Below are positions 1-64,000 of a stretch of 64,000 nt of DNA, piece by piece; position 1 is the stretch's first letter; the number at the start of each line of letters is the position of its first letter. A program made the translations under genes and the position numbers. The DNA is taken from positions 370,488 to 434,487 of the forward strand of contig CAVRYE010000012.1 in the NCBI GenBank assembly GCA_963725355.1, given 5' to 3'. Below the pieces are notes generated by a model. That model ran no database searches and had not been told where the DNA came from. It saw nothing but the letters and a program-made list of their open reading frames with translations. Origin of the DNA: an uncultured Acidimicrobiaceae bacterium (GTDB lineage: Bacteria; Actinomycetota; Acidimicrobiia; Acidimicrobiales; Bog-793).

Positions 1-554
1 TCGCCCTCGTCGGGATGGGTTGCCAGGCTTCGGCGCCGGCGGCCATGTCGGCGCGCAAGGCAGGCAAGGTCGCCCGCCGCTTTGTGCTCACGATCGGCTT
101 GTTGTGCTCTAAGACCTTCGACGACGCCATCTTCTCCGAGCTTTTCGAGGCGCGCTACGGCTTGTTGCGCGAGGACATCGTGAAGATGAACATCAAGGGA
201 ATCTTCCAGGTCTGGACCCGCGACGGCGAGCTGCACGAGATCCCCCTCAAGGAAGCTCACGAGTGGACCCGGGAAGGGTGCAAGCACTGTCCCGACTTCG
301 CCGCCGAGCATGCGGACATCTCAGCTGGTGGCATAGGGGCTTTTCCGAACTGGACCCTCACGATCGTCCGTACCGACAAGGGTCGCGATCTGATAGCGGC
401 GATGCAGGCCGACGGTGCCATCGAAGTGCGGTCCGCCTTCGACGAGGACCCGGACGCAGTGGCGCTGCTCCGCAAGCTTTCGAGGGTGAGCCGCCGCCGC
501 TGGCCTGAAGACGCCGAGTCGGCCCCTGGTCGGCTCCCCGTCCCCAGCGTCTGA
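1..554 (+). CDS. Coenzyme F420 hydrogenase/dehydrogenase beta-subunit family protein, C-terminal part (5' end outside window)
   Basis: ORF 15..554 stays open back to base 3 (ALVGMGCQ...). LVGxxCQ, GLLCSKTF and CKHCPDFAAEHADISAGG resemble the FrhB/FdhB C-terminal domain as I remember it. Confidence 0.6.
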   Translation, partial: ALVGMGCQASAPAAMSARKAGKVARRFVLTIGLLCSKTFDDAIFSELFEARYGLLREDIVKMNIKGIFQVWTRDGELHEIPLKEAHEWTREGCKHCPDFAAEHADISAGGIGAFPNWTLTIVRTDKGRDLIAAMQADGAIEVRSAFDEDPDAVALLRKLSRVSRRRWPEDAESAPGRLPVPSV

Positions 555-559
555 GGCCA

Positions 560-1270
560 CTAGGCGGAGAGTTCGCGGGCGCGTGCCAGCAGGTCGTCGA
601 ACATCTCGGCGCTGAGCAGTCCCGTGAAGACGTTGCGCTGGCTCGGGTGATACGAGCAAACCAGCACCCGGGGTAGGCCCTGTGGCGAAGGCGGCAGCTC
701 GACCTCGAGCCCGTGGGCAAAGCGCGGCCGTTTGAGCCTGCCTGCGCCTGTGCACTCGGGCAGCCGCCAGAGCGCCTCGTACGCGAACGCGCCAAGTGCC
801 AGCAGGACCCGGGTACCGCTCAGCACCTTGAGCTCCGAGGAGAGGTAGCCGGCGCACGTCTCACGCTCGAGCGGGGTCGGCTTGTTCTCCGGCGGGGCGC
901 ACCGGACAGCGGCTGTCACATAGGCACCTTCTAGTCTCAGCCCGTCGTCTGCCGACCTGCTCAGTGGCTGGTTGGCGTAACCGGCACGGTACAAAGCGGC
1001 GAAGAGAAAGTCTCCCGACCGGTCCCCGGTGAACATCCGCCCCGTGCGGTTGCCGCCGTGGGCGGCGGGGGCGAGGCCCACTAGGACGAGGCGGGCTTCA
1101 GGGTCGCCAAAGCCGGCAAGGGCGCGGCCCCAGTAGTGCTCGCCGACGTGCGACGCCGGCGGATTGGCAGCGGCTTGCTCCCGCCAGGCCACCAGCCTGG
1201 GACAACGTGCGCACCCCACAACTTCGCGACTTACCTGGTCGAGTATGCGGACGGCCGATCGCACAGCCAA
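560..1270 (-). CDS. Uracil-DNA glycosylase, family 5 (UdgB-like)
   Basis: 236-aa ORF. Motif A is GLAPAAHGGNRTG (family-5 pattern GLAPA..G.NRTG) and motif B is YHPSQRN. N-terminal CxxC (GCARCPRL) is typical of Fe-S UDGs. Confidence 0.8.
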   Translation of the reverse strand: MAVRSAVRILDQVSREVVGCARCPRLVAWREQAAANPPASHVGEHYWGRALAGFGDPEARLVLVGLAPAAHGGNRTGRMFTGDRSGDFLFAALYRAGYANQPLSRSADDGLRLEGAYVTAAVRCAPPENKPTPLERETCAGYLSSELKVLSGTRVLLALGAFAYEALWRLPECTGAGRLKRPRFAHGLEVELPPSPQGLPRVLVCSYHPSQRNVFTGLLSAEMFDDLLARARELSA

Positions 1271-1279
1271 AAGGCTACG

Positions 1280-1948
1280 GTGTCAGTCGTGCCGTCATCT
1301 CGCCGCAAACAGACCCGCCCTACCGCGGTTTGCTTCGTGCGCCATGGCACGACGGCGACGACGGGCAAGGTGCTGCCGGGCCGAGCACGAGGGCTTCATC
1401 TGTCGGACCAGGGCCGCGACGAGGCAGCCAAGGTGGGCGAGGCACTTTCATCCCTCACTGTTTCGGCCGTCTACTCCTCTCCGCTGGAGCGCACCCGCGA
1501 GACCGCCCAGGCAATCTCCACCCGCGTGGGCAGGCCAGTTCTGACCGAGCGTGGTCTTCTCGAGTGCGACTTCGGGACCTGGACAGGAGAGTCGCTCGCC
1601 CAGCTGCGCAAGTTGCCCGAATGGCAGACGGTGCAACGCTGGCCATCGGGTTTCCGCTTCCCCGGGGGCGAGTCGTTCGTCGAGTTGCAGTCGCGCATGT
1701 GCGACACCGTGGCGCGGATCTGCACCTCTCATCCCGGCGAGATCGTCGTGGCTGTCTCACACGCCGATTGCATCAAAGTCGTGCTGGCGAGCGTCCTCGG
1801 TGTGCCCCTCGACCTATTCCAGCGCATCGTGGTCGCCCCATGTTCGATCTCCACTGTCGTGTACGGCCCCGAGGCTCCGGCCGTGGTCGCGATGGGCGCA
1901 ACCAGCAGCCCGGCTGGCTTGCTGCCAAGCAGGGAGATGAACCGATGA
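1280..1948 (+). CDS. Histidine phosphatase family protein (MSMEG_4193-type putative phosphomutase)
   Basis: In ORF 1136..1948. I chose GTG 1280 because the upstream part overlaps the divergent UDG gene. Catalytic RHG motif (CFVRHGTT) and SSPLERTRETA are present. The stop overlaps the next start (ATGA). Confidence 0.75.
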   Translation: MSVVPSSRRKQTRPTAVCFVRHGTTATTGKVLPGRARGLHLSDQGRDEAAKVGEALSSLTVSAVYSSPLERTRETAQAISTRVGRPVLTERGLLECDFGTWTGESLAQLRKLPEWQTVQRWPSGFRFPGGESFVELQSRMCDTVARICTSHPGEIVVAVSHADCIKVVLASVLGVPLDLFQRIVVAPCSISTVVYGPEAPAVVAMGATSSPAGLLPSREMNR

Positions 1949-2517
1949 CTGAGGAGTACGAGCTCGCCAACCCCGATCGGGTGACGGTCGGGACAGTCGG
2001 CCCGGTCGGAGAGCGGGTGTTCCTCCTCCAGGTGCGCGAGGGCGTGTTGCTGAAGACGCTGAAGCTGGAGAAGGCACAAGTGTCCGCGTTGGCGCGTTTC
2101 CTTGGCCGAATGCTGGCTGAGCTCGCGCGGCCCGGGGAGCTGCCTACCGGCGCCGAGCTCGCCCTCGAGCCGTTCGGGGAGCCTGATTTCGTGGTCCGCT
2201 CCCTCGGCGTCAGCTACGACGAGGAGCTGGACCGGATCATCCTCGTCGCCGAGGAGATAGACCGCACCGAGCCCGAGGAGGAGGCGGAGGAGCTTTTCGG
2301 CCTCGCCGAGGACATCGAGCTCGAGGACGAGGAAGAGGACGACGCCGGGGCAAGCGTGCGGGTGTCGATCACCAGAGAGCAGGCCGCAGCTCTGGCCATT
2401 CGCGGGACCGAGCTCGTCGAAGCGGGCCGGCCCCCATGCCCGCTGTGCGGGTACCCGCTCGACGCGAGAGGCCATGTGTGCCCGAGGACGAACGGCCACC
2501 GCCCGCCTCTGACCTGA
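1945..2517 (+). CDS. DUF3090-family protein
   Basis: Last 190 codons of ORF 1207..2517, starting at ATG 1945 (ATGA coupling). N-terminus is MTEEYELANPDRVTVGTVGPVGERVFLLQ. There is an acidic block and a C-terminal CPLCGYPLD..GHVCPRTNGH zinc-ribbon-like motif. Confidence 0.7.
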   Translation: MTEEYELANPDRVTVGTVGPVGERVFLLQVREGVLLKTLKLEKAQVSALARFLGRMLAELARPGELPTGAELALEPFGEPDFVVRSLGVSYDEELDRIILVAEEIDRTEPEEEAEELFGLAEDIELEDEEEDDAGASVRVSITREQAAALAIRGTELVEAGRPPCPLCGYPLDARGHVCPRTNGHRPPLT

Positions 2518-3218
2518 ACGCCGCCGGCTGGCTCGAGCTGCTGGCACAGGGGGAGATCGAGATTCTCGGCCGCTTGCCGTGGAGCTCGAACTACTCCTTT
2601 CTTGCCGCGGTGCGTCTTGGCGATACAGACGAGCGCGCCGTCTACAAGCCCGGGAGTGGGGAGCGGCCGCTTTGGGACTACCCGGGAGGACTGTTCCGCC
2701 GCGAGGTCGCCGCCTACGAGCTCTCGGCGAGCCTGGGTCTCGACGTCGTGCCTGAGACGGTGCTGCGCCTCGACGGCCCCCACGGGGAGGGATCGGTGCA
2801 GCGCTTTGTCGACGCGGATTTCGCCGAGCACTACTTCACCTTGTTGAACGAGCCCATCTACCATCCGCAGCTGCGCCGGATTGCCGGATTCGACCTGCTG
2901 GTCAACAACGGCGATCGCAAGGGCGGCCATCTTCTCAAAGACTTGGACGGCCGGCTCTGGGGCATCGACCACGGGCTGTGCTTCCATGTGGAGGCCAAGC
3001 TCAGAACGGTGATGTGGGACTTCGCCGGCGAGGAGCTGCCGTCTGAGGTTCTGCTCGGCTGCGAGACCGTGGCCGAGGCGATACCCGAGTCCGTAGCTAG
3101 CCTGCTCGAGGACGACGAGCGCCAGGCTCTGCGACGCCGATCAGTCTCGCTCTTGCGAAAGCGGCGGTTTCCCGCCCCTCGTGACGACTACAGGGCCTAT
3201 CCCTGGCCGCTCGTCTAA
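2436..3218 (+). CDS. SCO1664-family protein (PI3/PI4-kinase-like fold, uncharacterised)
   Basis: 260-aa ORF with GEIEILGRLPWSSNYSFLA, NNGDRKGGHLL and IDHGLCFH (kinase-like catalytic and DxG patterns). The start is uncertain: ATG 2436 overlaps DUF3090 by 82 nt, and GTG 2478 is an alternative. Confidence 0.65.
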   Translation: MPAVRVPARRERPCVPEDERPPPASDLNAAGWLELLAQGEIEILGRLPWSSNYSFLAAVRLGDTDERAVYKPGSGERPLWDYPGGLFRREVAAYELSASLGLDVVPETVLRLDGPHGEGSVQRFVDADFAEHYFTLLNEPIYHPQLRRIAGFDLLVNNGDRKGGHLLKDLDGRLWGIDHGLCFHVEAKLRTVMWDFAGEELPSEVLLGCETVAEAIPESVASLLEDDERQALRRRSVSLLRKRRFPAPRDDYRAYPWPLV

Positions 3219-3342
3219 GTCCTGCCGGCCTTTCCGGGCGAGCCGTTCTCACTGCGTAGGGCTCCTCGCCCGAGAGGCACCGCTCGAGCATCGTCGGCAG
3301 TACTGCTGTCGGCTGGCAAGCTTGAAGGCCGGGAGGTCGGCG

Positions 3343-4374
3343 ATGTCACCAGGAACAAATGTCACTGAGGGCGAATCCTCCGGCGCTCGTGCGCGCGTCT
3401 CGATCATCCTGCCAGTGTTCAACGAGGAGGCGCAGCTGGAGCGATGTCTTCGTGCTGTCGCAGAGCAGAGCTATCCCGTGGCAGAGGTTGTCGTCGCCGA
3501 CGGCGGGTCCACCGACGAGACGAGGACTCTTGCTGCCTCGTTCGTTGGCGTCCGAGTCGTCGATAACCCTAGGGGGATACGGCCGGCGGGCTTGAACGCG
3601 GCCATCGCCGAGGCCACTGGCGATGTCATAGTGCGCGTCGATGCCCGCACTGCGCTAGCGCCGGACTACGTCGAACGCTGCGTTCTCGCTCTCGAACGCT
3701 CGGGCGCAGCCATCGTCGGCGGGCAAATGCGATACGAAGCCCATGACGCCCGCCAGCGCGGCATCGTGGCTGCGATGACGTCGCGCCTCGGTGCCGGGCC
3801 GGCGGCCTTCCGTCGCCAGGGAGGCGAGGCGCGTTTTGTCGACACTGTCTATCTAGGGGCCTATCGGGCCGTCACGATCCGCGAGATGGGCGGCTACGAC
3901 GAATGGTCCGGTGGGAACGAAGACGCCGAGCTCGCATGGCGTGCCCGCGACTACGGGGGCGTCTACCTCGACCCGTCGATCAAGTCCCTATACCTCGGGC
4001 GCGAGGGGCTTCAAGCATTAGCGCGCCAGTTCTACCGCTACGGCCATAACCGCGCCCGCACGATCCGCAAGCACCCAGGTTCGATCTCGTACCGTCAGTT
4101 GGCCGTCCCCCTTCTGTTTGCCGGCCTCCTCAGCCCGTGGCGTCGCAAGGTGCTCACTGCCTATGTCGTCGTCATCTTTGCCCGAGGAGCGCTCGAGCTC
4201 ATCGAGGACCCGGCGACGGTACCGATCCTGCTCGCCTCATTTCCCACCATGCACGCCGCTTGGGGGCTCGGCTTCGCCCGCGGCATTATCAAACGCCCCG
4301 GGCCAGGAGAGCCACCCGCCGGGTCGGCATCCTCAGGTCAATGGGTTCCTCGGCAAAGTGACCCACGCCGCTAA
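3343..4374 (+). CDS. Glycosyltransferase family 2 (ExoA-like)
   Basis: ATG 3343 is preceded by GGGAGG. RVSIILPVFNEEAQLERCL...VVVADGGSTDET is a classic GT2 N-terminus. The C-terminus has hydrophobic segments. The ORF track start at 3181 is probably too long. Confidence 0.8.
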   Translation: MSPGTNVTEGESSGARARVSIILPVFNEEAQLERCLRAVAEQSYPVAEVVVADGGSTDETRTLAASFVGVRVVDNPRGIRPAGLNAAIAEATGDVIVRVDARTALAPDYVERCVLALERSGAAIVGGQMRYEAHDARQRGIVAAMTSRLGAGPAAFRRQGGEARFVDTVYLGAYRAVTIREMGGYDEWSGGNEDAELAWRARDYGGVYLDPSIKSLYLGREGLQALARQFYRYGHNRARTIRKHPGSISYRQLAVPLLFAGLLSPWRRKVLTAYVVVIFARGALELIEDPATVPILLASFPTMHAAWGLGFARGIIKRPGPGEPPAGSASSGQWVPRQSDPRR

Positions 4375-4407
4375 GCTCAAGCCGGCAATGACTGCGTCGA
4401 AGCCACG

Positions 4408-5211
4408 GTGTCTGCTGGCGCCGCTCCGGAAGGGGTCACAGTGCGCGTCGTAGTCCTCGCAGGCGGACTTGGCTCGAGACTGCAGGAAGAGACCGAAACG
4501 CGGCCCAAGCCGATGGTCGAGATCGGTGGCCGGCCTATCTTGTGGCACATCATGAAGCTCTACAGCGCGTTCGGCATGTCGCATTTCGTGGTCGCTCTCG
4601 GTTACAAGGGCGAGGTCATCAAGTCGTACTTCCTCAACTACAGGAACCACGCCTCCGACCTTTCCGTCGACATCCATTCCGGAGAGATCAAGCTGCTCGG
4701 TTCGACCGCCGAGGACTGGACAGTCGATCTAATCGACACCGGCTATGCCACCAACACGGGCGGTCGCGTGCGGCGGCTGGCCGAACACCTTCCCGACGAC
4801 AGCTTCTGTCTCTCCTATGGTGACTGCCTCACCAATGCGGACCTCCGCAAAGCCGTCGAATTCCACCGCGAACACGGCCGCCTCGTGACCTTGATGGCCG
4901 TCCGCCCGCCGGCTCGTTTCGGCTGGGTCGAGCTCGATGGCAGCTCAGTCACCGCCTTTGTCGAGAAACCCGAGGTGGGGGAGGGCTGGATCAACGGCGG
5001 CTTCATGGTTTTGCGCCGGGAGGTATTGGAACGTATCGAGTCGGACGAGCAGAGCTTGGAGCTCGACGTGCTCGCCCCCCTTGCGGCCGAGGGCGAGGTT
5101 ATGGCCATGACCCACACCGACTTCTGGCATCCCATGGACACCTTGCGAGACGTGAGAGTGCTGCGGTCGCTCTGGGAGGAGGGAGCCGCCCAATGGCAAC
5201 TGTGGGAGTAG
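4408..5211 (+). CDS. rfbF: Glucose-1-phosphate cytidylyltransferase
   Basis: VVVLAGGLGSRLQEETETRPKPMVEIGGRPILWHIMKLYSAFG... matches the RfbF signature. An alternative start at GTG 4441 (after GAAGGGG) is equally plausible. Confidence 0.85.
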   Translation: MSAGAAPEGVTVRVVVLAGGLGSRLQEETETRPKPMVEIGGRPILWHIMKLYSAFGMSHFVVALGYKGEVIKSYFLNYRNHASDLSVDIHSGEIKLLGSTAEDWTVDLIDTGYATNTGGRVRRLAEHLPDDSFCLSYGDCLTNADLRKAVEFHREHGRLVTLMAVRPPARFGWVELDGSSVTAFVEKPEVGEGWINGGFMVLRREVLERIESDEQSLELDVLAPLAAEGEVMAMTHTDFWHPMDTLRDVRVLRSLWEEGAAQWQLWE

Positions 5212-6176
5212 ACCCGGCCTGGTACCAGCGCCGCGTGCTTGTGACCGGGGCCACGGGCCTGCTGGGTGGGTGGATGGTGCGGGCGCTCCTCGAGCGCGGG
5301 GCGGACGTCGTTGCGATAGTGCGCGACTCGGTCCCGGGTACATTCCTCGAGGTCGAAGATCTCCGTTGCCGCATTGCCGTTTGCAGGGGCAGCGTCACGG
5401 ACTTTGCGCTTGTGGCGAGAGTGCTCGCCGAGTACGAGGTCCAGACGGTCTTCCATCTGGCCGCGGAGACGATCGTCCCGATCGCGAATTTGAGCCCGAT
5501 GTCCACCTTCGAGACAAATATCGCCGGTACGTGGACGGTTCTCGAGGCCGCACGCCTGGGTGGGTTCAACCCAGAGGTTGTCGTCGCCTCGTCGGACAAG
5601 GCTTACGGGCCGAGCGAGCTGCTTCCCTATAGGGAGCACTACCCCCTGCATGGGCGCAGCCCATATGACGTGAGCAAGAGCTGTGCCGATCTCATCGCCC
5701 AGACATACGCGACCACATGGTCCACCAACGTTTGTGTGGCGCGGTGCGGCAACCTCTTCGGCGGAGGCGACCGCAATTTCAACCGACTCGTCCCCGGTGT
5801 CATACGAGACGTGCTCAACGGGCGCAGGCCAGTGCTTCGTTCCGACGGGACCCCCGTGCGGGACTACATATACGCCGAGGACGCTGCTCATGCCTATCTG
5901 CTGCTTGCCTCAGCGATGCGGGCTGACAGCACCCTTCGCGGAACGCCGTTTAACTTCTCCCTCGAGGCGCCAAAGAGCGCCCTTGAGGTCGTGCGGTTGA
6001 TCCTGGAGGTAACGGGTTCCGACCTCGCGCCGGACATCCAGGCCTATGCCAGTGGGGAGCTGGCAGAGCAGTACCTGGACGCGTCGGCGGCCCACGCCCG
6101 GCTCGGTTGGCAGGCAGAGGTGACCATGGCGGAAGGAATGGAGAAAACCGTGGCCTGGTACAAGGCTCATGGCTGA
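5193..6176 (+). CDS. rfbG: CDP-glucose 4,6-dehydratase-like NAD-dependent dehydratase
   Basis: Rossmann VLVTGATGLLGGW, SSDKAYG and catalytic YDVSKSCADL (YxxxK). It lies directly after rfbF and overlaps it by 19 nt. Confidence 0.7.
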   Translation: MATVGVDPAWYQRRVLVTGATGLLGGWMVRALLERGADVVAIVRDSVPGTFLEVEDLRCRIAVCRGSVTDFALVARVLAEYEVQTVFHLAAETIVPIANLSPMSTFETNIAGTWTVLEAARLGGFNPEVVVASSDKAYGPSELLPYREHYPLHGRSPYDVSKSCADLIAQTYATTWSTNVCVARCGNLFGGGDRNFNRLVPGVIRDVLNGRRPVLRSDGTPVRDYIYAEDAAHAYLLLASAMRADSTLRGTPFNFSLEAPKSALEVVRLILEVTGSDLAPDIQAYASGELAEQYLDASAAHARLGWQAEVTMAEGMEKTVAWYKAHG

Positions 6177-7443
6177 GTCCGACTTCGTCCTGGCGCGTGC
6201 CTGCCGGATCTGCGGGTCGGACTTGTTCCCGATCCTGGACATGGGCCGCCAGCCTCTCGCTAACGCCCTTGTGAGCTTCCCAAGCGACTCTGTGGCCTAC
6301 TTCCCTCTGGCGGTTGTCGGATGCGCGGGGTGCGGGGTCATGCAACTGAGTGGGACCGTCGATCCCCACCTCATGTTCGACGACTACCTGTACTTCTCGT
6401 CATATTCCGAGTCAATGGTGAGCGCCATGGGTCAACTTGCGAGGAGCACGGTTGCCCGCTTCGGCCTCGGACCAGGCGACCTTGTCATGGAGATCGCGAG
6501 CAACGACGGCTACCTCCTCCGTCACTACCTTCAAATGGGAGTCCCTGTTCTCGGGGTGGAGCCGGCAGCGAACGTCGCCCGCGTGGCTCAAGCGGCCGGG
6601 ATCGAGACCCGCGTGGAGTACTTCACCAGCGAGCTCGCGGCGCAGCTGGCGGGCGAGGGTCACAGACCGCGGGTGATACACGCCAACAATGTCCTCGCCC
6701 ACGTACCGCAGATCCATGACTTGGTAGAGGCGATGGCGGTCGTGCTCGCTGACGACGGCGTCGTCATCGTGGAAACGCCCTCCTTGATAGACCTGATCGA
6801 CCGTGCCCTGTTTGAGACCATCTACCACGAGCACGTCTTCTACTACTCGTTGTCCGCCTTGACGTACCTGTTTCGTGAGCACGGCCTCTCGATCCAAGAT
6901 TGCGAGCGCCTCGATGTGCACGGCGGGTCCTTGCGCGTGACCGCCCGTAAGGGCGTCGGTATCAGGGCCACTTCCCGCGCCGAGGCGGCTCTCGCGGCAG
7001 AGGCCTCACGATCGCTGCAGTCATCGGCGGCCTACGGTCGCTTTGTGACTGAGGTCTTAGAACAGCGGGCCGAGGTCATCGACCAGTTTGCGCAGGTGCG
7101 GGCCTCCGGCAGGGAACTGGCCGGCTATGGCGCGGCTGCCAAGGCCACCGTCCTGCTCAACTTCACCGGCATCGATCACGGCACCATCGACTACGTCGTG
7201 GACCGGAACCCGGCCAAGCAGTCTCGCATCATCCCTGGGACGGGCATCCCGGTGAGGTCGCCCGAGCACCTGCGCGAGCACCGCCCCGACGTTCTCGCCG
7301 TGTTGGTGTGGAACCTCGCCGACGAGGTGCGTTCCCAGCTCCGCTGGTTCACCGACTCCGGCGGAGAGCTGATCGTGCCGCTCGAGGAAAGGAGGGCAGG
7401 TGATCGAAGGCCTTCAGGTCATTCCGCTCCGTCGCATCCCTGA
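6169..7443 (+). CDS. NDP-hexose C-methyltransferase (class I SAM MTase with N-terminal Zn-ribbon and C-terminal C-MTase domain)
   Basis: CRICGSDLFPILDMGRQPLANAL zinc-binding N-domain. SAM motif VMEIASNDGYLL. The long C-terminal domain is typical of TylC3-like sugar C-methyltransferases. Confidence 0.75.
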   Translation: MAESDFVLARACRICGSDLFPILDMGRQPLANALVSFPSDSVAYFPLAVVGCAGCGVMQLSGTVDPHLMFDDYLYFSSYSESMVSAMGQLARSTVARFGLGPGDLVMEIASNDGYLLRHYLQMGVPVLGVEPAANVARVAQAAGIETRVEYFTSELAAQLAGEGHRPRVIHANNVLAHVPQIHDLVEAMAVVLADDGVVIVETPSLIDLIDRALFETIYHEHVFYYSLSALTYLFREHGLSIQDCERLDVHGGSLRVTARKGVGIRATSRAEAALAAEASRSLQSSAAYGRFVTEVLEQRAEVIDQFAQVRASGRELAGYGAAAKATVLLNFTGIDHGTIDYVVDRNPAKQSRIIPGTGIPVRSPEHLREHRPDVLAVLVWNLADEVRSQLRWFTDSGGELIVPLEERRAGDRRPSGHSAPSHP

Positions 7444-7846
7444 CGAGCGGGGGACCGTTTTCCACATGCTCCGGGCGAGCGACCCGCACTTTAGCGCCTT
7501 CGGCGAGATCTACTTCAGCTCTGTCTACCGCGACGCCATCAAAGGTTGGCATCGGCACAGGGACATGACTCTCAACTACGCCTGCATTTGGGGCCGGGTG
7601 AAACTCGTGGTTTTCGACGATCGTGAGGACTCACCGAGCCGTGGCGAGCTGCAGGAGGTTTACCTCGGCCCGGACGACTACTCGCTCGCAGTCATTCCGC
7701 CAGGGCTTTGGAACGGCTTCAAGGGCATGGCCGAAATGTCAGTCATGGCGAACTGTTGCACCCATGAGCACGACCCGAGCCGGAGCGAACGAGTCGACCC
7801 TCACTCGGGCGCAATTGCTTATGACTGGTCCCGTCTCGACCAATAA
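7400..7846 (+). CDS. RmlC-like cupin, NDP-4-keto-6-deoxyhexose epimerase/isomerase family
   Basis: GTG 7400 follows AGGAAAGGAGGG. IPDERGTVFHML...KGWHRH...VIPPGLWNGF fits the pattern of short 3,5-epimerase-like cupins. Confidence 0.65.
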   Translation: MIEGLQVIPLRRIPDERGTVFHMLRASDPHFSAFGEIYFSSVYRDAIKGWHRHRDMTLNYACIWGRVKLVVFDDREDSPSRGELQEVYLGPDDYSLAVIPPGLWNGFKGMAEMSVMANCCTHEHDPSRSERVDPHSGAIAYDWSRLDQ

Positions 7847-7901
7847 CCCGGTCCCGGAGCTGGACCGCCGACGGTCAATGCACGAGAGGATCCGCCTCGG
7901 T

Positions 7902-8744
7902 TCAAGCGCCCTGGTCACGGTCGACATCGCCGACGATCCGCGCGGCTATGTCGGCCGTGGAGAAGGCGGGAGACCACAAAGGGGCTGCCGCCAGCAAGCG
8001 GCTCGGATCACCGACCACGTGCATCGGGTCGATAGGTCCGTAGGGGCGAATCCCGAACTGGAGCAGCGTCGGGTCTGCCTGTGCCACTTCGGCAAGAAGT
8101 AGCAGGAAGCTCTTCAGGACGACAGCTTCCCCGCGACAGATATTGAAGACTCCGACTTGACGGCCGCGGGAGAGGGCGAGCAGGGCCCGCGCGGTGTCGT
8201 CGACATCGATGAGATCTCTCACCTGGTCCCCCGGGGAAAGTGCCATCGGCCGCCCCGCCGTCAGGGACCGGACCACAGACGGCATGAGACGGTTCTTCGC
8301 CTCTCCGGGGCCGACGATGCCAAAAAGGCGAGTCCAGGCAAAGGGGATGGCAAACTCGTCCAAGTACCGGTGAAGCCTCATCTTGAACTCTGCATAGGGT
8401 GAGTCGGCCCGAAGGGGCGCATCCTCGCCCAATATGCCTTCGGACTCGTCGTATTCAGCGCAGCTGCCGGCAACGACGAGGTGACCGCAGCCACGCTCGG
8501 AGAGCACTTCGACAAGCTCGAGCGAGGCATCGAAGCTCGCCTGGTTGGAGGACGGACTCGTCAGATAATCGTCAGTTGATGCCGTCCAGGCGAGATGGAT
8601 GCAAGCGTCGACCCTGGACGGGAGAAGGCGGCGGAGATGTCGTGCGCCTTCCCAGCGGTGTTCGATCGCGACCACTTCATCATCTGCCAAGTGATCGACC
8701 CTCCGTCCAATGAAGCCGGAAGCACCAGACACAACGACGGTCAT
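7902..8744 (-). CDS. NAD-dependent epimerase/dehydratase family protein (probable NDP-4-ketosugar reductase)
   Basis: ORF 7902..8780. The internal ATG 8744 gives MTVVVSGASGFIGRRV (Rossmann). PYAEFK supplies YxxxK. Confidence 0.7.
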   Translation of the reverse strand: MTVVVSGASGFIGRRVDHLADDEVVAIEHRWEGARHLRRLLPSRVDACIHLAWTASTDDYLTSPSSNQASFDASLELVEVLSERGCGHLVVAGSCAEYDESEGILGEDAPLRADSPYAEFKMRLHRYLDEFAIPFAWTRLFGIVGPGEAKNRLMPSVVRSLTAGRPMALSPGDQVRDLIDVDDTARALLALSRGRQVGVFNICRGEAVVLKSFLLLLAEVAQADPTLLQFGIRPYGPIDPMHVVGDPSRLLAAAPLWSPAFSTADIAARIVGDVDRDQGA

Positions 8745-8992
8745 TCGGGTCGTTCCGAAACGTACTTCGACATGGCCCATACGAGCGACCTAGGCCGCGG
8801 CCTCTGCTGAGGGCGAGCCGGGTTTGTCATCGGTTCGTGACCACTCCCGCCGATACGCCAAGCACGCGCACGAGTGGCACCGTCGAGGTCGCAATCATCC
8901 CATGGAGAGCAAAAGTGCCCGCTGATCACGCGGAGCACCGGCTCGGGCGACTCGTCCCCGACGAGCTTGACCGCCGCGCCTGCGTGCTGGCG

Positions 8993-9700
8993 TCAGTGCA
9001 CGCGGAGAAGGTAACCACCTGGAGCGGCCGTAGCGAGAAGTCGATCGTTGACCGCCGGGTCAGCCACGAAACGGTCATCGGAGCTAAGAAAGTCGACGAC
9101 GGCCGTCCAAGGACTGTTCTCCGCGGTCCAGGGGCGATCTCCGATCGCGTCGGTGGGAAGATCTCGAATTATCGTGTCCATCACCACGAGATAGCTGCCG
9201 AGGCTTACGAAGTCGGAATAAAGAGCCAGTTCCGCCGCAACGTGTTCGTAGGTGTGATTGGAGTCGAGGATCACGAAGATGCGCTCGTGTCGCGCGGCTA
9301 TGGCACGCACCTTGTCCATCACCTCAGGCGAGACGGAGTTACCCTCGATAGTCGAAATAAGGCCGGCGAGAGGATGCGTGGATAGGGTGGCACGGGCATG
9401 GGCGCGAATGTCGATGTCGACACCTAATACGTCCCGCTCTCCCTCGAGCAGTTTCAAGATGCTCGCTGAAAGTAAAAGGGAACCACCGTGCGCAATACCG
9501 GTCTCGATGACGAGATCCGGTCGCGTTTGCCAGAGCAATTCTTGCAGGATGACAATGTCCTCGGGATGCTGAATGATCGGGACACCCAGCCAGGAGAAAT
9601 TGTACCGAGTATCCGTGACGGGTCGCGACAGCCGTCCACTCGCGACGCACCCTATCGGACTCGGGATCAGCCGCCATGTCCCGGATAGTCTCGGTATCAC
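8993..9700 (-). CDS. CmcI/cephalosporin-hydroxylase-family methyltransferase (rhamnosyl O-methyltransferase-like)
   Basis: FSWLGVPIIQHPEDIVILQELLWQTRPDLVIETGIAHGGSLL is the characteristic CmcI-family core. Confidence 0.7.
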   Translation of the reverse strand: MIPRLSGTWRLIPSPIGCVASGRLSRPVTDTRYNFSWLGVPIIQHPEDIVILQELLWQTRPDLVIETGIAHGGSLLLSASILKLLEGERDVLGVDIDIRAHARATLSTHPLAGLISTIEGNSVSPEVMDKVRAIAARHERIFVILDSNHTYEHVAAELALYSDFVSLGSYLVVMDTIIRDLPTDAIGDRPWTAENSPWTAVVDFLSSDDRFVADPAVNDRLLATAAPGGYLLRVH

Positions 9701-9781
9701 GTGGCCTTCGCTCCTTGCGAGCGATCTGTTTGTCCCCGCTCGAGTTCATGGCAGCAACGATGCTACTCATTTCCGTTCCGG

Positions 9782-10852
9782 CTAACGGGCACCATTGTTG
9801 GCGCCATCCAGGCGCGTCGGACGGTCACTGACATGCCTGGATGCCCCGCGGTAACTGTTCCAGCCCTGCCTGAGGCCATTAAGGCCCATCTGCGGGCTGA
9901 GGACCGCCATGGGCGGAAGTAGGGCAAGTGCTCGCAGCCTTGCTCCTTCCGACCAGTACCTCCGAGACTCCAGCCAGAGGTCTGCAAAGGCCAGCTGCCG
10001 GTAACTCGGGCTCAGGCGCCAGCGACGAAGGACTCGTGCGGCCGTTTGCTTCTCGCTCTCGGTTAGGCCGAGCCCTTCCGTCGCCGCTTTCAGTTCCTGG
10101 AGCATTCTCGTATTGGGAAAATGTAGGCGGGACTCGGCTGCCGTCAGGCCGAACATTGTCGCGTCCGCCGTCTTCTCCCGGAAGACCCTGTAGTCGGCAA
10201 GTGGTTCGTCGATCGTCTCGACGGGAGCGACAAGCAGAGCCCGCCAGACGAGGATCACATCGCTGCCCCAGACGGGGAGCGGTGGGCCGATTCTGGTCAG
10301 GATCTCCTTGCGCCACAGGCCGTAGATAGTGAGCCATGCTCGTCGCGAAAGGTGGGCGCGCAGGCGTGTCCCGATATCTGCTGAGCCCAATTGAGAGGGC
10401 TCCTGGCGAACTGATATCTGAGTCCCCATGGCATCGATGCGCCGGTGTGCCGGTACGCAAAGGGCTGCCTCAGGCCGCGATCGCAGGCCCGCCAGGCAGC
10501 GGGAGATGAACTCTCGCGAGTAGGCGTCGTCGTGTGCCGCCCAGGCGAAATAGGGGGCATTGCTCAGTGAGAGCACACGTTGGAAGTTTGCCGTCGCTCC
10601 GAGGTTTACCTCGTTTCGCGAGTAGCGCACCCTCGTGTCGTGTGCCGCCACGGCGCGGCAGTGATCCTCCGTAGCGTCCCAAGAGGCGTTGTCGCTTATT
10701 ATGACCTCGATGTCGGATTCGTCCTGAGCGAGCAGAGAGTCGAGGGCCGTTTCCAAATAGGGCATTCCGTTGAAAACCGGTAGGCCGATGCTCACGAGGG
10801 GATGCGCTCGGTCGGCATCAGGTGCCTTATCAGGCTGTGAAATCGGATCCAT
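9782..10852 (-). CDS. Glycosyltransferase family 2
   Basis: VSIGLPVFNGMPYLETALDSLLAQ...IEVIISDNASWDATE...NLGATANF matches the GT2 signature. Confidence 0.8.
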   Translation of the reverse strand: MDPISQPDKAPDADRAHPLVSIGLPVFNGMPYLETALDSLLAQDESDIEVIISDNASWDATEDHCRAVAAHDTRVRYSRNEVNLGATANFQRVLSLSNAPYFAWAAHDDAYSREFISRCLAGLRSRPEAALCVPAHRRIDAMGTQISVRQEPSQLGSADIGTRLRAHLSRRAWLTIYGLWRKEILTRIGPPLPVWGSDVILVWRALLVAPVETIDEPLADYRVFREKTADATMFGLTAAESRLHFPNTRMLQELKAATEGLGLTESEKQTAARVLRRWRLSPSYRQLAFADLWLESRRYWSEGARLRALALLPPMAVLSPQMGLNGLRQGWNSYRGASRHVSDRPTRLDGANNGAR

Positions 10853-10990
10853 CCGGCATCGGAGTTGTCGGATCTCGAAAACGAGTGCCGAGATTGCCCT
10901 TCACCACGACGTCACCGTAACAGAGCCAGCGTTGTTTTCCATGATTTGGCGCCCGAGTCGGCCGGGTTGGCGAGGTGGTCTTGAGGCGGC

Positions 10991-12451
10991 TCAGTTTATC
11001 GATGTGGCACCTCGGTGACGGTGCCCGATCCACTGTCTTGCGACGAGGGTGATGAACTTCAGCAACGCGGCGTAGATGGCAGCGAGAGCTGCGGCTCTCG
11101 GGAGGATTGCAAAACCCTCTCCAGGGCCTAGTCCAGCACCCACATGCAGAGCCCAGGAGGTCATGAGCAAGCCGAACGTGGCCACGAGGACGCACATGGG
11201 GTATCGCCGACCCAACGGGTTCGGCATCTTGGACCTGTAGAGCCTCCAGTACATGACGAGCCCGATTGCCTCGCTCAGGATCATGACTGCGGCGGCGCCG
11301 TCCACACCCCATAAGGTGACGGCTACGGCATTGCCCGCTAGGTTCGCCGTCGTAACGGTGGCGATCACTCGCCAAAGCCCCTTTTCTGCCCCAACGAAAG
11401 TGACCAATTGGAAGAGGTAGCCGTTCAAAAGGGCAATCGCGCCCGCGCCAGTCAGGATCGCCAGCGGCGCTCCCGCGCTGGCGAATCTCATCCCGGCGAT
11501 CCAGACGACGAAGGGCCGAGCGAATACGATCCCGAATAGGGGCAAGGGGAGGGCAACGGTGAGGATCACGTCCAGCGCCCGTCGTGCCAGGAACTGGCGC
11601 CGCTCTTCGCTGGCGGCCATGAATTCGGGCAGGAGAGCGTTGGAAAGCATTGCCGGCATGGCAAATAGAAAGTTCGCAACCTGGTAGGCGACGGCGTAGT
11701 AAGCCACCGGGCGGCTTCCCCGGATGAGGAAGAGCATGATGCTGTCCGCTCTCGCGTAGACGACGGCGAACAAGTCGAACTGACCGAATGGCAGGGACGC
11801 CCGCAACATTGTCGACATGCCGTGGCCGCTGCCGCGCAGCTTCGGCCGGATGAATCGCACGGCGAGCGCCAAGGCCACCACACCGCTTGCAATGACGGCG
11901 GCGAGGTACGCGACCGCGTAACCTCGGAAGTCCAAGCGGCCTTCGACTACGACGAGCGTGGCCGCGAGCACAAGGACGCTAGATATCGTGTCGAGGCTCG
12001 CTCGCAGGCCGCTGCGGCCCCGTCCGACAAGTACTGATCCTCCGGCCATGGTCAAGGCCATGAAGGGAATACTGGGAACGAGGATCAAGATCATCGCGAG
12101 GGTCTCGGTCTTGCCCCAGTAGATCGGTAGGCCAAGCGCGAGGGCGGCCAGACCGGCACCCACTGACACCACCAGTGTTGCCGTTAGGGCCTTGCCGAAG
12201 ACCGAACCGGTATCCGCGTTCGGCCTTGCGATCTCGCGCATCGTGAGGGTCGCTATGCCGGGACTGCCCAGGAAGGAGAAGACGCTCACCCAGGCCAGGG
12301 CAACGGTGATAGGCCCCCACTGGAGGGGGCCAAAGTAGTGGGTCGCTTCTCGCAACGCCACGAGCGAGACGATGGCTCCCAGTATCCTGCCGACGAAGCG
12401 GGCGGCCGTACCGTAGGCGATGCGGCTTGCCTGCTCGTGAGTGTCGCTCAA
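10991..12451 (-). CDS. Polysaccharide/oligosaccharide flippase (Wzx, MOP superfamily)
   Basis: 486-aa protein that is hydrophobic throughout, with roughly 12-14 predicted TM segments by eye. It sits in a glycan cluster. The N-terminal RIAYGTAARFVGRILG pattern is typical of PST-family flippases. Confidence 0.7.
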   Translation of the reverse strand: MSDTHEQASRIAYGTAARFVGRILGAIVSLVALREATHYFGPLQWGPITVALAWVSVFSFLGSPGIATLTMREIARPNADTGSVFGKALTATLVVSVGAGLAALALGLPIYWGKTETLAMILILVPSIPFMALTMAGGSVLVGRGRSGLRASLDTISSVLVLAATLVVVEGRLDFRGYAVAYLAAVIASGVVALALAVRFIRPKLRGSGHGMSTMLRASLPFGQFDLFAVVYARADSIMLFLIRGSRPVAYYAVAYQVANFLFAMPAMLSNALLPEFMAASEERRQFLARRALDVILTVALPLPLFGIVFARPFVVWIAGMRFASAGAPLAILTGAGAIALLNGYLFQLVTFVGAEKGLWRVIATVTTANLAGNAVAVTLWGVDGAAAVMILSEAIGLVMYWRLYRSKMPNPLGRRYPMCVLVATFGLLMTSWALHVGAGLGPGEGFAILPRAAALAAIYAALLKFITLVARQWIGHRHRGATSIN

Positions 12452-12740
12452 GTCAGGCTCGCGGTCAGAACACTGTCACGGTGAGGAGGCAGGCATCGTG
12501 ATCCGGCACCTGGGGCGATGAGTGTTGGCTGGAATTCACCGAGACATATCGTGACACCTCCGGGAGCGCCGGCGAAGGAGATGGGCCCTGAAGGCACTCT
12601 TCGCGCTCTGATTGATCGCGCGCCGGTCACGTGGCCTGAACGCGCTTTAGGGCATCTCAGGACATTCGAGCCCGGAACTATAGATTCTTGCCAATGACTC
12701 ACGAGACCTTTCCGAGCATTCCTGGCGCCAGGACGCAGTC

Positions 12741-13806
12741 TTGAGCACGGGCCGCCCTTTGCGGCCGGTCGTCATGGTGGACTGGCTCGGCCGTGGCGGG
12801 ATCGCGCACTGCACCCAGTCGTGGGTTCACGTGCTCCAGAACGCGGGAGAGGGCGTGGAACTTGTAACTAGAGCCGGCCGGGAGCTCGCAACCGCTGTCC
12901 CCGGCACACACGAAGCGGGGCGGAGGGGTGGTGCGCTACCGGAGTACCTGGCGGTCGCGCTCACCGCCCGGCGTCTTGTACGAGAGCTTCGTCCCCGCTG
13001 TCTAGTGTTGCACGGGACGGTTTTTCCTGAGATCGAGCTGGGCCTGGCCCGAGCCGCTCGAGCGCGGCGGCACCTCGGTTGTCTTTGTGGCCCACGAGCC
13101 TGCGCCGCCCCACAACGTGCCAGGTGCCAATCAGGCAATGGCTCGACTTCTCCGGGGCGCCGATGTTGTCGTCACCCACACTCGCTTTGTTGCCAGCCAG
13201 GTCCGACTGCAGACAGGCCGTGATGACGTGACGGTGCTTCCGCTGCCGATCCCCGTCGGCCTGATCACCGCCGGGGCCGGCGCGGTCTCAGTCCTAGAGC
13301 CGTCACCGACACCTCTGGCACTGCTCTTCGGCAACCTCCACCGTAACTACAAGGGCTCGGGGACTGTGGAGGATCTCGCAGCCGGGGGTGTCGATGGCTG
13401 GCGGTTCGCACTTGTAGGAAAGGGAGCACCGGACTTTCTTCCTGGAGCGACGACTGTCCCTCGCTTCCTCGCAGCGGGCGAGCTCGTCGCCACGGTCTCG
13501 AGCTCGGATGCGACATTGCTGCCCTACTCGCGGGCTGCCCAGAGCGCTGCTCTCGTGCTAGCACAGGCCGTCGGCTCCGTCGTGGTTGCGACTGCCGTCG
13601 GGGGCATCTCAGAACAAGTCGAGGACAACGTCACGGGGCGGCTCCTGCCGCTAGGAGCACCGGTCGAACAGTGGAGGGACGTGCTTGTCGAGCTGCGCGA
13701 CCCTCGCGAACGCGCCCGACTCGCCGAAGCGGCCCACGCTTTGCTTGAGCGCGCCCACCTCGAGTTCACAGCCGGGGTGCTCAGGCTCGTCGGCTCCGCC
13801 GACTGA
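12741..13806 (+). pseudogene. Glycosyltransferase family 4 (GT-B), split by an apparent frameshift near 13060-13075
   Basis: The N-terminal half is in ORF 12741..13223 (...LVLHGTVFPEIELGLARAARAR). The remainder is in ORF 13087..13806, whose frame is open from 13006 (GGTSVVFVAHEPAPP...ADVVVTHTRFV...). The two halves join into a normal GT4 if one base is added or removed. Confidence 0.6.
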
Positions 13807-13821
13807 GAAGAATCGGTCTTA

Positions 13822-15148
13822 TCACCGTCCCTGATCCTCGAAGACGGTCCGCAACGTCCGGCCAATTATCTGCAGGTCGAGACTGAGGCTCTGATGACGC
13901 AGGTAGTAGAACTCGTACTGCAGCTTCTCGAGGGCATCGATGTCGCTCGACCCATAGTCATACTTGATCTGTGCCCACCCGGTGATACCGGGACGCACGA
14001 GGTGGCGAAGCTCGTAAAAGGGGATCTTCTGAGCGAGCAGCTCGACATAGTGCGGTTGCTCGGGTCTCGGTCCGACAATCGACAGGTCGTGGCGAAGCAC
14101 GTTCCACATCTGGGGCAGCTCGTCAACATGCAGCCGCCGCAGCAGGCGGCCTACCTTTGGTACACGAGGGTCGTCCACGGCTGTCCAGGTCGAGGAGGCG
14201 CTGCCGGGGCGCATCGTCCGGAATTTGTGGATCGTGAACACGACTCCGCCCTTGCCTACACGGGGCTGGCTGTAAAACAACGGACCGCGGTTCCCGCAAA
14301 GGTCAGCCAGGGCGACAAAGGGAACGCTCGCAGCGAAGGCGAACATGCCGAGCATGCCTATCACCAAGTCCAAGAACCTCTTGCCCCGCGCATAGGCGGG
14401 CCTGTGGATCTCGTTGATGTCGAACAGCAGCGAGATGCGCTCCAGCTCCGAGATCGGTAGCTTGCCGAGCCAGGAGTCGTAGAACAACGAGAGCGTTCGA
14501 ATCCGCACGCCCCGCGAGTGGAGCTCGGCCGCTTGGGTGACGATCTCTTCTCGCTGTTGGGACTCCCGGTCGAGCACGAGAAGGTTCGCGTTGCTGTCTC
14601 TTACGAGCTGTGCCAGTGGGGCATCCTGTTCGGGAGTCGGCATGACCTCGTCGGGCCCGGCGGTCGTGATGAGCTGCACTGGACGTTCCGTGTGTTGTCT
14701 CGAGTCGCCGCGTTAGCCGCTCCGCCTCCTCCCCGGCTACGACCGCGACCACTCGGTCCAGGTTCGCCCGGGCACGTTCTGTCGCCGTTGACAGTCCGGA
14801 GACGAGCACAAAGACAGGCACGAGGATGGCAGATCCCACGAAGACGACAAAACGGGGCAGGAGCTGGGCCCCTGTGAAGAGCTGCAGCACAGAGATGATG
14901 ACGTCGGCCGCCGCTAGGGCGGCGAAGGACCTCGCGAAGCGACGCACCAGGGTGCCCCCGGAATCCGGCAGCCCTGCGGCATAGCTCGTTGCCCAGATGA
15001 GGGCGATGAAGACCAGGATCCACTCAAAACGAGGTTCTTCAGTCAGAGAGTAAATGTGCCGAGCTACATAGCGTGAATGAATCAGCTCGGTCGCGAGTAT
15101 GACAGCTAACGTCAAGACGGGAAGGAGCCACTTGACGGGACGACTCAT
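13822..15148 (-). pseudogene. Polyprenyl glycosylphosphotransferase (WbaP/bacterial sugar transferase family), split by an apparent frameshift near 14680-14712
   Basis: The N-terminal TM and linker domain is in ORF 14303..15355 (start probably ATG 15148, MSRPVKWLLPVL...). The C-terminal catalytic domain is in ORF 13822..14679 (KRFLDLV...PRVGKGG..F.IHKFRTM...DELPQMWNVLRHDLSIVGPRP). The C-terminal frame opens just after a TAA at 14713-14715. Confidence 0.65.
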
Positions 15149-15329
15149 CACCGACCATTCAAGTCCAGCTGAGCTCGCCCGGGGTGACAATGTGGAATTT
15201 GCCGCGCCCGAGACGACAACGCAGTTGTCGCGCGAGGTCGGATTCGGCTTTCGTTCCACGAGCGTAAGTGGACTCGGTGCCTTCGCCGGCTTCGGCGCGA
15301 CCGTCCTTGCCTTGGCCTTTTCGCCCAAG

Positions 15330-17087
15330 GTGAGCTCACAGACCTTCACGCCCAAATTCGCCGTCCTGCTCGTTTTCGCCGCCGTCGGTGTCGTTCCTCT
15401 AGCCCGTTTAGTGCGTAGCTCGTCGCCGCTGCGTTGGCCAGCGAGAGCCGCGGTGGCATTTCTCGTCGTGGCGCTCGTCTCGGCCTTGTTATCGCCATCA
15501 CCGGCAATCGGGATCCTCGGGCCCTACCTGTGGGGGACGGGCTGGCTGTTCTGGCTCGGAGTCGCGGGTGCCTTCGCCATCGGGGCTTCCTTGGGCCCAG
15601 CTGACCGCCCCTGGCTAGTTGCCGGCCTGCTCGTCGGTGCCCTTGGCAACGCCGCCCTCGCTATCTTTCAGATTGTCACGAACTCGCAAGGATCGGCCCT
15701 AGGCCTGTTCGACGGCACGCAGGCGGACGGTGCCCTCGGGAACCCGATCCACCTGGAGGCTCTTCTCCTCGGTGGCCTGGCACTCGTTTTGGGCCGAGCC
15801 TGCCGAGCACCCTTGCGCTGGGGCGCGGCGGTCCTTCTCCTCACGATCGGGCTCGAGTTCACTTTCGAGCGCTTCGCGATAGTGGTCCTCGTCTTGCTCG
15901 CCGCTTACGCCTTTTACTCCTATGGAGTCCGTCGCGGGGGCATATTCGCCTTGCTGGTAGGTGGCGGGTACGCCATTGCGTTCCTGAGTGGGGGCGCAGG
16001 CCTGGGTTCGCGCGTCGCTTCGGGAACGGGCGAGACCACTTTCGGCACCCGGCTGCGAATATGGTGGCAAGGGGCTCAGTACGTGATGCACCACCCTTTG
16101 CTGGGTGCCGGCCCCGGACAGCTCCGCACCGCCATGGACTCGTCCGCGACCCTTTCCTTCTACCAACATGTCCTGGTCGGCAAGGTGCTGACCGACGGTC
16201 ACGACGTCTTCGTGGAGGTCGCCGTGACGACCGGCCTGCTCGGACTGGCCTGCTTCGCCTGCTGGCTGCTCGGAGCCGCCCGGCTCACGGCTCGTTGTGG
16301 CCTGCTCGGGTTCGGCGCCGCGATAATCGGCGTCGACCTTGTTGAGCCTCTCAACGTCGCCATTCTCCCCCTCGCGTTTCTAGCTATCGGGGCGGCGGCG
16401 ACAATGGGTATTACGAACAAGGCTGCCGGCGCATCAGCCGATCCGCCAACCGCGTCGTCGTTGGCGCCGACCACCCGCGCGCTTCCCGCGAGGGAGGGCG
16501 CGAGGTCCATATTTCCCGTCATCGTTACCGCTGTGTCTTTGATCCTGGCTCTCGTTCTTGGTGTGACGATGGTCGTCGGGGACGCCTACATGTTCGACGG
16601 CACGAACTCGGGAGGTGGGCGGCCCTACAACCTGGCTGCCGCCAAAGAGGCGAGCCGGCTAATGCCCTACTGGCCGGACTCCTCACTGGAGGTCGCTCAG
16701 ATAGAGGCTTTCGACAGCGTCACTGCGCCACCCTCGCTTGCTCGAGGCTTGCTCGTCGATTCGCGACACTGGGCGATCGTCAGCCTGGACCGCGACGCGA
16801 AGGATCCTCGTAACTGGAGCTTGCTGGCAAACGCAAACGTCTCGCTCAAGCAGTACCGGCTAGCACGCGCTGACTTCCTCGGTGCGCTCTCGTGCGACAG
16901 GTGGTATTTCGGAGCGTTCCAAGGGCTAGGGGACATCGATGTGACTCTGGGCAACTGGACTGGGGCGGCCCATTGGTTCCGGCTCGGTCTTGAGACCGCT
17001 GTTAACGACCCCGTGCCATCAGCGCAGTTACGAGGTCTGCTCGCTCGAGCAGAGCGTCACCTAAGAAGTCAAGAAGTGGCCCGCTAG
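15330..17087 (+). CDS. O-antigen ligase/polymerase-like (Wzy_C) polytopic membrane protein with C-terminal TPR-like region
   Basis: In ORF 15099..17087. I prefer GTG 15330 so that it does not overlap the divergent priming-transferase start. The protein has many TM segments, GNPIHLEALLLGGLAL, and a C-terminal soluble repeat region. Confidence 0.6.
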   Translation: MSSQTFTPKFAVLLVFAAVGVVPLARLVRSSSPLRWPARAAVAFLVVALVSALLSPSPAIGILGPYLWGTGWLFWLGVAGAFAIGASLGPADRPWLVAGLLVGALGNAALAIFQIVTNSQGSALGLFDGTQADGALGNPIHLEALLLGGLALVLGRACRAPLRWGAAVLLLTIGLEFTFERFAIVVLVLLAAYAFYSYGVRRGGIFALLVGGGYAIAFLSGGAGLGSRVASGTGETTFGTRLRIWWQGAQYVMHHPLLGAGPGQLRTAMDSSATLSFYQHVLVGKVLTDGHDVFVEVAVTTGLLGLACFACWLLGAARLTARCGLLGFGAAIIGVDLVEPLNVAILPLAFLAIGAAATMGITNKAAGASADPPTASSLAPTTRALPAREGARSIFPVIVTAVSLILALVLGVTMVVGDAYMFDGTNSGGGRPYNLAAAKEASRLMPYWPDSSLEVAQIEAFDSVTAPPSLARGLLVDSRHWAIVSLDRDAKDPRNWSLLANANVSLKQYRLARADFLGALSCDRWYFGAFQGLGDIDVTLGNWTGAAHWFRLGLETAVNDPVPSAQLRGLLARAERHLRSQEVAR

Positions 17088-17242
17088 GCCGCGGCTGGCT
17101 CGATTCTGGGGACCTTCACCATGGTGCCCCCAGACAGGCCAGCGGTCCGGGCCATCTATCGGAAAAAGACTAAAGATCCTGATGCACCTGCCGATATTAA
17201 ATCGGGTAGCACTTTCCATTGACCCGAGGGAGGAAGCAATTA

Positions 17243-17821
17243 ATGAAAAACGTTCCTGAGAGGCTCCGTGCAAGGCGCCTCAGGATGGAAGAGCTGGGCG
17301 AGCAGGGCTTCACGCTTATCGAGCTGCTCGTCGTCCTGCTTATCATCGGTATCTTGCTCGCGATCGCAATCCCGACGTTCCTGTCGGTGACCAAGACCGC
17401 AAACAACACGGCCGCGCAGTCGAACCTGCAGACCGCCCTTACAGGCGCCAAGACCTACTACGAGGCTAACAACCAGACGTACACGGCCCTCGACACGAGC
17501 AACGCCACTGTCTCCAATATCAGTCAGGTCGACACCGGGCTGCAGTACGTAAGTGCCGCAAAGTCCACCGCGACAAACGTCATCTCGGTCTACGTCAAGA
17601 ACGGCAATGTCGTCGAGTTGCTCGCCTGGTCCAAAGGCACCAACGAGTGCTGGGGCATCTTGGACCAGACGGCGGCGCAAGCTAGCGGACTCTGGGGTTC
17701 AGGCACTGCGGGTGTCGGCACCTACTACGGGATCTTGAAGCCGTCGACGTCCGCGCAGTGCACTGCCTCGAGCACATGGACACCGACCAGTTTCCTAACG
17801 ACGGGCTTCCCGACCGGATAG
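17243..17821 (+). CDS. pilA: Type IV pilin (prepilin with N-terminal cleavage/methylation domain)
   Basis: ATG 17243 follows GAGGGAGGAAG. The leader MKNVPERLRARRLRMEELGEQG is followed by FTLIELLVVLLIIGILLAIAIPTF (G-1, F+1, E+5). There is a C-terminal Cys pair (C...C). Confidence 0.85.
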   Translation: MKNVPERLRARRLRMEELGEQGFTLIELLVVLLIIGILLAIAIPTFLSVTKTANNTAAQSNLQTALTGAKTYYEANNQTYTALDTSNATVSNISQVDTGLQYVSAAKSTATNVISVYVKNGNVVELLAWSKGTNECWGILDQTAAQASGLWGSGTAGVGTYYGILKPSTSAQCTASSTWTPTSFLTTGFPTG

Positions 17822-17888
17822 CAAGTTAACGGTATCTTCTGCACCGATTGCCTCTGGGACGGTAGGTCGGGCAGGAGATCGAATCACG

Positions 17889-17923
17889 AAGAGCCCCCGC
17901 GACCATGGGTCGCGGGGGCTCTT
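17889..17923 (+). terminator. Stem-loop terminator downstream of the pilin gene (symmetric, could act on both strands)
   Basis: AAGAGCCCCCGCGAC(C ATG G)GTCGCGGGGGCTCTT is a perfect 15-16 bp stem followed by GTCTTTG. It lies 68 nt after the pilin stop. Confidence 0.6.
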
Positions 17924-18338
17924 GTCTTTGCGGGATCGGACGAGTGATTCCTGGTACTAGAGAGCCGTAATGTTCCCACCCGCTTGTCGGCGCTGTGACC
18001 AGAGGCTAGAGCCAAGGGCCACTTTGGTGACGTCGCCAGCTCCCCGCGCGTGTCGCCAAGCAGGGTTGTGCGTGCCTCTTCCGCAGAAGGGCGAAGGTTC
18101 CGAGTTCGACAGACCTCGCCCACGATGCAATAGCGAGGCAAGAATCTCGACTCCTGTTGACAGAGAGAATCTGAAGGCAGTCCCCGAGCGCGACAGACCA
18201 TCTGACGGGGGGTCCTCGAGTCGTCATGCCGGCGACCACTCGACGACGACCGGATGGACAATGCCGGAGTGGTTCAGGGTCTACAAGAAGCCAAGACGGA
18301 ATCCGGGACCAACTTAGGTCGAGCTCGGTCGTGCCGAA

Positions 18339-18343
18339 GCCCT
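18339..18343. repeat. Target-site duplication GCCCT (copy 1)
   Basis: An identical pentamer abuts both IS ends (18339-18343 and 20959-20963). Confidence 0.75.
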
Positions 18344-18395
18344 TGTCGCTTGCCAGTCTTAAGGGACCAGGCCGTTGCCAGAAGCATGGGACCAC
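18344..18395. repeat. IS21 end at the istB side: terminal IR plus one subterminal repeat
   Basis: TGTCGCTTGCCAGTCTTAAGGGACCAG followed by GCCGTTGCCAGAAGCATGGGACCAC. Confidence 0.8.
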
Positions 18396-18448
18396 GTCGC
18401 GTCCACATCGACCGGCTGACGAGATGATCTCGGCAGTCAAGCAAGGTG

Positions 18449-19252
18449 TCAAGTAGAGCGACGGCGCCGCGTCGGAGAAGGTTCGTTTTCACCGGGACCG
18501 ATGAGCGGCTTCTCCCGTCCGCGGTAGGACTCTCCTTCGATGACGAGCTCCCAGGCGGCGCTTTTCAGACGGTCGACGGCGGACTGGGCGAGGAGCGGAT
18601 CGGCCATGACCGCCAGCCACTCAACAGGGTCCCTGTTCGAGGTGAGCACCGTGGCCGCTTTGTGGTGGCGCTCGACGACGAGCTCGTAGAGATCGGCTGT
18701 CTCGGTCGGATCGAGGGCCTGGAGGGCGAAGTCGTCGAGGATCAAAAGCTCGACCCCGATGAGCTTTCGCATCTCGGCGTCGTAGCTCGCGTCGAGGCGG
18801 GCTGCTCGAAGGCGCTTGTGGAGACGGTCGGCGCGTTCGAAGTGCACGCTGATGCGTCGCCGACATGCGATGTGGCCGAGAGCCGTGGCGATAAACGTCT
18901 TTCCCACTCCGACTGGTCCCAAAATCAAGGCGTTGCGGCCTTGTTCGACAAAACGCAGCGACACGAGCTCAGAGAGCACCGCCCGGTCATAGCTGACCGC
19001 GGCCGTCTCGTCCCACGCCTCGAGATGCATCTGGGGATCGAGATGGGCCGCCCGGGCACGAAGCCCTGCCGAGGCGGCATCGCGGCGCTGCACCTCGTCT
19101 GAGAACAGCTGCTCTAAGAACTCGACGTGGCTGAGCTCGTGACTGCGGGCGAGAGCGAGGCGCTCGGGCAAGGTGTCCAACAAGCGTCCGAGGCGGAGCC
19201 GGCGCATGAGCACCTTGAGCTCTGCCGGCACGCTCGGTGCGGGGGCGGTCAT
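18449..19252 (-). CDS. istB: IS21-family helper ATPase IstB
   Basis: 267 aa. Walker A is LILGPVGVGKTF and Walker B is LLILDDF. It overlaps istA by 4 nt. Confidence 0.9.
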   Translation of the reverse strand: MTAPAPSVPAELKVLMRRLRLGRLLDTLPERLALARSHELSHVEFLEQLFSDEVQRRDAASAGLRARAAHLDPQMHLEAWDETAAVSYDRAVLSELVSLRFVEQGRNALILGPVGVGKTFIATALGHIACRRRISVHFERADRLHKRLRAARLDASYDAEMRKLIGVELLILDDFALQALDPTETADLYELVVERHHKAATVLTSNRDPVEWLAVMADPLLAQSAVDRLKSAAWELVIEGESYRGREKPLIGPGENEPSPTRRRRST

Positions 19253-20802
19253 CTCTTCGCCTGCTTCAGAGAGAACTCAGAAGGATCTCGGGCAAAGCGT
19301 CCCTGCACCACGACCGGCTCGGGCCGGGCGTCGGGCTCGGCGGCTTCCTTGGCGCGCTCCAGCATGCGGCTTATGAGGTTCACGTCGATGGCTTCTGCCT
19401 CAAGGGCTCGCCGACAGGCCGACTCGACCCGGTCCGGGCCCCACTTCTTCACCAGTCCCAAGAGGCGATAGACCTGGCGCATCTTGGTCCAAGGAAGCGG
19501 AGTGTCCAAGATCGCCTTCGCATAGGTGCCGATCGCCTCCCCGTGGCCTTTGGCCATGTGGGCGAGGCGGTCGAGGTCTCTTGTCGCGTAGATCTCCTTC
19601 CCGCTCGGCATGTCGGCCGGATCGGTCGAGCGCCCGCCGGGTGGCTTTCTCGGATGCAACTTCACGAGCTCTCCGCGGAAGTACAGCTTCACGGTCTTTG
19701 AGTCGCGCCTTGCCTTTAGGTGCCTGCCGACGAGCTGGTGGGGGGCCGAGTAGAGGGCCTTGTCCACCTCCACATGGAAGTCGCGGTGCAGCTTCGGCTC
19801 TGACCAGTGGGGGATGTCGAAGGGCTGACCGGGGAGCTGGCCCAAACGAGGGAGCTCCTCGAGACAGAACATCTCCGCCGGGCGGCACTGGGTCGTGCCG
19901 TGGATGCGCATGCCGGCGGTCTTCTTGCACCAGATCTCGGCCCGCTCTCGGCAGTCGGCAAGGTCGACGAAGCTCTCTCCGGCAAAGAAGTTCTTCTGCA
20001 CATAAGAGACGACTCGTTCCACCCTCGGCTTGTCGGTCGGGGTGGCGACGCGAGCGGCGTCGATGACAAAGCCCCTCGATTGCGAGTACTCGAAGAAGGT
20101 GTCGTTGAAGCGGGGAGCGGTGTTCTCGGCCTTTTTGACGATCGAAGACATGTTGTCGGGGATGACGACCGGGAACACCCCGCCGAAGAAAGCCCAGGCG
20201 GCCTCGAAGCCAGAGATGACGTCGTCTGTGGTCTGGCCAAAGGTCGGCCAGACGAACTGATGACGGCTGAACACAGCGGTGAAGATGAGCCCGTGACAGA
20301 CACGGCGCCGCTCGCCGTCAGGGACGAGACCAAGACGTCCGAAGTCCACCTGCAGCTCTATGCCCGGAGGCGGGTCGTCGACACGGACCGTTGTTCTCTT
20401 TCGCCCCGCCCCGCAGCGCTCTGTGGCAAAGCGTGCCAGAGTCCGGTGCGGGACAACGACACCACGGCGGGCAAGGAGGATCCCGATCTTGACGACGGTG
20501 AGGTCCTGTTTCACCCAGGCCTTGATGCGCTCTTCTTCTCCGAGAAGCTTCTCCCAGGCCTCGCCGTGGCCATCTGGACGGTGGGGGCGCACCTTCTCGG
20601 CCACCTGGCCGATCAGCTCGTCGCTGAGCTGGTCCTCGCCACCTTGGCGGTCGAGCCCGAGCTCAACGGCAGCGGAGATGTAACGCCTCGCCGTCTTGCG
20701 GTCGATGCCGACCCCTTGGGCGATGGGGCGTTCGCCTTCACCTAAAAGCCAGCGTCGGAGCGCCTCTTTGATCTGGACCACGCTTACCTCCCTGAACACC
20801 AT
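19249..20802 (-). CDS. istA: IS21-family transposase IstA
   Basis: 517 aa. N-terminal HTH (IAQGVGIDRKTARRY), DDE integrase core (VDFG..., VVIPDNMSS...) and typical length. Confidence 0.9.
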   Translation of the reverse strand: MVFREVSVVQIKEALRRWLLGEGERPIAQGVGIDRKTARRYISAAVELGLDRQGGEDQLSDELIGQVAEKVRPHRPDGHGEAWEKLLGEEERIKAWVKQDLTVVKIGILLARRGVVVPHRTLARFATERCGAGRKRTTVRVDDPPPGIELQVDFGRLGLVPDGERRRVCHGLIFTAVFSRHQFVWPTFGQTTDDVISGFEAAWAFFGGVFPVVIPDNMSSIVKKAENTAPRFNDTFFEYSQSRGFVIDAARVATPTDKPRVERVVSYVQKNFFAGESFVDLADCRERAEIWCKKTAGMRIHGTTQCRPAEMFCLEELPRLGQLPGQPFDIPHWSEPKLHRDFHVEVDKALYSAPHQLVGRHLKARRDSKTVKLYFRGELVKLHPRKPPGGRSTDPADMPSGKEIYATRDLDRLAHMAKGHGEAIGTYAKAILDTPLPWTKMRQVYRLLGLVKKWGPDRVESACRRALEAEAIDVNLISRMLERAKEAAEPDARPEPVVVQGRFARDPSEFSLKQAKR

Positions 20803-20873
20803 GGGGCCTCCTCAGCGATGGCTTCGAAGGCCCAGCCGAAGCTGTCTTCGGCCGGTGTTGGTGGATGCTCAGG

Positions 20874-20958
20874 GTGGTCCCATGACTGGTAACGGGGGTG
20901 GTCCCATGCCACTGGCAAAGCCAGCGGCTAGCTGGTCCCTTCTCGCTGGCAAACGACA
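20874..20958. repeat. IS21 end at the istA side: terminal IR plus two subterminal repeats
   Basis: GTGGTCCCATGACTGGTAAC, then GTGGTCCCATGCCACTGGCAAAG, then CTGGTCCCTTCTCGCTGGCAAACGACA. Confidence 0.8.
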
Positions 20959-20963
20959 GCCCT
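20959..20963. repeat. Target-site duplication GCCCT (copy 2)
   Basis: An identical pentamer abuts both IS ends. Confidence 0.75.
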
Positions 20964-21139
20964 CGTGCTGCTCAACAGGCCCCAAAATCTCAGCAGATCA
21001 CGTTGTGAATTCGCAGTGCGCTCAAAAGGCGCAGCTAGTTGTCCTCGTTAGCGCAGTCGCCGGGGGAGAAGTAGGTGCCTAGCGCTTTCGAGTATTTGCC
21101 CAGGCTCCCAGAGCGACTTCACCATGCCTTTCTTTATCT

Positions 21140-21600
21140 GCTGGGCCCGCAAAAGGCAGGGTTGTGTCCCTCGAGGACCACGGCCAGCCCCAACCATTCC
21201 TCGCTGGTCAGGTCTCCACGCATCGGGTCGATCAGCCCCTCGCAGTCGTTCGACATCCACGCCACTTGTTCCCGCAAGGTACTCGAGGGAGATGCCAGCG
21301 GCTAAGCGAGCGTTCTGAAGTGCCCTGGCGTCCTTGGTGTCTGCACGAAGGGTGGCTCCAAAGTGAGGTGGTAGTGGTTCGCCATCCTGACGGCGTAACC
21401 GGCGACGAGCACGCTGATGTGAGGGGTCCCCGTTGACTGGTCCAACTGGACCACTAACTGGGGGTCGCCTCAGATGGCTTTCAGCTGAGTCATCTGATGG
21501 GCGTACTTGCGAGAGTCCCCTGTTTTCGCTGCCTGAGCACGTCGCTCCCGGCCCGTGCTGTGGCTCGCTTGTGAGATGACAGATGGTTGTGCAGAGAAAC
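21140..21600 (-). pseudogene. Possible degenerate Y1/HUH (IS200-like or REP-associated tyrosine transposase-like) gene remnant
   Basis: One minus frame reads ...ISVLVAGYAVRMANHYHLTLEPP (compare the family pattern a.vvMpNH.HLL..p), then a TAG at 21302-21304. A shifted frame reads CEGLIDP...EEWLGLAVVLEGHNPAFCG (compare YLL..RYIE.NPVRAG). This is motif-level evidence only. Confidence 0.2.
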
Positions 21601-21630
21601 ACCGAACTGACCTGGTGTCCACTGGCACGG

Positions 21631-22134
21631 TCAACGGCGAGCGGTTCGGCCCCTGGCTGGTCGGCTGACCTCATGGAATTGCAGCCTTAAATCAGTGAGT
21701 CCGTACTGCTCACGGTAATGGTCCTTAATGCGGTAATGGATCGACAACAAGTGACTGTGCTGAGTCCCTTCGCGAATCACCGTGCCATCGGGCAAGACGT
21801 AGTTGGTGACCTTCCTATCGTAAAACCATTCGACTCGGACATCGGTAACCACCAAGAGCAGATGGTAGTGCGGGTTGCGAGAGTCCCACACCTGCCACCC
21901 CACCGGCACCGCGCCGGTCACTTCAATGTCGACTGCACACTCCCGCCTGGCGAAAGCTCCCGATAGCCGGTGCCCGCGATCACGGGGTGACGAACTCAGC
22001 AGGCGCCCTGAGGTCTCTGGGTTTTCGACGTTGTAGCTGTCGAAGCTGACTGAGCACCGCGCCCTCGAGTCGATCCTCTCCCATGTCGTTGCAGGAGGCT
22101 GACCATGATCGGAAAGCGGGATTTGACCATGCAA
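21631..22134 (-). CDS. Hypothetical protein (167 aa) containing an HUH-like NPHYHLLLVV motif
   Basis: The ORF has a plausible amino-acid composition but visibly weaker GC3 bias than its neighbours. I recognise no family. It lies directly downstream of pilO on the same strand. Confidence 0.35.
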   Translation of the reverse strand: MHGQIPLSDHGQPPATTWERIDSRARCSVSFDSYNVENPETSGRLLSSSPRDRGHRLSGAFARRECAVDIEVTGAVPVGWQVWDSRNPHYHLLLVVTDVRVEWFYDRKVTNYVLPDGTVIREGTQHSHLLSIHYRIKDHYREQYGLTDLRLQFHEVSRPARGRTARR

Positions 22135-22188
22135 CAGGTATAGCTCGCAATGCGAGCGAATCGGTCCAGTAAGCGGGATGTGGGCTCG

Positions 22189-22803
22189 TCAGGCCGTGGG
22201 CGTCGGGGTGACGTAGGTCGTGTAGGCGTCGGCAGACACGCTCAAGGTGTACAGCTGTCCATCACCATTGGCGAGGATGTTGGCGTTCCCGGCGTTGCTC
22301 GGGCCGAGGCTGACGCTGGAGATCGTCATGAGCCTTTTCATCGAGTAGAAGCCTGAGAGGAAGGCGAAGATGTTGCTGTGGACTCCCGAAACGGAAAGTG
22401 TGACCGGTATCGTGGAGAGCCCAGCCGTGCTTGTAGGGGTCGGTTCATCCGACGGGGTGACCGTGAGCAGACTGCAGCCGGTCTGGTTTGCAAGGTTGTT
22501 GAGTGAATCCACGATGCCAGGCGGGTCTTCGGTCGGCGGGATGGCCGTCGTCACAAGCCTCAGGTAAGGGAGCTCTTTCAAGACGAGCTTTTTCTCGGCC
22601 TTTAGAGTCGTCAGCTCGAGGTTGAGCTGGGACACGTTCGCCTGGTCAGAGGCGACCTGCTGCTGTACCGAGGCCAGCTTGTTGGCCTCAGGGGTCATCC
22701 ATGCGAACCACCACACGAGGAGGAGAACTACCACCCCACCAGTGACGATCAGCACGACCTTCGACTTCAGCAGGTCAAAGTTCAAGTTCTTGAGTGCGTT
22801 CAT
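22189..22803 (-). CDS. pilO: Type IV pilus assembly protein PilO-like
   Basis: ATG 22803 follows AAGGTG. MNALKNLNFDLLKSK is followed by a single TM segment, a coiled coil (ASVQQQVASDQANVSQLNLELTTLKAEKK) and a C-terminal alpha/beta domain. It is adjacent to pilM/N. Confidence 0.65.
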   Translation of the reverse strand: MNALKNLNFDLLKSKVVLIVTGGVVVLLLVWWFAWMTPEANKLASVQQQVASDQANVSQLNLELTTLKAEKKLVLKELPYLRLVTTAIPPTEDPPGIVDSLNNLANQTGCSLLTVTPSDEPTPTSTAGLSTIPVTLSVSGVHSNIFAFLSGFYSMKRLMTISSVSLGPSNAGNANILANGDGQLYTLSVSADAYTTYVTPTPTA

Positions 22804-24496
22804 GCTGGCACCTTGAATTCGTTCCGCGAATGGAAGTGATTTCACCTGTGACTCCGATTGTGGCGGAGTAGGTGACGTTCGTCGTGTTGGCTTTCGTGAG
22901 GCCGCTGAACCCATTGACGGTCAGCTTGCCGGACCCCGATACGGAGTAGTACCAGTTGCGGAAGTACGTGTAGCCAGCCACGGTTGCGAGCGAGATGCTC
23001 ACGGTTGCAATCTGGGTCTGTGCCGGGGACAGTGCCGCTGGCGCGGGGTGAGTTGCTGTGCCGACAGTTGCGGCCTGGGGCGGATCGGCGCTGGCGGAGA
23101 AGGTGAGAATACTGCCGCCACTCGGAGTGACATGGCGCAGGGCACCTAGGACGCCGGGCCAGTAAACCTCTTGGTTCACAATGGGATTGCTGATCGCCGC
23201 CAGGTCAAGGATCTCGGAATGCTCCTGCTGGACCTTGTCGTATCTCGGGATCTGCAAGTTCAGGGCCCCGATTTGGCTCGTGAGACTTGAGACCTGGTTC
23301 TCGGCGTTGTGCACCTTCAAAAAGCGCATCGCGCCCAGCCCCACCATGACGAGGACAAGGAGCACTGCCACCAGCATGATGGCACGCTCGAGCTGCCTGC
23401 GCTTGCGTCCGAGGATCACCTCTGGCGGGAGCAGGTCTAGTTCCTTGACGTCCTTCAACCCGGGGAGGGCAAGGCCAACTACGACGGCGACGGATGGATC
23501 GATCCGGGTGATCTCGTGGTCGGGCAGCCGCAAGCGTGAGCAGTCGATACGGCTGAGCGCACTGCCAGAGAACACTGGGAGACGAAGTTGCTGCTGCAGC
23601 TGCTCGGCGAAACCGTATAAGCGTGACCCGCCACCCGAGATCACGACACGGCGCACAGGGCTGCGCCCGGTCAAGGTCGCATAGTAGTCAATCGAGCTGC
23701 GCAGCTCGCCTATGAGCGACATGGATGCGTCGCGGGCAGCGCCGAGCGCAACATTGACGTGAGGCGCCCCGCCATCCAGATTCTGTTTGAGGCTCTCAGC
23801 ATCGGCCAACGGCAAGTCGAGCGCACCGGCGATGGCGGCGGTAACGGCATCACCGCCCTCGGCGATAGTCCTAACAAAGTGGGGAATGCCGTTCTCGTGG
23901 ACTGCCACCTTTGTCAGATCCGCACCGATCGAAACGATCGCTTCGGGACCGTTGGTAGCCGATTCCGGATCGAAGAGAGACCGGATCATCGCTGAAGACG
24001 TAGGTTCGACGCTGACAGGGGTGAGACCAGCCGCGGTCGTGATCTGGACTAGAGGGTCTACTAGGTCGCGGTGCGCCGCCGCTACAAGTACCCTGCGCTC
24101 CGGCATCCCGTTGGCGCCCACCGTCTCTTCCAGCGGACGTGCTGAGATGAGCGCCTTGTCGATGGCGAACGGGATGACGTCAAGAGCCTGCAACCGGACG
24201 GCGGAGTCGATCTCCGAGTCGGGCAACAGCGGCATTTCGAGTTCGCGTGTGATCGCTCTGAGTCCCGCGATCCCGAGGTGGACGTCCCCAGCAGCGAAAC
24301 CGCCTTCTTTCATACAGCGTTCTAGCGCTGTACGAACCACAGCGTGCTCAAGGATCACGCCGTCGATGACGGCCCGTGGGGGCAGGGCGACTTGGCCCAG
24401 CCGGATGAGTTCGGGGCGACCGTGCCCCGCGACCACCTCAGCCATGCGCACCGCGGTGCTGCTGATCTCGACACTCACACGTCGCGTAACCATCAC
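22775..24496 (-). CDS. pilM: PilM-PilN fusion protein (actin-like ATPase fold + bitopic PilN-like domain)
   Basis: aa 1-345 are PilM-like (VSVEISSTAVRMAEV..., ISGGGSRL). aa 352-392 carry a PilN-type N-terminus DLLPPEV..RKRR plus a TM segment (IMLVAVLLVLVMVGLGAM), followed by a coiled coil and a periplasmic-type domain. RBS AGGAG lies upstream. Confidence 0.8.
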   Translation of the reverse strand: MMVTRRVSVEISSTAVRMAEVVAGHGRPELIRLGQVALPPRAVIDGVILEHAVVRTALERCMKEGGFAAGDVHLGIAGLRAITRELEMPLLPDSEIDSAVRLQALDVIPFAIDKALISARPLEETVGANGMPERRVLVAAAHRDLVDPLVQITTAAGLTPVSVEPTSSAMIRSLFDPESATNGPEAIVSIGADLTKVAVHENGIPHFVRTIAEGGDAVTAAIAGALDLPLADAESLKQNLDGGAPHVNVALGAARDASMSLIGELRSSIDYYATLTGRSPVRRVVISGGGSRLYGFAEQLQQQLRLPVFSGSALSRIDCSRLRLPDHEITRIDPSVAVVVGLALPGLKDVKELDLLPPEVILGRKRRQLERAIMLVAVLLVLVMVGLGAMRFLKVHNAENQVSSLTSQIGALNLQIPRYDKVQQEHSEILDLAAISNPIVNQEVYWPGVLGALRHVTPSGGSILTFSASADPPQAATVGTATHPAPAALSPAQTQIATVSISLATVAGYTYFRNWYYSVSGSGKLTVNGFSGLTKANTTNVTYSATIGVTGEITSIRGTNSRCQHERTQELEL

Positions 24497-24659
24497 AATG
24501 CTCCTGACGCCGAGAATGAACCCACAGTGCTATAGGTACTCTTAATCATGCGGGGTAGCCTTCCGACGAGTTCGAACGCAGGCGCAACGGTGACCCATGG
24601 AGCGCTCGTCAGGCCTCGATTCCATGTGCACACAATCTTGCATCGGCAATCCGGCAACA

Positions 24660-24729
24660 CTTCTTGAGCCTCAAGAAGCACTGGCTTGAAGCAAGGTCGC
24701 TCGACTATTTCCGCCATGGGACCTTGCTT
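24660..24729 (-). promoter_or_regulatory. Two stem-loops in the pilC-pilM intergenic region
   Basis: The first is a 10-bp perfect stem, AAGCAAGGTC (24689-24698) pairing with GACCTTGCTT (24720-24729), abutting the pilC stop codon. The second is a 9-bp-arm palindrome CTTCTTGAG-C-CTCAAGAAG at 24660-24678. Confidence 0.4.
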
Positions 24730-25964
24730 TAGGCTCCCGGCTGCTGCAGGAGCTTGACGTAGTCGAACATCGGCAGATAAAGGCTGATGACGATAGCCCC
24801 GATGCACACGCCCATGAACAGAATAATCAGGGGCTCGAGAATCGACGTCAGGCTATCCACAGTCGCGTTGACCTCGTTGTCGTAGAAGGTCGACACCTTG
24901 TCGAGCATGTCGTCGAGCGCGCCCGATTCCTCACCGGTCTCGATCATTTGCGTCAACATGATTGGCATGACGGGATACTGAGCGAGGATCGCAGACAGGT
25001 TCTTGCCTTCACGAACTCCGTCTTGGGCGCCCACGAGCGCATCGGCGACGACCTGGTTCCCTGCGTTAGCGGCAACTATGTCCAGCGCCTCAATGACGGG
25101 AACGCCGGCGGAGAGGAGCGAGGAGAAGGTGCTACAGAAGCGAGCCAGCGCGACTTTGTGCGACAGGGGGCCGAACACGGGCGGTCGGAGCTTTAGTGCA
25201 TCCCACTTTCTTCGGCCGCTCGGTGTGGCGATCCAGCGCCGCATGATGACCACTATGGCAACAATCGTGGCTATGACCACGAGTAGCCAAACACTTGCCA
25301 CGACATTCGAGATCCCTATCACGATTCGGGTGGGCAGGGGTAGGGTGCCGTTCAGCGTCGTGAAGAGCTTCTTGAAGATCGGGACGATGAATATCATCAT
25401 CGCAGTGACGATGACTATGACCGCACAAAAGACGATGCTTGGATAGGCCATAGCCGAGCGAACCTTCTGACGGAGTTCGACCTGCTTCTCAAGTGTTGAT
25501 GAGAGCTTGAGCAGGACTGAGTCCAACTGTCCGCCGACCTCCCCGGCGCGGACCATGGCTATGTATAGCGGCGGAAACACCTTTGGGAGCTTCTCGAGGG
25601 AGGTCGACAGTGAAGAGCCCTGCTCGACCTCTTGACGGACTTGGAGCATCGCCTCGCGTAGCGGCTTGGACTCGATCTGATCCGCGAGTACTCCGAGTGC
25701 ACGGACGAGGGTCAGTCCAGCGGCAACCATGGTCGCTAGCTGACGACTCATGAGTGCCACGTCTTTGAGGGCGACCCGGTCGGTGAGACCGGGTATGTTG
25801 ATCTCGCGCTTGAGGTTCAGGGAAACAGGTTTGATCTCGACTGGGGCGTAGCCCATGTCTCTGAGCCGAGCCGCGACCAAAGGCACACTGTCGGCCTCTA
25901 GCTGACCTTTGACGAGTCTGCCATCAGCGTCGCGAACCTTGTAGTCAAAGGTCGTCGTGGGCAT
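24729..25964 (-). CDS. pilC: Type IV pilus platform protein PilC (GspF family)
   Basis: 411 aa with a duplicated T2SS-F domain and three TM regions. The sequence runs from MPTTTFDYKVRDADGRLVKGQLEA to the end of the second domain. Confidence 0.9.
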   Translation of the reverse strand: MPTTTFDYKVRDADGRLVKGQLEADSVPLVAARLRDMGYAPVEIKPVSLNLKREINIPGLTDRVALKDVALMSRQLATMVAAGLTLVRALGVLADQIESKPLREAMLQVRQEVEQGSSLSTSLEKLPKVFPPLYIAMVRAGEVGGQLDSVLLKLSSTLEKQVELRQKVRSAMAYPSIVFCAVIVIVTAMMIFIVPIFKKLFTTLNGTLPLPTRIVIGISNVVASVWLLVVIATIVAIVVIMRRWIATPSGRRKWDALKLRPPVFGPLSHKVALARFCSTFSSLLSAGVPVIEALDIVAANAGNQVVADALVGAQDGVREGKNLSAILAQYPVMPIMLTQMIETGEESGALDDMLDKVSTFYDNEVNATVDSLTSILEPLIILFMGVCIGAIVISLYLPMFDYVKLLQQPGA

Positions 25965-25995
25965 TATTCGTTCCCCCAGATTCTGCTAGTGGGTT

Positions 25996-27813
25996 TCATC
26001 GCTGCCTCAGGTAGTCGCGAAGCTCACTGGGATCGTGGCATCGGTCGAAGGCCATTGCTTCAGTGATGGTGCCAGCTTGGACTGCTTTGGCCAGACCCTG
26101 GTCCATGGTCTGCATGCCCTGTGCCGCGCCGGTCTGGATGAGCGAGTAGATCTGGTGCGTCTTCGCACTGCGGATGAGATTACGGATCGCGGGGTTGCAG
26201 ATCATCACCTCTGCAACGGGGGTTCGGCCGAAGCCGCTTGCACTCAGGACAAGTTGCTGTGTTATGACGGCTTCCAGGGATGCGGCGAGCTGGATACGAA
26301 TTTGGCCCTGCTGGCCACTCGGGAAGACGTCGATGATACGGTCGATTGTCTGGGGTGCGTCTTGGGTGTGCAAGGTCGCGAACACGAGGTGGCCGGTCTC
26401 GGCTGCCGTAAGAGCCGTGGCGATGGTCTCGTTGTCGCGCATCTCACCTATGAGGATGACGTCGGGGTCCTGACGGAGGACATGGCGAAGGGCCTCAGCA
26501 AAGGACTTAGTGTCCGAACCGACCTCGCGCTGGTTGACAATAGAACGGCTGTGGCTGTGGAGGAACTCGATCGGGTCCTCGACGGTAACGATATGCAGCG
26601 GTTTCGACTGGTTGATGATATTGACCAACGAGGCAAGAGTTGTCGACTTGCCGGACCCGGTGGGACCTGTGACCAGTACTAGTCCGCGGCGGAGCTCCGC
26701 AAGTGTTGGAACAACTGCGGGTAGGCCGAGAGTGTCGAAGGGAGGGATCTCGTGGGGGATTGCCCTCATCACCGTGCCGATGGAGCCCCGCTGCTGGAAG
26801 AGATTGACGCGGAAACGTCCTACGCCCATGATCGTGTGGGCAGTGTCGAGCTCATGTTCTGCCTCGAAGCGCTCACGCAGACCCTGGGTGAGGATCCGGT
26901 AAACCATCTCTCGAATCTGTTCGTTGTCGAGGCGCGAGAGGCCCTCGATGGGCCGCAAGGAACCGTCGATTCGAATAGCAGGCGGCAGCTGATTGGCCAG
27001 GTGAAGGTCAGATGCGCCATTTCGCACCGCATAGGTGAGCAGTTCGTCGATGTCGAGACTGCCGTCGGGATTGAGACTTGGTACGAATGGCTCCATATCC
27101 GGCATGCCGCCCGATCCACCAGGCAGATCTGTGTGCCTGACATCGGCGGTATAGTCGGCCTGCCAGTCGGCCGCGTCGTATCCTGGGCCTCCCGCCCCGT
27201 TGGAGCGGATGTCGTGAGCGGTAGGCGCACCCGACATGACGGGCTGATGAACCTGCATCGGTAGGTTCATCACCGGGCTTGATGACGGCGTCGCTTGTGA
27301 GGAATCGGCTGGCGCGGGCGCGTAGGCCTGGGTACTTACGGTGGAAGCCGCTTGGGCTTTCGATGTTGCGTCCTCGGGCGATGAAAGGCGCGGGTAGACA
27401 GCGTTCATCAGCTGCTCCAGGGCCACCGGGTCAGCCAGGACGCAGCCGGAGACCTCTATTCCCAGGAATGCCGATACCTCACGCTGTTGCGAGATGTCGA
27501 GAGGCTCAGCGCAGGCAAGAGTGAGGCCCTCGGTCTCGAGCTTGTACCCGATCACCATGAGCTCGCGGGCGAAGAGTTCGGGTACCAATCGGAAGGCCTC
27601 GCCCATGGGGCGGTTGGCCGAGATGTCGACAGAAGGCACTCCGGAGATGCGCGAGAGCTCGGCTAGCGACGAGGCCGGTTCCACCAGCCCTCGGGCGGCC
27701 AGGACCGCTGCGACGGGGCGGCCGGCAGAGGCCGCTTCTGAGAGAGTGGCAACGGCGATGTCTCCAGGAATTGTCCCGCGCTGACGAATGTCTCGGCGAG
27801 GCGCTTTGACCAT
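25996..27813 (-). CDS. PilT-type retraction ATPase core fused to an N-terminal PilB/GspE-type (T2SSE_N-like) domain and a low-complexity linker
   Basis: aa 251-605 have Walker A GPTGSGKSTT, DPDVILIGEMRD, the His box ETGHLVFATLHT and the PilT signature AIRNLIRSAK...GMQTMDQ. aa 1-140 resemble a GSPII_E N-domain (LVPELFARELMVIGYKLE..LTLACAEPLD...). aa 141-250 are rich in Ala, Pro, Ser and Gln. Confidence 0.8.
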   Translation of the reverse strand: MVKAPRRDIRQRGTIPGDIAVATLSEAASAGRPVAAVLAARGLVEPASSLAELSRISGVPSVDISANRPMGEAFRLVPELFARELMVIGYKLETEGLTLACAEPLDISQQREVSAFLGIEVSGCVLADPVALEQLMNAVYPRLSSPEDATSKAQAASTVSTQAYAPAPADSSQATPSSSPVMNLPMQVHQPVMSGAPTAHDIRSNGAGGPGYDAADWQADYTADVRHTDLPGGSGGMPDMEPFVPSLNPDGSLDIDELLTYAVRNGASDLHLANQLPPAIRIDGSLRPIEGLSRLDNEQIREMVYRILTQGLRERFEAEHELDTAHTIMGVGRFRVNLFQQRGSIGTVMRAIPHEIPPFDTLGLPAVVPTLAELRRGLVLVTGPTGSGKSTTLASLVNIINQSKPLHIVTVEDPIEFLHSHSRSIVNQREVGSDTKSFAEALRHVLRQDPDVILIGEMRDNETIATALTAAETGHLVFATLHTQDAPQTIDRIIDVFPSGQQGQIRIQLAASLEAVITQQLVLSASGFGRTPVAEVMICNPAIRNLIRSAKTHQIYSLIQTGAAQGMQTMDQGLAKAVQAGTITEAMAFDRCHDPSELRDYLRQR

Positions 27814-27838
27814 TCGGTTGGCGACCTACGATCGGGAC

Positions 27839-30284
27839 TCATACGACCACCCTCAGTATCTCTTCGAGGCTCGTTATGCCGAGCGCCGCTTTGCGCAATC
27901 CGTCGTGCCGCAATGGAACCATCCCCTGTTCGAGGGCTAGGTGTTGTATGTCGTCGTTCGAAGCGTGGGCGATGATTGCCCGCTCGAGTTCTTCGTCAAT
28001 AAGTAGGAGTTCCTGAAGCGCAATTCGTCCCCGGTAGCCGGTCCGGCTGCATGCTTGGCACCCGACGGCCCTCCGGAAGCGGACCTTCCCGTTTGGCGGT
28101 TCGTCTTCCTCTGTGAACCCGATCAGCTCGAGGTCCTCGACTGTCGGGGAATAGTCCTCCAGGCAGTTCTCGCACAGTTGCCTGGTAAGGCGCTGAGCCA
28201 GAACGCAGTCGAGTGCTGATCCGACGAGGAACGCCTCGACCCCCATTTCCACCAGGCGCATGGGCGTGCCGGCGGCATCGTTGGTGTGGAGGCTCGAGAG
28301 CACAAGGTGGCCGGTAAGGGCGGCTTCGATCGCGATCACAGCTGTCTCGCGGTCACGGATCTCGCCGACGAGGACGACGTCGGGGTCGGAGCGGAGGATA
28401 GAGCGAAGGGCATTGGCGAAGTTAAGACCGGCCTTGGGATTGACCTGGACTTGGCTGACGCCGCGTAGTTGGTACTCGACCGGATCCTCGACTGTGATCA
28501 GGTTTCGTTCTGGGGAGTTGAGAGCGTTCAAGGTCGCGTACAGCGTCGTCGACTTGCCGGACCCGGTTGGTCCCGTCACAAGGATCGTCCCGTACGCCTT
28601 GCGATAAGCGACCTCGTAACGCTTTTCGACTGTCGGCAGGAACCCAAGCTGGGAAAGCTGTAGGGAGGCGCTCGACTTGTCGAGCACGCGAAGCACGATC
28701 TTCTCGCCGTGCACCGTCGGCAGGGTCGCGACGCGGAGGTCGATCTCCCGTCGTCCAGCGGTGAGGGTGATGCGCCCGTCCTGGGGGACGCGGTGCTCGG
28801 CAATGTCAAGGCTCGCCATCACCTTGAGACGTGTCGTCACGCCGCCTTGGATCGCCTTCGGAGAGCGGGTGACCTCGTGGAGCACCCCGTCAATTTCGAA
28901 AGCGGATGCGCAGGTCGTCGGAGGTGGGCTCGATGTGGATGTCCGAGGCGCGCTCTTGGAGGGCCTGGCGGAGGATCAAGTTGACGTACTTGACGATCGG
29001 GGCGTCCTCGACGACGGCGTGGAGGTCGGTGAGCTCGGTGATCTTCGTCTCGTCGCCGGCAGAGGTCTGCGACGCCGCCGTCTGGGCGGCGAGCGTCGTC
29101 TCCCGGTCGTGGCGGTAGACGCGCGACAGGTACTCCGCTATCTGGCCTGCGCTGCAGACCACGATCTGAATGTCGGTGCCGAGCAGTGTTCGCAGGTCGT
29201 CGACCGCGAAGACGTCGGACGGGTTCGCCATGCCGATGATCGGCGTGTCGCCCCGGTAGCCGAGAGCCAGCACGCGGTGGCGACGAGCGAGGGACTCCGG
29301 GATCAGCTTTGTCGCCTCAGGGTCGAGCGGCTGCTCGTTGAGGTCGACAAACTCCATACCGGCCTCGGCGGCCGAGGCACGGATGAGGTCCTCTTCTGAG
29401 ACGAGACCGAGCTCGCTCAAGATGTCGCCGAGCGACCGCCCCGTAGCCGCTTGCTCGCGCAGGGCTGCTTCCATCTCCTCGCGCGTGACCTGGCCGGAGC
29501 TCATGAGCAGCTCGGCGAGGCCCGGCGTCGACTTCGCGACCTCAGCAGGAGCCTTCGCCTTGCCCGCCGTGGTCGCCTCTAGGAGCTTGGAGGCGGCGAG
29601 GAGCGCCTCGGCCTCTTCGTCGGCAGGCGGAGTGAGCGCGGTGGGCTCAGCTGCCTCTGCCTCTTCGGGGACGAGATGCAGGGTGGGCTCGCTCGGCTGC
29701 TTCTCGGCTGCGTGCCGGGAGCCGCCTGCCCTCGTGGACGGGACAGTGTCAGGAGGAGGTGCGGGTGGCTCCGGTACTGGAGGACGCGCCGGTGGCTCTG
29801 GAACTACCGGCCCAGTCGAGTCCGTTGTAGGCGCCTCCGCCGAAGGGGCCGTGGCAGTGGACTGTGACTTCGCTGCGCCGTCGGTCGAGCCTCGCAAACC
29901 ACGCCCGTTGGGGGCGGGCGCCGACGTCTCGGCCCGCGTGTACATGCGATCTATGTAGGCGTCGATCTGGCTCTCGCAAGCGACGACGGCATGGATGTCG
30001 CGACCGATAGCAGTCCTCAGGTCGTCCATCGCCATGACATTGTCGGGTCGCGCGACGGCCACAACCGGTGTTCCGAACTTCCAACCGACGGCCAGCGCGT
30101 GGTGGCGGCGGGAGGCCTGTTGGGGCAACAAGGAGGTCGCGGCCGCATTGAGCGGGTAGCGCTCGAGGTCGACGTACTCGAGCCCGACTTCCTTCGCGAG
30201 CGCCCGCGCCTCAGCAACCTCCGCCTTGGAAGGTGATACTTGCCGTCGCCCGGCGGTCGTCGTGGTCTGTTCGGTGGTACTCAT
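27839..30284 (-). pseudogene. pilB: Type IV pilus extension ATPase PilB (GspE family), interrupted by a 1-nt frameshift at 28894-28896
   Basis: ORF 28890..30284 ends ...ASDIHIEPTSDDLRIRFRN*. ORF 27839..28885 begins (IDG)VLHEV...RLKVMASLDIAEHRVPQDGRI. The minus strand reads CGA AAT TGA CGG GGT G, and removing one A restores R-I-D-G-V-L. Walker A is GPTGSGKSTT and a C-terminal tetra-Cys motif is present. Confidence 0.85.
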
Positions 30285-30544
30285 CCCCTATTACCATCGG
30301 GCGCACGGGGAGGTTTCTTTATTCGATCATTTCCGACAGCGCTCAACATGCGCCTCCCTCCCTCCCCGATGAGCAGCGCTTCAGTGCGCTGAGCGTTCAA
30401 ACTCGCGCGGTACGTGTCGATGATAGCTCGGATAGCGTACGCCAGGCGTCGCCCGGACGAGCCGGGCAGGAGGGAAATCGTGCGTGTGACCTCAGCTCTC
30501 GTGCTCGGGCGGATCGGCATCGAGGAGAGGGTCGCCAATCTCTG

Positions 30545-31318
30545 ATGTCGCCGATAGCCGAAGTGGTGGCCGGCGTCATCGGGCTGGTAATGGGCTCGTT
30601 TGTCGGCGTCGTCGTTGACAGGATCCCCCGCAAGGAGTCGATCGTGGCGCCTCCTTCACGCTGCGATGCTTGCGGTGCGCCCATCGCGCCATACGACAAC
30701 ATCCCCGTTGTCTCTTATCTGATCCTGCGGGGCAGCTGCCGGCGTTGCGGAGCGCACATCCCGGCCCGGGATGCCTTGTTGGAGCTCGGTACGGGAGTCC
30801 TTTTCGTCCTGCTCGCCTGGCGGCTCGGCTCAATATGGGAGCTGCCCGCCTACTGCTTCTTGGCGGCGAGCCTGGTAGCGATATCCGCCATCGACATCGA
30901 GCACCTGCGGATACCCTCGCCGATCGTGTACGCCACAGCCGGACTGGGGGTGCCGCTCCTCGTTCTCGCCTCGGCGGGGACCCACCGCTGGTCCGCCCTC
31001 TTGGCAGCCGTCATCTGCGGCGCGGTCGCCTTTGCTGCCTTCTTCACGCTGTTCTACGCCGTGCCGAAAGGCATTGGATTCGGCGACGTCCGGCTTGCCG
31101 GATTGTGTGGCGGATTCGTCGGTTGGATCGGCTACCGCGAGGCGTTCGTCGCCTTCCTCGTCAGCTTCGTCGTAGCTGGGGTGCCCGCTGCCATATTGCT
31201 AGCCCTGCACAAGGTGCAACGGCGGACCCAGATCCCCTTCGGGCCCTTCATCGCGGCCGGGACCCTTATAACGGTTCTGGTTGGGCACCCGCTCGTGCAC
31301 GCCTGGGCGAGCCTCTGA
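30545..31318 (+). CDS. pilD: Prepilin peptidase (A24 family) PilD
   Basis: ATG 30545 lies in ORF 30233..31318. N-terminal CDACG...CRRCG domain, multiple TM segments, and the catalytic-Asp context GFGDVRLAG. Confidence 0.85.
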   Translation: MSPIAEVVAGVIGLVMGSFVGVVVDRIPRKESIVAPPSRCDACGAPIAPYDNIPVVSYLILRGSCRRCGAHIPARDALLELGTGVLFVLLAWRLGSIWELPAYCFLAASLVAISAIDIEHLRIPSPIVYATAGLGVPLLVLASAGTHRWSALLAAVICGAVAFAAFFTLFYAVPKGIGFGDVRLAGLCGGFVGWIGYREAFVAFLVSFVVAGVPAAILLALHKVQRRTQIPFGPFIAAGTLITVLVGHPLVHAWASL

Positions 31319-31324
31319 GCTCTG

Positions 31325-32452
31325 TCAGAACCTGGCAGCAGAGCCGACGAGACCGCGCTTTTGCAGAGCCACGCGCAAGTCGTGCGGGTTCGAAGCGGCC
31401 TGGGTCGCCGAACGCAGGTCTATGGTGCCCTGCTCAAGCAGCGCCACGAGAGCCTGGTCGAAGGTCTGCATGCCGTAGTACTCGCCTTCGCGGATGATGG
31501 AGGTTATGTCGCCCCCCTGGCCGGGCTCAATGATGCACTGCTGAATCCGGCCATTGGTGATCATGATCTCCATGGCGGGCACTCTTCCCGAGCCGTCTGC
31601 AGTGGGAACGAGTCGCTGGCAAAGCGTGCCCTTCAACGCTCCGGCGAGGCTCAGACGAGCCTGGCGCTGCTGAGCCGCCGGGAAGAAGTCGACGATCCGG
31701 TTGACGGTCTCGACGGCGTCGATGGTGTGGAGCGTGGCGAACACGAGGTGTCCGGTCTCAGCTGCGCTGAGGGCGGTCTCCACTGTCTCGACATCTCGCA
31801 TCTCACCGACGAGGATCACGTCGGGGTCCTCGCGAAGCGCCGAACGTAGTGCGACAAGGAAGCTAGAGGTGTCGAAGCCGACTTCACGTTGGCTCACCGC
31901 GGAGAGCTCATCGCGGTGCAAGACCTCTATCGGGTCCTCGATCGTGACGATGTGGCACTCGCGGGTGTGGTTGATGTGGTCGATCATGGCGGCGAGGGTG
32001 GTCGTCTTCCCACATCCCGTGGGGCCGGTGACAAGGATGAGACCTCGCTGCTCGTCAGCTAGGCGACGGACCGCCTCGGGCAGGTTCAGCTCGCCGAAGG
32101 AGCGGGCATGGGAGCGGACCAGACGGAATACCATGCCTATCGTGGAGCGCTGTCGGTAGGCGTTCACACGGAAGCGTCCGAGGTCAGGAATCGAGTACGC
32201 GAAGTCGCCCTCATTGGTCGTGTCAAAGTGTTCCCAAGTCCGTTGTTGCATAATTTCCTTGGCGATCCCCACCATGTCTTCGGCTTTGATGACAGGTGAA
32301 TCATTGATTCGTGTCAGCTCACCGTTGATCCGCATCCTTGGTGGGGAACCCACCTTCAAGTGAAGATCGGAACCTTCTGCCGCGGCCAGTCGGCGGAGTA
32401 ATGCGTCGAGTTCTGAGCGCTCCATACACGTAGCCTCGCGCATCTCACGCAC
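31325..32452 (-). CDS. pilT: Twitching-motility ATPase PilT
   Basis: 375 aa. GSDLHLKVGSPPRMRINGEL, Walker A GPTGCGKTTT, DPDVILVGEMRD, ETGHLVFATLHT. An alternative start at ATG 32425 (MERSELD) is possible. Confidence 0.85.
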   Translation of the reverse strand: MREMREATCMERSELDALLRRLAAAEGSDLHLKVGSPPRMRINGELTRINDSPVIKAEDMVGIAKEIMQQRTWEHFDTTNEGDFAYSIPDLGRFRVNAYRQRSTIGMVFRLVRSHARSFGELNLPEAVRRLADEQRGLILVTGPTGCGKTTTLAAMIDHINHTRECHIVTIEDPIEVLHRDELSAVSQREVGFDTSSFLVALRSALREDPDVILVGEMRDVETVETALSAAETGHLVFATLHTIDAVETVNRIVDFFPAAQQRQARLSLAGALKGTLCQRLVPTADGSGRVPAMEIMITNGRIQQCIIEPGQGGDITSIIREGEYYGMQTFDQALVALLEQGTIDLRSATQAASNPHDLRVALQKRGLVGSAARF

Positions 32453-32556
32453 GGTGGCAAGTTTCGCCGCGGAGAGTGAGTCCCAGGCGTCGTTCCCCCC
32501 TCCTCGGAACCACCCCGCGCGCTATCGTGCCCTAGGGCTAATGACAGGCTTGTAGT

Positions 32557-32590
32557 TCGTCCACAGGCTGTGGACGAAGCCTGTGGACAG
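32557..32590. promoter_or_regulatory. Palindromic operator-like element made of three DnaA-box-like 9-mers upstream of dnaE
   Basis: TCGTCCACA-G-G-C-TGTGGACGA has perfect 10-bp arms (32557-32577). A third copy, TGTGGACAG, is at 32582-32590. Each is 8/9 to the high-GC DnaA box TTGTCCACA. Confidence 0.3.
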
Positions 32591-35500
32591 GGAGTGGGCG
32601 AGGGTGGTCGAGGCTAGCGAGAGCACACGGAAGAACGAGGAATCGTTCGTCCACTTGCACACCCATACCGAGTACTCAATGCTCGACGGGGCGGCCCGGA
32701 TCGGGGATCTGGTCCAAGCTGCAGTTGCAGACGGCCAGCCCGCGCTTGCGATCACCGACCACGGCAACATGTACGGGGTCCTCGACTTCTACAAGGAGTG
32801 CCGCGAGCGGGGGATCACGCCCATCATCGGTACCGAGGCCTACATGGCCGCCCAGTCCCGCCTTGAGCGGCCCGTGCGGCGCGGCCGCATCGACGACACG
32901 GGCGGCGAGGGCGATAAAGGCGAGAAGCTCTACTACCACTTGACCGTCCTTGCGGAGACCACCCAGGGCTACCGCAACCTCATCAAGCTCTCCTCGGCCG
33001 CTTACCTCGAGGGCTACTACTACAAGCCCGCGTGTCGACTGGGAGCTGCTCGAGCGCCATCACGAAGGCCTTATCGCCACGACCGGGTGCCTTGGCGGGG
33101 TCGTCGCCCAAGCGCTGCTCGCGGAGGACTTCGACTCTGCGCTGAGCCTCGCCGGACGCCTCCAGGACATCTTTGGCAAGGAGAACCTCTTCGTCGAGCT
33201 GCAGGATCACGGCATCGGGGCGCAGAAGACCACCAATCCCAGCCTCATTCGCATCGCCCGGGCCCTCGACGCGCCGCTGCTAGCCACCAACGACAGCCAT
33301 TACTGCAGGCGTGAGGACGCCGTCGCCCATGACGCACTGTTGTGCGTCCAGACCGGGGCCACCATCCACGATCCGAAGCGGTTCAAGTTCGAGGGCGAGG
33401 AGCATTACCTAAAAAGTGCTCGCGAGATGCGCCGGCTGTTCGCGGAGGTGCCCGCTGCCTGCGACAACACCCTTTGGGTGGCAGAGAGGGCAACCGTCGA
33501 GCTAGAGCTCGGCAAGCCGGCGTTGCCCCAGTTCCCTGTGCCGGAAGCCTTCCAGAAGCAGAGCTACGAGGAGTCAGCCGCCAGCTACCTCGCCCATCTG
33601 ACCTACGAGGGCGCCGCGGCCCGCTACGGCTCACCGATACCGCCCGAGGTGGCCGACCGGCTCGATTTCGAGCTGAGGGTCATTTCCGAGATGGGTTTCG
33701 CGGCCTACTTCCTCGTCGTGTGGGACATCATCCGCTACGCGAGGGAGGCCGGGATCAGGGTTGGGCCGGGCCGCGGGTCAGCAGCCGGGTGCTGCGTGGC
33801 CTACTGCCTGCGCATCGTCGACCTCGACCCGATCCGTTACGACCTGCTTTTCGAGCGCTTCTTGAACCCGGGCCGAAAGCAAATGCCCGACATCGACATG
33901 GACTTCGACGAGCGGCGCCGGGGCGAGATGATCCGCTACGTCGCGGAGCGCTACGGAGCCGATCACGTCGCTCAGATCGTCACGTTCTCGACGATAAAGG
34001 CCCGGGCGGCAGTTCGCGATGGCGCTCGGGTGCTGGGCCTTCCCTACGCCCTCGGCGACCGGATCGCCAAGGCAATGCCACCGCTCGTAATGGGCCGTGA
34101 CACGCCCTTGCGGGCCTGCTTCGAGCGCGTGGAAGGCCACGAGGACGGTTTCATGGCTGCCGCCGACCTTCGCGAGATGTACGAGCAGGAGCCGGACGCG
34201 AAGCTCGTCATCGACGTGGCGAGAGGCCTCGAGGGGCTCCGGCGCCAAGACGGCATCCACGCTGCCGCTGTCGTCATCACCCACGAGCCGCTTACCGAGT
34301 ACCTGCCGGTGCAACGCAAGCCCGAGCCGGGGGCCGACCCGAGCGACGCCCCGATCGTCACCCAGTACGAGATGCACGGGGTGGAAGAGCTGGGTCTGTT
34401 GAAGATGGACTTCTTGGGGCTGCGCAACCTTTCTGTCATCGAGGTGGCCCTCGACCTCATCGAGCAGACAACACAGTCGCGTCCTGACATCGACGCCGTC
34501 GCCCTTGACGACGAGGCGACCTTCGAGATGCTGCGGCGGGGCGACTCGATCGGGGTCTTCCAGCTCGAGGGCGCCGCCATGCGCTCGACGCTGCGCTCGC
34601 TCGCCCCGACGAGCTTCGACGACGTCGCCGCCCTCGTCGCCTTGTACCGCCCAGGCCCGATGGCGGCCAACATGCACCGGGACTACCCGGACCTCAAGAA
34701 CGGCCGCAAGCCGGTGACCTACATCCATCCGGAGATGGAAGCAATCCTCGGGGACACCTACGGCCTCATGCTCTACCAGGAGTCAGTCATGCGGGTAGCC
34801 CAGCGGTTCTCTGGCTACTCGCTCGAGGAAGCCGACAACCTGCGCAAGGCATGCGGCAAGAAGAACCGCGCTCTGATCGCTGCCGAGCGGGTGAAGTTCA
34901 TCGCGGGCTGTGTCACCCAAGGCTACGACGAGGCCCTCGGTACCCAGCTTTTCGACATCATCGAGCCCTTCGCCGACTACGCCTTTAACAAGTCCCACTC
35001 CTATGGGTATGGTCTCGTCGCTTATCAGACGGCCTGGCTGAAGGCGAACCACCCCGTCGAGTACCTCGCCGCCCTCTTGTCGTCTGTCAAGGGGGACAAA
35101 GACAAGACCGCCGTCTACCTGTCCGAGTGCCGCACGCTCGGCATCGAGGTCAGGGTGCCGGATGTGAACGCGTCATCCTCCAACTTCACCCCGATCAGAC
35201 CGGCGCCGGGCAGCGATCCGGCAGATGGGCGTGGTGTGATCATCTTCGGCCTCTCCGCGGTACGAAACGTTGGGGAGGCCATCGTCGAGCACATCGTGGT
35301 GGCTCGCGAGGCGGGAGGTCCTTTCACCGACTTCTACGACTTCTGCAGCCGAGTCGACCCGAGCGCGCTCAACAAAAGGGCCGTCGAGTCGCTCGTCAAA
35401 GCGGGTGCCTTCGACTCGCTCGGCCATCCCCGAAAAGGGCTCTGCCTGGCCTTCGAGGGCATCATCGAGCGGGCGCTCGTCCGCCGGCGCGAGACAGAGC

Positions 35501-36285
35501 AAGGCATCGCCACCCTCTTTTCCATCCTCGACGAGGAGGCGGGCGGCGAAGCCGGCCGGGGAGCCTCGCCGGGCAGCTTTGACGGGACCTGGGTAGCGGT
35601 TCCGGATCTCGAGTTCGATAAGGGCGAGCGGCTGGCCTTCGAGAAGGAGATGCTCGGCCTGTACGTGAGCGACCACCCGCTCATGGGCCTCGAACAGTCA
35701 CTGCGCGACGCCACCGACGTGACGATCCGCGACCTGCTCGACTCGGCTGTGCCGCCGGAGGAGGCCGGCGTTGCCTCGAGCGGCCCGGGAGAGCTCGCCG
35801 AGAGCTTCAGCGTCACGACCGGGGGCGTCGTGACCGCTCTCTCGAGGCGCTACACCCGCCGGGGCGAGGTCATGGCGACCTTTGTGCTTGAAGACCTCGA
35901 AGCTGCCATCGACGTGATGGTCTTCCCGAAGACCATGCTCGAGTTCGGGGCCCTCCTCGAACAGGACGCCATCGTCTCTGTGAAGGGCAGGCTCGACCTC
36001 AGAGAGGACCAACCGAAGCTCATATGCAGGGAGATCCGTCGCCTCAAGCTACAGACTCCCGGTTCTGACCCTCCTGTCGAGGTCGTGCTGCCGTTGAACC
36101 GGCTCACCGATTCGCTTGTGCGCCAGATCCGCGACCTTGTGAGCGAGCACCCCGGCACGTGTGCTGTCCACCTGCGCGTGGGCGAGAAAGTGCTGAGGCT
36201 CCCGCCCCAGTTCAACGTGAATCCGAGGGGCGGCCTCGTAGGTGCTCTGAAGGAGCTGCTCGGTACATCTGCGGTCGCCAACTGA
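32583..36285 (+). pseudogene. dnaE: DNA polymerase III alpha subunit DnaE (DnaE1 type), interrupted by a 1-nt frameshift at about 33027-33030
   Basis: ORF 32583..33314 carries the PHP N-terminus (SFVHLHTHTEYSMLDGA...LEGYYYKP). ORF 32950..36285 continues with PRVDWELLERHHEGLIATTGC... through to the C-terminus. The sequence AAG CCC GCG TGT reads K-P-R-V-D if one C is removed. The true start may be GTG 32604. Confidence 0.9.
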
Positions 36286-36484
36286 TCAGTCGGGGCCACC
36301 CCTGGCAGGTCATCGCTTAGATCCCGTACACTGGTGGGCGGTCCGAGCCGGGGCGTGCGCGGAGAAGCGGTCACGTTGGGGCTCGGCGTCGCCATTAACG
36401 GCAAACCTTTGTGGGGCGGTCACGCACCGTACCCCAGGCGGCCGGGGCGGCAGGTGAGAGCGACGCACGGGAGCACAGGACGTC

Positions 36485-37165
36485 ATGGCCATCGATATCG
36501 AGGTCGCTACGAAGGACTGTACGGCGCTCACTGACGCGGAACTGGCCGAGATGGCAGATCTCTCCGCGGAAGAAAGGGCCGGCTGGGAAGTGGGTTTCCT
36601 CTCCAAGCAGCGCGAGGACTGGGTCCTTGTGACCCAGGTCCGTGACCAGGGCAAGCTGCTCGGATACGCCCTTGCCACTCTCGAGAGGATCGGCGGGACG
36701 CCGAGCCTTCTGATCGGTGTGGCCGCCTTCACCCGCAGCCCGGACGGCGACGAGGCTCTCGGTGCAGCCATGGGCGACCTCTATCGGCGTGCTGTGCTGG
36801 CCTTCCCCGACGAGGACGTCCTCGTTGGGACGAGGTTCGCCCGTGCGCACGGTTTTCGGGCATTCGCGGGACTCGAGGACGTCGTGCCCCGTCCCGATCA
36901 CCGGGCGACAGGCGAAGAGCGTGCCTGGGGCCGCCGCCTGGCCAAGCGCTTCGGCGGGGACGGGAACCTCGACGACCGGACCTTCGTCCTAAAGGGCGAC
37001 GGCGACGCGGCCGGACTGCTCGACTTCGACCCGGTTGATCCACCGACGGACTGCGAGTCGCTCGAATGCCTCTTCACCGCTGTCGACGGCGGGCGCCGCG
37101 ACAGCCTTGTCGCTTTCGGCTGGGCGATGGCCGAAGCGCTCGCCGCCAGCACCCTTCCCCGCTGA
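36485..37165 (+). CDS. Hypothetical protein, weak GNAT-like pattern
   Basis: 226-aa ORF with good GC3 bias. The LVTQVRDQGKLLGYALATLERI...LIGVAAF pattern is reminiscent of the acetyltransferase core. I recognise no firm family. Confidence 0.45.
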   Translation: MAIDIEVATKDCTALTDAELAEMADLSAEERAGWEVGFLSKQREDWVLVTQVRDQGKLLGYALATLERIGGTPSLLIGVAAFTRSPDGDEALGAAMGDLYRRAVLAFPDEDVLVGTRFARAHGFRAFAGLEDVVPRPDHRATGEERAWGRRLAKRFGGDGNLDDRTFVLKGDGDAAGLLDFDPVDPPTDCESLECLFTAVDGGRRDSLVAFGWAMAEALAASTLPR

Positions 37166-37175
37166 CACTCGAGGG

Positions 37176-37928
37176 TCAGGGCCTCGGCAGCACGCCGAGG
37201 ACAAGCTTGGGCGACTGACCCTGGCGAGGCGCCCCGAGCGCGACCACCAGGTACTTCGGTGTGCCTCCGACCGCCTTCTCGACGGCTTCTTTAGCGAGGG
37301 CGCCTCCCCGCGACGGGCCGTCGACCTCGACGACACGCTCGTCGAGCACGGGCAGCTGGTGCTGGCGGCCGGCAAGGATGAACCGGCACCACGTGCCGCG
37401 ACTGTCCCAGGCGAAAACGGGTGGCCTGTCGGGAGCGACCAGTGCCACCGACGGTCGGGAGCCGTCGAGGTCCTCGTAGGAGATCGACGGGCCGAGCGAG
37501 CCGAGAAGGGGCCGCTTCGGGTCGGCCGGCAGCAGCTCTTTTAGGATCCGGCGCACGGCTCGCCGTTTTGGTGTTCCGAGGAGCTGCGGGGCCTTTTGGA
37601 TCATCACGGCCTCGGGGCGGGCGGGATCACTCGGCTCGTCGTCGGCCGCGAGCTCGATCTCGACGACGTCCAGTTCCGGGCCGGTATGGGCTTGGCCTGT
37701 AACCTTCGCCTGCGACGAGGTGGCCCGAGCGAAGGCCGAGTCTGTGGTCACTACGGGCCATCCCGAGGCGCGGCTTCTCACCAGGGCCCCGGTGGCGACG
37801 TCGACCACGACCCACTCGGGGCCCCTCGCAAGAAGAAGGCAGCGGAGCACGCCGCCCGGCGAGTTCACCCGGGCCGCTCCCGGCCGACGGTGCCGGGCGG
37901 AGGGAAGCTTGACGCTGCGGCGCGCCAT
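37176..37928 (-). CDS. Conserved hypothetical protein (250 aa)
   Basis: Its start ATG overlaps the stop of the upstream thioredoxin-domain gene (ATGA at 37926-37930), which implies translational coupling. No recognisable domain. Confidence 0.5.
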   Translation of the reverse strand: MARRSVKLPSARHRRPGAARVNSPGGVLRCLLLARGPEWVVVDVATGALVRSRASGWPVVTTDSAFARATSSQAKVTGQAHTGPELDVVEIELAADDEPSDPARPEAVMIQKAPQLLGTPKRRAVRRILKELLPADPKRPLLGSLGPSISYEDLDGSRPSVALVAPDRPPVFAWDSRGTWCRFILAGRQHQLPVLDERVVEVDGPSRGGALAKEAVEKAVGGTPKYLVVALGAPRQGQSPKLVLGVLPRP

Positions 37929-39931
37929 CAGGTGCCGGTCGCCGATCGCGCCGAGCCGACCAGGTCATCGACATTGTCGACCGGGGCCAGGCATGACCCC
38001 CGCCTGCAGACATAGGCGAGGCCCTCCGCACGCCCGGCGAGGAGCGGGCCCGATCCCCAGGCGAGCACCGCTGTCGGGAAGAAATGTTGCTGTGCCGCCT
38101 GGACCAGGTCCGCCCGCTCGCCCGTGACGACGATCTCGACCGGTCCTTTCTCGTAAAGAGCGGCGGCGAGCAGCATCTCTGCTAGCCCAAGGGGAGCCAC
38201 CTCGAGCTCGGCGCGACTGGCGCGCAGGATCTGTTCGGAGGCTTGCTGGAGCCCGGCGTCCGCGAGAACGGCGCCGAGCCGGGCGAGGGCCACGGCCGCG
38301 ACCGAACCGGCCGAGGGCGTAACGCCATCGTGCGCATCGCGAGGACGGACGACGAGAGGATCGGCGTCACTCCCGGTCGTGAACAAAAGGCCGCTCTTGT
38401 CGTCGCCGAAGAGCCGGAGCAGCTCGTGGGCGAAGCCTTCGGCTCGCTCGGTCCACTCGATGTCACCGGAAAGCTCTCCAAGGCGCGTGCAGCAGTCGAC
38501 CAACCAGGCGTAGTCGGCCGCATAGCCGGGCAGGCTCGCCCGGCCTTGGCACCAGGAACGCAGCACTCTCCCATCCTCATCCACCAGGTGCTCGAGCAGC
38601 CAGCCGGTGATCTCCTGCGCACCCTCTGCCCAGTCCCGGCGACCCGTAGCCGCGGCCGCCTCGGCGAGCGTCGCGCACATCATGGCGTTCCACTCCGTGA
38701 TCACCTTGTCGTCGAGGCCGGGGCGCACGCGATGAGAGCGGGCTTCGCGCAGCCTCGCCCGGGCCGCTTCGATCTCGGCCGGTCGCAGGAGATCACCGCG
38801 CCGGGCCAAGTGCAAGACGTTGCGGCCTTCGAAATTGCCCTCCTCTGTCACCCCGTACCAACCGGCCGCCGCCGCGGCGCTCTCGCCAAGGACCGCTGCG
38901 AGTTCCTCGGGCGACCACAGGTAGTACCGGCCCTCTTCGCCCTCTGAGTCTGCGTCCTCCGCCGAGGACAGGGCGCCACCTTGTTGACGTAGGTCCCCGA
39001 GCACGTAGGACAACGTCTCGTCCAGCACCTGCAAGAAACGGGCGTCGCCGCCAATCTGCCAGGCGTGGAGGTAGACACGGGCGATGAGGGCCTGGTCGTA
39101 GAGCATCTTCTCGAAGTGCGGCACGGACCAGTGACTGTCGACCGAGTAGCGGGAGAAGCCACCCCCTAGATGGTCGTAGATGCCGCCCGAGGCCATCGCG
39201 AGCAAGGTCCGTTCCACCATCTCGAAAGACCGTGGCGAGCCGGAGCGGACGTGGTGGCGCAGGCACAGGTCCAACAACAGCGGCTGCGGAAACTTCGGGG
39301 CGGAGCCGAACCCGCCGTCGCGGCGATCGAAGATGGAGCTCAGCTGCTCGACTGCCTTGTCCTCGAGCTCGGTCGCGCGAAGCGGCCGGCGCAGGTGCGC
39401 CTCGCCGGGCTCGGTCTCTGGCACGGATGGTGACAACCGTCTGGCGACGGCATCGGTGAGGGCACGGGCTCCTTTCAAGATGTCGCCACGGCGCGAGGCC
39501 CAGGCATCGATGACTGCTTCGAGCACCTGGCCGAAAGAGGCCATGCCATGGCGGGGGCGGTCGGGGAAGTAAGTGCCGGCGAGGAAGGGGAGCCCCTCGG
39601 GCGTAGCGAAGATGCTCATCGGCCAGCCGCCCTGGCCCGTGGCCGCCTGCACCGCCTCCATATAGACGGCATCAAGGTCCGGGTGCTCCTCCCGGTCGAC
39701 CTTCACGCTCACGAAGTTCTCGTTCATCACCTCCGCCGTTGAAGGGTCGGAGAACGACTCATGCGCCATGACGTGGCACCAGTGGCAAGCCGAGTAGCCG
39801 ATGGAGATGAACAGCGGTCGGTCCAGTTCCTTCGCCGTCGCCAGGGCCTGAGCGCCCCAGGGGAACCAGTCGACAGGGTCTGATGCGTGCTGGCGCAGGT
39901 AAGGGCTGGTCTGGTCGCCGAGCCGGTTCAA
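37928..39931 (-). CDS. Thioredoxin-domain protein of the DUF255/YyaL family (N-terminal Trx-like domain + six-hairpin glycosidase-like domain)
   Basis: [54 protein letters not shown] is the signature N-terminus of this family. Length is 667 aa. Confidence 0.85.
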
Positions 39932-40016
39932 AGCTGCCGACCGAATTGGGCTCGAGAGGTCTTCACGCGAGGAATCTACGGCCCCCGCCTTTCTTGCTCG
40001 GTCCTTGACGGTTGCT

Positions 40017-41183
40017 TCACTGGGCCCGTGCGCGGCGGCCGTCGAGGCCCGCCAGCTCGATCCGGCTCACCTTTCCGATCGCGGTGCGGGGCAGGCTGTC
40101 GACGACCACCAGCTCACGAGGAGCGGCGAAGGGCGCCAATTCCTCACCTACGAGCTCGCGCAGCTCGGCGAGCAGCACGGCGGTCTCGAGTGCCAGCCCG
40201 GCCGGGGAGGCTACGACGTAGGCCACAAGGCGCTCGCCCCAGTCCGGGTCGGGACGGCCCCCGACGGCCGCCTCGAGCACGCCGGGGTGGCGTCTAAGTA
40301 CGTGTTCGACCTGGACCGGCCATATGTTCTCCCCGCCTGAGATGACGGCGTCGTCGAGGCGGCCGAGTACCGAAAGGCGACCCTTGTCGTCCATTTCACC
40401 GGCATCGCCCGTTGGGAGCCAGCCGTCACGCGTCTTCGGGTCGGTCCCGTCCCTGTAACAGCGCAACAGCATGGGGCCGCGGAGCAAGACCTCGCCCGCG
40501 ACGAGGCGCACTTCGACCCCCTCGAGGGGTCGCCCGTCATAGACGACTCCCGAGCCCGTCTCGGTCATGCCGTAGGTGGTGACCGTGTTTGCCGGCCGGT
40601 CAGCGGGGGGTTGCTGGCCGCCGAGGACGATTGTGCGGAAGAGCTGAGCGCCGTCCGGCCCGAGGCGAGAGAGGGCTGTTGGCACGAGGCTCACGAGCGT
40701 CGCTCCCCGCTCGAGGGCGGCAGCTCTTGCCTGCTCGGCCGAGAAGCGGGGCTGGATCTCGACAGGTATCGAGGTCAACAGGGCCCGCGTGACAACCGAG
40801 AGTCCCCCAACATGCGACAGCGGCAGGCAGGCGAGCCACCGGTCCCGGGCCGGGTCAACCCCGAGCCTCGCGCTCGTCGAGTGGGCCGAGGCTGCGACTG
40901 CGTCGTGGGTGAGGACGACTCCTTTGGGCTCCCCGGTCGTCCCGCTCGTGGCGACGACAAGGGCGTCACCGGCCTCCACCAGCTCGCCGCCCTCGAGCGC
41001 GCTCGTCGTCCCGGAGGCATCGACGAGGGCGGAGGGTCGCAGGGCCTCGACGAGCCTGGCCAAGGCCGGCGGAGAAAGGCGCGTGTCGAGGGGAAGGACT
41101 GCGTCGCCCTCGTCCCAGCAGCGCTTGAGCGCTTCGGCGAAGGCCGCGCCTCCACCGAGACCGAGAGCGACAAGCCGGCGCAC
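40017..41183 (-). CDS. menE: o-Succinylbenzoate-CoA ligase (short actinobacterial MenE type)
   Basis: AMP-binding motifs [22 protein letters not shown] and [13 protein letters not shown]. It is divergent from menB within the men cluster. Confidence 0.75.
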
Positions 41184-41232
41184 TTAGAAAGCGTACGGGG
41201 ATGTGCCTGCGACCCGCATTAACGTGCAGCCG

Positions 41233-42069
41233 ATGACCGCCGTGGAATGGACGAACAAGGGCGACTACAAGGACATCGCCTACGAGACGGCGGGCGGTAT
41301 CGCCAAGTTGACGATCTGCCGCCCAGAGGTGCGCAACGCCTTTCGCCCCCAGACGCTCTTCGAGCTTCAACGGGCATTCGAGCTGGCACACGACGACCCC
41401 GACATCGGTGTCGTCGTCCTCACGGGTCAAGGTCCCGACGCCTTTTGTTCGGGGGGTGACCAACGTGTCCGGGGCGAGGATGGCTACCTGGGCGACGACG
41501 AGGTGGCCGGTCGCGGCATCGGGCGGCTCAACGTCTTGGACCTGCAGGTGCAGATCCGCCGGCTGCCCAAACCTGTCATAGCCATGGTCGCCGGCTACGC
41601 CATTGGCGGCGGTCACGTCCTTCACCTGGTCTGCGACCTGACCATCGCGGCCGAAAACGCCCGTTTCGGCCAGACCGGGCCGAAGGTGGGCAGCTTCGAC
41701 GGTGGCTACGGAGCAGGGCTGCTGGCGCGGACCATCGGCCTCAAACGGGCAAAGGAGATCTGGTTTCTCTGTCGCCAGTACGACGCAGCCCAGGCTCTTG
41801 ACTGGGGGCTCGTGAACGCCGTCGTCCCTCTCGATCGCCTGGAGGACGAGACGGTCAAGTGGTGCGAGGAGATCCTCGCCCTCTCGCCCATGGCCCTGCG
41901 CATGCTGAAGGCAGGCTTCAACGCCGCCGACGACGGCCTTGCCGGCATCCAGCAGCTGGCCGGGGACACGACGATGCTCTTCTACATGTCCGAGGAGGGC
42001 CAGGAGGGACGCAACGCCTATGTCGACAAACGCCGGCCTGACTTCTCACGGTTCCCCCGACGTCCCTGA
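41233..42069 (+). CDS. menB: 1,4-Dihydroxy-2-naphthoyl-CoA synthase
   Basis: In ORF 41203..42069. Crotonase fold with [32 protein letters not shown] and the C-terminal [15 protein letters not shown]. Confidence 0.9.
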
Positions 42070-42088
42070 GGACGCGGGCGGCCACCGC

Positions 42089-42955
42089 GTGACGACCGCT
42101 CGCGAGTGGGCGGCCGGTCCGCGTCCTCGGACCCTTCCGGCCGCGGTGGTACCGGTACTCGTGGGCACGGCGGTCGCCTCGGCTGGCGGCCCGGTGATCT
42201 GGTGGCGCGCGCTTTACGCCATGATCGTCGCCCTCGGCATACAGATCGGCACCAACTATGCCAACGACTACTCCGACGGGGTCCGGGGCACAGATGCCGA
42301 GCGCGTCGGGCCGGTCCGCCTTGTCGCGTCGGGCCTCGCGTCACCGCGCGACGTCAAGGCCGCCTCGTTCTTTTCCTTCGGCGTGGCCGGGGCAGCCGGG
42401 CTCGTGCTCGCGCTCGCCACGACGCCCTGGCTGTTGGTAGTCGGAGCGGTGTGCTTCGCGGCCGGATGGTTCTACTCGGGCGGATCCAAGCCGTACGGGT
42501 ACGCCGGCTACGGGGAGCTGTTCGTCTTCGTCTTTTTCGGCCTCGTCGCCGTCGTCGGCACCGAGTACGTCAACCTCGGCCACATAACCTCACTGGCCCT
42601 CACGGCCGCCTTCCCCGTCGGGTTCCTCGCCACCGCCTTGCTCGTGGTCAACAACCTGCGCGACATCGACACCGACATGCGCGCCGGCAAGAAGACCTTG
42701 GCGGTGCGCTCGGGGGCTGAGGCGACCCGGGGCTTCTACACCGCTCTTGTGGCCGGGGCGTTCCTCCTCGTCGTCATCATCGCCTTTTTCAGGCCCGGTG
42801 CCCTGATCGCCCTGCTCGCGATCGTGCCTGCTCTCTGGCCCTTGCGCAGGGTGCTGGGCGGCGCCGAAGGCCGGGACCTGGTGCCGGCCCTCGCCGGGAC
42901 GGGGATGCTGCAGCTCGTCTTCGGGGCTCTGCTCGCCCTCGGGATCGCCCTGTGA
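42089..42955 (+). CDS. menA: 1,4-Dihydroxy-2-naphthoate polyprenyltransferase
   Basis: In ORF 41939..42955. I chose GTG 42089 because it lies just after the menB stop; ATG 42020 is an alternative. UbiA-family motif [14 protein letters not shown] with multiple TM segments. Confidence 0.8.
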
Positions 42956-42975
42956 AACCCGCCTGCCCGCCCGGC

Positions 42976-43749
42976 TCAGGTGCCGGCGGTGAGGAACTCA
43001 CGCAGGAGAAAGACGAAGTCGTCTGGACGCTCGAAGCAGGCGGCATGGCCGGCCCCGGCCATGACAGCCAGACGGGCGTTGGGGCCGATGAGCTCGGCCG
43101 TACGCGCTGCGATCGGGCGGAACTTGTCATCGCTTTCCCCGACCACGACGAGCACGGGCATCTCGAGCTCGTGGAGACGGTCCCACAGCGGCGCTTGCGT
43201 GCCGGTCCCTGCCGTCCTGAGCGAGGCCGCCAGGCCTGCGGCAGTGTTGGAAAGGCGCGAGGCCCGGTCGGCTTGTTCTTGGCTCAGGTGGGCGAAAAGC
43301 GGCCCGGCGAGCCAGGCGTCGACGAACTCGGGAACCTTGTCGTCTCCTCCTCTCTCTATCTCGGAGGCAAGCAGCTCATCGGCCTCCAGGCGTTGGCGCC
43401 TTTGCTCGGCGTCTTCGATGCCCGGGTGCGCCCCGACGACGACAAGGCGCGCGACGAGGTCGGGTTGCTGGAGCGCCAAGTGCAACAGGTGGCGGGCACC
43501 GAGGGAATAGCCGACGTAGGTGGCGGCACCGCCAGCTCGGGCGAGCGCCTCTGCTGCTTTGAAAAGGCCCATCGCCGGCTCGGGCATGGGCGAGCGCCCG
43601 TGACCGGGGAGCTCGACGGTCATGACCTCGAATCGGTCCCCAAGCCCGGAACAGACGCGCGCCCACGAGCCGGCCGTCTGGGTAAAGCCGTGGACGAGCA
43701 CGACGCGGGGGCCGTGGCCCCGCCTCGTCGTGTGAAGAGCGTCGGTCAC
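42976..43749 (-). CDS. menH: 2-Succinyl-6-hydroxy-2,4-cyclohexadiene-1-carboxylate synthase (alpha/beta hydrolase)
   Basis: VVLVHGFTQTAGSW, nucleophile elbow GYSLGA, and position between menA and menD. Confidence 0.7.
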   Translation of the reverse strand: MTDALHTTRRGHGPRVVLVHGFTQTAGSWARVCSGLGDRFEVMTVELPGHGRSPMPEPAMGLFKAAEALARAGGAATYVGYSLGARHLLHLALQQPDLVARLVVVGAHPGIEDAEQRRQRLEADELLASEIERGGDDKVPEFVDAWLAGPLFAHLSQEQADRASRLSNTAAGLAASLRTAGTGTQAPLWDRLHELEMPVLVVVGESDDKFRPIAARTAELIGPNARLAVMAGAGHAACFERPDDFVFLLREFLTAGT

Positions 43750-43754
43750 CGCCG

Positions 43755-45512
43755 GTGACGGTAGCGGCCAGCTTCTGCGCCACGCTCGTCGACGAGTGGG
43801 TCCGCGCCGGGCTGACCGACGCTGTGATCGCCCCCGGCTCGCGCTCGACCCCGCTCGCGGTCGCTCTCGCCCGTGAGAGCCGCATCGCCTTGCACGTGCG
43901 CTTGGACGAGCGCTCGGCCGGGTTCTTCGCCCTCGGCATAGGCCTCGCCACGGCTCGCCCGGCGATCCTGCTCACAACGAGCGGAACGGCCGCCCTCGAG
44001 GTGCATGCCGCCGTCGTAGAGGCGCACCTGTCGCGTGTGCCCATGATCGTCTGCACGGCGGACCGCCCTCCCGAGCTGCACCACGTCGGCGCCCCTCAGA
44101 CGATTGAGCAGGTGGGCGCGTTCGGCGGGGCGCTGCGCTGGGCGGCCGATCCCGGAGTGCCCGACGACTCCACCCGCTGGGCGTGGCGATCACTGGCGAG
44201 TCGTCTCGTCGCCGAGGCCACGGCTGGGCCGATGGGACCGGGCCCGGTGCACGCCAACCTGGCTTTTCGTGAGCCCCTCCTCGAGGCGCCCGGCGAGCTG
44301 CCTCCGGGGAGGCGCAACGGTCGTCCTTGGCACCGCGTGGACGCGGTGGGCAAGGTTCTCGAGCCGGCCTGTCTCGACACACTCGTAGGCCTCGCCCGCC
44401 CGGCGGCCCGGGGCATCATCCTTGCCGGGGCGGGCGCGGGGCGTCCCGAGATGGTCCGCCATCTCGCCTCCACCTTGGGCTGGCCCGTCGTCGCCGACCC
44501 GCGTTCTGGAGCCCGCGTCCCCGGTGAGCCCGGCGCCCCGACGATCGCCGCCGCCGATGCACTGCTTCGCGTGGATGGCTTTGCCTCAGAGCAGGTTCCC
44601 GAGATCGTCCTGCGCCTGGGCGAGCCGTGGGCCTCCAAGGTCGTTGCAGGCTGGCTGGCCTCGTGCGCGGCGGCCGGTGCCCTCCAGGTGCTCGTCGATC
44701 CGGACTGGGCCTGGCGGGACCCAGGGCGCGAGGCGGACGTCGTGATCGCGGCTGATCCCGACCGGGTACTCGGGGCCCTGGCGCTGCGCGTGGCCAAAGA
44801 TGACCGCTCGGCGCCCTCGAGCTGGGCGCAGGCCTGGGCGGAGGCTGAGCACAGCGCGCAGGTGGCGATCTCGGCCGTTTTGGACCGCCACCTCGAAGTG
44901 ACCGAGCCTGGCGTCGCGCGAGGGCTGTTCGCCTGGTCCCCCCCGGGCTCGACCGTGGTGGCGTCGTCCTCCATGCCGGTGCGAGACCTCGAGTGGTTCG
45001 CTGCGCCCCGTTCCGACCCGCCTCGGGTGCTCGCCAACCGGGGGGCGAATGGCATCGACGGGGTGGCCTCGACGACCCTCGGTGTCGCCGCGGCGGCCGC
45101 GGGAACGGGAGGCCCCGTTCTCGGGCTGCTCGGGGACCTGGCCTTCTTGCACGACTCGACGGCGCTCATACGGGGCCGCCGTGAGCCGTCTCTCGCCGCC
45201 GTGCTCGTCGTGATCGACAACGGGGGCGGTGGCATCTTCTCCTTCCTGCCCCAGGCCCCGGCACTCGAAGAGGCGCTCTTCGAGAGGTTGTTCGGCACCC
45301 CGCAGAGGATCGACGTCGCAGACCTGGCCCGGGCGGCGGGCTGCGACACCCTCGAGGTCGGCGCGAGCCGCGAGCTAGCGGGCCAGCTCGACTCGGCGCT
45401 GGGCCAGGCGGCTCGCCGTGGCCCGGCAGTGGTCGTCGTACGTACCGACCGCAAGGCGAACATCGCCCTTCACGAAGAGCTGGGGGCAGAAGTCGCCCTC
45501 GCCCTGTCTTGA
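43755..45512 (+). CDS. menD: 2-Succinyl-5-enolpyruvyl-6-hydroxy-3-cyclohexene-1-carboxylate synthase
   Basis: 585 aa, ThDP-dependent. FCATLVDEWVRAGLTDAVIAPGSRSTPLA...TSGTAALE...GANGIDG...NGGGGIF. Confidence 0.85.
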   Translation: MTVAASFCATLVDEWVRAGLTDAVIAPGSRSTPLAVALARESRIALHVRLDERSAGFFALGIGLATARPAILLTTSGTAALEVHAAVVEAHLSRVPMIVCTADRPPELHHVGAPQTIEQVGAFGGALRWAADPGVPDDSTRWAWRSLASRLVAEATAGPMGPGPVHANLAFREPLLEAPGELPPGRRNGRPWHRVDAVGKVLEPACLDTLVGLARPAARGIILAGAGAGRPEMVRHLASTLGWPVVADPRSGARVPGEPGAPTIAAADALLRVDGFASEQVPEIVLRLGEPWASKVVAGWLASCAAAGALQVLVDPDWAWRDPGREADVVIAADPDRVLGALALRVAKDDRSAPSSWAQAWAEAEHSAQVAISAVLDRHLEVTEPGVARGLFAWSPPGSTVVASSSMPVRDLEWFAAPRSDPPRVLANRGANGIDGVASTTLGVAAAAAGTGGPVLGLLGDLAFLHDSTALIRGRREPSLAAVLVVIDNGGGGIFSFLPQAPALEEALFERLFGTPQRIDVADLARAAGCDTLEVGASRELAGQLDSALGQAARRGPAVVVVRTDRKANIALHEELGAEVALALS

Positions 45513-45528
45513 GTGGCACGCTTGGACG

Positions 45529-46812
45529 ATGGGCAAGATCTCCGAGGACCTGGCTTTTCGCGGGCTCGTCCAGCAGGTGAGCGACGAAGCTCTCTGGACG
45601 CTGCTCGACTCCGGCAAGACCACGGCCTACGCCGGGTTCGACCCGACCTCTGACAGCCTGCATGTCGGCAACCTGTTAGGCATCTTGACCCTGCGCCGTC
45701 TGCAGCAGGCCGGGCACCGCCCGATCCTTCTCGCCGGGGGCGGGACCGGGATGATCGGTGACCCGGGTGGGAAGTCGTCCGAGCGGCCCCTCCTAGAACG
45801 CGAGCAGCTGGCGGCGAACCTCGAGGCGATCCGTGCCCAGCTCGGTGGCCTGCTCGACATGTCGCCCGCCGCTGGTGAAGCGAGCGGGCTGCTGCTCGAC
45901 AACTCCGAATGGCTCTGCGCCTACGGGTTCATCGACTTCCTGCGCGATGTGGGCAAGCACTTCACCGTCAATCAGATGGTGGCCAAGGAGTCGGTGAGGA
46001 CCCGCCTCGAAAGGCCCGAGCAGGGCATCTCCTACACCGAATTCAGCTACATGCTGCTACAGGCCTACGACTACCTCCACCTTCACGACAGCTTCGGCTG
46101 CCGCCTCCAGCTCGGGGGCAGCGACCAGTGGGGCAACATCACCTTGGGCCTCGAGCTCATCCGCAAGGTACGCGGCGAAGAGGCCTTCGCCCTCACCTGG
46201 CCCCTGCTGTTGCGCGTGGACGGCACCAAGTACGGAAAGAGCGAGTCGGGGGCTGTCTGGCTCGACCCGGCCAAGTCGTCGCCGTACGAGATGTACCAGT
46301 TCTTCGTCAGGACTCCGGACGAGGACGTGGGGATCTTGTTGCGCCAGTTCACCTTCCTTTCACGCGAGGAGATCGAGGGCCTCGAGGCCGACACCAAGCA
46401 GTCTCCTCAAGAGCGCAAGGCCCAACAGGCACTCGCCCGGGCCGTGTGCAGCCTCGTGCACGGCGAAGCCGAGACGGACAAGGCAGCCGTGGCGTCGCGG
46501 GCGTTGTTCTCAGAAGACGTCGCAGCCCTCGACGAAGCGATGCTCCTCGAGGTGTTCGGCGACGCCCCGTCCTCGCGCTTTAGGCGCCCGGACCTCGATT
46601 CCGGCCTGCCCCTCGTCGACGCGCTCGTGACGACCGGGCTCGCCCCCTCCAAGACAGCCGCCCGGACCGCCATCGCCCAGGGCGGGGTCTATGTGAACAA
46701 TCGCCGGCGCAACGACGCCGAGGCCCGATTGGGGCGCGACGATCTCCTGGCCGACCGCTATGTGGTGCTGCGCAGGGGGCGGCGCGACTACCACCTCTTG
46801 CGATTCGAGTGA
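45529..46812 (+). CDS. tyrS: Tyrosine-tRNA ligase
   Basis: ATG 45529 lies in ORF 45418..46812. AYAGFDPTSDSLHVGNL (HIGH-type), KYGKSES (KMSKS-type) and a C-terminal S4 domain. Confidence 0.9.
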   Translation: MGKISEDLAFRGLVQQVSDEALWTLLDSGKTTAYAGFDPTSDSLHVGNLLGILTLRRLQQAGHRPILLAGGGTGMIGDPGGKSSERPLLEREQLAANLEAIRAQLGGLLDMSPAAGEASGLLLDNSEWLCAYGFIDFLRDVGKHFTVNQMVAKESVRTRLERPEQGISYTEFSYMLLQAYDYLHLHDSFGCRLQLGGSDQWGNITLGLELIRKVRGEEAFALTWPLLLRVDGTKYGKSESGAVWLDPAKSSPYEMYQFFVRTPDEDVGILLRQFTFLSREEIEGLEADTKQSPQERKAQQALARAVCSLVHGEAETDKAAVASRALFSEDVAALDEAMLLEVFGDAPSSRFRRPDLDSGLPLVDALVTTGLAPSKTAARTAIAQGGVYVNNRRRNDAEARLGRDDLLADRYVVLRRGRRDYHLLRFE

Positions 46813-47282
46813 GCCTGTCGCGCCGGCGCCGGCGCCGGCGCCATGGGGCGGCGACGCTCGCCGGGGCCCTGCTGGCGCTCGGTTTTGCATCGGGCTGCAC
46901 GGGCTACTCGGGCACGCAGGACCACCAGGTGAGCCAATGGGCCACCCAGTACACAGTGATCTCGAACGACCAGACCGTCATGAGCGACGTGAAGGCAATA
47001 AAGCTGTCGCTTCGGGCCCACAAGCTCAAAGACGTGACGAGCAACTGTGCCGGGCTCGTCACCGACGCCGGCACCGGGTACGGGAACTTGCCCACCCCGG
47101 ACAACGTCTTGACCAACGAGCTGGGCGCCGCCTACCAGGACCTCGTCAACGCCGGTGGGCAGTGCGCCCAGGCCACGAGCCTGGGCGGAGCTAAGGTCAC
47201 GGGAGCCCTGCGGACCATTGCCACCGGCGTCGCCGCCCTCGAGCGGGCGACGCGGCGCCTGGCGGCCGACGGGGTCAGCTGA
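46809..47282 (+). CDS. Putative lipoprotein
   Basis: GTG 46809 overlaps the tyrS stop (GTGA). The signal peptide MSLSRRRRRRRHGAATLAGALLALGFASGC has an LGFASGC lipobox. Confidence 0.6.
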   Translation: MSLSRRRRRRRHGAATLAGALLALGFASGCTGYSGTQDHQVSQWATQYTVISNDQTVMSDVKAIKLSLRAHKLKDVTSNCAGLVTDAGTGYGNLPTPDNVLTNELGAAYQDLVNAGGQCAQATSLGGAKVTGALRTIATGVAALERATRRLAADGVS

Positions 47283-47300
47283 GCCCGACCGCGTCGCTCG

Positions 47301-47894
47301 GTGCCGGGCGCGGACGACGCAGGCCCGCTGGCAGGCTACCGTTCGACTGTGAGCACCCGCGGTGTTCCGGTCGGCCCGTATCCGAAAGAGACCGATCCGG
47401 TCGAGTACGAGCGGTTGCGCAGGCGCGTGCTGTGGAAGCTGCCGACCGGTCTGTACGTGCTCGGGAGCAGGGCGGGCGAGACCCGCAACCTGATGACGTT
47501 GAACTGGGTCATGCAGGTCTCAGTCGACCCCAAGCACGTGGCCGTTTCTGTCGAGAAGACAGCCTTCACCCACGGTCTCATCGTCGAGGGGGGCTGCTTT
47601 GCGGTCGCGCTCGTCGCCCGTGACAACAAAGAAGTCGTGCGCAAGTTCGTCAAGCCCGCCGAGCACGACCCAGCTGCTCACACCCTTGCCGGCTTTGCCT
47701 ACCGGGACGGCTTGAGCGGCGCGCCCATCCCCGAGTTCGCCATCGGCTACTTGGACTGCGGCCTGCGCCACAGCCTCGATCTGGGATCGCACTCGCTGTT
47801 TGTCGGTGAGGTGCTCGACGCCGGTCTCGTACCCGGCGGCGAAGAGGTGCTCGTTCTTCGCATGGAAGACACCCGCATGAGCTACGGGGGATAA
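47301..47894 (+). CDS. Flavin reductase family protein (FMN-binding split barrel)
   Basis: LPTGLYVLGSRAGETRNLMTLNWVMQVSVDPKHVAVSVEK...HSLFVGEV matches the Flavin_Reduct pattern. Confidence 0.7.
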   Translation: MPGADDAGPLAGYRSTVSTRGVPVGPYPKETDPVEYERLRRRVLWKLPTGLYVLGSRAGETRNLMTLNWVMQVSVDPKHVAVSVEKTAFTHGLIVEGGCFAVALVARDNKEVVRKFVKPAEHDPAAHTLAGFAYRDGLSGAPIPEFAIGYLDCGLRHSLDLGSHSLFVGEVLDAGLVPGGEEVLVLRMEDTRMSYGG

Positions 47895-47918
47895 GGGGGC
47901 GAGGACGGAGACGATCAC

Positions 47919-49241
47919 ATGAGGGATAGGAGCGGCCGACCCTCGGGTGCCGGTTTCCGGCGCTCGGAGGGAAGTGACGGCTCTGGTGCCGAGGCTCTCA
48001 CGCCTGCCTGGATAGGCGGCCCCGTGGGCGGCTCGGGCACGGTCGTCAGGCGACCGGCTGGGGTGGGTGACTACCGCTGGATCGGGGACGCGGCGGCTTT
48101 CGAGGCCCTCTTGGACGAGCTTGCCTCCTGCGACGTCTACGCCCTCGACACCGAGTTCCACCGTGAGAGGACCTATTTCCCCCATCTCGCCCTGCTTCAG
48201 CTCGCCTGGGAGGGCGGGATCGCCCTCGTCGACCCCCTCGCGGTCGACATCGCCCCTTTCGCGAGGATTCTCGAGGGCCCTGGCGTGGCCGTCGTGCATG
48301 CGGCAGAACAGGACCTCGAGGTGCTCGAGCGGGCTTGTGGGACAGTGCCCAGCCGGCTCTTCGACACCCAGGTGGCAGCTGGTTTCCTCGGTCAGGTCTC
48401 TCCGGCGCTCGTCAAGCTTGTCGAGCGCATCTTGGGCGTGAGGCTCCTAAAGGGCGACCAGTTGACCGACTGGACGCGCCGTCCGCTGTCGGCTGGCCAG
48501 CTCGCCTACGCGGCCGGCGATGTCACCCACCTGCTCGCCCTGCGCAAGAGCATCAGTGCCCGGCTCGAGGAGATGGGCAGGATGGCTTGGGCCGAGGAGG
48601 AGTTCAGCATTGTCTTGTCCAAGGACCGCTCGCCCACAGAGCCGGACGAGGCGTGGTGGCGCCTGCCACGTTCGCGTCAGCTTCGGGGCCCGGCCCGGGG
48701 CGTCGCCCAGTCCGTGGCCGCCTGGCGGGAGCGAAGAGCGAGCCAACTAGACCTCCCGGTGCGTTTCATCCTTCCCGACCTGGCCCTTTTGTCGATAGCC
48801 CAACACCCGGCCCGAACCAGGGAGGACCTGCGCCGTACCCGCAGCCTCGACGGTCGCCACCTCGGCGGAGGCGCCGCCGATGAGGTGCTGGCCGCCATCG
48901 CGGCGGGCCTCGACCTCAGTGCAGGTGAACTTCGCCTCCCTCCCGCTCACGAGCTGGACCAGCCCAATCGCGCTGTGACGGCGCTTGCCACCGCCTACGT
49001 CGCCCAGCGCGCGGCTGACTTGGACCTCGATCCGGCGATCCTGGCCACCCGCGCCGACCTGGTCGAGTTCATGCAGGACCCTCCCCAAGGGCGCCTCGCC
49101 GGGGGCTGGCGGGGGGACCTCGTCGGCGAGGGGCTCCGGCGCCTAGCCGAGGGCAAGGCCTCGCTCTCTTTCGACGGGCATGGCGCGCTCTTGTTGGAGG
49201 AGCGGTCCTTCCGTACCTTCGACCAGGAGGCGCCTTCTTAG
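47919..49241 (+). CDS. rnd: Ribonuclease D-like 3'-5' exonuclease with HRDC domain
   Basis: DEDD motifs (YALDTEF..., AEQDLEVL, YAAGDVTHLL) and an HRDC-like region (VAQSVAAWRERRA...). The N-terminal start is uncertain. Confidence 0.75.
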   Translation: MRDRSGRPSGAGFRRSEGSDGSGAEALTPAWIGGPVGGSGTVVRRPAGVGDYRWIGDAAAFEALLDELASCDVYALDTEFHRERTYFPHLALLQLAWEGGIALVDPLAVDIAPFARILEGPGVAVVHAAEQDLEVLERACGTVPSRLFDTQVAAGFLGQVSPALVKLVERILGVRLLKGDQLTDWTRRPLSAGQLAYAAGDVTHLLALRKSISARLEEMGRMAWAEEEFSIVLSKDRSPTEPDEAWWRLPRSRQLRGPARGVAQSVAAWRERRASQLDLPVRFILPDLALLSIAQHPARTREDLRRTRSLDGRHLGGGAADEVLAAIAAGLDLSAGELRLPPAHELDQPNRAVTALATAYVAQRAADLDLDPAILATRADLVEFMQDPPQGRLAGGWRGDLVGEGLRRLAEGKASLSFDGHGALLLEERSFRTFDQEAPS

Positions 49242-49510
49242 GCTTGCTCGTTGGACGGGCTGGCGGCGCCTTCGGCGCCGCTTGGCGGTGGGTTCTCGGG
49301 TCGCAGATCGACGCGAAGGGTCAAGATGCCGTCTTCTACCGTCCCGACGGCATCACCGAGCATGGCGAAGTCCTGGAAGTCCAACTGCATCTGGCGCAGG
49401 ATCATCTGCCGTTCGGCTCCTTCGACAGGTGGCAAGCCCCGCCGGCGGACGGCCGCCGCCCGTTCGCGGAAGCGCTCGATCATCTCGCCCGGGTCGAATT
49501 GGTCGCTCAC
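49238..49510 (-). CDS. Hypothetical small protein (90 aa)
   Basis: The ORF has GC3 bias consistent with coding. It is convergent with rnd (4-nt overlap). No recognised family. Confidence 0.4.
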   Translation of the reverse strand: MSDQFDPGEMIERFRERAAAVRRRGLPPVEGAERQMILRQMQLDFQDFAMLGDAVGTVEDGILTLRVDLRPENPPPSGAEGAASPSNEQA

Positions 49511-49717
49511 CGCTTCGACGATAATGGGGCAGGCGCCAGGGCGCGAGAGAGGCGCCGGGCGAAGCTGAGACGTGCCCGGACCGTGACCTGGATCGATATG
49601 CTGTAGGCACCTGGCAGGGCGACCTTGGGGGCGCCAGTCGGCCAGTGCGGCAGCGGCTCTGTCGGTTCACCTCACCGCCGCTGTCGAAGCGGCATCCGTG
49701 AATCTTGGGAGCGGCTC

Positions 49718-49981
49718 GTGAAAAAGGGACGTCATCGGCGTTTCGAAGAGGCGCGCAGCCTAAAGCGCGCAATCGAAGTAACAGTGGAGCCGTGCCCCGA
49801 ATGTGGGGCCGACCCGGAAGAGGAGCACGCCTCCTGGTGCCTTTACGAATCCGAGGAGCTGGACGAGGCCGATGAGGTCGGCGAGGTCGGCGCGCTCTCG
49901 CCCCTCCCGGCTGCCGACTCCGGCCACAACGGGGCCTACGGCCACCTCGACGGCGACGTCTCCGGCAAGCTGCCCGGCTAA
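49718..49981 (+). CDS. Hypothetical small acidic protein with CxxC...HxxxC motif (87 aa)
   Basis: GTG 49718 lies 8 nt after GGGAG in ORF 49625..49981. VKKGRHRRFEEARSLKR...CPECG...HASWC is followed by an acidic tail. Confidence 0.45.
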   Translation: MKKGRHRRFEEARSLKRAIEVTVEPCPECGADPEEEHASWCLYESEELDEADEVGEVGALSPLPAADSGHNGAYGHLDGDVSGKLPG

Positions 49982-50011
49982 GGGTCGCCCAGCTGCACCT
50001 CGGCTTTCCGC

Positions 50012-50779
50012 CTATGTCTCGCCGGCGTTCTGGCGGAGGGCCGGATGGGCGAGTATTGACCTGCCCCGCCCCTTGCGGGTGGTCCGGGCTCTCATATAGC
50101 AGGCGAGCAAGTCGTAGACCTCCTCTCCTGCCATGGCGACAAGTTCGTCTCGGAGCGAGACGTAGACAGGCTCGCGAGCGGTGAAGGCCTCGGGTGCCTC
50201 GGTGCACCACCAGGCGAATTCCTTGCCGCCTTCGCCCCAGTGACGGCGGGCCCACTCGCCGAGCGAGCTCGTCACGTGCCCGTCGGGCGCCACGGAGTCC
50301 TCCCGCCGCAGGGGGAGCTGCCAGCAGACGTCGGGTTTGAGCTCCAGAGGAGGCACCCCGCGATCAAGCGCCGCCTTGTGCAGGGCGCATCCGATGCCTC
50401 CTGGATGCGAGGGCCGGTTCAAGAAGATGCAGGCGCCGGCGACGAGGCGGGTGGTGATGGCGCCCTTGGCGTCGCGCTTGAGCACGCCCTTGCCCCGTGC
50501 TTTTCGGCGGAACTGCCATTGCTCGTCGGTGAGGCTTGCCGCCGCCGCCCCGACCCGGCTCGCGTCGGCCTCGTCGGTGAAGTGCGCCCCGTACGAACAG
50601 CACCCCTCCATCTGCTCGGGGGCCGGTGCGGTGAGCACGCCCTGGCAACCGGCCCCGTATATGCAACGCCAGGGACTCGCGAGGAAGGTGACGTCCATCA
50701 GCCAGGTGCGCTCCTCTGAAGGGTCCTCGAAGCTGACCCACTCATGGGCGTCAGCAGGTGCACTCGGCTCGGCGGGCAT
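50012..50779 (-). CDS. Conserved Cys-rich hypothetical protein
   Basis: In ORF 50012..50911. I prefer ATG 50779 to avoid overlapping the divergent nfuA-like gene. WRCIYGAGCQGV...GCCSYGAHF...ACIFLN...GCALH is a conserved-looking Cys pattern. Confidence 0.55.
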   Translation of the reverse strand: MPAEPSAPADAHEWVSFEDPSEERTWLMDVTFLASPWRCIYGAGCQGVLTAPAPEQMEGCCSYGAHFTDEADASRVGAAAASLTDEQWQFRRKARGKGVLKRDAKGAITTRLVAGACIFLNRPSHPGGIGCALHKAALDRGVPPLELKPDVCWQLPLRREDSVAPDGHVTSSLGEWARRHWGEGGKEFAWWCTEAPEAFTAREPVYVSLRDELVAMAGEEVYDLLACYMRARTTRKGRGRSILAHPALRQNAGET

Positions 50780-50801
50780 CGGGCCAAGGTAGCGTTTCGG
50801 T

Positions 50802-51443
50802 GTGGACGAGGTGATAGCTGTCACGCCCGCCGCCTTGGAGCTGGTGCGTGCGGCCCTTGTCCTCCAGCCCCGGGGCGAGGAGCTGGCGCTGTGGCTGGAG
50901 GTAAACGGCATCGCCCGTGGCGCTTACACCTACGACTTGTGGTTCGGGCCCCGTTCTGGCGTAGCCGCACGAGACGCGATCAAGTTCCAGGGCGAGGTCA
51001 TGTTCGTCGTGCCGGCCGAGAGCGTCGCCCGCCTCCGCGGCTCGGTGCTCGACTCGAGCCAGCTTTCGGGCGAGGCGAGCCTTGTCATCTCCAACCCCAA
51101 CACGCCCTCTTCCTCGCCCACGGCGGTGCCCCGGGGAGACCTGACCGGGCCCGTGGCGCGACGCGTGCTCGACGTGCTCGAAGTGCATGTGAACCCTGCC
51201 ATCTCCGCGCATGGGGGCCACGTCCGCCTCGTAGGTGTCGAGGGCGAGGTCGCCTATGTCGAGATGTCGGGCGGCTGCCAAGGCTGTGGCCTGGCGGGTG
51301 TGACGCTCAGCCAGGGCATCGCCGTCACTGTCACCGACGCCGTCGAGGAGATCAGGGAGGTCGTTGACGTGACCGACCATGTCTTGGGCACGCGCCCGTA
51401 CTTCGAGCCGGGACGGGTCTCAACCGTGCCGCAGTCACCTTGA
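50802..51443 (+). CDS. NfuA-like Fe-S cluster carrier (degenerate IscA/HesB-like N-domain + NifU C-domain)
   Basis: C-terminal HGGHVRLVGVEGEVAYVEMSGGCQGCG carries the NifU CxxC motif. The N-terminal half resembles an A-type carrier without its Cys ligands. Confidence 0.7.
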   Translation: MDEVIAVTPAALELVRAALVLQPRGEELALWLEVNGIARGAYTYDLWFGPRSGVAARDAIKFQGEVMFVVPAESVARLRGSVLDSSQLSGEASLVISNPNTPSSSPTAVPRGDLTGPVARRVLDVLEVHVNPAISAHGGHVRLVGVEGEVAYVEMSGGCQGCGLAGVTLSQGIAVTVTDAVEEIREVVDVTDHVLGTRPYFEPGRVSTVPQSP

Positions 51444-51452
51444 GACACCCTC

Positions 51453-52034
51453 GTGGGTGATCACGTCGTTCTGATCGGGATGATGGGCTCGGGCAAGTCG
51501 ACGGTTGGTCGTATCGTGGCCGACCGTATGCACAGGCCTTATTACGACACCGACACCGAGGTCGAGCGCCGCACGGGCAGCACCGTCCCCGCCCTGTTCG
51601 CCGACCGAGGCGAGCTTGCTTTTCGTGCCGAGGAACGGGCGGCGTTGTGCTCGGTCCTAGCCTCGAGCGTGCCGTCAGTCATCGCCGCCGGCGGCGGCGC
51701 CGTGATCGACCCGGAGAGCCGTCGCCGCCTGCGCTCGAGTGGTCTCGTCGTCTGGCTGGAGAACGGGGTGGGCGCTCTCGCCACCCGTCTCGGGACCGGA
51801 CAGGGCCGTCCGCTGCTCGAAGGGGACCCGGCGGGCGCCTTGAGGCGCCTCGACGCGAGGAGGCGGCCGGTCTACCGGGAGCTGTCGGAGTTCACCTTGC
51901 CCGCAGGCTCGCGCCGCGCCGAGGTCCTCGCCGAGGCCGTCGTGAAGGCGGCTCGGGACCGCCTCGAGGTTCGCACCGCGCCGCCATCGTCGCGGGCGTT
52001 GGCTTTGCGCACCGGCCAGGGATCGCGAGAATGA
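51453..52034 (+). CDS. aroK: Shikimate kinase
   Basis: VLIGMMGSGKSTVGR (Walker A), YDTD, and GGGAV. It overlaps aroB (ATGA). Confidence 0.85.
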   Translation: MGDHVVLIGMMGSGKSTVGRIVADRMHRPYYDTDTEVERRTGSTVPALFADRGELAFRAEERAALCSVLASSVPSVIAAGGGAVIDPESRRRLRSSGLVVWLENGVGALATRLGTGQGRPLLEGDPAGALRRLDARRRPVYRELSEFTLPAGSRRAEVLAEAVVKAARDRLEVRTAPPSSRALALRTGQGSRE

Positions 52035-53101
52035 CCGTGGAGGTGGCGGGGGGCGCCCGCGACCCGATACGCGTCAAGGTCGCCTTGGCGGAGCGCTCCT
52101 ACGAGGTTCTCATCGGGCCGGGCGTGCGGGACAGACTTGCCGCCCAGATACCGCCCGGGGCACGCCGGGCGACCGTCGTCACCCAGAGCCGTATCGGTGT
52201 CGTCGTCGACCCTGGCGTCGCCCACGAGGTCGTGACCATCCCCGACGGCGAGAGGGCCAAGTCGCTTGCAACCATCGAGGAGCTCTGTAGGGCCATGGCG
52301 CGCTCGGGAATGCACCGTGGCGACGTCGTCGTGGCCGTCGGCGGCGGCGTCGTGACCGACGTCGCCGGGTTCGCCGCCTCGGTCTACAACCGCGGCATTG
52401 CCCTCGTGAACGTCCCGACCACCTTGCTCGGCCAGGTCGATGCCGCCATCGGCGGCAAGACGGGCGTCAACCTACCCGAGGGCAAGAACCTCGTCGGCTC
52501 CTTCTGGCAGCCCCTCGCCGTGCTCTGCGACACCGAGACCCTCGCCAGCCTGCCCGAGCGGGAGTGGCGCTCCGGGCACGGGGAGATGGCGAAGTACGCC
52601 TTCTTGGGGATCGACGACCTCGACCGGCTGGAGCTTCAAGCTCAGGTGGCTCGCTGTGTAGCGCTCAAGGCCGAGGTCGTCGCCGCTGACGAGCGGGAGA
52701 GCGGTCGCCGCGCCGTGTTGAACTACGGTCATACCTTGGCTCACGCACTGGAGGCGGCCGGACTGGCCAGCGAGGACTCGAACAGCCCGGGGAGCGAGCT
52801 TTCCCACGGTGAGGCCGTCGGGACGGGTCTCGTCTTCGCGGCTGAGTTGGCCTTCGCCCTCGGGCGTATCGAGGCGGGGCGAGTGGAGCGTCACCGGCAA
52901 GTGGTCGCGGGTTACGACCTGCCGACGCGGCTCCCTCCAGGGGCAGAGCCGACGGGTCTCGTCGATTTCATGGTCCGTGACAAGAAGTCCGACGGCACCT
53001 TGAGTTTCGTCCTCGACGGTCCCGGCGGGGTCGAGCCCGTGAAAGGTGTCGAGGAGGCGCTCGTGATCGAGGTACTGGAAACGATGAGGACCAAGCGGTG
53101 A
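52031..53101 (+). CDS. aroB: 3-Dehydroquinate synthase
   Basis: ATG 52031 lies in ORF 51647..53101. GGGVVTDVAGFAA, VPTTLLGQVDAAIGGKTGVN and NYGHTLAHALE. Confidence 0.9.
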   Translation: MTVEVAGGARDPIRVKVALAERSYEVLIGPGVRDRLAAQIPPGARRATVVTQSRIGVVVDPGVAHEVVTIPDGERAKSLATIEELCRAMARSGMHRGDVVVAVGGGVVTDVAGFAASVYNRGIALVNVPTTLLGQVDAAIGGKTGVNLPEGKNLVGSFWQPLAVLCDTETLASLPEREWRSGHGEMAKYAFLGIDDLDRLELQAQVARCVALKAEVVAADERESGRRAVLNYGHTLAHALEAAGLASEDSNSPGSELSHGEAVGTGLVFAAELAFALGRIEAGRVERHRQVVAGYDLPTRLPPGAEPTGLVDFMVRDKKSDGTLSFVLDGPGGVEPVKGVEEALVIEVLETMRTKR

Positions 53102-53580
53102 GCCAAAAAGCCGCGTCCCGCCCGGTCATGTTGTTGCTCTCGGGCCCGAACCTCGCCCTGTTGGGCGAGCGCCAGCCCGAGATCTATGGCACGGCCACGC
53201 TCTTGGACCATGTCGACCGGGCCCGGCGGGCCGCGTCGGGGCTGGGCTTCGAGCTCGACCACATCCAAAGCGAGCATGAGTCAGAGCTCATAGAGGCGGT
53301 TCATCACGCCCGGGGAAGCGTGGCGGCGATCGTGGTCAATGCCGGCGCGCTCTCGCATACGAGCTGGGCGCTGCACGACGCCCTCGCCAGTTTCGAGGGC
53401 GTCGTGGTCGAGCTCCACTTGTCCAATCCCGACGCCCGTGAGCCCTGGCGGCGCCTCTCAGTGCTGGCGCCGGTGGTGGACGGGTCCGTGGCCGGTTTCG
53501 GCGGCCTTGGCTACGAGCTCGCCGTCGAGGGAGCCGCGCGTCTTGTCGCCGGGCGCCTCGAAGCCGCCGGCGGGGCATAG
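53098..53580 (+). CDS. aroQ: Type II 3-dehydroquinate dehydratase
   Basis: LLLSGPNLALLGERQPEIYG, QSEHESELI, NAGALSHTS and HLSNP. Confidence 0.9.
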   Translation: MSQKAASRPVMLLLSGPNLALLGERQPEIYGTATLLDHVDRARRAASGLGFELDHIQSEHESELIEAVHHARGSVAAIVVNAGALSHTSWALHDALASFEGVVVELHLSNPDAREPWRRLSVLAPVVDGSVAGFGGLGYELAVEGAARLVAGRLEAAGGA

Positions 53581-53591
53581 CATCTGCGCCG

Positions 53592-54713
53592 ATGCTGAAC
53601 GGTCGTGAAATCGCAACGCTGCCCGAGATGGACCTCGCCGCACGCCTGCCCCGCCTGACAGGGCGGCTGTCTGAATACGGCTGTGACGGCCTTCTCGTCA
53701 CAAACCTCGTCAACATCGCCTACTTGACCGGGTTCACAGGCTCGGCCGGCCTGCTGCTCGTGCGTCCCGACGACTCGTTGCTCGTCACAGACGGCCGCTA
53801 CCGGAACCAGTCCGCCGAACAGGTAAAGGCGGCCGGTGCGCCCGTGCGGGTCGAGATCGGCCGGCCAGCGGCCCAGCTCGAGTCGATAGAGCAGGTGGCG
53901 AGGACCCTTCCCCGCCTCGGCCTCGAGTCCGAGGACATCACCTGGGGCGCCCAGCAGCGCCTGGCGAACCTGCTCGGGCGCGCCACAAAGCTGGTGCCGG
54001 TCTCTCGGGCAGTCGAGGCCCTGCGGGTGATCAAGGACGAGGGTGAGCTCGCCCGCATCGAGCTGGCGGCCGACATCGCCGATGTCGCCCTGGCCCAGGT
54101 CAAAGAGCTCCTGAAAGAATCGCCCACCGAGCACGACTTCGCCATAGCCCTCGACTTCGAGATGCGCCGGCGTGGCGCCGACTCGGTGGCTTTCGACACG
54201 ATCGTCGGCAGCGGGCCGAACGGGGCCCTGCCCCATGCCCAGCCCTCCGAGCGCCGCATCGAGCCCGGCGAGCTGATCGTGGTCGACTTCGGGGCGACGG
54301 TCGAGGGTTACCGCTCCGACATGACGCGCACGCTTTGTGTGGGGGAGACCCGTTCCAAGGAGCTGCGCCAGGTCGTGGACGCCGTTATCGCCGCCCAGCG
54401 CGCCGGCGTGTTAGCGCTGCGCCCCGGGGTGAAAGGCTCCGAGGTCGATGCGGCCTGCCGGGAATCGCTCGCCTCGGCCGGTTTCGCCGACTCGTTCTCG
54501 CACGGGACGGGCCATGGTGTCGGCCTCGAGATCCACGAGGCCCCGGCTGTCTCCCAGGAGTCCACTGATATCCTCGAGGCCGGTGCCGTCGTGACCGTCG
54601 AGCCCGGCGTCTACCTCTACCCAACCGGGGGCGCCCGCATCGAGGACACCTTGGTCGTGACGGCCACCGGCTCCCGGCTGCTGACCAAGTCGACGAAGGA
54701 CTACGTGCTCTGA
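53592..54713 (+). CDS. Xaa-Pro aminopeptidase (M24B family)
   Basis: Creatinase-like N-domain plus a pita-bread domain with metal ligands in VDFGA...YRSDMTRT...HGTGHGVGLEIHE...TVEPG...RIED. Confidence 0.85.
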   Translation: MLNGREIATLPEMDLAARLPRLTGRLSEYGCDGLLVTNLVNIAYLTGFTGSAGLLLVRPDDSLLVTDGRYRNQSAEQVKAAGAPVRVEIGRPAAQLESIEQVARTLPRLGLESEDITWGAQQRLANLLGRATKLVPVSRAVEALRVIKDEGELARIELAADIADVALAQVKELLKESPTEHDFAIALDFEMRRRGADSVAFDTIVGSGPNGALPHAQPSERRIEPGELIVVDFGATVEGYRSDMTRTLCVGETRSKELRQVVDAVIAAQRAGVLALRPGVKGSEVDAACRESLASAGFADSFSHGTGHGVGLEIHEAPAVSQESTDILEAGAVVTVEPGVYLYPTGGARIEDTLVVTATGSRLLTKSTKDYVL

Positions 54714-55273
54714 TGGCTTTTTCAACCAATGACCTGCGCAACGGCATGACCCTTGACCTGCCCGAAGGGCTCTTCACAGTCGTGGAGTTCCAGCACGTAA
54801 AGCCGGGCAAGGGGGGCGCCTTCGTGCGCACCAAGCTGCGCAATGCCCGCACCAAGGCCGTCATCGAGCGCACCTTCAGGGCAGGCGAGCAGGTCGAGCA
54901 GGCGGTCATCGACAAGCGCGAGATGCAGTACCTCTACCGCGACGGTCAGGACTACGTCTTCATGGACAACGTCTCCTACGACCAGTTGCAGGTGAGCGAG
55001 GCTTCGCTCGGCGACGCCGCCCCGTACATCAAAGAGGGCGACTCGGCGGTGATGCAGATGTACGACAACGAGATCGTGGGCGTCGACCTGCCGGCGGCGG
55101 TCGAGCTGACGGTGACCGAGACCGAGCCCGGCCTGCAGGGCGACAGGGTCTCCGGTGCCCGCAAGCCGGCCACCTTGGAGACCGGTCTCGTGGTCCAGGT
55201 GCCGCTGTTCGTCAACCCGGGCGAGCGCATCAAGGTCGACACCCGGACCGGTGAGTATCTCACCAGGGCCTGA
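54713..55273 (+). CDS. efp: Elongation factor P
   Basis: MAFSTNDLRNGMTLDL...VEFQHVKPGKGGAFVRTKLRN, 186 aa. Confidence 0.95.
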   Translation: MAFSTNDLRNGMTLDLPEGLFTVVEFQHVKPGKGGAFVRTKLRNARTKAVIERTFRAGEQVEQAVIDKREMQYLYRDGQDYVFMDNVSYDQLQVSEASLGDAAPYIKEGDSAVMQMYDNEIVGVDLPAAVELTVTETEPGLQGDRVSGARKPATLETGLVVQVPLFVNPGERIKVDTRTGEYLTRA

Positions 55274-55730
55274 GGGCCCCCCCCTCCGCAGTGCTCCCGG
55301 GGCCAGGCGCCGGGCGCGCGAGAGGGCACTCGAGCTGCTCTACGAAGCCGAGACCAAGGACATGAGTCCCAGCGAGCTTTTGGGCGAGCTGCCTGTCGCG
55401 CCCGAGCCGTACGCGGTGGAGCTCGTCCTGGGCGTCGAGCGCCTGGGCGGAAAGCTCAATGATCTCGTCTCCCGCCACGCCACTGGATGGGCCGTCGAGC
55501 GCATGCCCGTGATCGACCGCTGCGTGCTCAAGATGGCCACCTTCGAGCTGTGCGGCGAGGCCAATGTCCCCATCGCCGTCGTGCTCGACGAGGCCGTCGA
55601 GATCGCCAAGTCCTACTCGACCGAGGATTCCGGGCGTTTCGTCAACGGGGTGCTCTCAGCGATCGCGGCCGAGATCATGGAGAAAGGGCGCGAACAAGCC
55701 GGCACGCCGATCGAAGAGTCGGTAGAGTGA
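55251..55730 (+). CDS. nusB: Transcription antitermination factor NusB
   Basis: GTG 55251 lies in ORF 55155..55730 and is the only start codon near the efp stop. RRARERALELLYEAE...IDRCVLKMATFEL...VVLDEAVEIAKSYS. Confidence 0.85.
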   Translation: MSISPGPEGPPLRSAPGARRRARERALELLYEAETKDMSPSELLGELPVAPEPYAVELVLGVERLGGKLNDLVSRHATGWAVERMPVIDRCVLKMATFELCGEANVPIAVVLDEAVEIAKSYSTEDSGRFVNGVLSAIAAEIMEKGREQAGTPIEESVE

Positions 55731-55746
55731 CGCCTCGGACGTAAAG

Positions 55747-55764
55747 CGGGTCCAGAGAGGCCCG
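55747..55764 (+). promoter_or_regulatory. PyrR-binding stem-loop (pyr leader RNA)
   Basis: CGGG-UCCAGAGAGG-CCCG. The loop and upper stem match the remembered PyrR recognition consensus (A/G)UCCAGAGAGG(C/U). It lies 20 nt upstream of the pyrR RBS GAGGAG. Confidence 0.65.
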
Positions 55765-55784
55765 TACGGACGAGAGGAGCCCGA

Positions 55785-56372
55785 GTGGCTGACAGAGAGA
55801 GAACGGCGCGCCCTGCGGGGCGCGTTTTTATTGCCCGCGCACAGGTCATGGACGCCGACGAGGTCCGAAGGGCCCTCATGCGCATCGCCCATGAGATCGT
55901 GGAGCGAAACCGGGGGCTCGCCGACGTGGTCGTCGTCGGGCTCCAGACCGGTGGCGTGCCCCTTGCGGTGAAGCTCGCCTCGATGCTCGCAGAGATCGAG
56001 GGGGCCGATGTGCCGCTCGGGTCCATAGACGTCGCCTTTTACCGCGACGACATCGGGCTTCGCCCGGTGCATCCCGAGGTGGTCACCGACCTGCCCTTCG
56101 ACATCACCGGGCGCGTCGTGGTCCTTGTCGACGACGTCCTATTCACCGGCAGGACCGTGCGCGCTGCGCTCGAGGCGCTTGCCGCCCGGGGAAGGGCTGC
56201 CGAGGTGCAGCTCGCCGTCATGGTCGACCGCGGTCACCGGGAGCTTCCCATCAGGCCCGACTTCGTTGGCAAGAACCTGCCGACGCGGCGCGACGAGAGC
56301 GTCGAGGTGAGCGACGAGGGAGTCTCCATCGGAGATCTGGTAGCACCCGAGCTGGAGAGGGGAGCCCGATGA
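55785..56372 (+). CDS. pyrR: Bifunctional pyr operon regulator/uracil phosphoribosyltransferase PyrR
   Basis: GTG 55785 lies 6 nt after [23 protein letters not shown]..., PRPP motif [13 protein letters not shown], and [14 protein letters not shown]. An alternative start at ATG 55848 would place the hairpin in the leader. Confidence 0.85.
55805..55832 (+). terminator. Intrinsic-terminator-like hairpin with a U-tract at the 5' end of the pyrR reading frame
   Basis: CGCGCCC-TGCG-GGGCGCG (7-bp GC stem, 55807-55824) is followed by TTTTTATT. Confidence 0.45.
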
Positions 56373-57352
56373 CCCTCGACGAGCTCCTCGAGGTGCGCCG
56401 AGCCCCGGCCGCGCGGCACCTGTTGTCCATCAACGATCTCGGGCGGGAAGGGATCCTCGAGATCATGCACCTCTCCGACGCTTTTGCCGAGGTGTCCGAG
56501 CGGCCCATCCCGAAGGTGCCGGCACTTAGGGGCCGTACCGTGGCGACGGTCTTCATGGAGCCGTCCACCCGGACGCGCCTTTCCTTCGAGACGGCCGCCA
56601 AGCGCCTCTCGGCGGACACGATGACGTTCACGGCGTCCACCTCGGCCACAGTAAAGGGCGAATCGCTGCGCGACACGGTCGAGACGATCGATGCCATGGG
56701 CATCGACGCCATGGTCATCCGCCACCACGCCTCGGGGGCGCCGGCGCGGGTGACCGAGTGGATCGGGGCGAGCGTCATCAACGCCGGTGACGGCACCCAC
56801 GAGCACCCGACACAGGCCCTGCTCGACTCCTACACGATCCTCGAGACGCTCCGGGAGCGCCGGGGCGGAGAGGCCTTGGGCGATCTGAGCGGGCTGCGCA
56901 TCGCCATCGTCGGCGACATCAAGCACTCGCGCGTCGCTCGCTCTGACGTGCTCGCCTTCGCCGCCCTCGGGGCCAAGGTGGTGCTCGTAGCCCCGCCCAC
57001 GCTCATGCCGGCCTCACTGGAAGGCTGGCCCGTTGAGGCCACGGGTGACTTCGACGCCGCCCTCGGCGAGCTCGACGTCGTCTACTTGTTGAGGATCCAG
57101 GCCGAAAGGCTGGGGGAGGTGCTGCTTCCCTCGCTCGACGAGTACCACTGGCGCTACGGGCTCACCCGGGCCCGGGCCTCGGCACTCAAGAAAGACGCCC
57201 TCATCATGCACCCCGGGCCGATGATCCGGGGGGTCGAGATCTCCCCGGACGTCGCCGACCTGCCCGCTTCGTTGGTCACGCGCCAGGTGCACAACGGCGT
57301 CGTCGTGCGCATGGCCGTCCTTTTCCACCTACTCGGATCGGGGGAGATCTGA
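56369..57352 (+). CDS. pyrB: Aspartate carbamoyltransferase catalytic subunit
   Basis: [23 protein letters not shown] and HPGP motifs. Overlaps pyrR by 4 nt. Confidence 0.9.
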
Positions 57353-58758
57353 TGCCCGGAGCAAGCACCCCAAAGACTCAAGCGGACCTCCTCGTGCGGG
57401 GCGGGACGATCGTCGACGAGACCGGTGAGCGCCGGGCGGACGTCCTTGTTAGCGAGGGACGCGTCGTCGCCGTCGAGCCGTCGATCGAACCTCCGCGCGG
57501 GGCCACCGTGCTCGACGCCGGAGGCTGCTTTGTCTCGCCCGGGCTTGTAGACCTGCACGCCCACCTGCGCGAGCCGGGCGGAGAGATCGCAGAGACCGTC
57601 GAGTCCGGATCGCGCGCCGGAGCCCTGGGCGGCTACACGGCACTTGTCGCGATGCCCAACACCGAGCCCGCCATCGACTCGGCAGCCGTCGCCCGTGACG
57701 TGCTCGCCCTAGGTCAAAAGGCCGTCACCGAGATCGCCGTCGCGGGGGCGGTCACAGTCGGTCGCCGAGGCGAGCGCCTCTCGCCGATGGGCGAGCTGGC
57801 CGAGCTCGGCGTGCGCATATTCACCGACGACGGCAGCGGCGTGCAGAACGGTGGCCTTATGCGCCGTGCGCTCGAGTACGCCTCCGGCCTGGGCGTGGTC
57901 CTTGCCGAGCACTGCGAGGACGTGCAACTGGCAGCTGGCGGACAGATGCACGAAGGCGCCTGGTCGAGCCGGCTCGGGATCGCCGGCCAGCCGGCGCTCG
58001 CCGAGGAGGTGATGCTCAGCCGTGACCTGGCCCTCGTGGCCTTGACGGGCACGCCCATGCACTTTTTGCACTTGTCGACGGCTGGCTCTGTCGAGATGGT
58101 CCGGGCCGCCAAGGCGGCGGGGCTTCCCGTCACCGCCGAGGTGACGCCGCATCATCTGGCGCTGAGCGATGCCGTCTTGCAGGGCTACGACCCGGTCTTC
58201 AAGGTCAAGCCGCCCCTTCGCGGGGTCGCCGACGTCACCGCCTTGCGGGCGGGGCTCACAAGTGGCGTCATCGACGCCATCGCCACCGACCACGCGCCTC
58301 ATGCCCCCGAGCGCAAAGAGGAGCCTTTCGACGAGGCACCCTCCGGCATGCTCGGCCTGGAGACGGCGCTCGCCGTCGCTTACGGCGCCCTCTGCCTGGC
58401 CCCCGGACAAAGCGACGAGCAGGCCGACTCCGGCTGGGTGCCACCAGGCCCTGGCCCGGGCGTACCGCTCGGCGAGCTGTTCGGCTGGTTCTCCTGGAAG
58501 CCGGCTCGTATCGCCGGGCTTTATGAGGAGGCAGAGGGCCCGCTCGGCCGTCGTGGTGGCCAGGGCGGTCCCATAAACCCCGGGGCACTCGCGCACCTGT
58601 GCGTGTTCGACCCGAGCGCGACATGGGTCGTCGACCCCGCCGCCCAGGCCAGCCGCAGTCACAACACGGCCTGGGCGGGCCGCAGCCTCACCGGCAAAGT
58701 GCGCCACAGCGTGCTCGCGGGCGAGGTAGTGGTCCTCGACGGGAAGGCCCAGCGATGA
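57352..58758 (+). CDS. pyrC: Dihydroorotase (long form)
   Basis: PGLVDLHAHLREPG, a metal-binding His pattern, and ATDHAPH. The start overlaps the pyrB stop. Confidence 0.85.
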   Translation: MPGASTPKTQADLLVRGGTIVDETGERRADVLVSEGRVVAVEPSIEPPRGATVLDAGGCFVSPGLVDLHAHLREPGGEIAETVESGSRAGALGGYTALVAMPNTEPAIDSAAVARDVLALGQKAVTEIAVAGAVTVGRRGERLSPMGELAELGVRIFTDDGSGVQNGGLMRRALEYASGLGVVLAEHCEDVQLAAGGQMHEGAWSSRLGIAGQPALAEEVMLSRDLALVALTGTPMHFLHLSTAGSVEMVRAAKAAGLPVTAEVTPHHLALSDAVLQGYDPVFKVKPPLRGVADVTALRAGLTSGVIDAIATDHAPHAPERKEEPFDEAPSGMLGLETALAVAYGALCLAPGQSDEQADSGWVPPGPGPGVPLGELFGWFSWKPARIAGLYEEAEGPLGRRGGQGGPINPGALAHLCVFDPSATWVVDPAAQASRSHNTAWAGRSLTGKVRHSVLAGEVVVLDGKAQR

Positions 58759-58798
58759 GGCCGGGCACAGGGTCAAACAGGGCGGCCGGCGCCCGGCC

Positions 58799-59761
58799 GT
58801 GAGGCGTCACCAGCCCAAAGGTGAGGTCGACCTCGCGACGTCGGTCGCGAGCGTCGACCTCACCTCGCCGGTGATGACGGCCTCGGGCACAGCCGGGCAC
58901 GGCGCCGAGCTCGGCGCCTATGTCGAGCTGGGCTCCATCGGCGCAGTCGTCGTCAAGTCGCTCGCTTGCTATCCCTGGGCGGGCAATCCGAGCCCTCGGG
59001 TGTGCCCGGTCCCGGGCGGAATGTTGAACAGCGTCGGCCTGCAGGGCCCGGGCGTGGAGGCGTGGCTAGCCGACGAGCTCCCGGCCCTTAAGGCCGCAGG
59101 CGCGAACGTCGTGGTGAGCATCTGGGGGCGCCGGGTCGAGGACTACGCGGCGGCGGCGTCGCTGCTCTCGAGCGCGCCGGCTTGCGTCGTCGCCGTCGAG
59201 GTGAACGTCAGCTGCCCGAACCTCGAGGACCGAAGCCGTATGTTCGCCCACTCGCCCTCGGCGACGGGCGAGGCCGTGTCCGCCTCGGCGGCCTGCGGGC
59301 GGCCGCTTTGGGCCAAGCTCTCGCCGAACACCTCCGAGCTCGTCTTGGTCGCACAAGCGGCGCTCGCGAATGGGGCCGAGGCCCTGACGCTCACGAACAC
59401 CTTGCTCGGACTGGCGATCGACACCGAGCGGCGGGTGCCGGTGCTCGGGGCCGGGGGCGGCGGACTGTCGGGCGACGCCCTCCACTCAGTCGCGCTGCGC
59501 GCCGTGTACGAGTGCCGGGCGGCCTTCCCCGACTGCGGCATCGTCGGGGTGGGCGGCATTCGCGACGGCGAGGGAGCAGTGCGCATGCTGCTCGCCGGGG
59601 CCGATGCCATTGAGGTGGGCACAGCCAGCCTGGCTGATCCCAGGGCCGTCGCCCGCGTCCAGGCCGAGCTCGTTTCGTGGTGCGAGCGCCACGAGGTCAC
59701 CGCGGTGCGAGACCTGGTCGGGGCGGCCAACGACAAATGGGTGAAAGGCGGCAGGACATGA
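58799..59761 (+). CDS. pyrD: Dihydroorotate dehydrogenase, class 1 type catalytic subunit
   Basis: LTSPVMTASGTAG, NSVGLQGPG, EVNVSCPN, and GGIRDGEGAVRMLLAGADAIEVGTA. Confidence 0.8.
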   Translation: MRRHQPKGEVDLATSVASVDLTSPVMTASGTAGHGAELGAYVELGSIGAVVVKSLACYPWAGNPSPRVCPVPGGMLNSVGLQGPGVEAWLADELPALKAAGANVVVSIWGRRVEDYAAAASLLSSAPACVVAVEVNVSCPNLEDRSRMFAHSPSATGEAVSASAACGRPLWAKLSPNTSELVLVAQAALANGAEALTLTNTLLGLAIDTERRVPVLGAGGGGLSGDALHSVALRAVYECRAAFPDCGIVGVGGIRDGEGAVRMLLAGADAIEVGTASLADPRAVARVQAELVSWCERHEVTAVRDLVGAANDKWVKGGRT

Positions 59762-60520
59762 GCTCTCCAGATGGCAACACGGCGGTGCGCGAGCGGCTCG
59801 TGCTCGCCCTCGACGTGCCGGGCCTGGACGAGGCCGTCGAGCTCGCTGATCGCATGCGCCCGTGGTTCGGTGTCGTGAAGGTCGGTCTCGAGCTCTTCTC
59901 CGCCGAAGGCCCGCTCGCCGTGGACACCTTGCTGGACGCGGGGTTTCGGGTCTTTTTGGACCTGAAGCTGCACGACATCCCGACCACGGTCCGCCGGGCA
60001 GCGCACCGGATCGGGTCGCTCGGAGTGTCCTATGCCACCGTGCACGCGGCCGGGGGCGGACAGATGCTGAAGGCGGCCGTGGAGGGCTTCGAGGAGGGCT
60101 GGGCGACGGCGGTCGCTAACGGCCAGCCCGACCCCCAGGCGGGAAGCGCCGGGATCCTGGCGGTGACCGTGCTGACGAGCGAGCCCGATGCCGACAGCGC
60201 CCTCGTCGCTAGGCGCGGCATCGCTCGCGGTGCTCGCGGGCTGCCTCGGTGTCGTCTGCGCGGCGTCAGACCTGGCGGTCGTCGCCGGGCGGGGGCCAGA
60301 GCTCGTCACGGCCGTACCAGGGATCCGCCTAAAGGGTGCCTCCCTCGATGACCAGGCGAGGGCCGCCACTCCTGCGGTTGCCGTTCGTGACGGGGCGGAC
60401 CTCCTCGTCGTCGGGAGGACCGTGACCGGCGCCGAGGCGCCCGAGCGCGCCGCCCGGCAGCTCACAGACGAGGTGCTGGCCGCGATCGAAGGCGGCGCTT
60501 TCGGCCCTGCCCAGGCGTGA
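59758..60520 (+). pseudogene. pyrF: Orotidine-5'-phosphate decarboxylase, interrupted by an apparent frameshift in 60176-60215
   Basis: ATG 59758 overlaps the pyrD stop (ATGA). Frame 1 gives LVLALDV...DLKLHDIPTTV...ILAVTVLTSEPDADSA and then nonsense. Frame 2 is open from 60176 and gives ...LAVLAGCLGVVCAASD...VPGIRL...DDQARAATP...GADLLVVGRTV. Confidence 0.8.
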
Positions 60521-60682
60521 GAATCCTCCCAACAACCTCTCACCGGGTGCCGGGGAACCTTGTAGAAATGTTACGAGTGGACTACGGTAGGCACGACGGT
60601 TTCTCGCCCTGGGGGGCGACTGCCCCTTTGTCAACCACGGAATAGTCCAAGAGAGCAACTTGATCAGGAGGTCTGGGCGTCT

Positions 60683-62653
60683 ATGTTACGAAAGCACAAG
60701 TTAGGCAAGCTCGCAGTTTTGGGCACGGCGGTCGCATGCGCCGTCTTCGTGCTCGCTGTCGGTGCGACGAGCTTCGCGAGCACTGCCAAGACAAGCAGCG
60801 CGCAGAAGACCCACACCGTGAGGATCCAGGGAGGAACGCTCACTCTGGCAGAGGCTGCCGCCGGCGGACCGAACTACATCTTCCCGATGATGCCCGGCAC
60901 CTACTTCAGCGTTTCCAACTTCCAGCTCATCTACGAGCTGTACCGTCCCCTTTACTGGTTCGGCCTCGGCAACACGCCGAACCTGAACCTGAACCTTTCC
61001 CTGGCCAAGGCGCCGGTTTACACAAACGGCGGCCGGACGGTCACCATCAGCCTCAAGAACTACAAGTGGAGCGACGGCCAGGCTGTCACAGCCCAAGACG
61101 TCCTGTTCTGGATGAACCTGCTGAAGGCGAACGCCACCAGCTGGGGTGGATTTGCCCCTGGACCGGGCCAGTTCCCCGGTGACGTCACCAACGTCGTCGC
61201 CCCGAACAAGTCCACGGTCATCTTCAGCCTCGATGGCAGCTACAGCTCGTACTGGTTCACCTACAACGAGCTGAGCCAGGTCTCGCCCCTGCCCATCGCC
61301 TGGGACATCACCAGCGCCGGCGCTAAGGGCGGATCGGGCGGATGTTCGACGGCCTCTTTCAAGGCGATCACGACCTCGTTCAACTCGGCCGGGGCACTCG
61401 TCGACGACTCGGCTGCCGCCAAGGCATGCGGTGCTGTGTACGCCTTCTTGTCCGGCAAGACCGAAGCCGGCGATCTTGGCACCTATGCCACCAACCGGCT
61501 CTGGAAGATCGTTGACGGCCCGTTCACCTTGACCCAGTACGACGCCACCGACAACGGTGCGACGCTCGTGCCGAACGCCTCTTACGCAGGCCCGGTCAAG
61601 TCTTCGCTCGACAAGCTCGTCTACGCCCCCTTCACCACCGATGCTTCGGAGTTCTTGGAGCTGCAGGGCGGCAACTCGATCAACATCGGCTATGTCCCGC
61701 CCCAAGACCTGCCCCGCTACACCGGCGCGGCCTTCTCGAAGGACGGCAGCCCGCTAGCTGGTAAGAACAACGCTCAGCTGGCCAGCAAGTACAACCTCGA
61801 CCCGGTGTACCCCTGGGGCGTCAACTACTTCGCCCTCAACTACACCAACTCGGCTGACGCACCGATCTTCAAGCAGCTCTACATCCGCCAGGCCATGCAG
61901 TCGCTCATGAACCAGTCGTTGTGGATTCAGCTCTACAACGCTGGCTACGGCGCCCCCACCTACGGCCCGGTGCCGGTGTTCCCGCCGACGGACCTCGTCA
62001 CCAAGACCGAGACCACCAACCCGTACCCCTACAGCCCCTCGCACGCCATCAGCCTGCTCAAGTCGCATGGCTGGAACGTCGTGCCGAACGGCGTAACGAC
62101 CTGCAGCGACCCGTCCAAGTGTGGGGCTGGCATCGCCAAGGGCGCCCAGCTCGAGTGGAACTACCTCTACTACAACGGGGCGGTCTCCTTCGACAACCAG
62201 ATCAAGGAGATGGCGACCACGTGGGAGCAGGCCGGCATCAAGCTGAACCTTGAGGGCAAGAACTTCGGCGATGTCATCAGCACCTCCTTCACGCCTTGTG
62301 TTGCGGGCAAGTCCTGCCCGTGGGACATCGCCAACTGGGGCGGTGGCTGGATCTACTCGCCTGACTTCTACCCAACTGGTGAGGAAATCTGGGCTACCGG
62401 GGCCGGCTCGAACGCAGGCCAGTACTCCGACCCGACGGCCGACAAGCTCATCCAGGCGACCAACAAGTCATCGTCGCTGACGGCCCTTTACACCTACGAG
62501 AACTACCTCGCCGAGCAGCTGCCGGTCATCTGGCAGCCGGAGACGGCCCTGCAGTTCAACGAGGTCAGCAAGGACGTGTGCGGCTTCACGCCTCAGAACC
62601 CGAACTTCAGCTGGGAAGCTGAGAACTGGTACTTCTGCAAGACGGTCAAGTAG
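60683..62653 (+). CDS. ABC transporter substrate-binding protein, family 5 (peptide/nickel type)
   Basis: 656 aa with signal peptide MLRKHKLGKLAVLGTAVACAVFVLAVGATSFA. Family-5 SBP-like core (YELYRPLYWF..., ...YPYSPSHAISLLKSHGW). Confidence 0.85.
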   Translation: MLRKHKLGKLAVLGTAVACAVFVLAVGATSFASTAKTSSAQKTHTVRIQGGTLTLAEAAAGGPNYIFPMMPGTYFSVSNFQLIYELYRPLYWFGLGNTPNLNLNLSLAKAPVYTNGGRTVTISLKNYKWSDGQAVTAQDVLFWMNLLKANATSWGGFAPGPGQFPGDVTNVVAPNKSTVIFSLDGSYSSYWFTYNELSQVSPLPIAWDITSAGAKGGSGGCSTASFKAITTSFNSAGALVDDSAAAKACGAVYAFLSGKTEAGDLGTYATNRLWKIVDGPFTLTQYDATDNGATLVPNASYAGPVKSSLDKLVYAPFTTDASEFLELQGGNSINIGYVPPQDLPRYTGAAFSKDGSPLAGKNNAQLASKYNLDPVYPWGVNYFALNYTNSADAPIFKQLYIRQAMQSLMNQSLWIQLYNAGYGAPTYGPVPVFPPTDLVTKTETTNPYPYSPSHAISLLKSHGWNVVPNGVTTCSDPSKCGAGIAKGAQLEWNYLYYNGAVSFDNQIKEMATTWEQAGIKLNLEGKNFGDVISTSFTPCVAGKSCPWDIANWGGGWIYSPDFYPTGEEIWATGAGSNAGQYSDPTADKLIQATNKSSSLTALYTYENYLAEQLPVIWQPETALQFNEVSKDVCGFTPQNPNFSWEAENWYFCKTVK

Positions 62654-62704
62654 CCCGACAGCAGTCCTGTCCCGTCGCCTAGGCGGGGCACATAAAGACG
62701 TTTG

Positions 62705-62736
62705 CCCCGGGCCACGGCGAGAGTCGTGGCCCGGGG
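62705..62736 (+). terminator. Intercistronic stem-loop after the SBP gene (attenuator or mRNA-stabiliser type, no U-tract)
   Basis: CCCCGGGCCACG-GCGAGAGT-CGTGGCCCGGGG is a perfect 12-bp stem, 52 nt after the SBP stop. Confidence 0.5.
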
Positions 62737-62880
62737 TGCACGTATGGGTGGTGTAGGTCGGCCCCGCTGCCATCGCCAAGTCCGCCGGGCTGACAAAACC
62801 GGCACAGGGGCCGCCTGTTAGCATCATGGGCCGGGGACGGGACTCGGCACGGCGTCTGGCTTGGGGCAAGGAGTAGCGCA

Positions 62881-63837
62881 TTGATCGGCTACCTGATTCG
62901 AAGGGTAATCCAGGCAGTCATCGTCATTATCGGCGTCTGTCTCATCACCTTCGGCCTTTATCACCTGTTCCCCGGTGGGTCCACGTCCGAGGCCCGCATC
63001 ATCCTCGGGGCCAGGGCCACCCAGCCCCAGATAAACCAGTTCATCGTCGCCAACGGCTTGAACAAGCCAATCTGGACCCAGTTCTTCGTCCTAGTCGGCC
63101 ACGTCTTCACCTTCAACCTCGGCTACTCCTACAAGCTCAACGAGCCGGTATCGACTGTCGTCTTGCAAAAACTGCCGAAGACGGTTCTCTTGCTGGGCCT
63201 CTCAACGCTGCTTACGGTCATAGTCGCCATACCCCTCGGGATATTCCAGGTGCTGCGGCGCAACAAGCCTTCCGACTATGCCCTAACGACGCTCTCTTTC
63301 ATCTTCTACGCCACGCCGACGTTCTTCCTCGGCATAGTGCTTATTGAGGTCTTCGCCATCCACTGGCACATCTTCCCCCCCGAGGCGCCCCAGTCGGCCG
63401 CCATCGGGCAGATCCTCGCCGACTGGCGCGGTCTCGTCCTGCCGGTGGTGACGCTCGCCGCGGTCTATATAGCGGGCTTCAGCCGCTACATGCGGTCCTC
63501 GATGATGGAGGCCCTCACGGAGGACTACGTGCGGACCGCAAAGGCCAAGGGGCTCTCCGCGAGGCGCGTCAACTACGTTCATGCGCTTCGCAACGCGCTC
63601 ATCCCGATCATCACCCTTTTGGGCCTCACATTGCCGGCGATCGTGAGCGGCGCCCTCATCACAGAGTCGGTGTTCAACTACCCGGGTATGGGCCTCGCCT
63701 TTTTCAACGCAGCGATAAACAACGACTTCCCCCTCCTCATCGGCACGGTGGTCGTTGCCGCAATGGCGACTGTCGTCGGGTCGCTTCTCGCCGACATCTT
63801 GTACGCCGTGCTAGACCCGAGGATCCGCTATGTCTGA
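62881..63837 (+). CDS. ABC transporter permease (DppB/OppB type)
   Basis: TTG start. MIGYLIRRVIQAVIVIIGVCLITFGL..., EAA-loop region YVRTAKAKGLSARRV, and C-terminal DPRIRY. Confidence 0.85.
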   Translation: MIGYLIRRVIQAVIVIIGVCLITFGLYHLFPGGSTSEARIILGARATQPQINQFIVANGLNKPIWTQFFVLVGHVFTFNLGYSYKLNEPVSTVVLQKLPKTVLLLGLSTLLTVIVAIPLGIFQVLRRNKPSDYALTTLSFIFYATPTFFLGIVLIEVFAIHWHIFPPEAPQSAAIGQILADWRGLVLPVVTLAAVYIAGFSRYMRSSMMEALTEDYVRTAKAKGLSARRVNYVHALRNALIPIITLLGLTLPAIVSGALITESVFNYPGMGLAFFNAAINNDFPLLIGTVVVAAMATVVGSLLADILYAVLDPRIRYV

Positions 63838-63879
63838 CGCCCTCTTGCTAGCTAGGGACCTCTCCACCTCGGAGCTGGG

Positions 63880-64000
63880 ATGATCCCCCTCACGGGCGAG
63901 TCGCCCGACCAGGTGGTGACTGACAGCCAGGGCGACCAGAGTGAGCCGCCCAGCCTGGCGGCCGCGGCCCTTGAGGTCACCGAGGGGGGCGAGGCGGGTG
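63880..64000 (+). CDS. Possible 5' end of the second ABC permease (DppC/OppC type), truncated by the window end
   Basis: The frame is open from ATG 63880 to the window end (MIPLTGESPDQVV...). The call rests only on position after the DppB-like gene, and no diagnostic sequence is visible yet. Confidence 0.3.
   Translation, partial: MIPLTGESPDQVVTDSQGDQSEPPSLAAAALEVTEGGEAG

Follow-up and report, generated by a model that had tools for sequence, protein, structure and literature searches.

The locus examined here, part of a 64-kb stretch of DNA (hereafter the window), raises the question of what an N-terminal domain known from pilus extension motors might be doing on a protein that otherwise resembles the retraction motor PilT. 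In the textbook view, an N-terminal GSPII-type domain is confined to the pilus-extending motor. The open reading frame (ORF) concerned (25996..27813, minus strand, 605 aa) is the 3′ in-frame part of a gene, here called MshEN-PilT, which spans 25996..27842 on the same strand and encodes about 615 aa once a 1-nt indel is repaired. Read from its letters alone (the sequence-only reading), it had been taken for a chimera in which a low-complexity linker joins a PilB/GspE-type N-terminal domain to a PilT core. All three parts are present, but MshEN-PilT is a real, conserved gene and not a chimera: an undescribed, modest variant of a well-known machine.

The core, made up of a PilT N-terminal domain and a C-terminal ATPase domain, occupies 25996..27063 on the minus strand, as do all features below unless stated otherwise. 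Pfam placed T2SSE (PF00437) at ORF residues 255-559, and the NCBIfam model TIGR01420 (pilT_fam) matched residues 255-597 over model positions 2-343 of 343, scoring 480.7 bits where the cutoff is 319.1, in agreement with the PilT core proposed earlier for about residues 251-605; scores for the extension-ATPase models fell far under their cutoffs (PilB TIGR02538, 173.7 vs. 675.65; GspE TIGR02533, 164.6 vs. 630.25). Alignment to Geobacter PilT4 located the Walker A motif GPTGSGKST (26641..26667), the Asp box EDPIEF (26563..26580), the Walker B region DPDVILIGEMRD (26434..26469) and the His box TGHLVFATLHT (26365..26397), and the PilT signature AIRNLIRS (ORF residues 542-549; 26167..26190) fell opposite AIRNLIRE of 6ojx. 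Over its whole length, the core can be aligned with PilT from G. metallireducens (PilT4, 6OJX), A. aeolicus (2EWV) and P. aeruginosa (3JVV), query residues 4-351 corresponding to residues 24-371 of 6ojx, and the nearest solved structures are Geobacter PilT4 (387 bits) and the Aquifex and Pseudomonas PilT proteins (350-375 bits), as against 287 bits for PilU (9n32) and about 104 bits for PilB. The Zn-binding tetracysteine, present in the adjoining PilB as CENC...CQAC, is absent from the core, which has just two isolated cysteines (539 and 592). The catalytic motifs are intact. Judged by these features, the gene would encode a bona fide PilT-type retraction ATPase, a reading that, taken whole with the docking function discussed below, seems to us evenly balanced between right and wrong.

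The 5′ end of the gene required correction. P0001, a 615-aa homolog with 99.5% identity to the window gene, matches the window in two frames, residues 1-25 at 27842..27768 and residues 23-615 at 27777..25999 in the next frame. The site of the 1-nt frameshift, a G-run in AGCGCGGGACA (27775..27780), cuts the listed ORF short, so that its initial ~13 residues (MVKAPRRDIRQRG) are an artefact and the concealed residues take in the beginning of helix 1 of the N-terminal domain (WSKRLAETFVS); intact relatives show ...FVS(T/A)G TIPGD... at this position. The ORF start at 27813 given by the sequence-only reading was thus mistaken, and the homologs place the true start at the ATG at 27842. There the pilB stop TGA lies within the pilT start ATG in an ATGA overlap (27839..27842), directly preceded by the Shine-Dalgarno-like stretch GAGGGTGG. 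The junction is kept in all of the 28 related loci inspected, and the overlap points to translational coupling of both genes. The indel is most likely an assembly error, since pilB and dnaE have similar frameshifts; in pilB it is a 1-nt insertion in the A-run 28894-28896, where the intact relative P0234 has DLRIRFRIDGVLHEV, and the one in dnaE falls around 33000-33050. True pseudogenisation was rejected as the default explanation, as the essential dnaE also carries a frameshift and related long-read MAG loci give the same split matches.

The N-terminal domain (27379..27842) is a MshEN/GSPII (N1D) domain in which a four-helix subdomain is followed by an alpha/beta subdomain. The presence of a PilB/GspE-type domain in residues 1-140 was borne out by Pfam, which detected MshEN (PF05157, formerly T2SSE_N) alongside T2SSE, at residues 58-142 (E = 5.9e-11; 42.6 bits vs. 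a cutoff of 23.1), and a profile built from the domain matched PilF, MshE-N and PilB in the PDB (6f8l, 5htl, 5tsg). Modelled with AF2 (pLDDT 91.5), it adopted the GSPII fold, with Foldseek TM-scores of 0.72 to PilF GSPII-A of T. thermophilus (9G1W) and 0.62-0.67 to MshE of V. cholerae (5HTL); Xanthomonas PilB-N (7lko) and XpsE-N were also matched, and the alpha/beta subdomain gave a weak match to EpsE-N1 (2bh1/4pht; 64 columns, E 0.35). The alpha/beta half is better conserved than the four-helix half (42/80 vs. 15/59 columns at ≥90%). Part of the conservation in the alpha/beta half comes from motifs that determine the fold and recur in every GSPII domain. Between the N-domain and the core lies a Pro/Ala/Ser-rich low-complexity linker of about 105 aa (27064..27378), as the sequence-only reading had noticed. 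It is predicted to be disordered (pLDDT <50 at P0001 residues 152-247), differs in length and sequence among homologs (~35-130 aa in relatives), and has a mean column identity of 0.26 with zero conserved columns.

The genes around MshEN-PilT are those of a type IV pilus machine. Directly upstream lies pilB, encoding the extension ATPase (27839..30284), in which two MshEN domains accompany a Zn-binding CxxC...CxxC core; directly downstream lies pilC, encoding the platform protein (24729..25964; two copies of Pfam T2SSF), followed by pilM (22775..24496; Pfam PilM_2, 5.8e-34), whose product is actin-like and comprises 573 aa with a C-terminal extension, and pilO (22189..22914; Pfam PilO, 7.4e-10). 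The prepilin peptidase gene pilD is found on the plus strand (longest ORF 30233..31318; Pfam A24_N_bact and Peptidase_A24), its real start probably being further inside the listed ORF. A second, short PilT-family paralogue (31325..32452; TIGR01420, 455 bits) had been taken for a canonical PilT; this holds for its length of 375 aa but not for its signature, as GRIQQCIIE stands in place of AIRNLIRE. Its nearest solved structure is T. thermophilus PilT (5fl3), and it is 47.6% identical to the core of the long protein. The conserved cluster showed no gene for PilZ or FimX, and a motif scan of the 64-kb window found no GGDEF motif.

More than 100 full-length homologs of MshEN-PilT were found, each of 600-640 aa. 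The carriers comprise 39 species-level genomes, all of them Acidimicrobiales/Actinomycetota MAGs from soil and peat, with the same gene order, pilT2-pilD-pilB-(MshEN-pilT)-pilC-pilM-pilO, in all 39 loci, and the short paralogue, which has no N-domain, accompanies the fused gene in every one. The architecture, thought on first reading to be at least uncommon, is therefore the rule in this lineage (39 genomes, at least 17 diverged clusters at 50% identity), while no phylum beyond Actinomycetota was found among the named carriers, nor any cultured organism among the genome matches. A homolog search from the distant fusion P0162 returned mostly tandem PilT-PilT proteins of ~720 aa and only two further named fusion carriers, both again Acidimicrobiales/Actinomycetota. 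The dN/dS of the N-domain is 0.05-0.14, a sign of strong purifying selection. Within the adjoining PilB, it shares ancestry with the second MshEN domain; a recent duplication of that neighbour was ruled out, the identity being only 27%. This low identity, together with the spread over at least 17 diverged clusters, indicates that the fusion is old and not a fresh copy of its neighbour.

Could the architecture nevertheless be an artefact, either a pilB fragment joined to pilT by misassembly or miscalling, or a PilT with an untranslated upstream region and a start near residue 250? The assembly indels in MshEN-PilT, pilB and dnaE of the window might suggest as much, but the fused ORF is continuous in 39 independent assemblies, metagenome proteins show it by the thousand, and the N-domain, at 27% identity to pilB, is no copy of it. 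Translation from an internal Met near residue 250, which the sequence-only reading had named as an alternative, was likewise rejected, given that the start codon is conserved in 28 of 28 loci and the dN/dS of the N-domain is low; an artefact is thus extremely improbable. A real domain could still be a functionally minor appendage, one that, for example, helps to keep the protein soluble or the hexamer stable and binds no specific partner, and deletion of GSPII-A from PilF does leave transformation intact (PMC11731258). The purifying selection on the N-domain, the invariance of its motifs RPMGEAF and IGY across species, and its retention in 39 of 39 species beside a paralogue that does without it make such a role quite improbable. 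Less easily set aside, though still unlikely, is that the N-domain serves as a second-messenger sensor, in which c-di-GMP or a related dinucleotide bound to the four-helix subdomain would toggle retraction, in parallel with the extension motors MshE, PilB and PilF, which c-di-GMP controls. The MshEN receptor for c-di-GMP consists of two RLGxx(L)(V/I)xxG(I/F)(L/V)xxxxLxxxLxxQ motifs with a 5-residue spacer (PMC5013675), and the N-domain keeps two 24-residue motifs in this 24+5+24 register within a four-helix bundle modelled with high confidence. However, only 3/6 and 2/6 key residues (5/12 in all) are left, the changes being G11A, L25A, Q32A, R38P, G40A, L54S and Q61I; in the subfamily of the window both glycines have become alanine and both terminal glutamines are gone, and the motifs are degenerate in 16 of 16 fused N-domains examined. 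MshE no longer binds c-di-GMP when G11L or G40I is introduced, and XpsE lost binding through similar changes (PMC5013675). PilF GSPII-A, the top structural match, has one good and one degenerate motif and does not bind c-di-GMP by experiment, whereas GSPII-B (8PDK) binds it tightly though off consensus (PMC11731258). A few fused subfamilies, that of P0167 for instance (5/6 and 4/6, both glycines retained), are nearer the consensus, so that nucleotide binding is possible within the fused family as a whole. For the window protein, whose putative nucleotide-binding half shows the lower conservation, the degenerate motifs and the non-binding closest fold make second-messenger sensing, which the sequence-only reading had suggested, appear unlikely.

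The remaining alternative places the contact elsewhere, with the N-domain touching the MshEN domains of PilB, or a PilZ/FimX-like cofactor, and not the stator, and timing the switch from extension to retraction by coordinating or inhibiting PilB. Several observations are compatible with it: pilB and pilT are always adjacent and translationally coupled, the N-domain has a homologue in the second MshEN domain of PilB, the GSPII domains of PilF pack on each other in rings, and the N-domain of Xanthomonas PilB (7lko), among the fold matches, binds PilZ (review PMC11656802). Yet the conserved cluster has no visible PilZ or FimX gene, our literature search gave no heteromeric GSPII contacts between different ATPases, and adjacency of pilB and pilT occurs with ordinary PilT too. 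In Myxococcus and Geobacter, for instance, an ordinary pilT lies between pilB and pilC. We consider a role of this kind doubtful.

The reading we prefer, at the even balance already indicated, is that of a PilT retraction ATPase with an acquired N1D that has kept the GSPII fold, has lost canonical c-di-GMP binding and acts as a docking module; it is favoured because the c-di-GMP motifs are degenerate and PilF GSPII-A is non-binding. In this scenario, PilT of the Acidimicrobiales would have permanently acquired an N-terminal MshEN/GSPII domain, joined by a disordered linker of ~100 residues, and this protein-docking module would leash the PilT hexamer on the machine's cytoplasmic side, where the tethered motor could compete with PilB for the PilC socket or replace PilB fast, while the short AIRNLIRE-less paralogue might act as an accessory motor. 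Platform tethering, as the sequence-only reading had also supposed, is plausible. The most probable partner would be the PilM ring, by analogy with GspE-N1/GspL and with the proposed contact between the PilB N1D and PilM, which was itself inferred from the T2SS structures 4PHT and 2BH1 (review PMC11656802). A precedent for docking is provided by the alpha/beta half, which aligns weakly to EpsE-N1 and is the more conserved half, and by the presence in the cluster of pilM, whose product is a homologue of the GspL cytoplasmic domain; PilM is thus a candidate docking partner, and an interaction with the N-domain is something that we infer from these likenesses. In the T2SS (EpsE-EpsL, 2BH1 and 4PHT), however, docking through GspE-N1 and GspL serves an extension-type motor, whereas the domain here is carried by a retraction-type motor.

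Set against known systems, MshEN-PilT combines familiar parts. It resembles PilT in its catalytic boxes, its AIRNLIRE-type motif, its lack of the Zn tetracysteine and the position of its gene between pilB and pilC; unlike any characterised PilT it has ~255 added N-terminal residues (GSPII/MshEN plus disordered linker), and unlike canonical PilT (~345-375 aa, no N1D/GSPII) it comprises ~615 aa with PF05157. A further difference is its coexistence with a short paralogue that lacks AIRNLIRE. With the MshEN domains of extension ATPases (MshE 5HTL, PilF 9G1W/8PDK, PilB-N 7LKO, XpsE-N 2D28), the N-domain shares the two-subdomain fold (TM 0.6-0.72), the 24+5+24 register, the N-terminal place and the flexible connection to the ATPase, and with the non-binding PilF GSPII-A and XpsE it shares degenerate c-di-GMP residues; it differs in sitting on the core of a PilT instead of that of a PilB/GspE, and in having invariant, family-specific motifs of its own (RPMGEAF, IGY, AVYPRL). 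Like PilU, which also lacks AIRNLIRE as the short paralogue does, and like the tandem PilT-PilT fusions, it is another elaboration of PilT-family motors, but those add or fuse ATPase cores, whereas MshEN-PilT adds a non-catalytic N1D.

Our literature search found no paper on a PilT with a GSPII/MshEN domain, and the published list of MshEN partner domains is long but does not include PilT (PMC5013675). A 2024 review uses the N-terminal GSPII/N1D to separate extension from retraction ATPases (PMC11656802); here a whole order's cluster-encoded PilT carries an N1D and provides a conserved counter-example, which suggests that the role of the N1D is docking to the machine and not extension as such. 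Retraction is the function to be expected of MshEN-PilT from its sequence; all carriers found are uncultured. Two motors with opposite functions lie hidden behind the combination of PF05157 with PF00437, a point of importance for the automatic annotation of pilB and pilT in metagenomes. The N-domain (residues 1-155 of the repaired protein), with or without the linker, makes a defined construct whose binding to PilM, PilC and PilB could be assayed.

The finding bears on how PilT finds and engages the machine and on how cells switch between motors. It is possible, though we put it forward tentatively, that the N1Ds of both Acidimicrobiales motors are leashed to one PilM ring and that switching is a competition for the PilC socket. 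If so, switching would not proceed by the exchange of freely diffusing hexamers, the N1D would be a generic stator-docking module, neither extension-specific nor c-di-GMP-specific, and the Acidimicrobiales would offer a natural system in which to study the recruitment of PilT to the pilus machine.

The open reading frame listed for the long PilT (25996..27813, minus strand) is present and encodes 605 aa. In Pfam, residues 58-142 match MshEN (PF05157, the former T2SSE_N; E=5.9e-11; 42.6 bits, gathering score 23.1) and residues 255-559 match the T2SSE ATPase domain. The PilT/PilU family model TIGR01420 of NCBIfam matches residues 255-597 with 480.7 bits (cutoff 319.1); scores against the NCBIfam models for PilB (173.7, cutoff 675.65) and GspE (164.6, cutoff 630.25) lie far under threshold. 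Among solved structures, the core aligns over its full length with Geobacter PilT4 (6ojx, 387 bits) and end to end with Aquifex and Pseudomonas PilT (350-375 bits), with a lower score for PilU (9n32, 287 bits) and only ~104 bits for PilB. Walker A (GPTGSGKST), Asp box (EDPIEF), Walker B (DPDVILIGEMRD) and His box (TGHLVFATLHT) are intact, the PilT-type motif AIRNLIRS is present, and the core lacks the PilB-type tetracysteine that the adjoining PilB carries as CENC...CQAC. The core is a PilT family member, and from the domain matches, the PilT motifs and the missing tetracysteine it follows that the sequence-only reading was correct in describing a PilT core with a PilB/GspE-type N-terminal domain.

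The profile of this N-domain recovers full-length GSPII/MshEN domains from the PDB, namely those of T. thermophilus PilF, V. cholerae MshE (7-116) and Geobacter PilB. Structure prediction of the domain alone, which that reading had proposed as a check, returned the GSPII fold (AlphaFold2, pLDDT 91.5, pTM 0.85), with four helices and then an alpha/beta unit, as also modelled within the full protein. PilF GSPII-A is the best Foldseek match (9g1w, TM 0.72), and others include MshE-N with c-di-GMP (5htl, TM 0.62-0.67), PilF GSPII-B, Xanthomonas PilB-N complexed with PilZ, and XpsE-N. The linker suspected between N-domain and core was likewise borne out: residues 152-247 have pLDDT <50 in the full-length model, no column is conserved, and the length varies from ~35 to 130 residues among relatives. 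We regard the segment as a predicted flexible tether.

The 5' end of the listed frame requires correction. Its first ~13 residues match nothing in the homolog alignment, where relatives start MSPDRRSPTEWSKRLAETFVS(T/A)GTIPGD. The 99%-identical database protein P0001 (615 aa) aligns by tblastn with its residues 1-25 (27842..27768) in one frame and its residues 23-615 (27777..25999) in the adjacent one. This shift reveals a 1-nt indel within the window's G-run near 27775-27780, and the true start is the ATG at 27842, overlapping the pilB stop codon (ATGA). This indel most likely represents an assembly error rather than biology, because pilB, dnaE and related long-read MAG loci are similarly broken. 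A surplus A in the A-run 28894-28896 (break 28890-28896) of CGAAATTGAC splits the pilB gene (27839-30284, minus strand) into an ATPase frame of 348 aa and an N-terminal frame of 464 aa with two MshEN domains; the intact relative P0234 reads DLRIRFRIDGVLHEV at the break, and intact relatives read RIRFRIDGVLHEV. In dnaE (DNA polymerase III alpha, 32583-36285, plus strand) the frameshift lies within the PHP domain, with model positions 1-106 in the frame 32583-33314 and 103-164 plus the remainder in 32950-36285; since this essential gene is also broken, the indels are attributed to assembly rather than to pseudogenes. Loci L002, L006, L007, L010 and L038, from MFD-series MAGs, have their pil genes in several tblastn pieces with the same indel pattern, and gene calls from such assemblies will under-report full-length proteins.

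The fusion itself is real. Over 100 of the top database relatives combine PF05157 and PF00437 in a protein of 600-640 aa, and those with a taxon name are Acidimicrobiales. Scanning one genome per GTDB species with the N-domain profile yielded 39 loci, all from Acidimicrobiales, Acidimicrobiaceae or Actinomycetota MAGs, among which bog, palsa or SPRUCE isolate names are common. Gene order is constant in every locus with enough flank (short pilT, pilD on the opposite strand, pilB, MshEN-pilT, pilC, pilM, pilO), and all 28 loci inspected share the ATGA overlap, with a GAGGGTGG-like ribosome-binding stretch ahead of it. Comparison of the window with six relatives gives an N-domain dN/dS of 0.05-0.14. 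A recent copy of pilB, or a mis-join, was ruled out as the source of the N-domain, since its identity to the neighbouring PilB's second MshEN domain is only 27%. An exhaustive profile search over 1.84 billion cluster representatives recovered at least 17 separate clusters at 50% identity with a related N-domain ahead of a PilT-type core, the named ones again Acidimicrobiales; the remaining strong matches with a recognisable ATPase core were PilB-type, many with several MshEN stretches, and further strong matches were very long proteins (about 1,030-1,325 aa). A second search, seeded by a distant fusion member, gave the same picture.

Our literature search found no description of a PilT with an MshEN/GSPII N-domain, and PilT is not among the partner domains (REC, HD-GYP, CheA, CheX, cyclase, kinase) of the MshEN survey (PMC5013675). 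Public databases name the fusion proteins only 'PilT/PilU family type 4a pilus ATPase' or 'twitching motility protein PilT', and at the Pfam level their architecture cannot be told from PilB. The search from the distant member also listed P0274, P0308 and about 100 other 'PilT/PilU family' proteins, many of them ~720-750 aa long and from MAGs of Polyangiales, Myxococcota, Armatimonadota, Eremiobacterota and Victivallales. P0274 and P0308, which we read, are tandem PilT-type cores with a Walker A in each, another way of elaborating the retraction motor.

The long PilT occupies the pilB-pilT-pilC position, an order known from Myxococcus and Geobacter. It retains AIRNLIRS, and its scores are highest against characterised PilTs; it looks like the primary, cluster-encoded PilT. 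The short paralogue (31325-32452, minus strand), conserved ahead of pilD in all related loci whose upstream flank is long enough, had been taken for a canonical PilT. This holds for its length (375 aa) only, since it has GRIQQCIIE at the AIRNLIRE position and, among solved structures, is closest to T. thermophilus PilT 5fl3 rather than to the classical PilTs; it may serve as an accessory motor of the PilU kind. Within the cluster, pilM (22775-24496, minus strand) encodes 573 aa, with an actin-like PilM domain at 9-344 followed by ~230 residues that include a hydrophobic segment; the protein may be a PilM-PilN fusion as in monoderm systems. The two small frames (21048-22134) between pilO and an IS21-family element contain no recognisable pilin gene; the element lies ~1.4 kb beyond pilO (18449-20802, minus strand; istA transposase 19249-20802, istB ATPase 18449-19252, both minus strand).

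The MshEN receptor of c-di-GMP is defined by two 24-residue motifs, RLGxxLLxxGLLxxxxLxxxLxxQ, five residues apart (PMC5013675). The repaired protein keeps this register exactly (RLAETFVSTGTIPGDIAVATLSEA, spacer ASAGR, PVAAVLAARGLVEPASSLAELSRI), but the key residues are mostly lost, with 3/6 kept in motif I and 2/6 in motif II, both motif glycines replaced by alanine and both terminal glutamines gone. In MshE, G11L and G40I abolish c-di-GMP binding, and comparable substitutions do so in XpsE (PMC5013675); PilF GSPII-A, the best structural match, combines a near-perfect motif with a degenerate one and did not bind c-di-GMP in ITC (PMC11731258). Canonical c-di-GMP sensing by the window protein therefore seems unlikely, and the domain is a member of the MshEN/GSPII fold family, probably outside its c-di-GMP-binding subset. 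We do not extend this judgement to every subfamily: each of the 16 scored PilT-fused N-domains shows some degeneracy, the least in P0167, which keeps 5/6 and 4/6. The second MshEN domain of PilB (residues ~250-305; window 28890-30284, minus strand) also departs from consensus, in motif I (GLAELLMSSGQVTREEMEAALREQ; R to G, G to A) and motif II (SLGDILSELGLVSEEDLIRASAAE; L to S, Q to E), and c-di-GMP control of this extension motor may therefore be weak or absent too.

In the type II secretion system, GspE-N1 docks to the cytoplasmic, actin-like domain of GspL (2BH1, 4PHT), from which a PilB-N1D/PilM contact has been inferred (PMC11656802). PilM is encoded in the cluster, and the alpha/beta half of the N-domain aligns weakly to EpsE-N1 in Foldseek. 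That half has 42 of 80 columns conserved at ≥90%, against 15 of 59 in the other, and carries the family-specific invariant motifs RPMGEAF, IGY and AVYPRL. By this analogy, our best reading is that the N-domain would tether PilT to PilM or the platform. Direct coordination with PilB or a shared cofactor, for which the binding of PilZ by Xanthomonas PilB N1D offers a parallel (PMC11656802), we consider unlikely; nucleotide sensing, compatible with the fold and set against the degraded motifs, somewhat less likely still; and a non-specific, structural role, which the invariant motifs speak against, the most doubtful.

As a tether to the PilM/platform assembly, the N-domain would act on the PilT hexamer through the long linker, holding the retraction motor at the machine, where this motor could replace PilB at the PilC socket. 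The carriers found so far are uncultured organisms only, and across them the MshEN-PilT fusion is lineage-wide, clearly selected and mechanistically suggestive.
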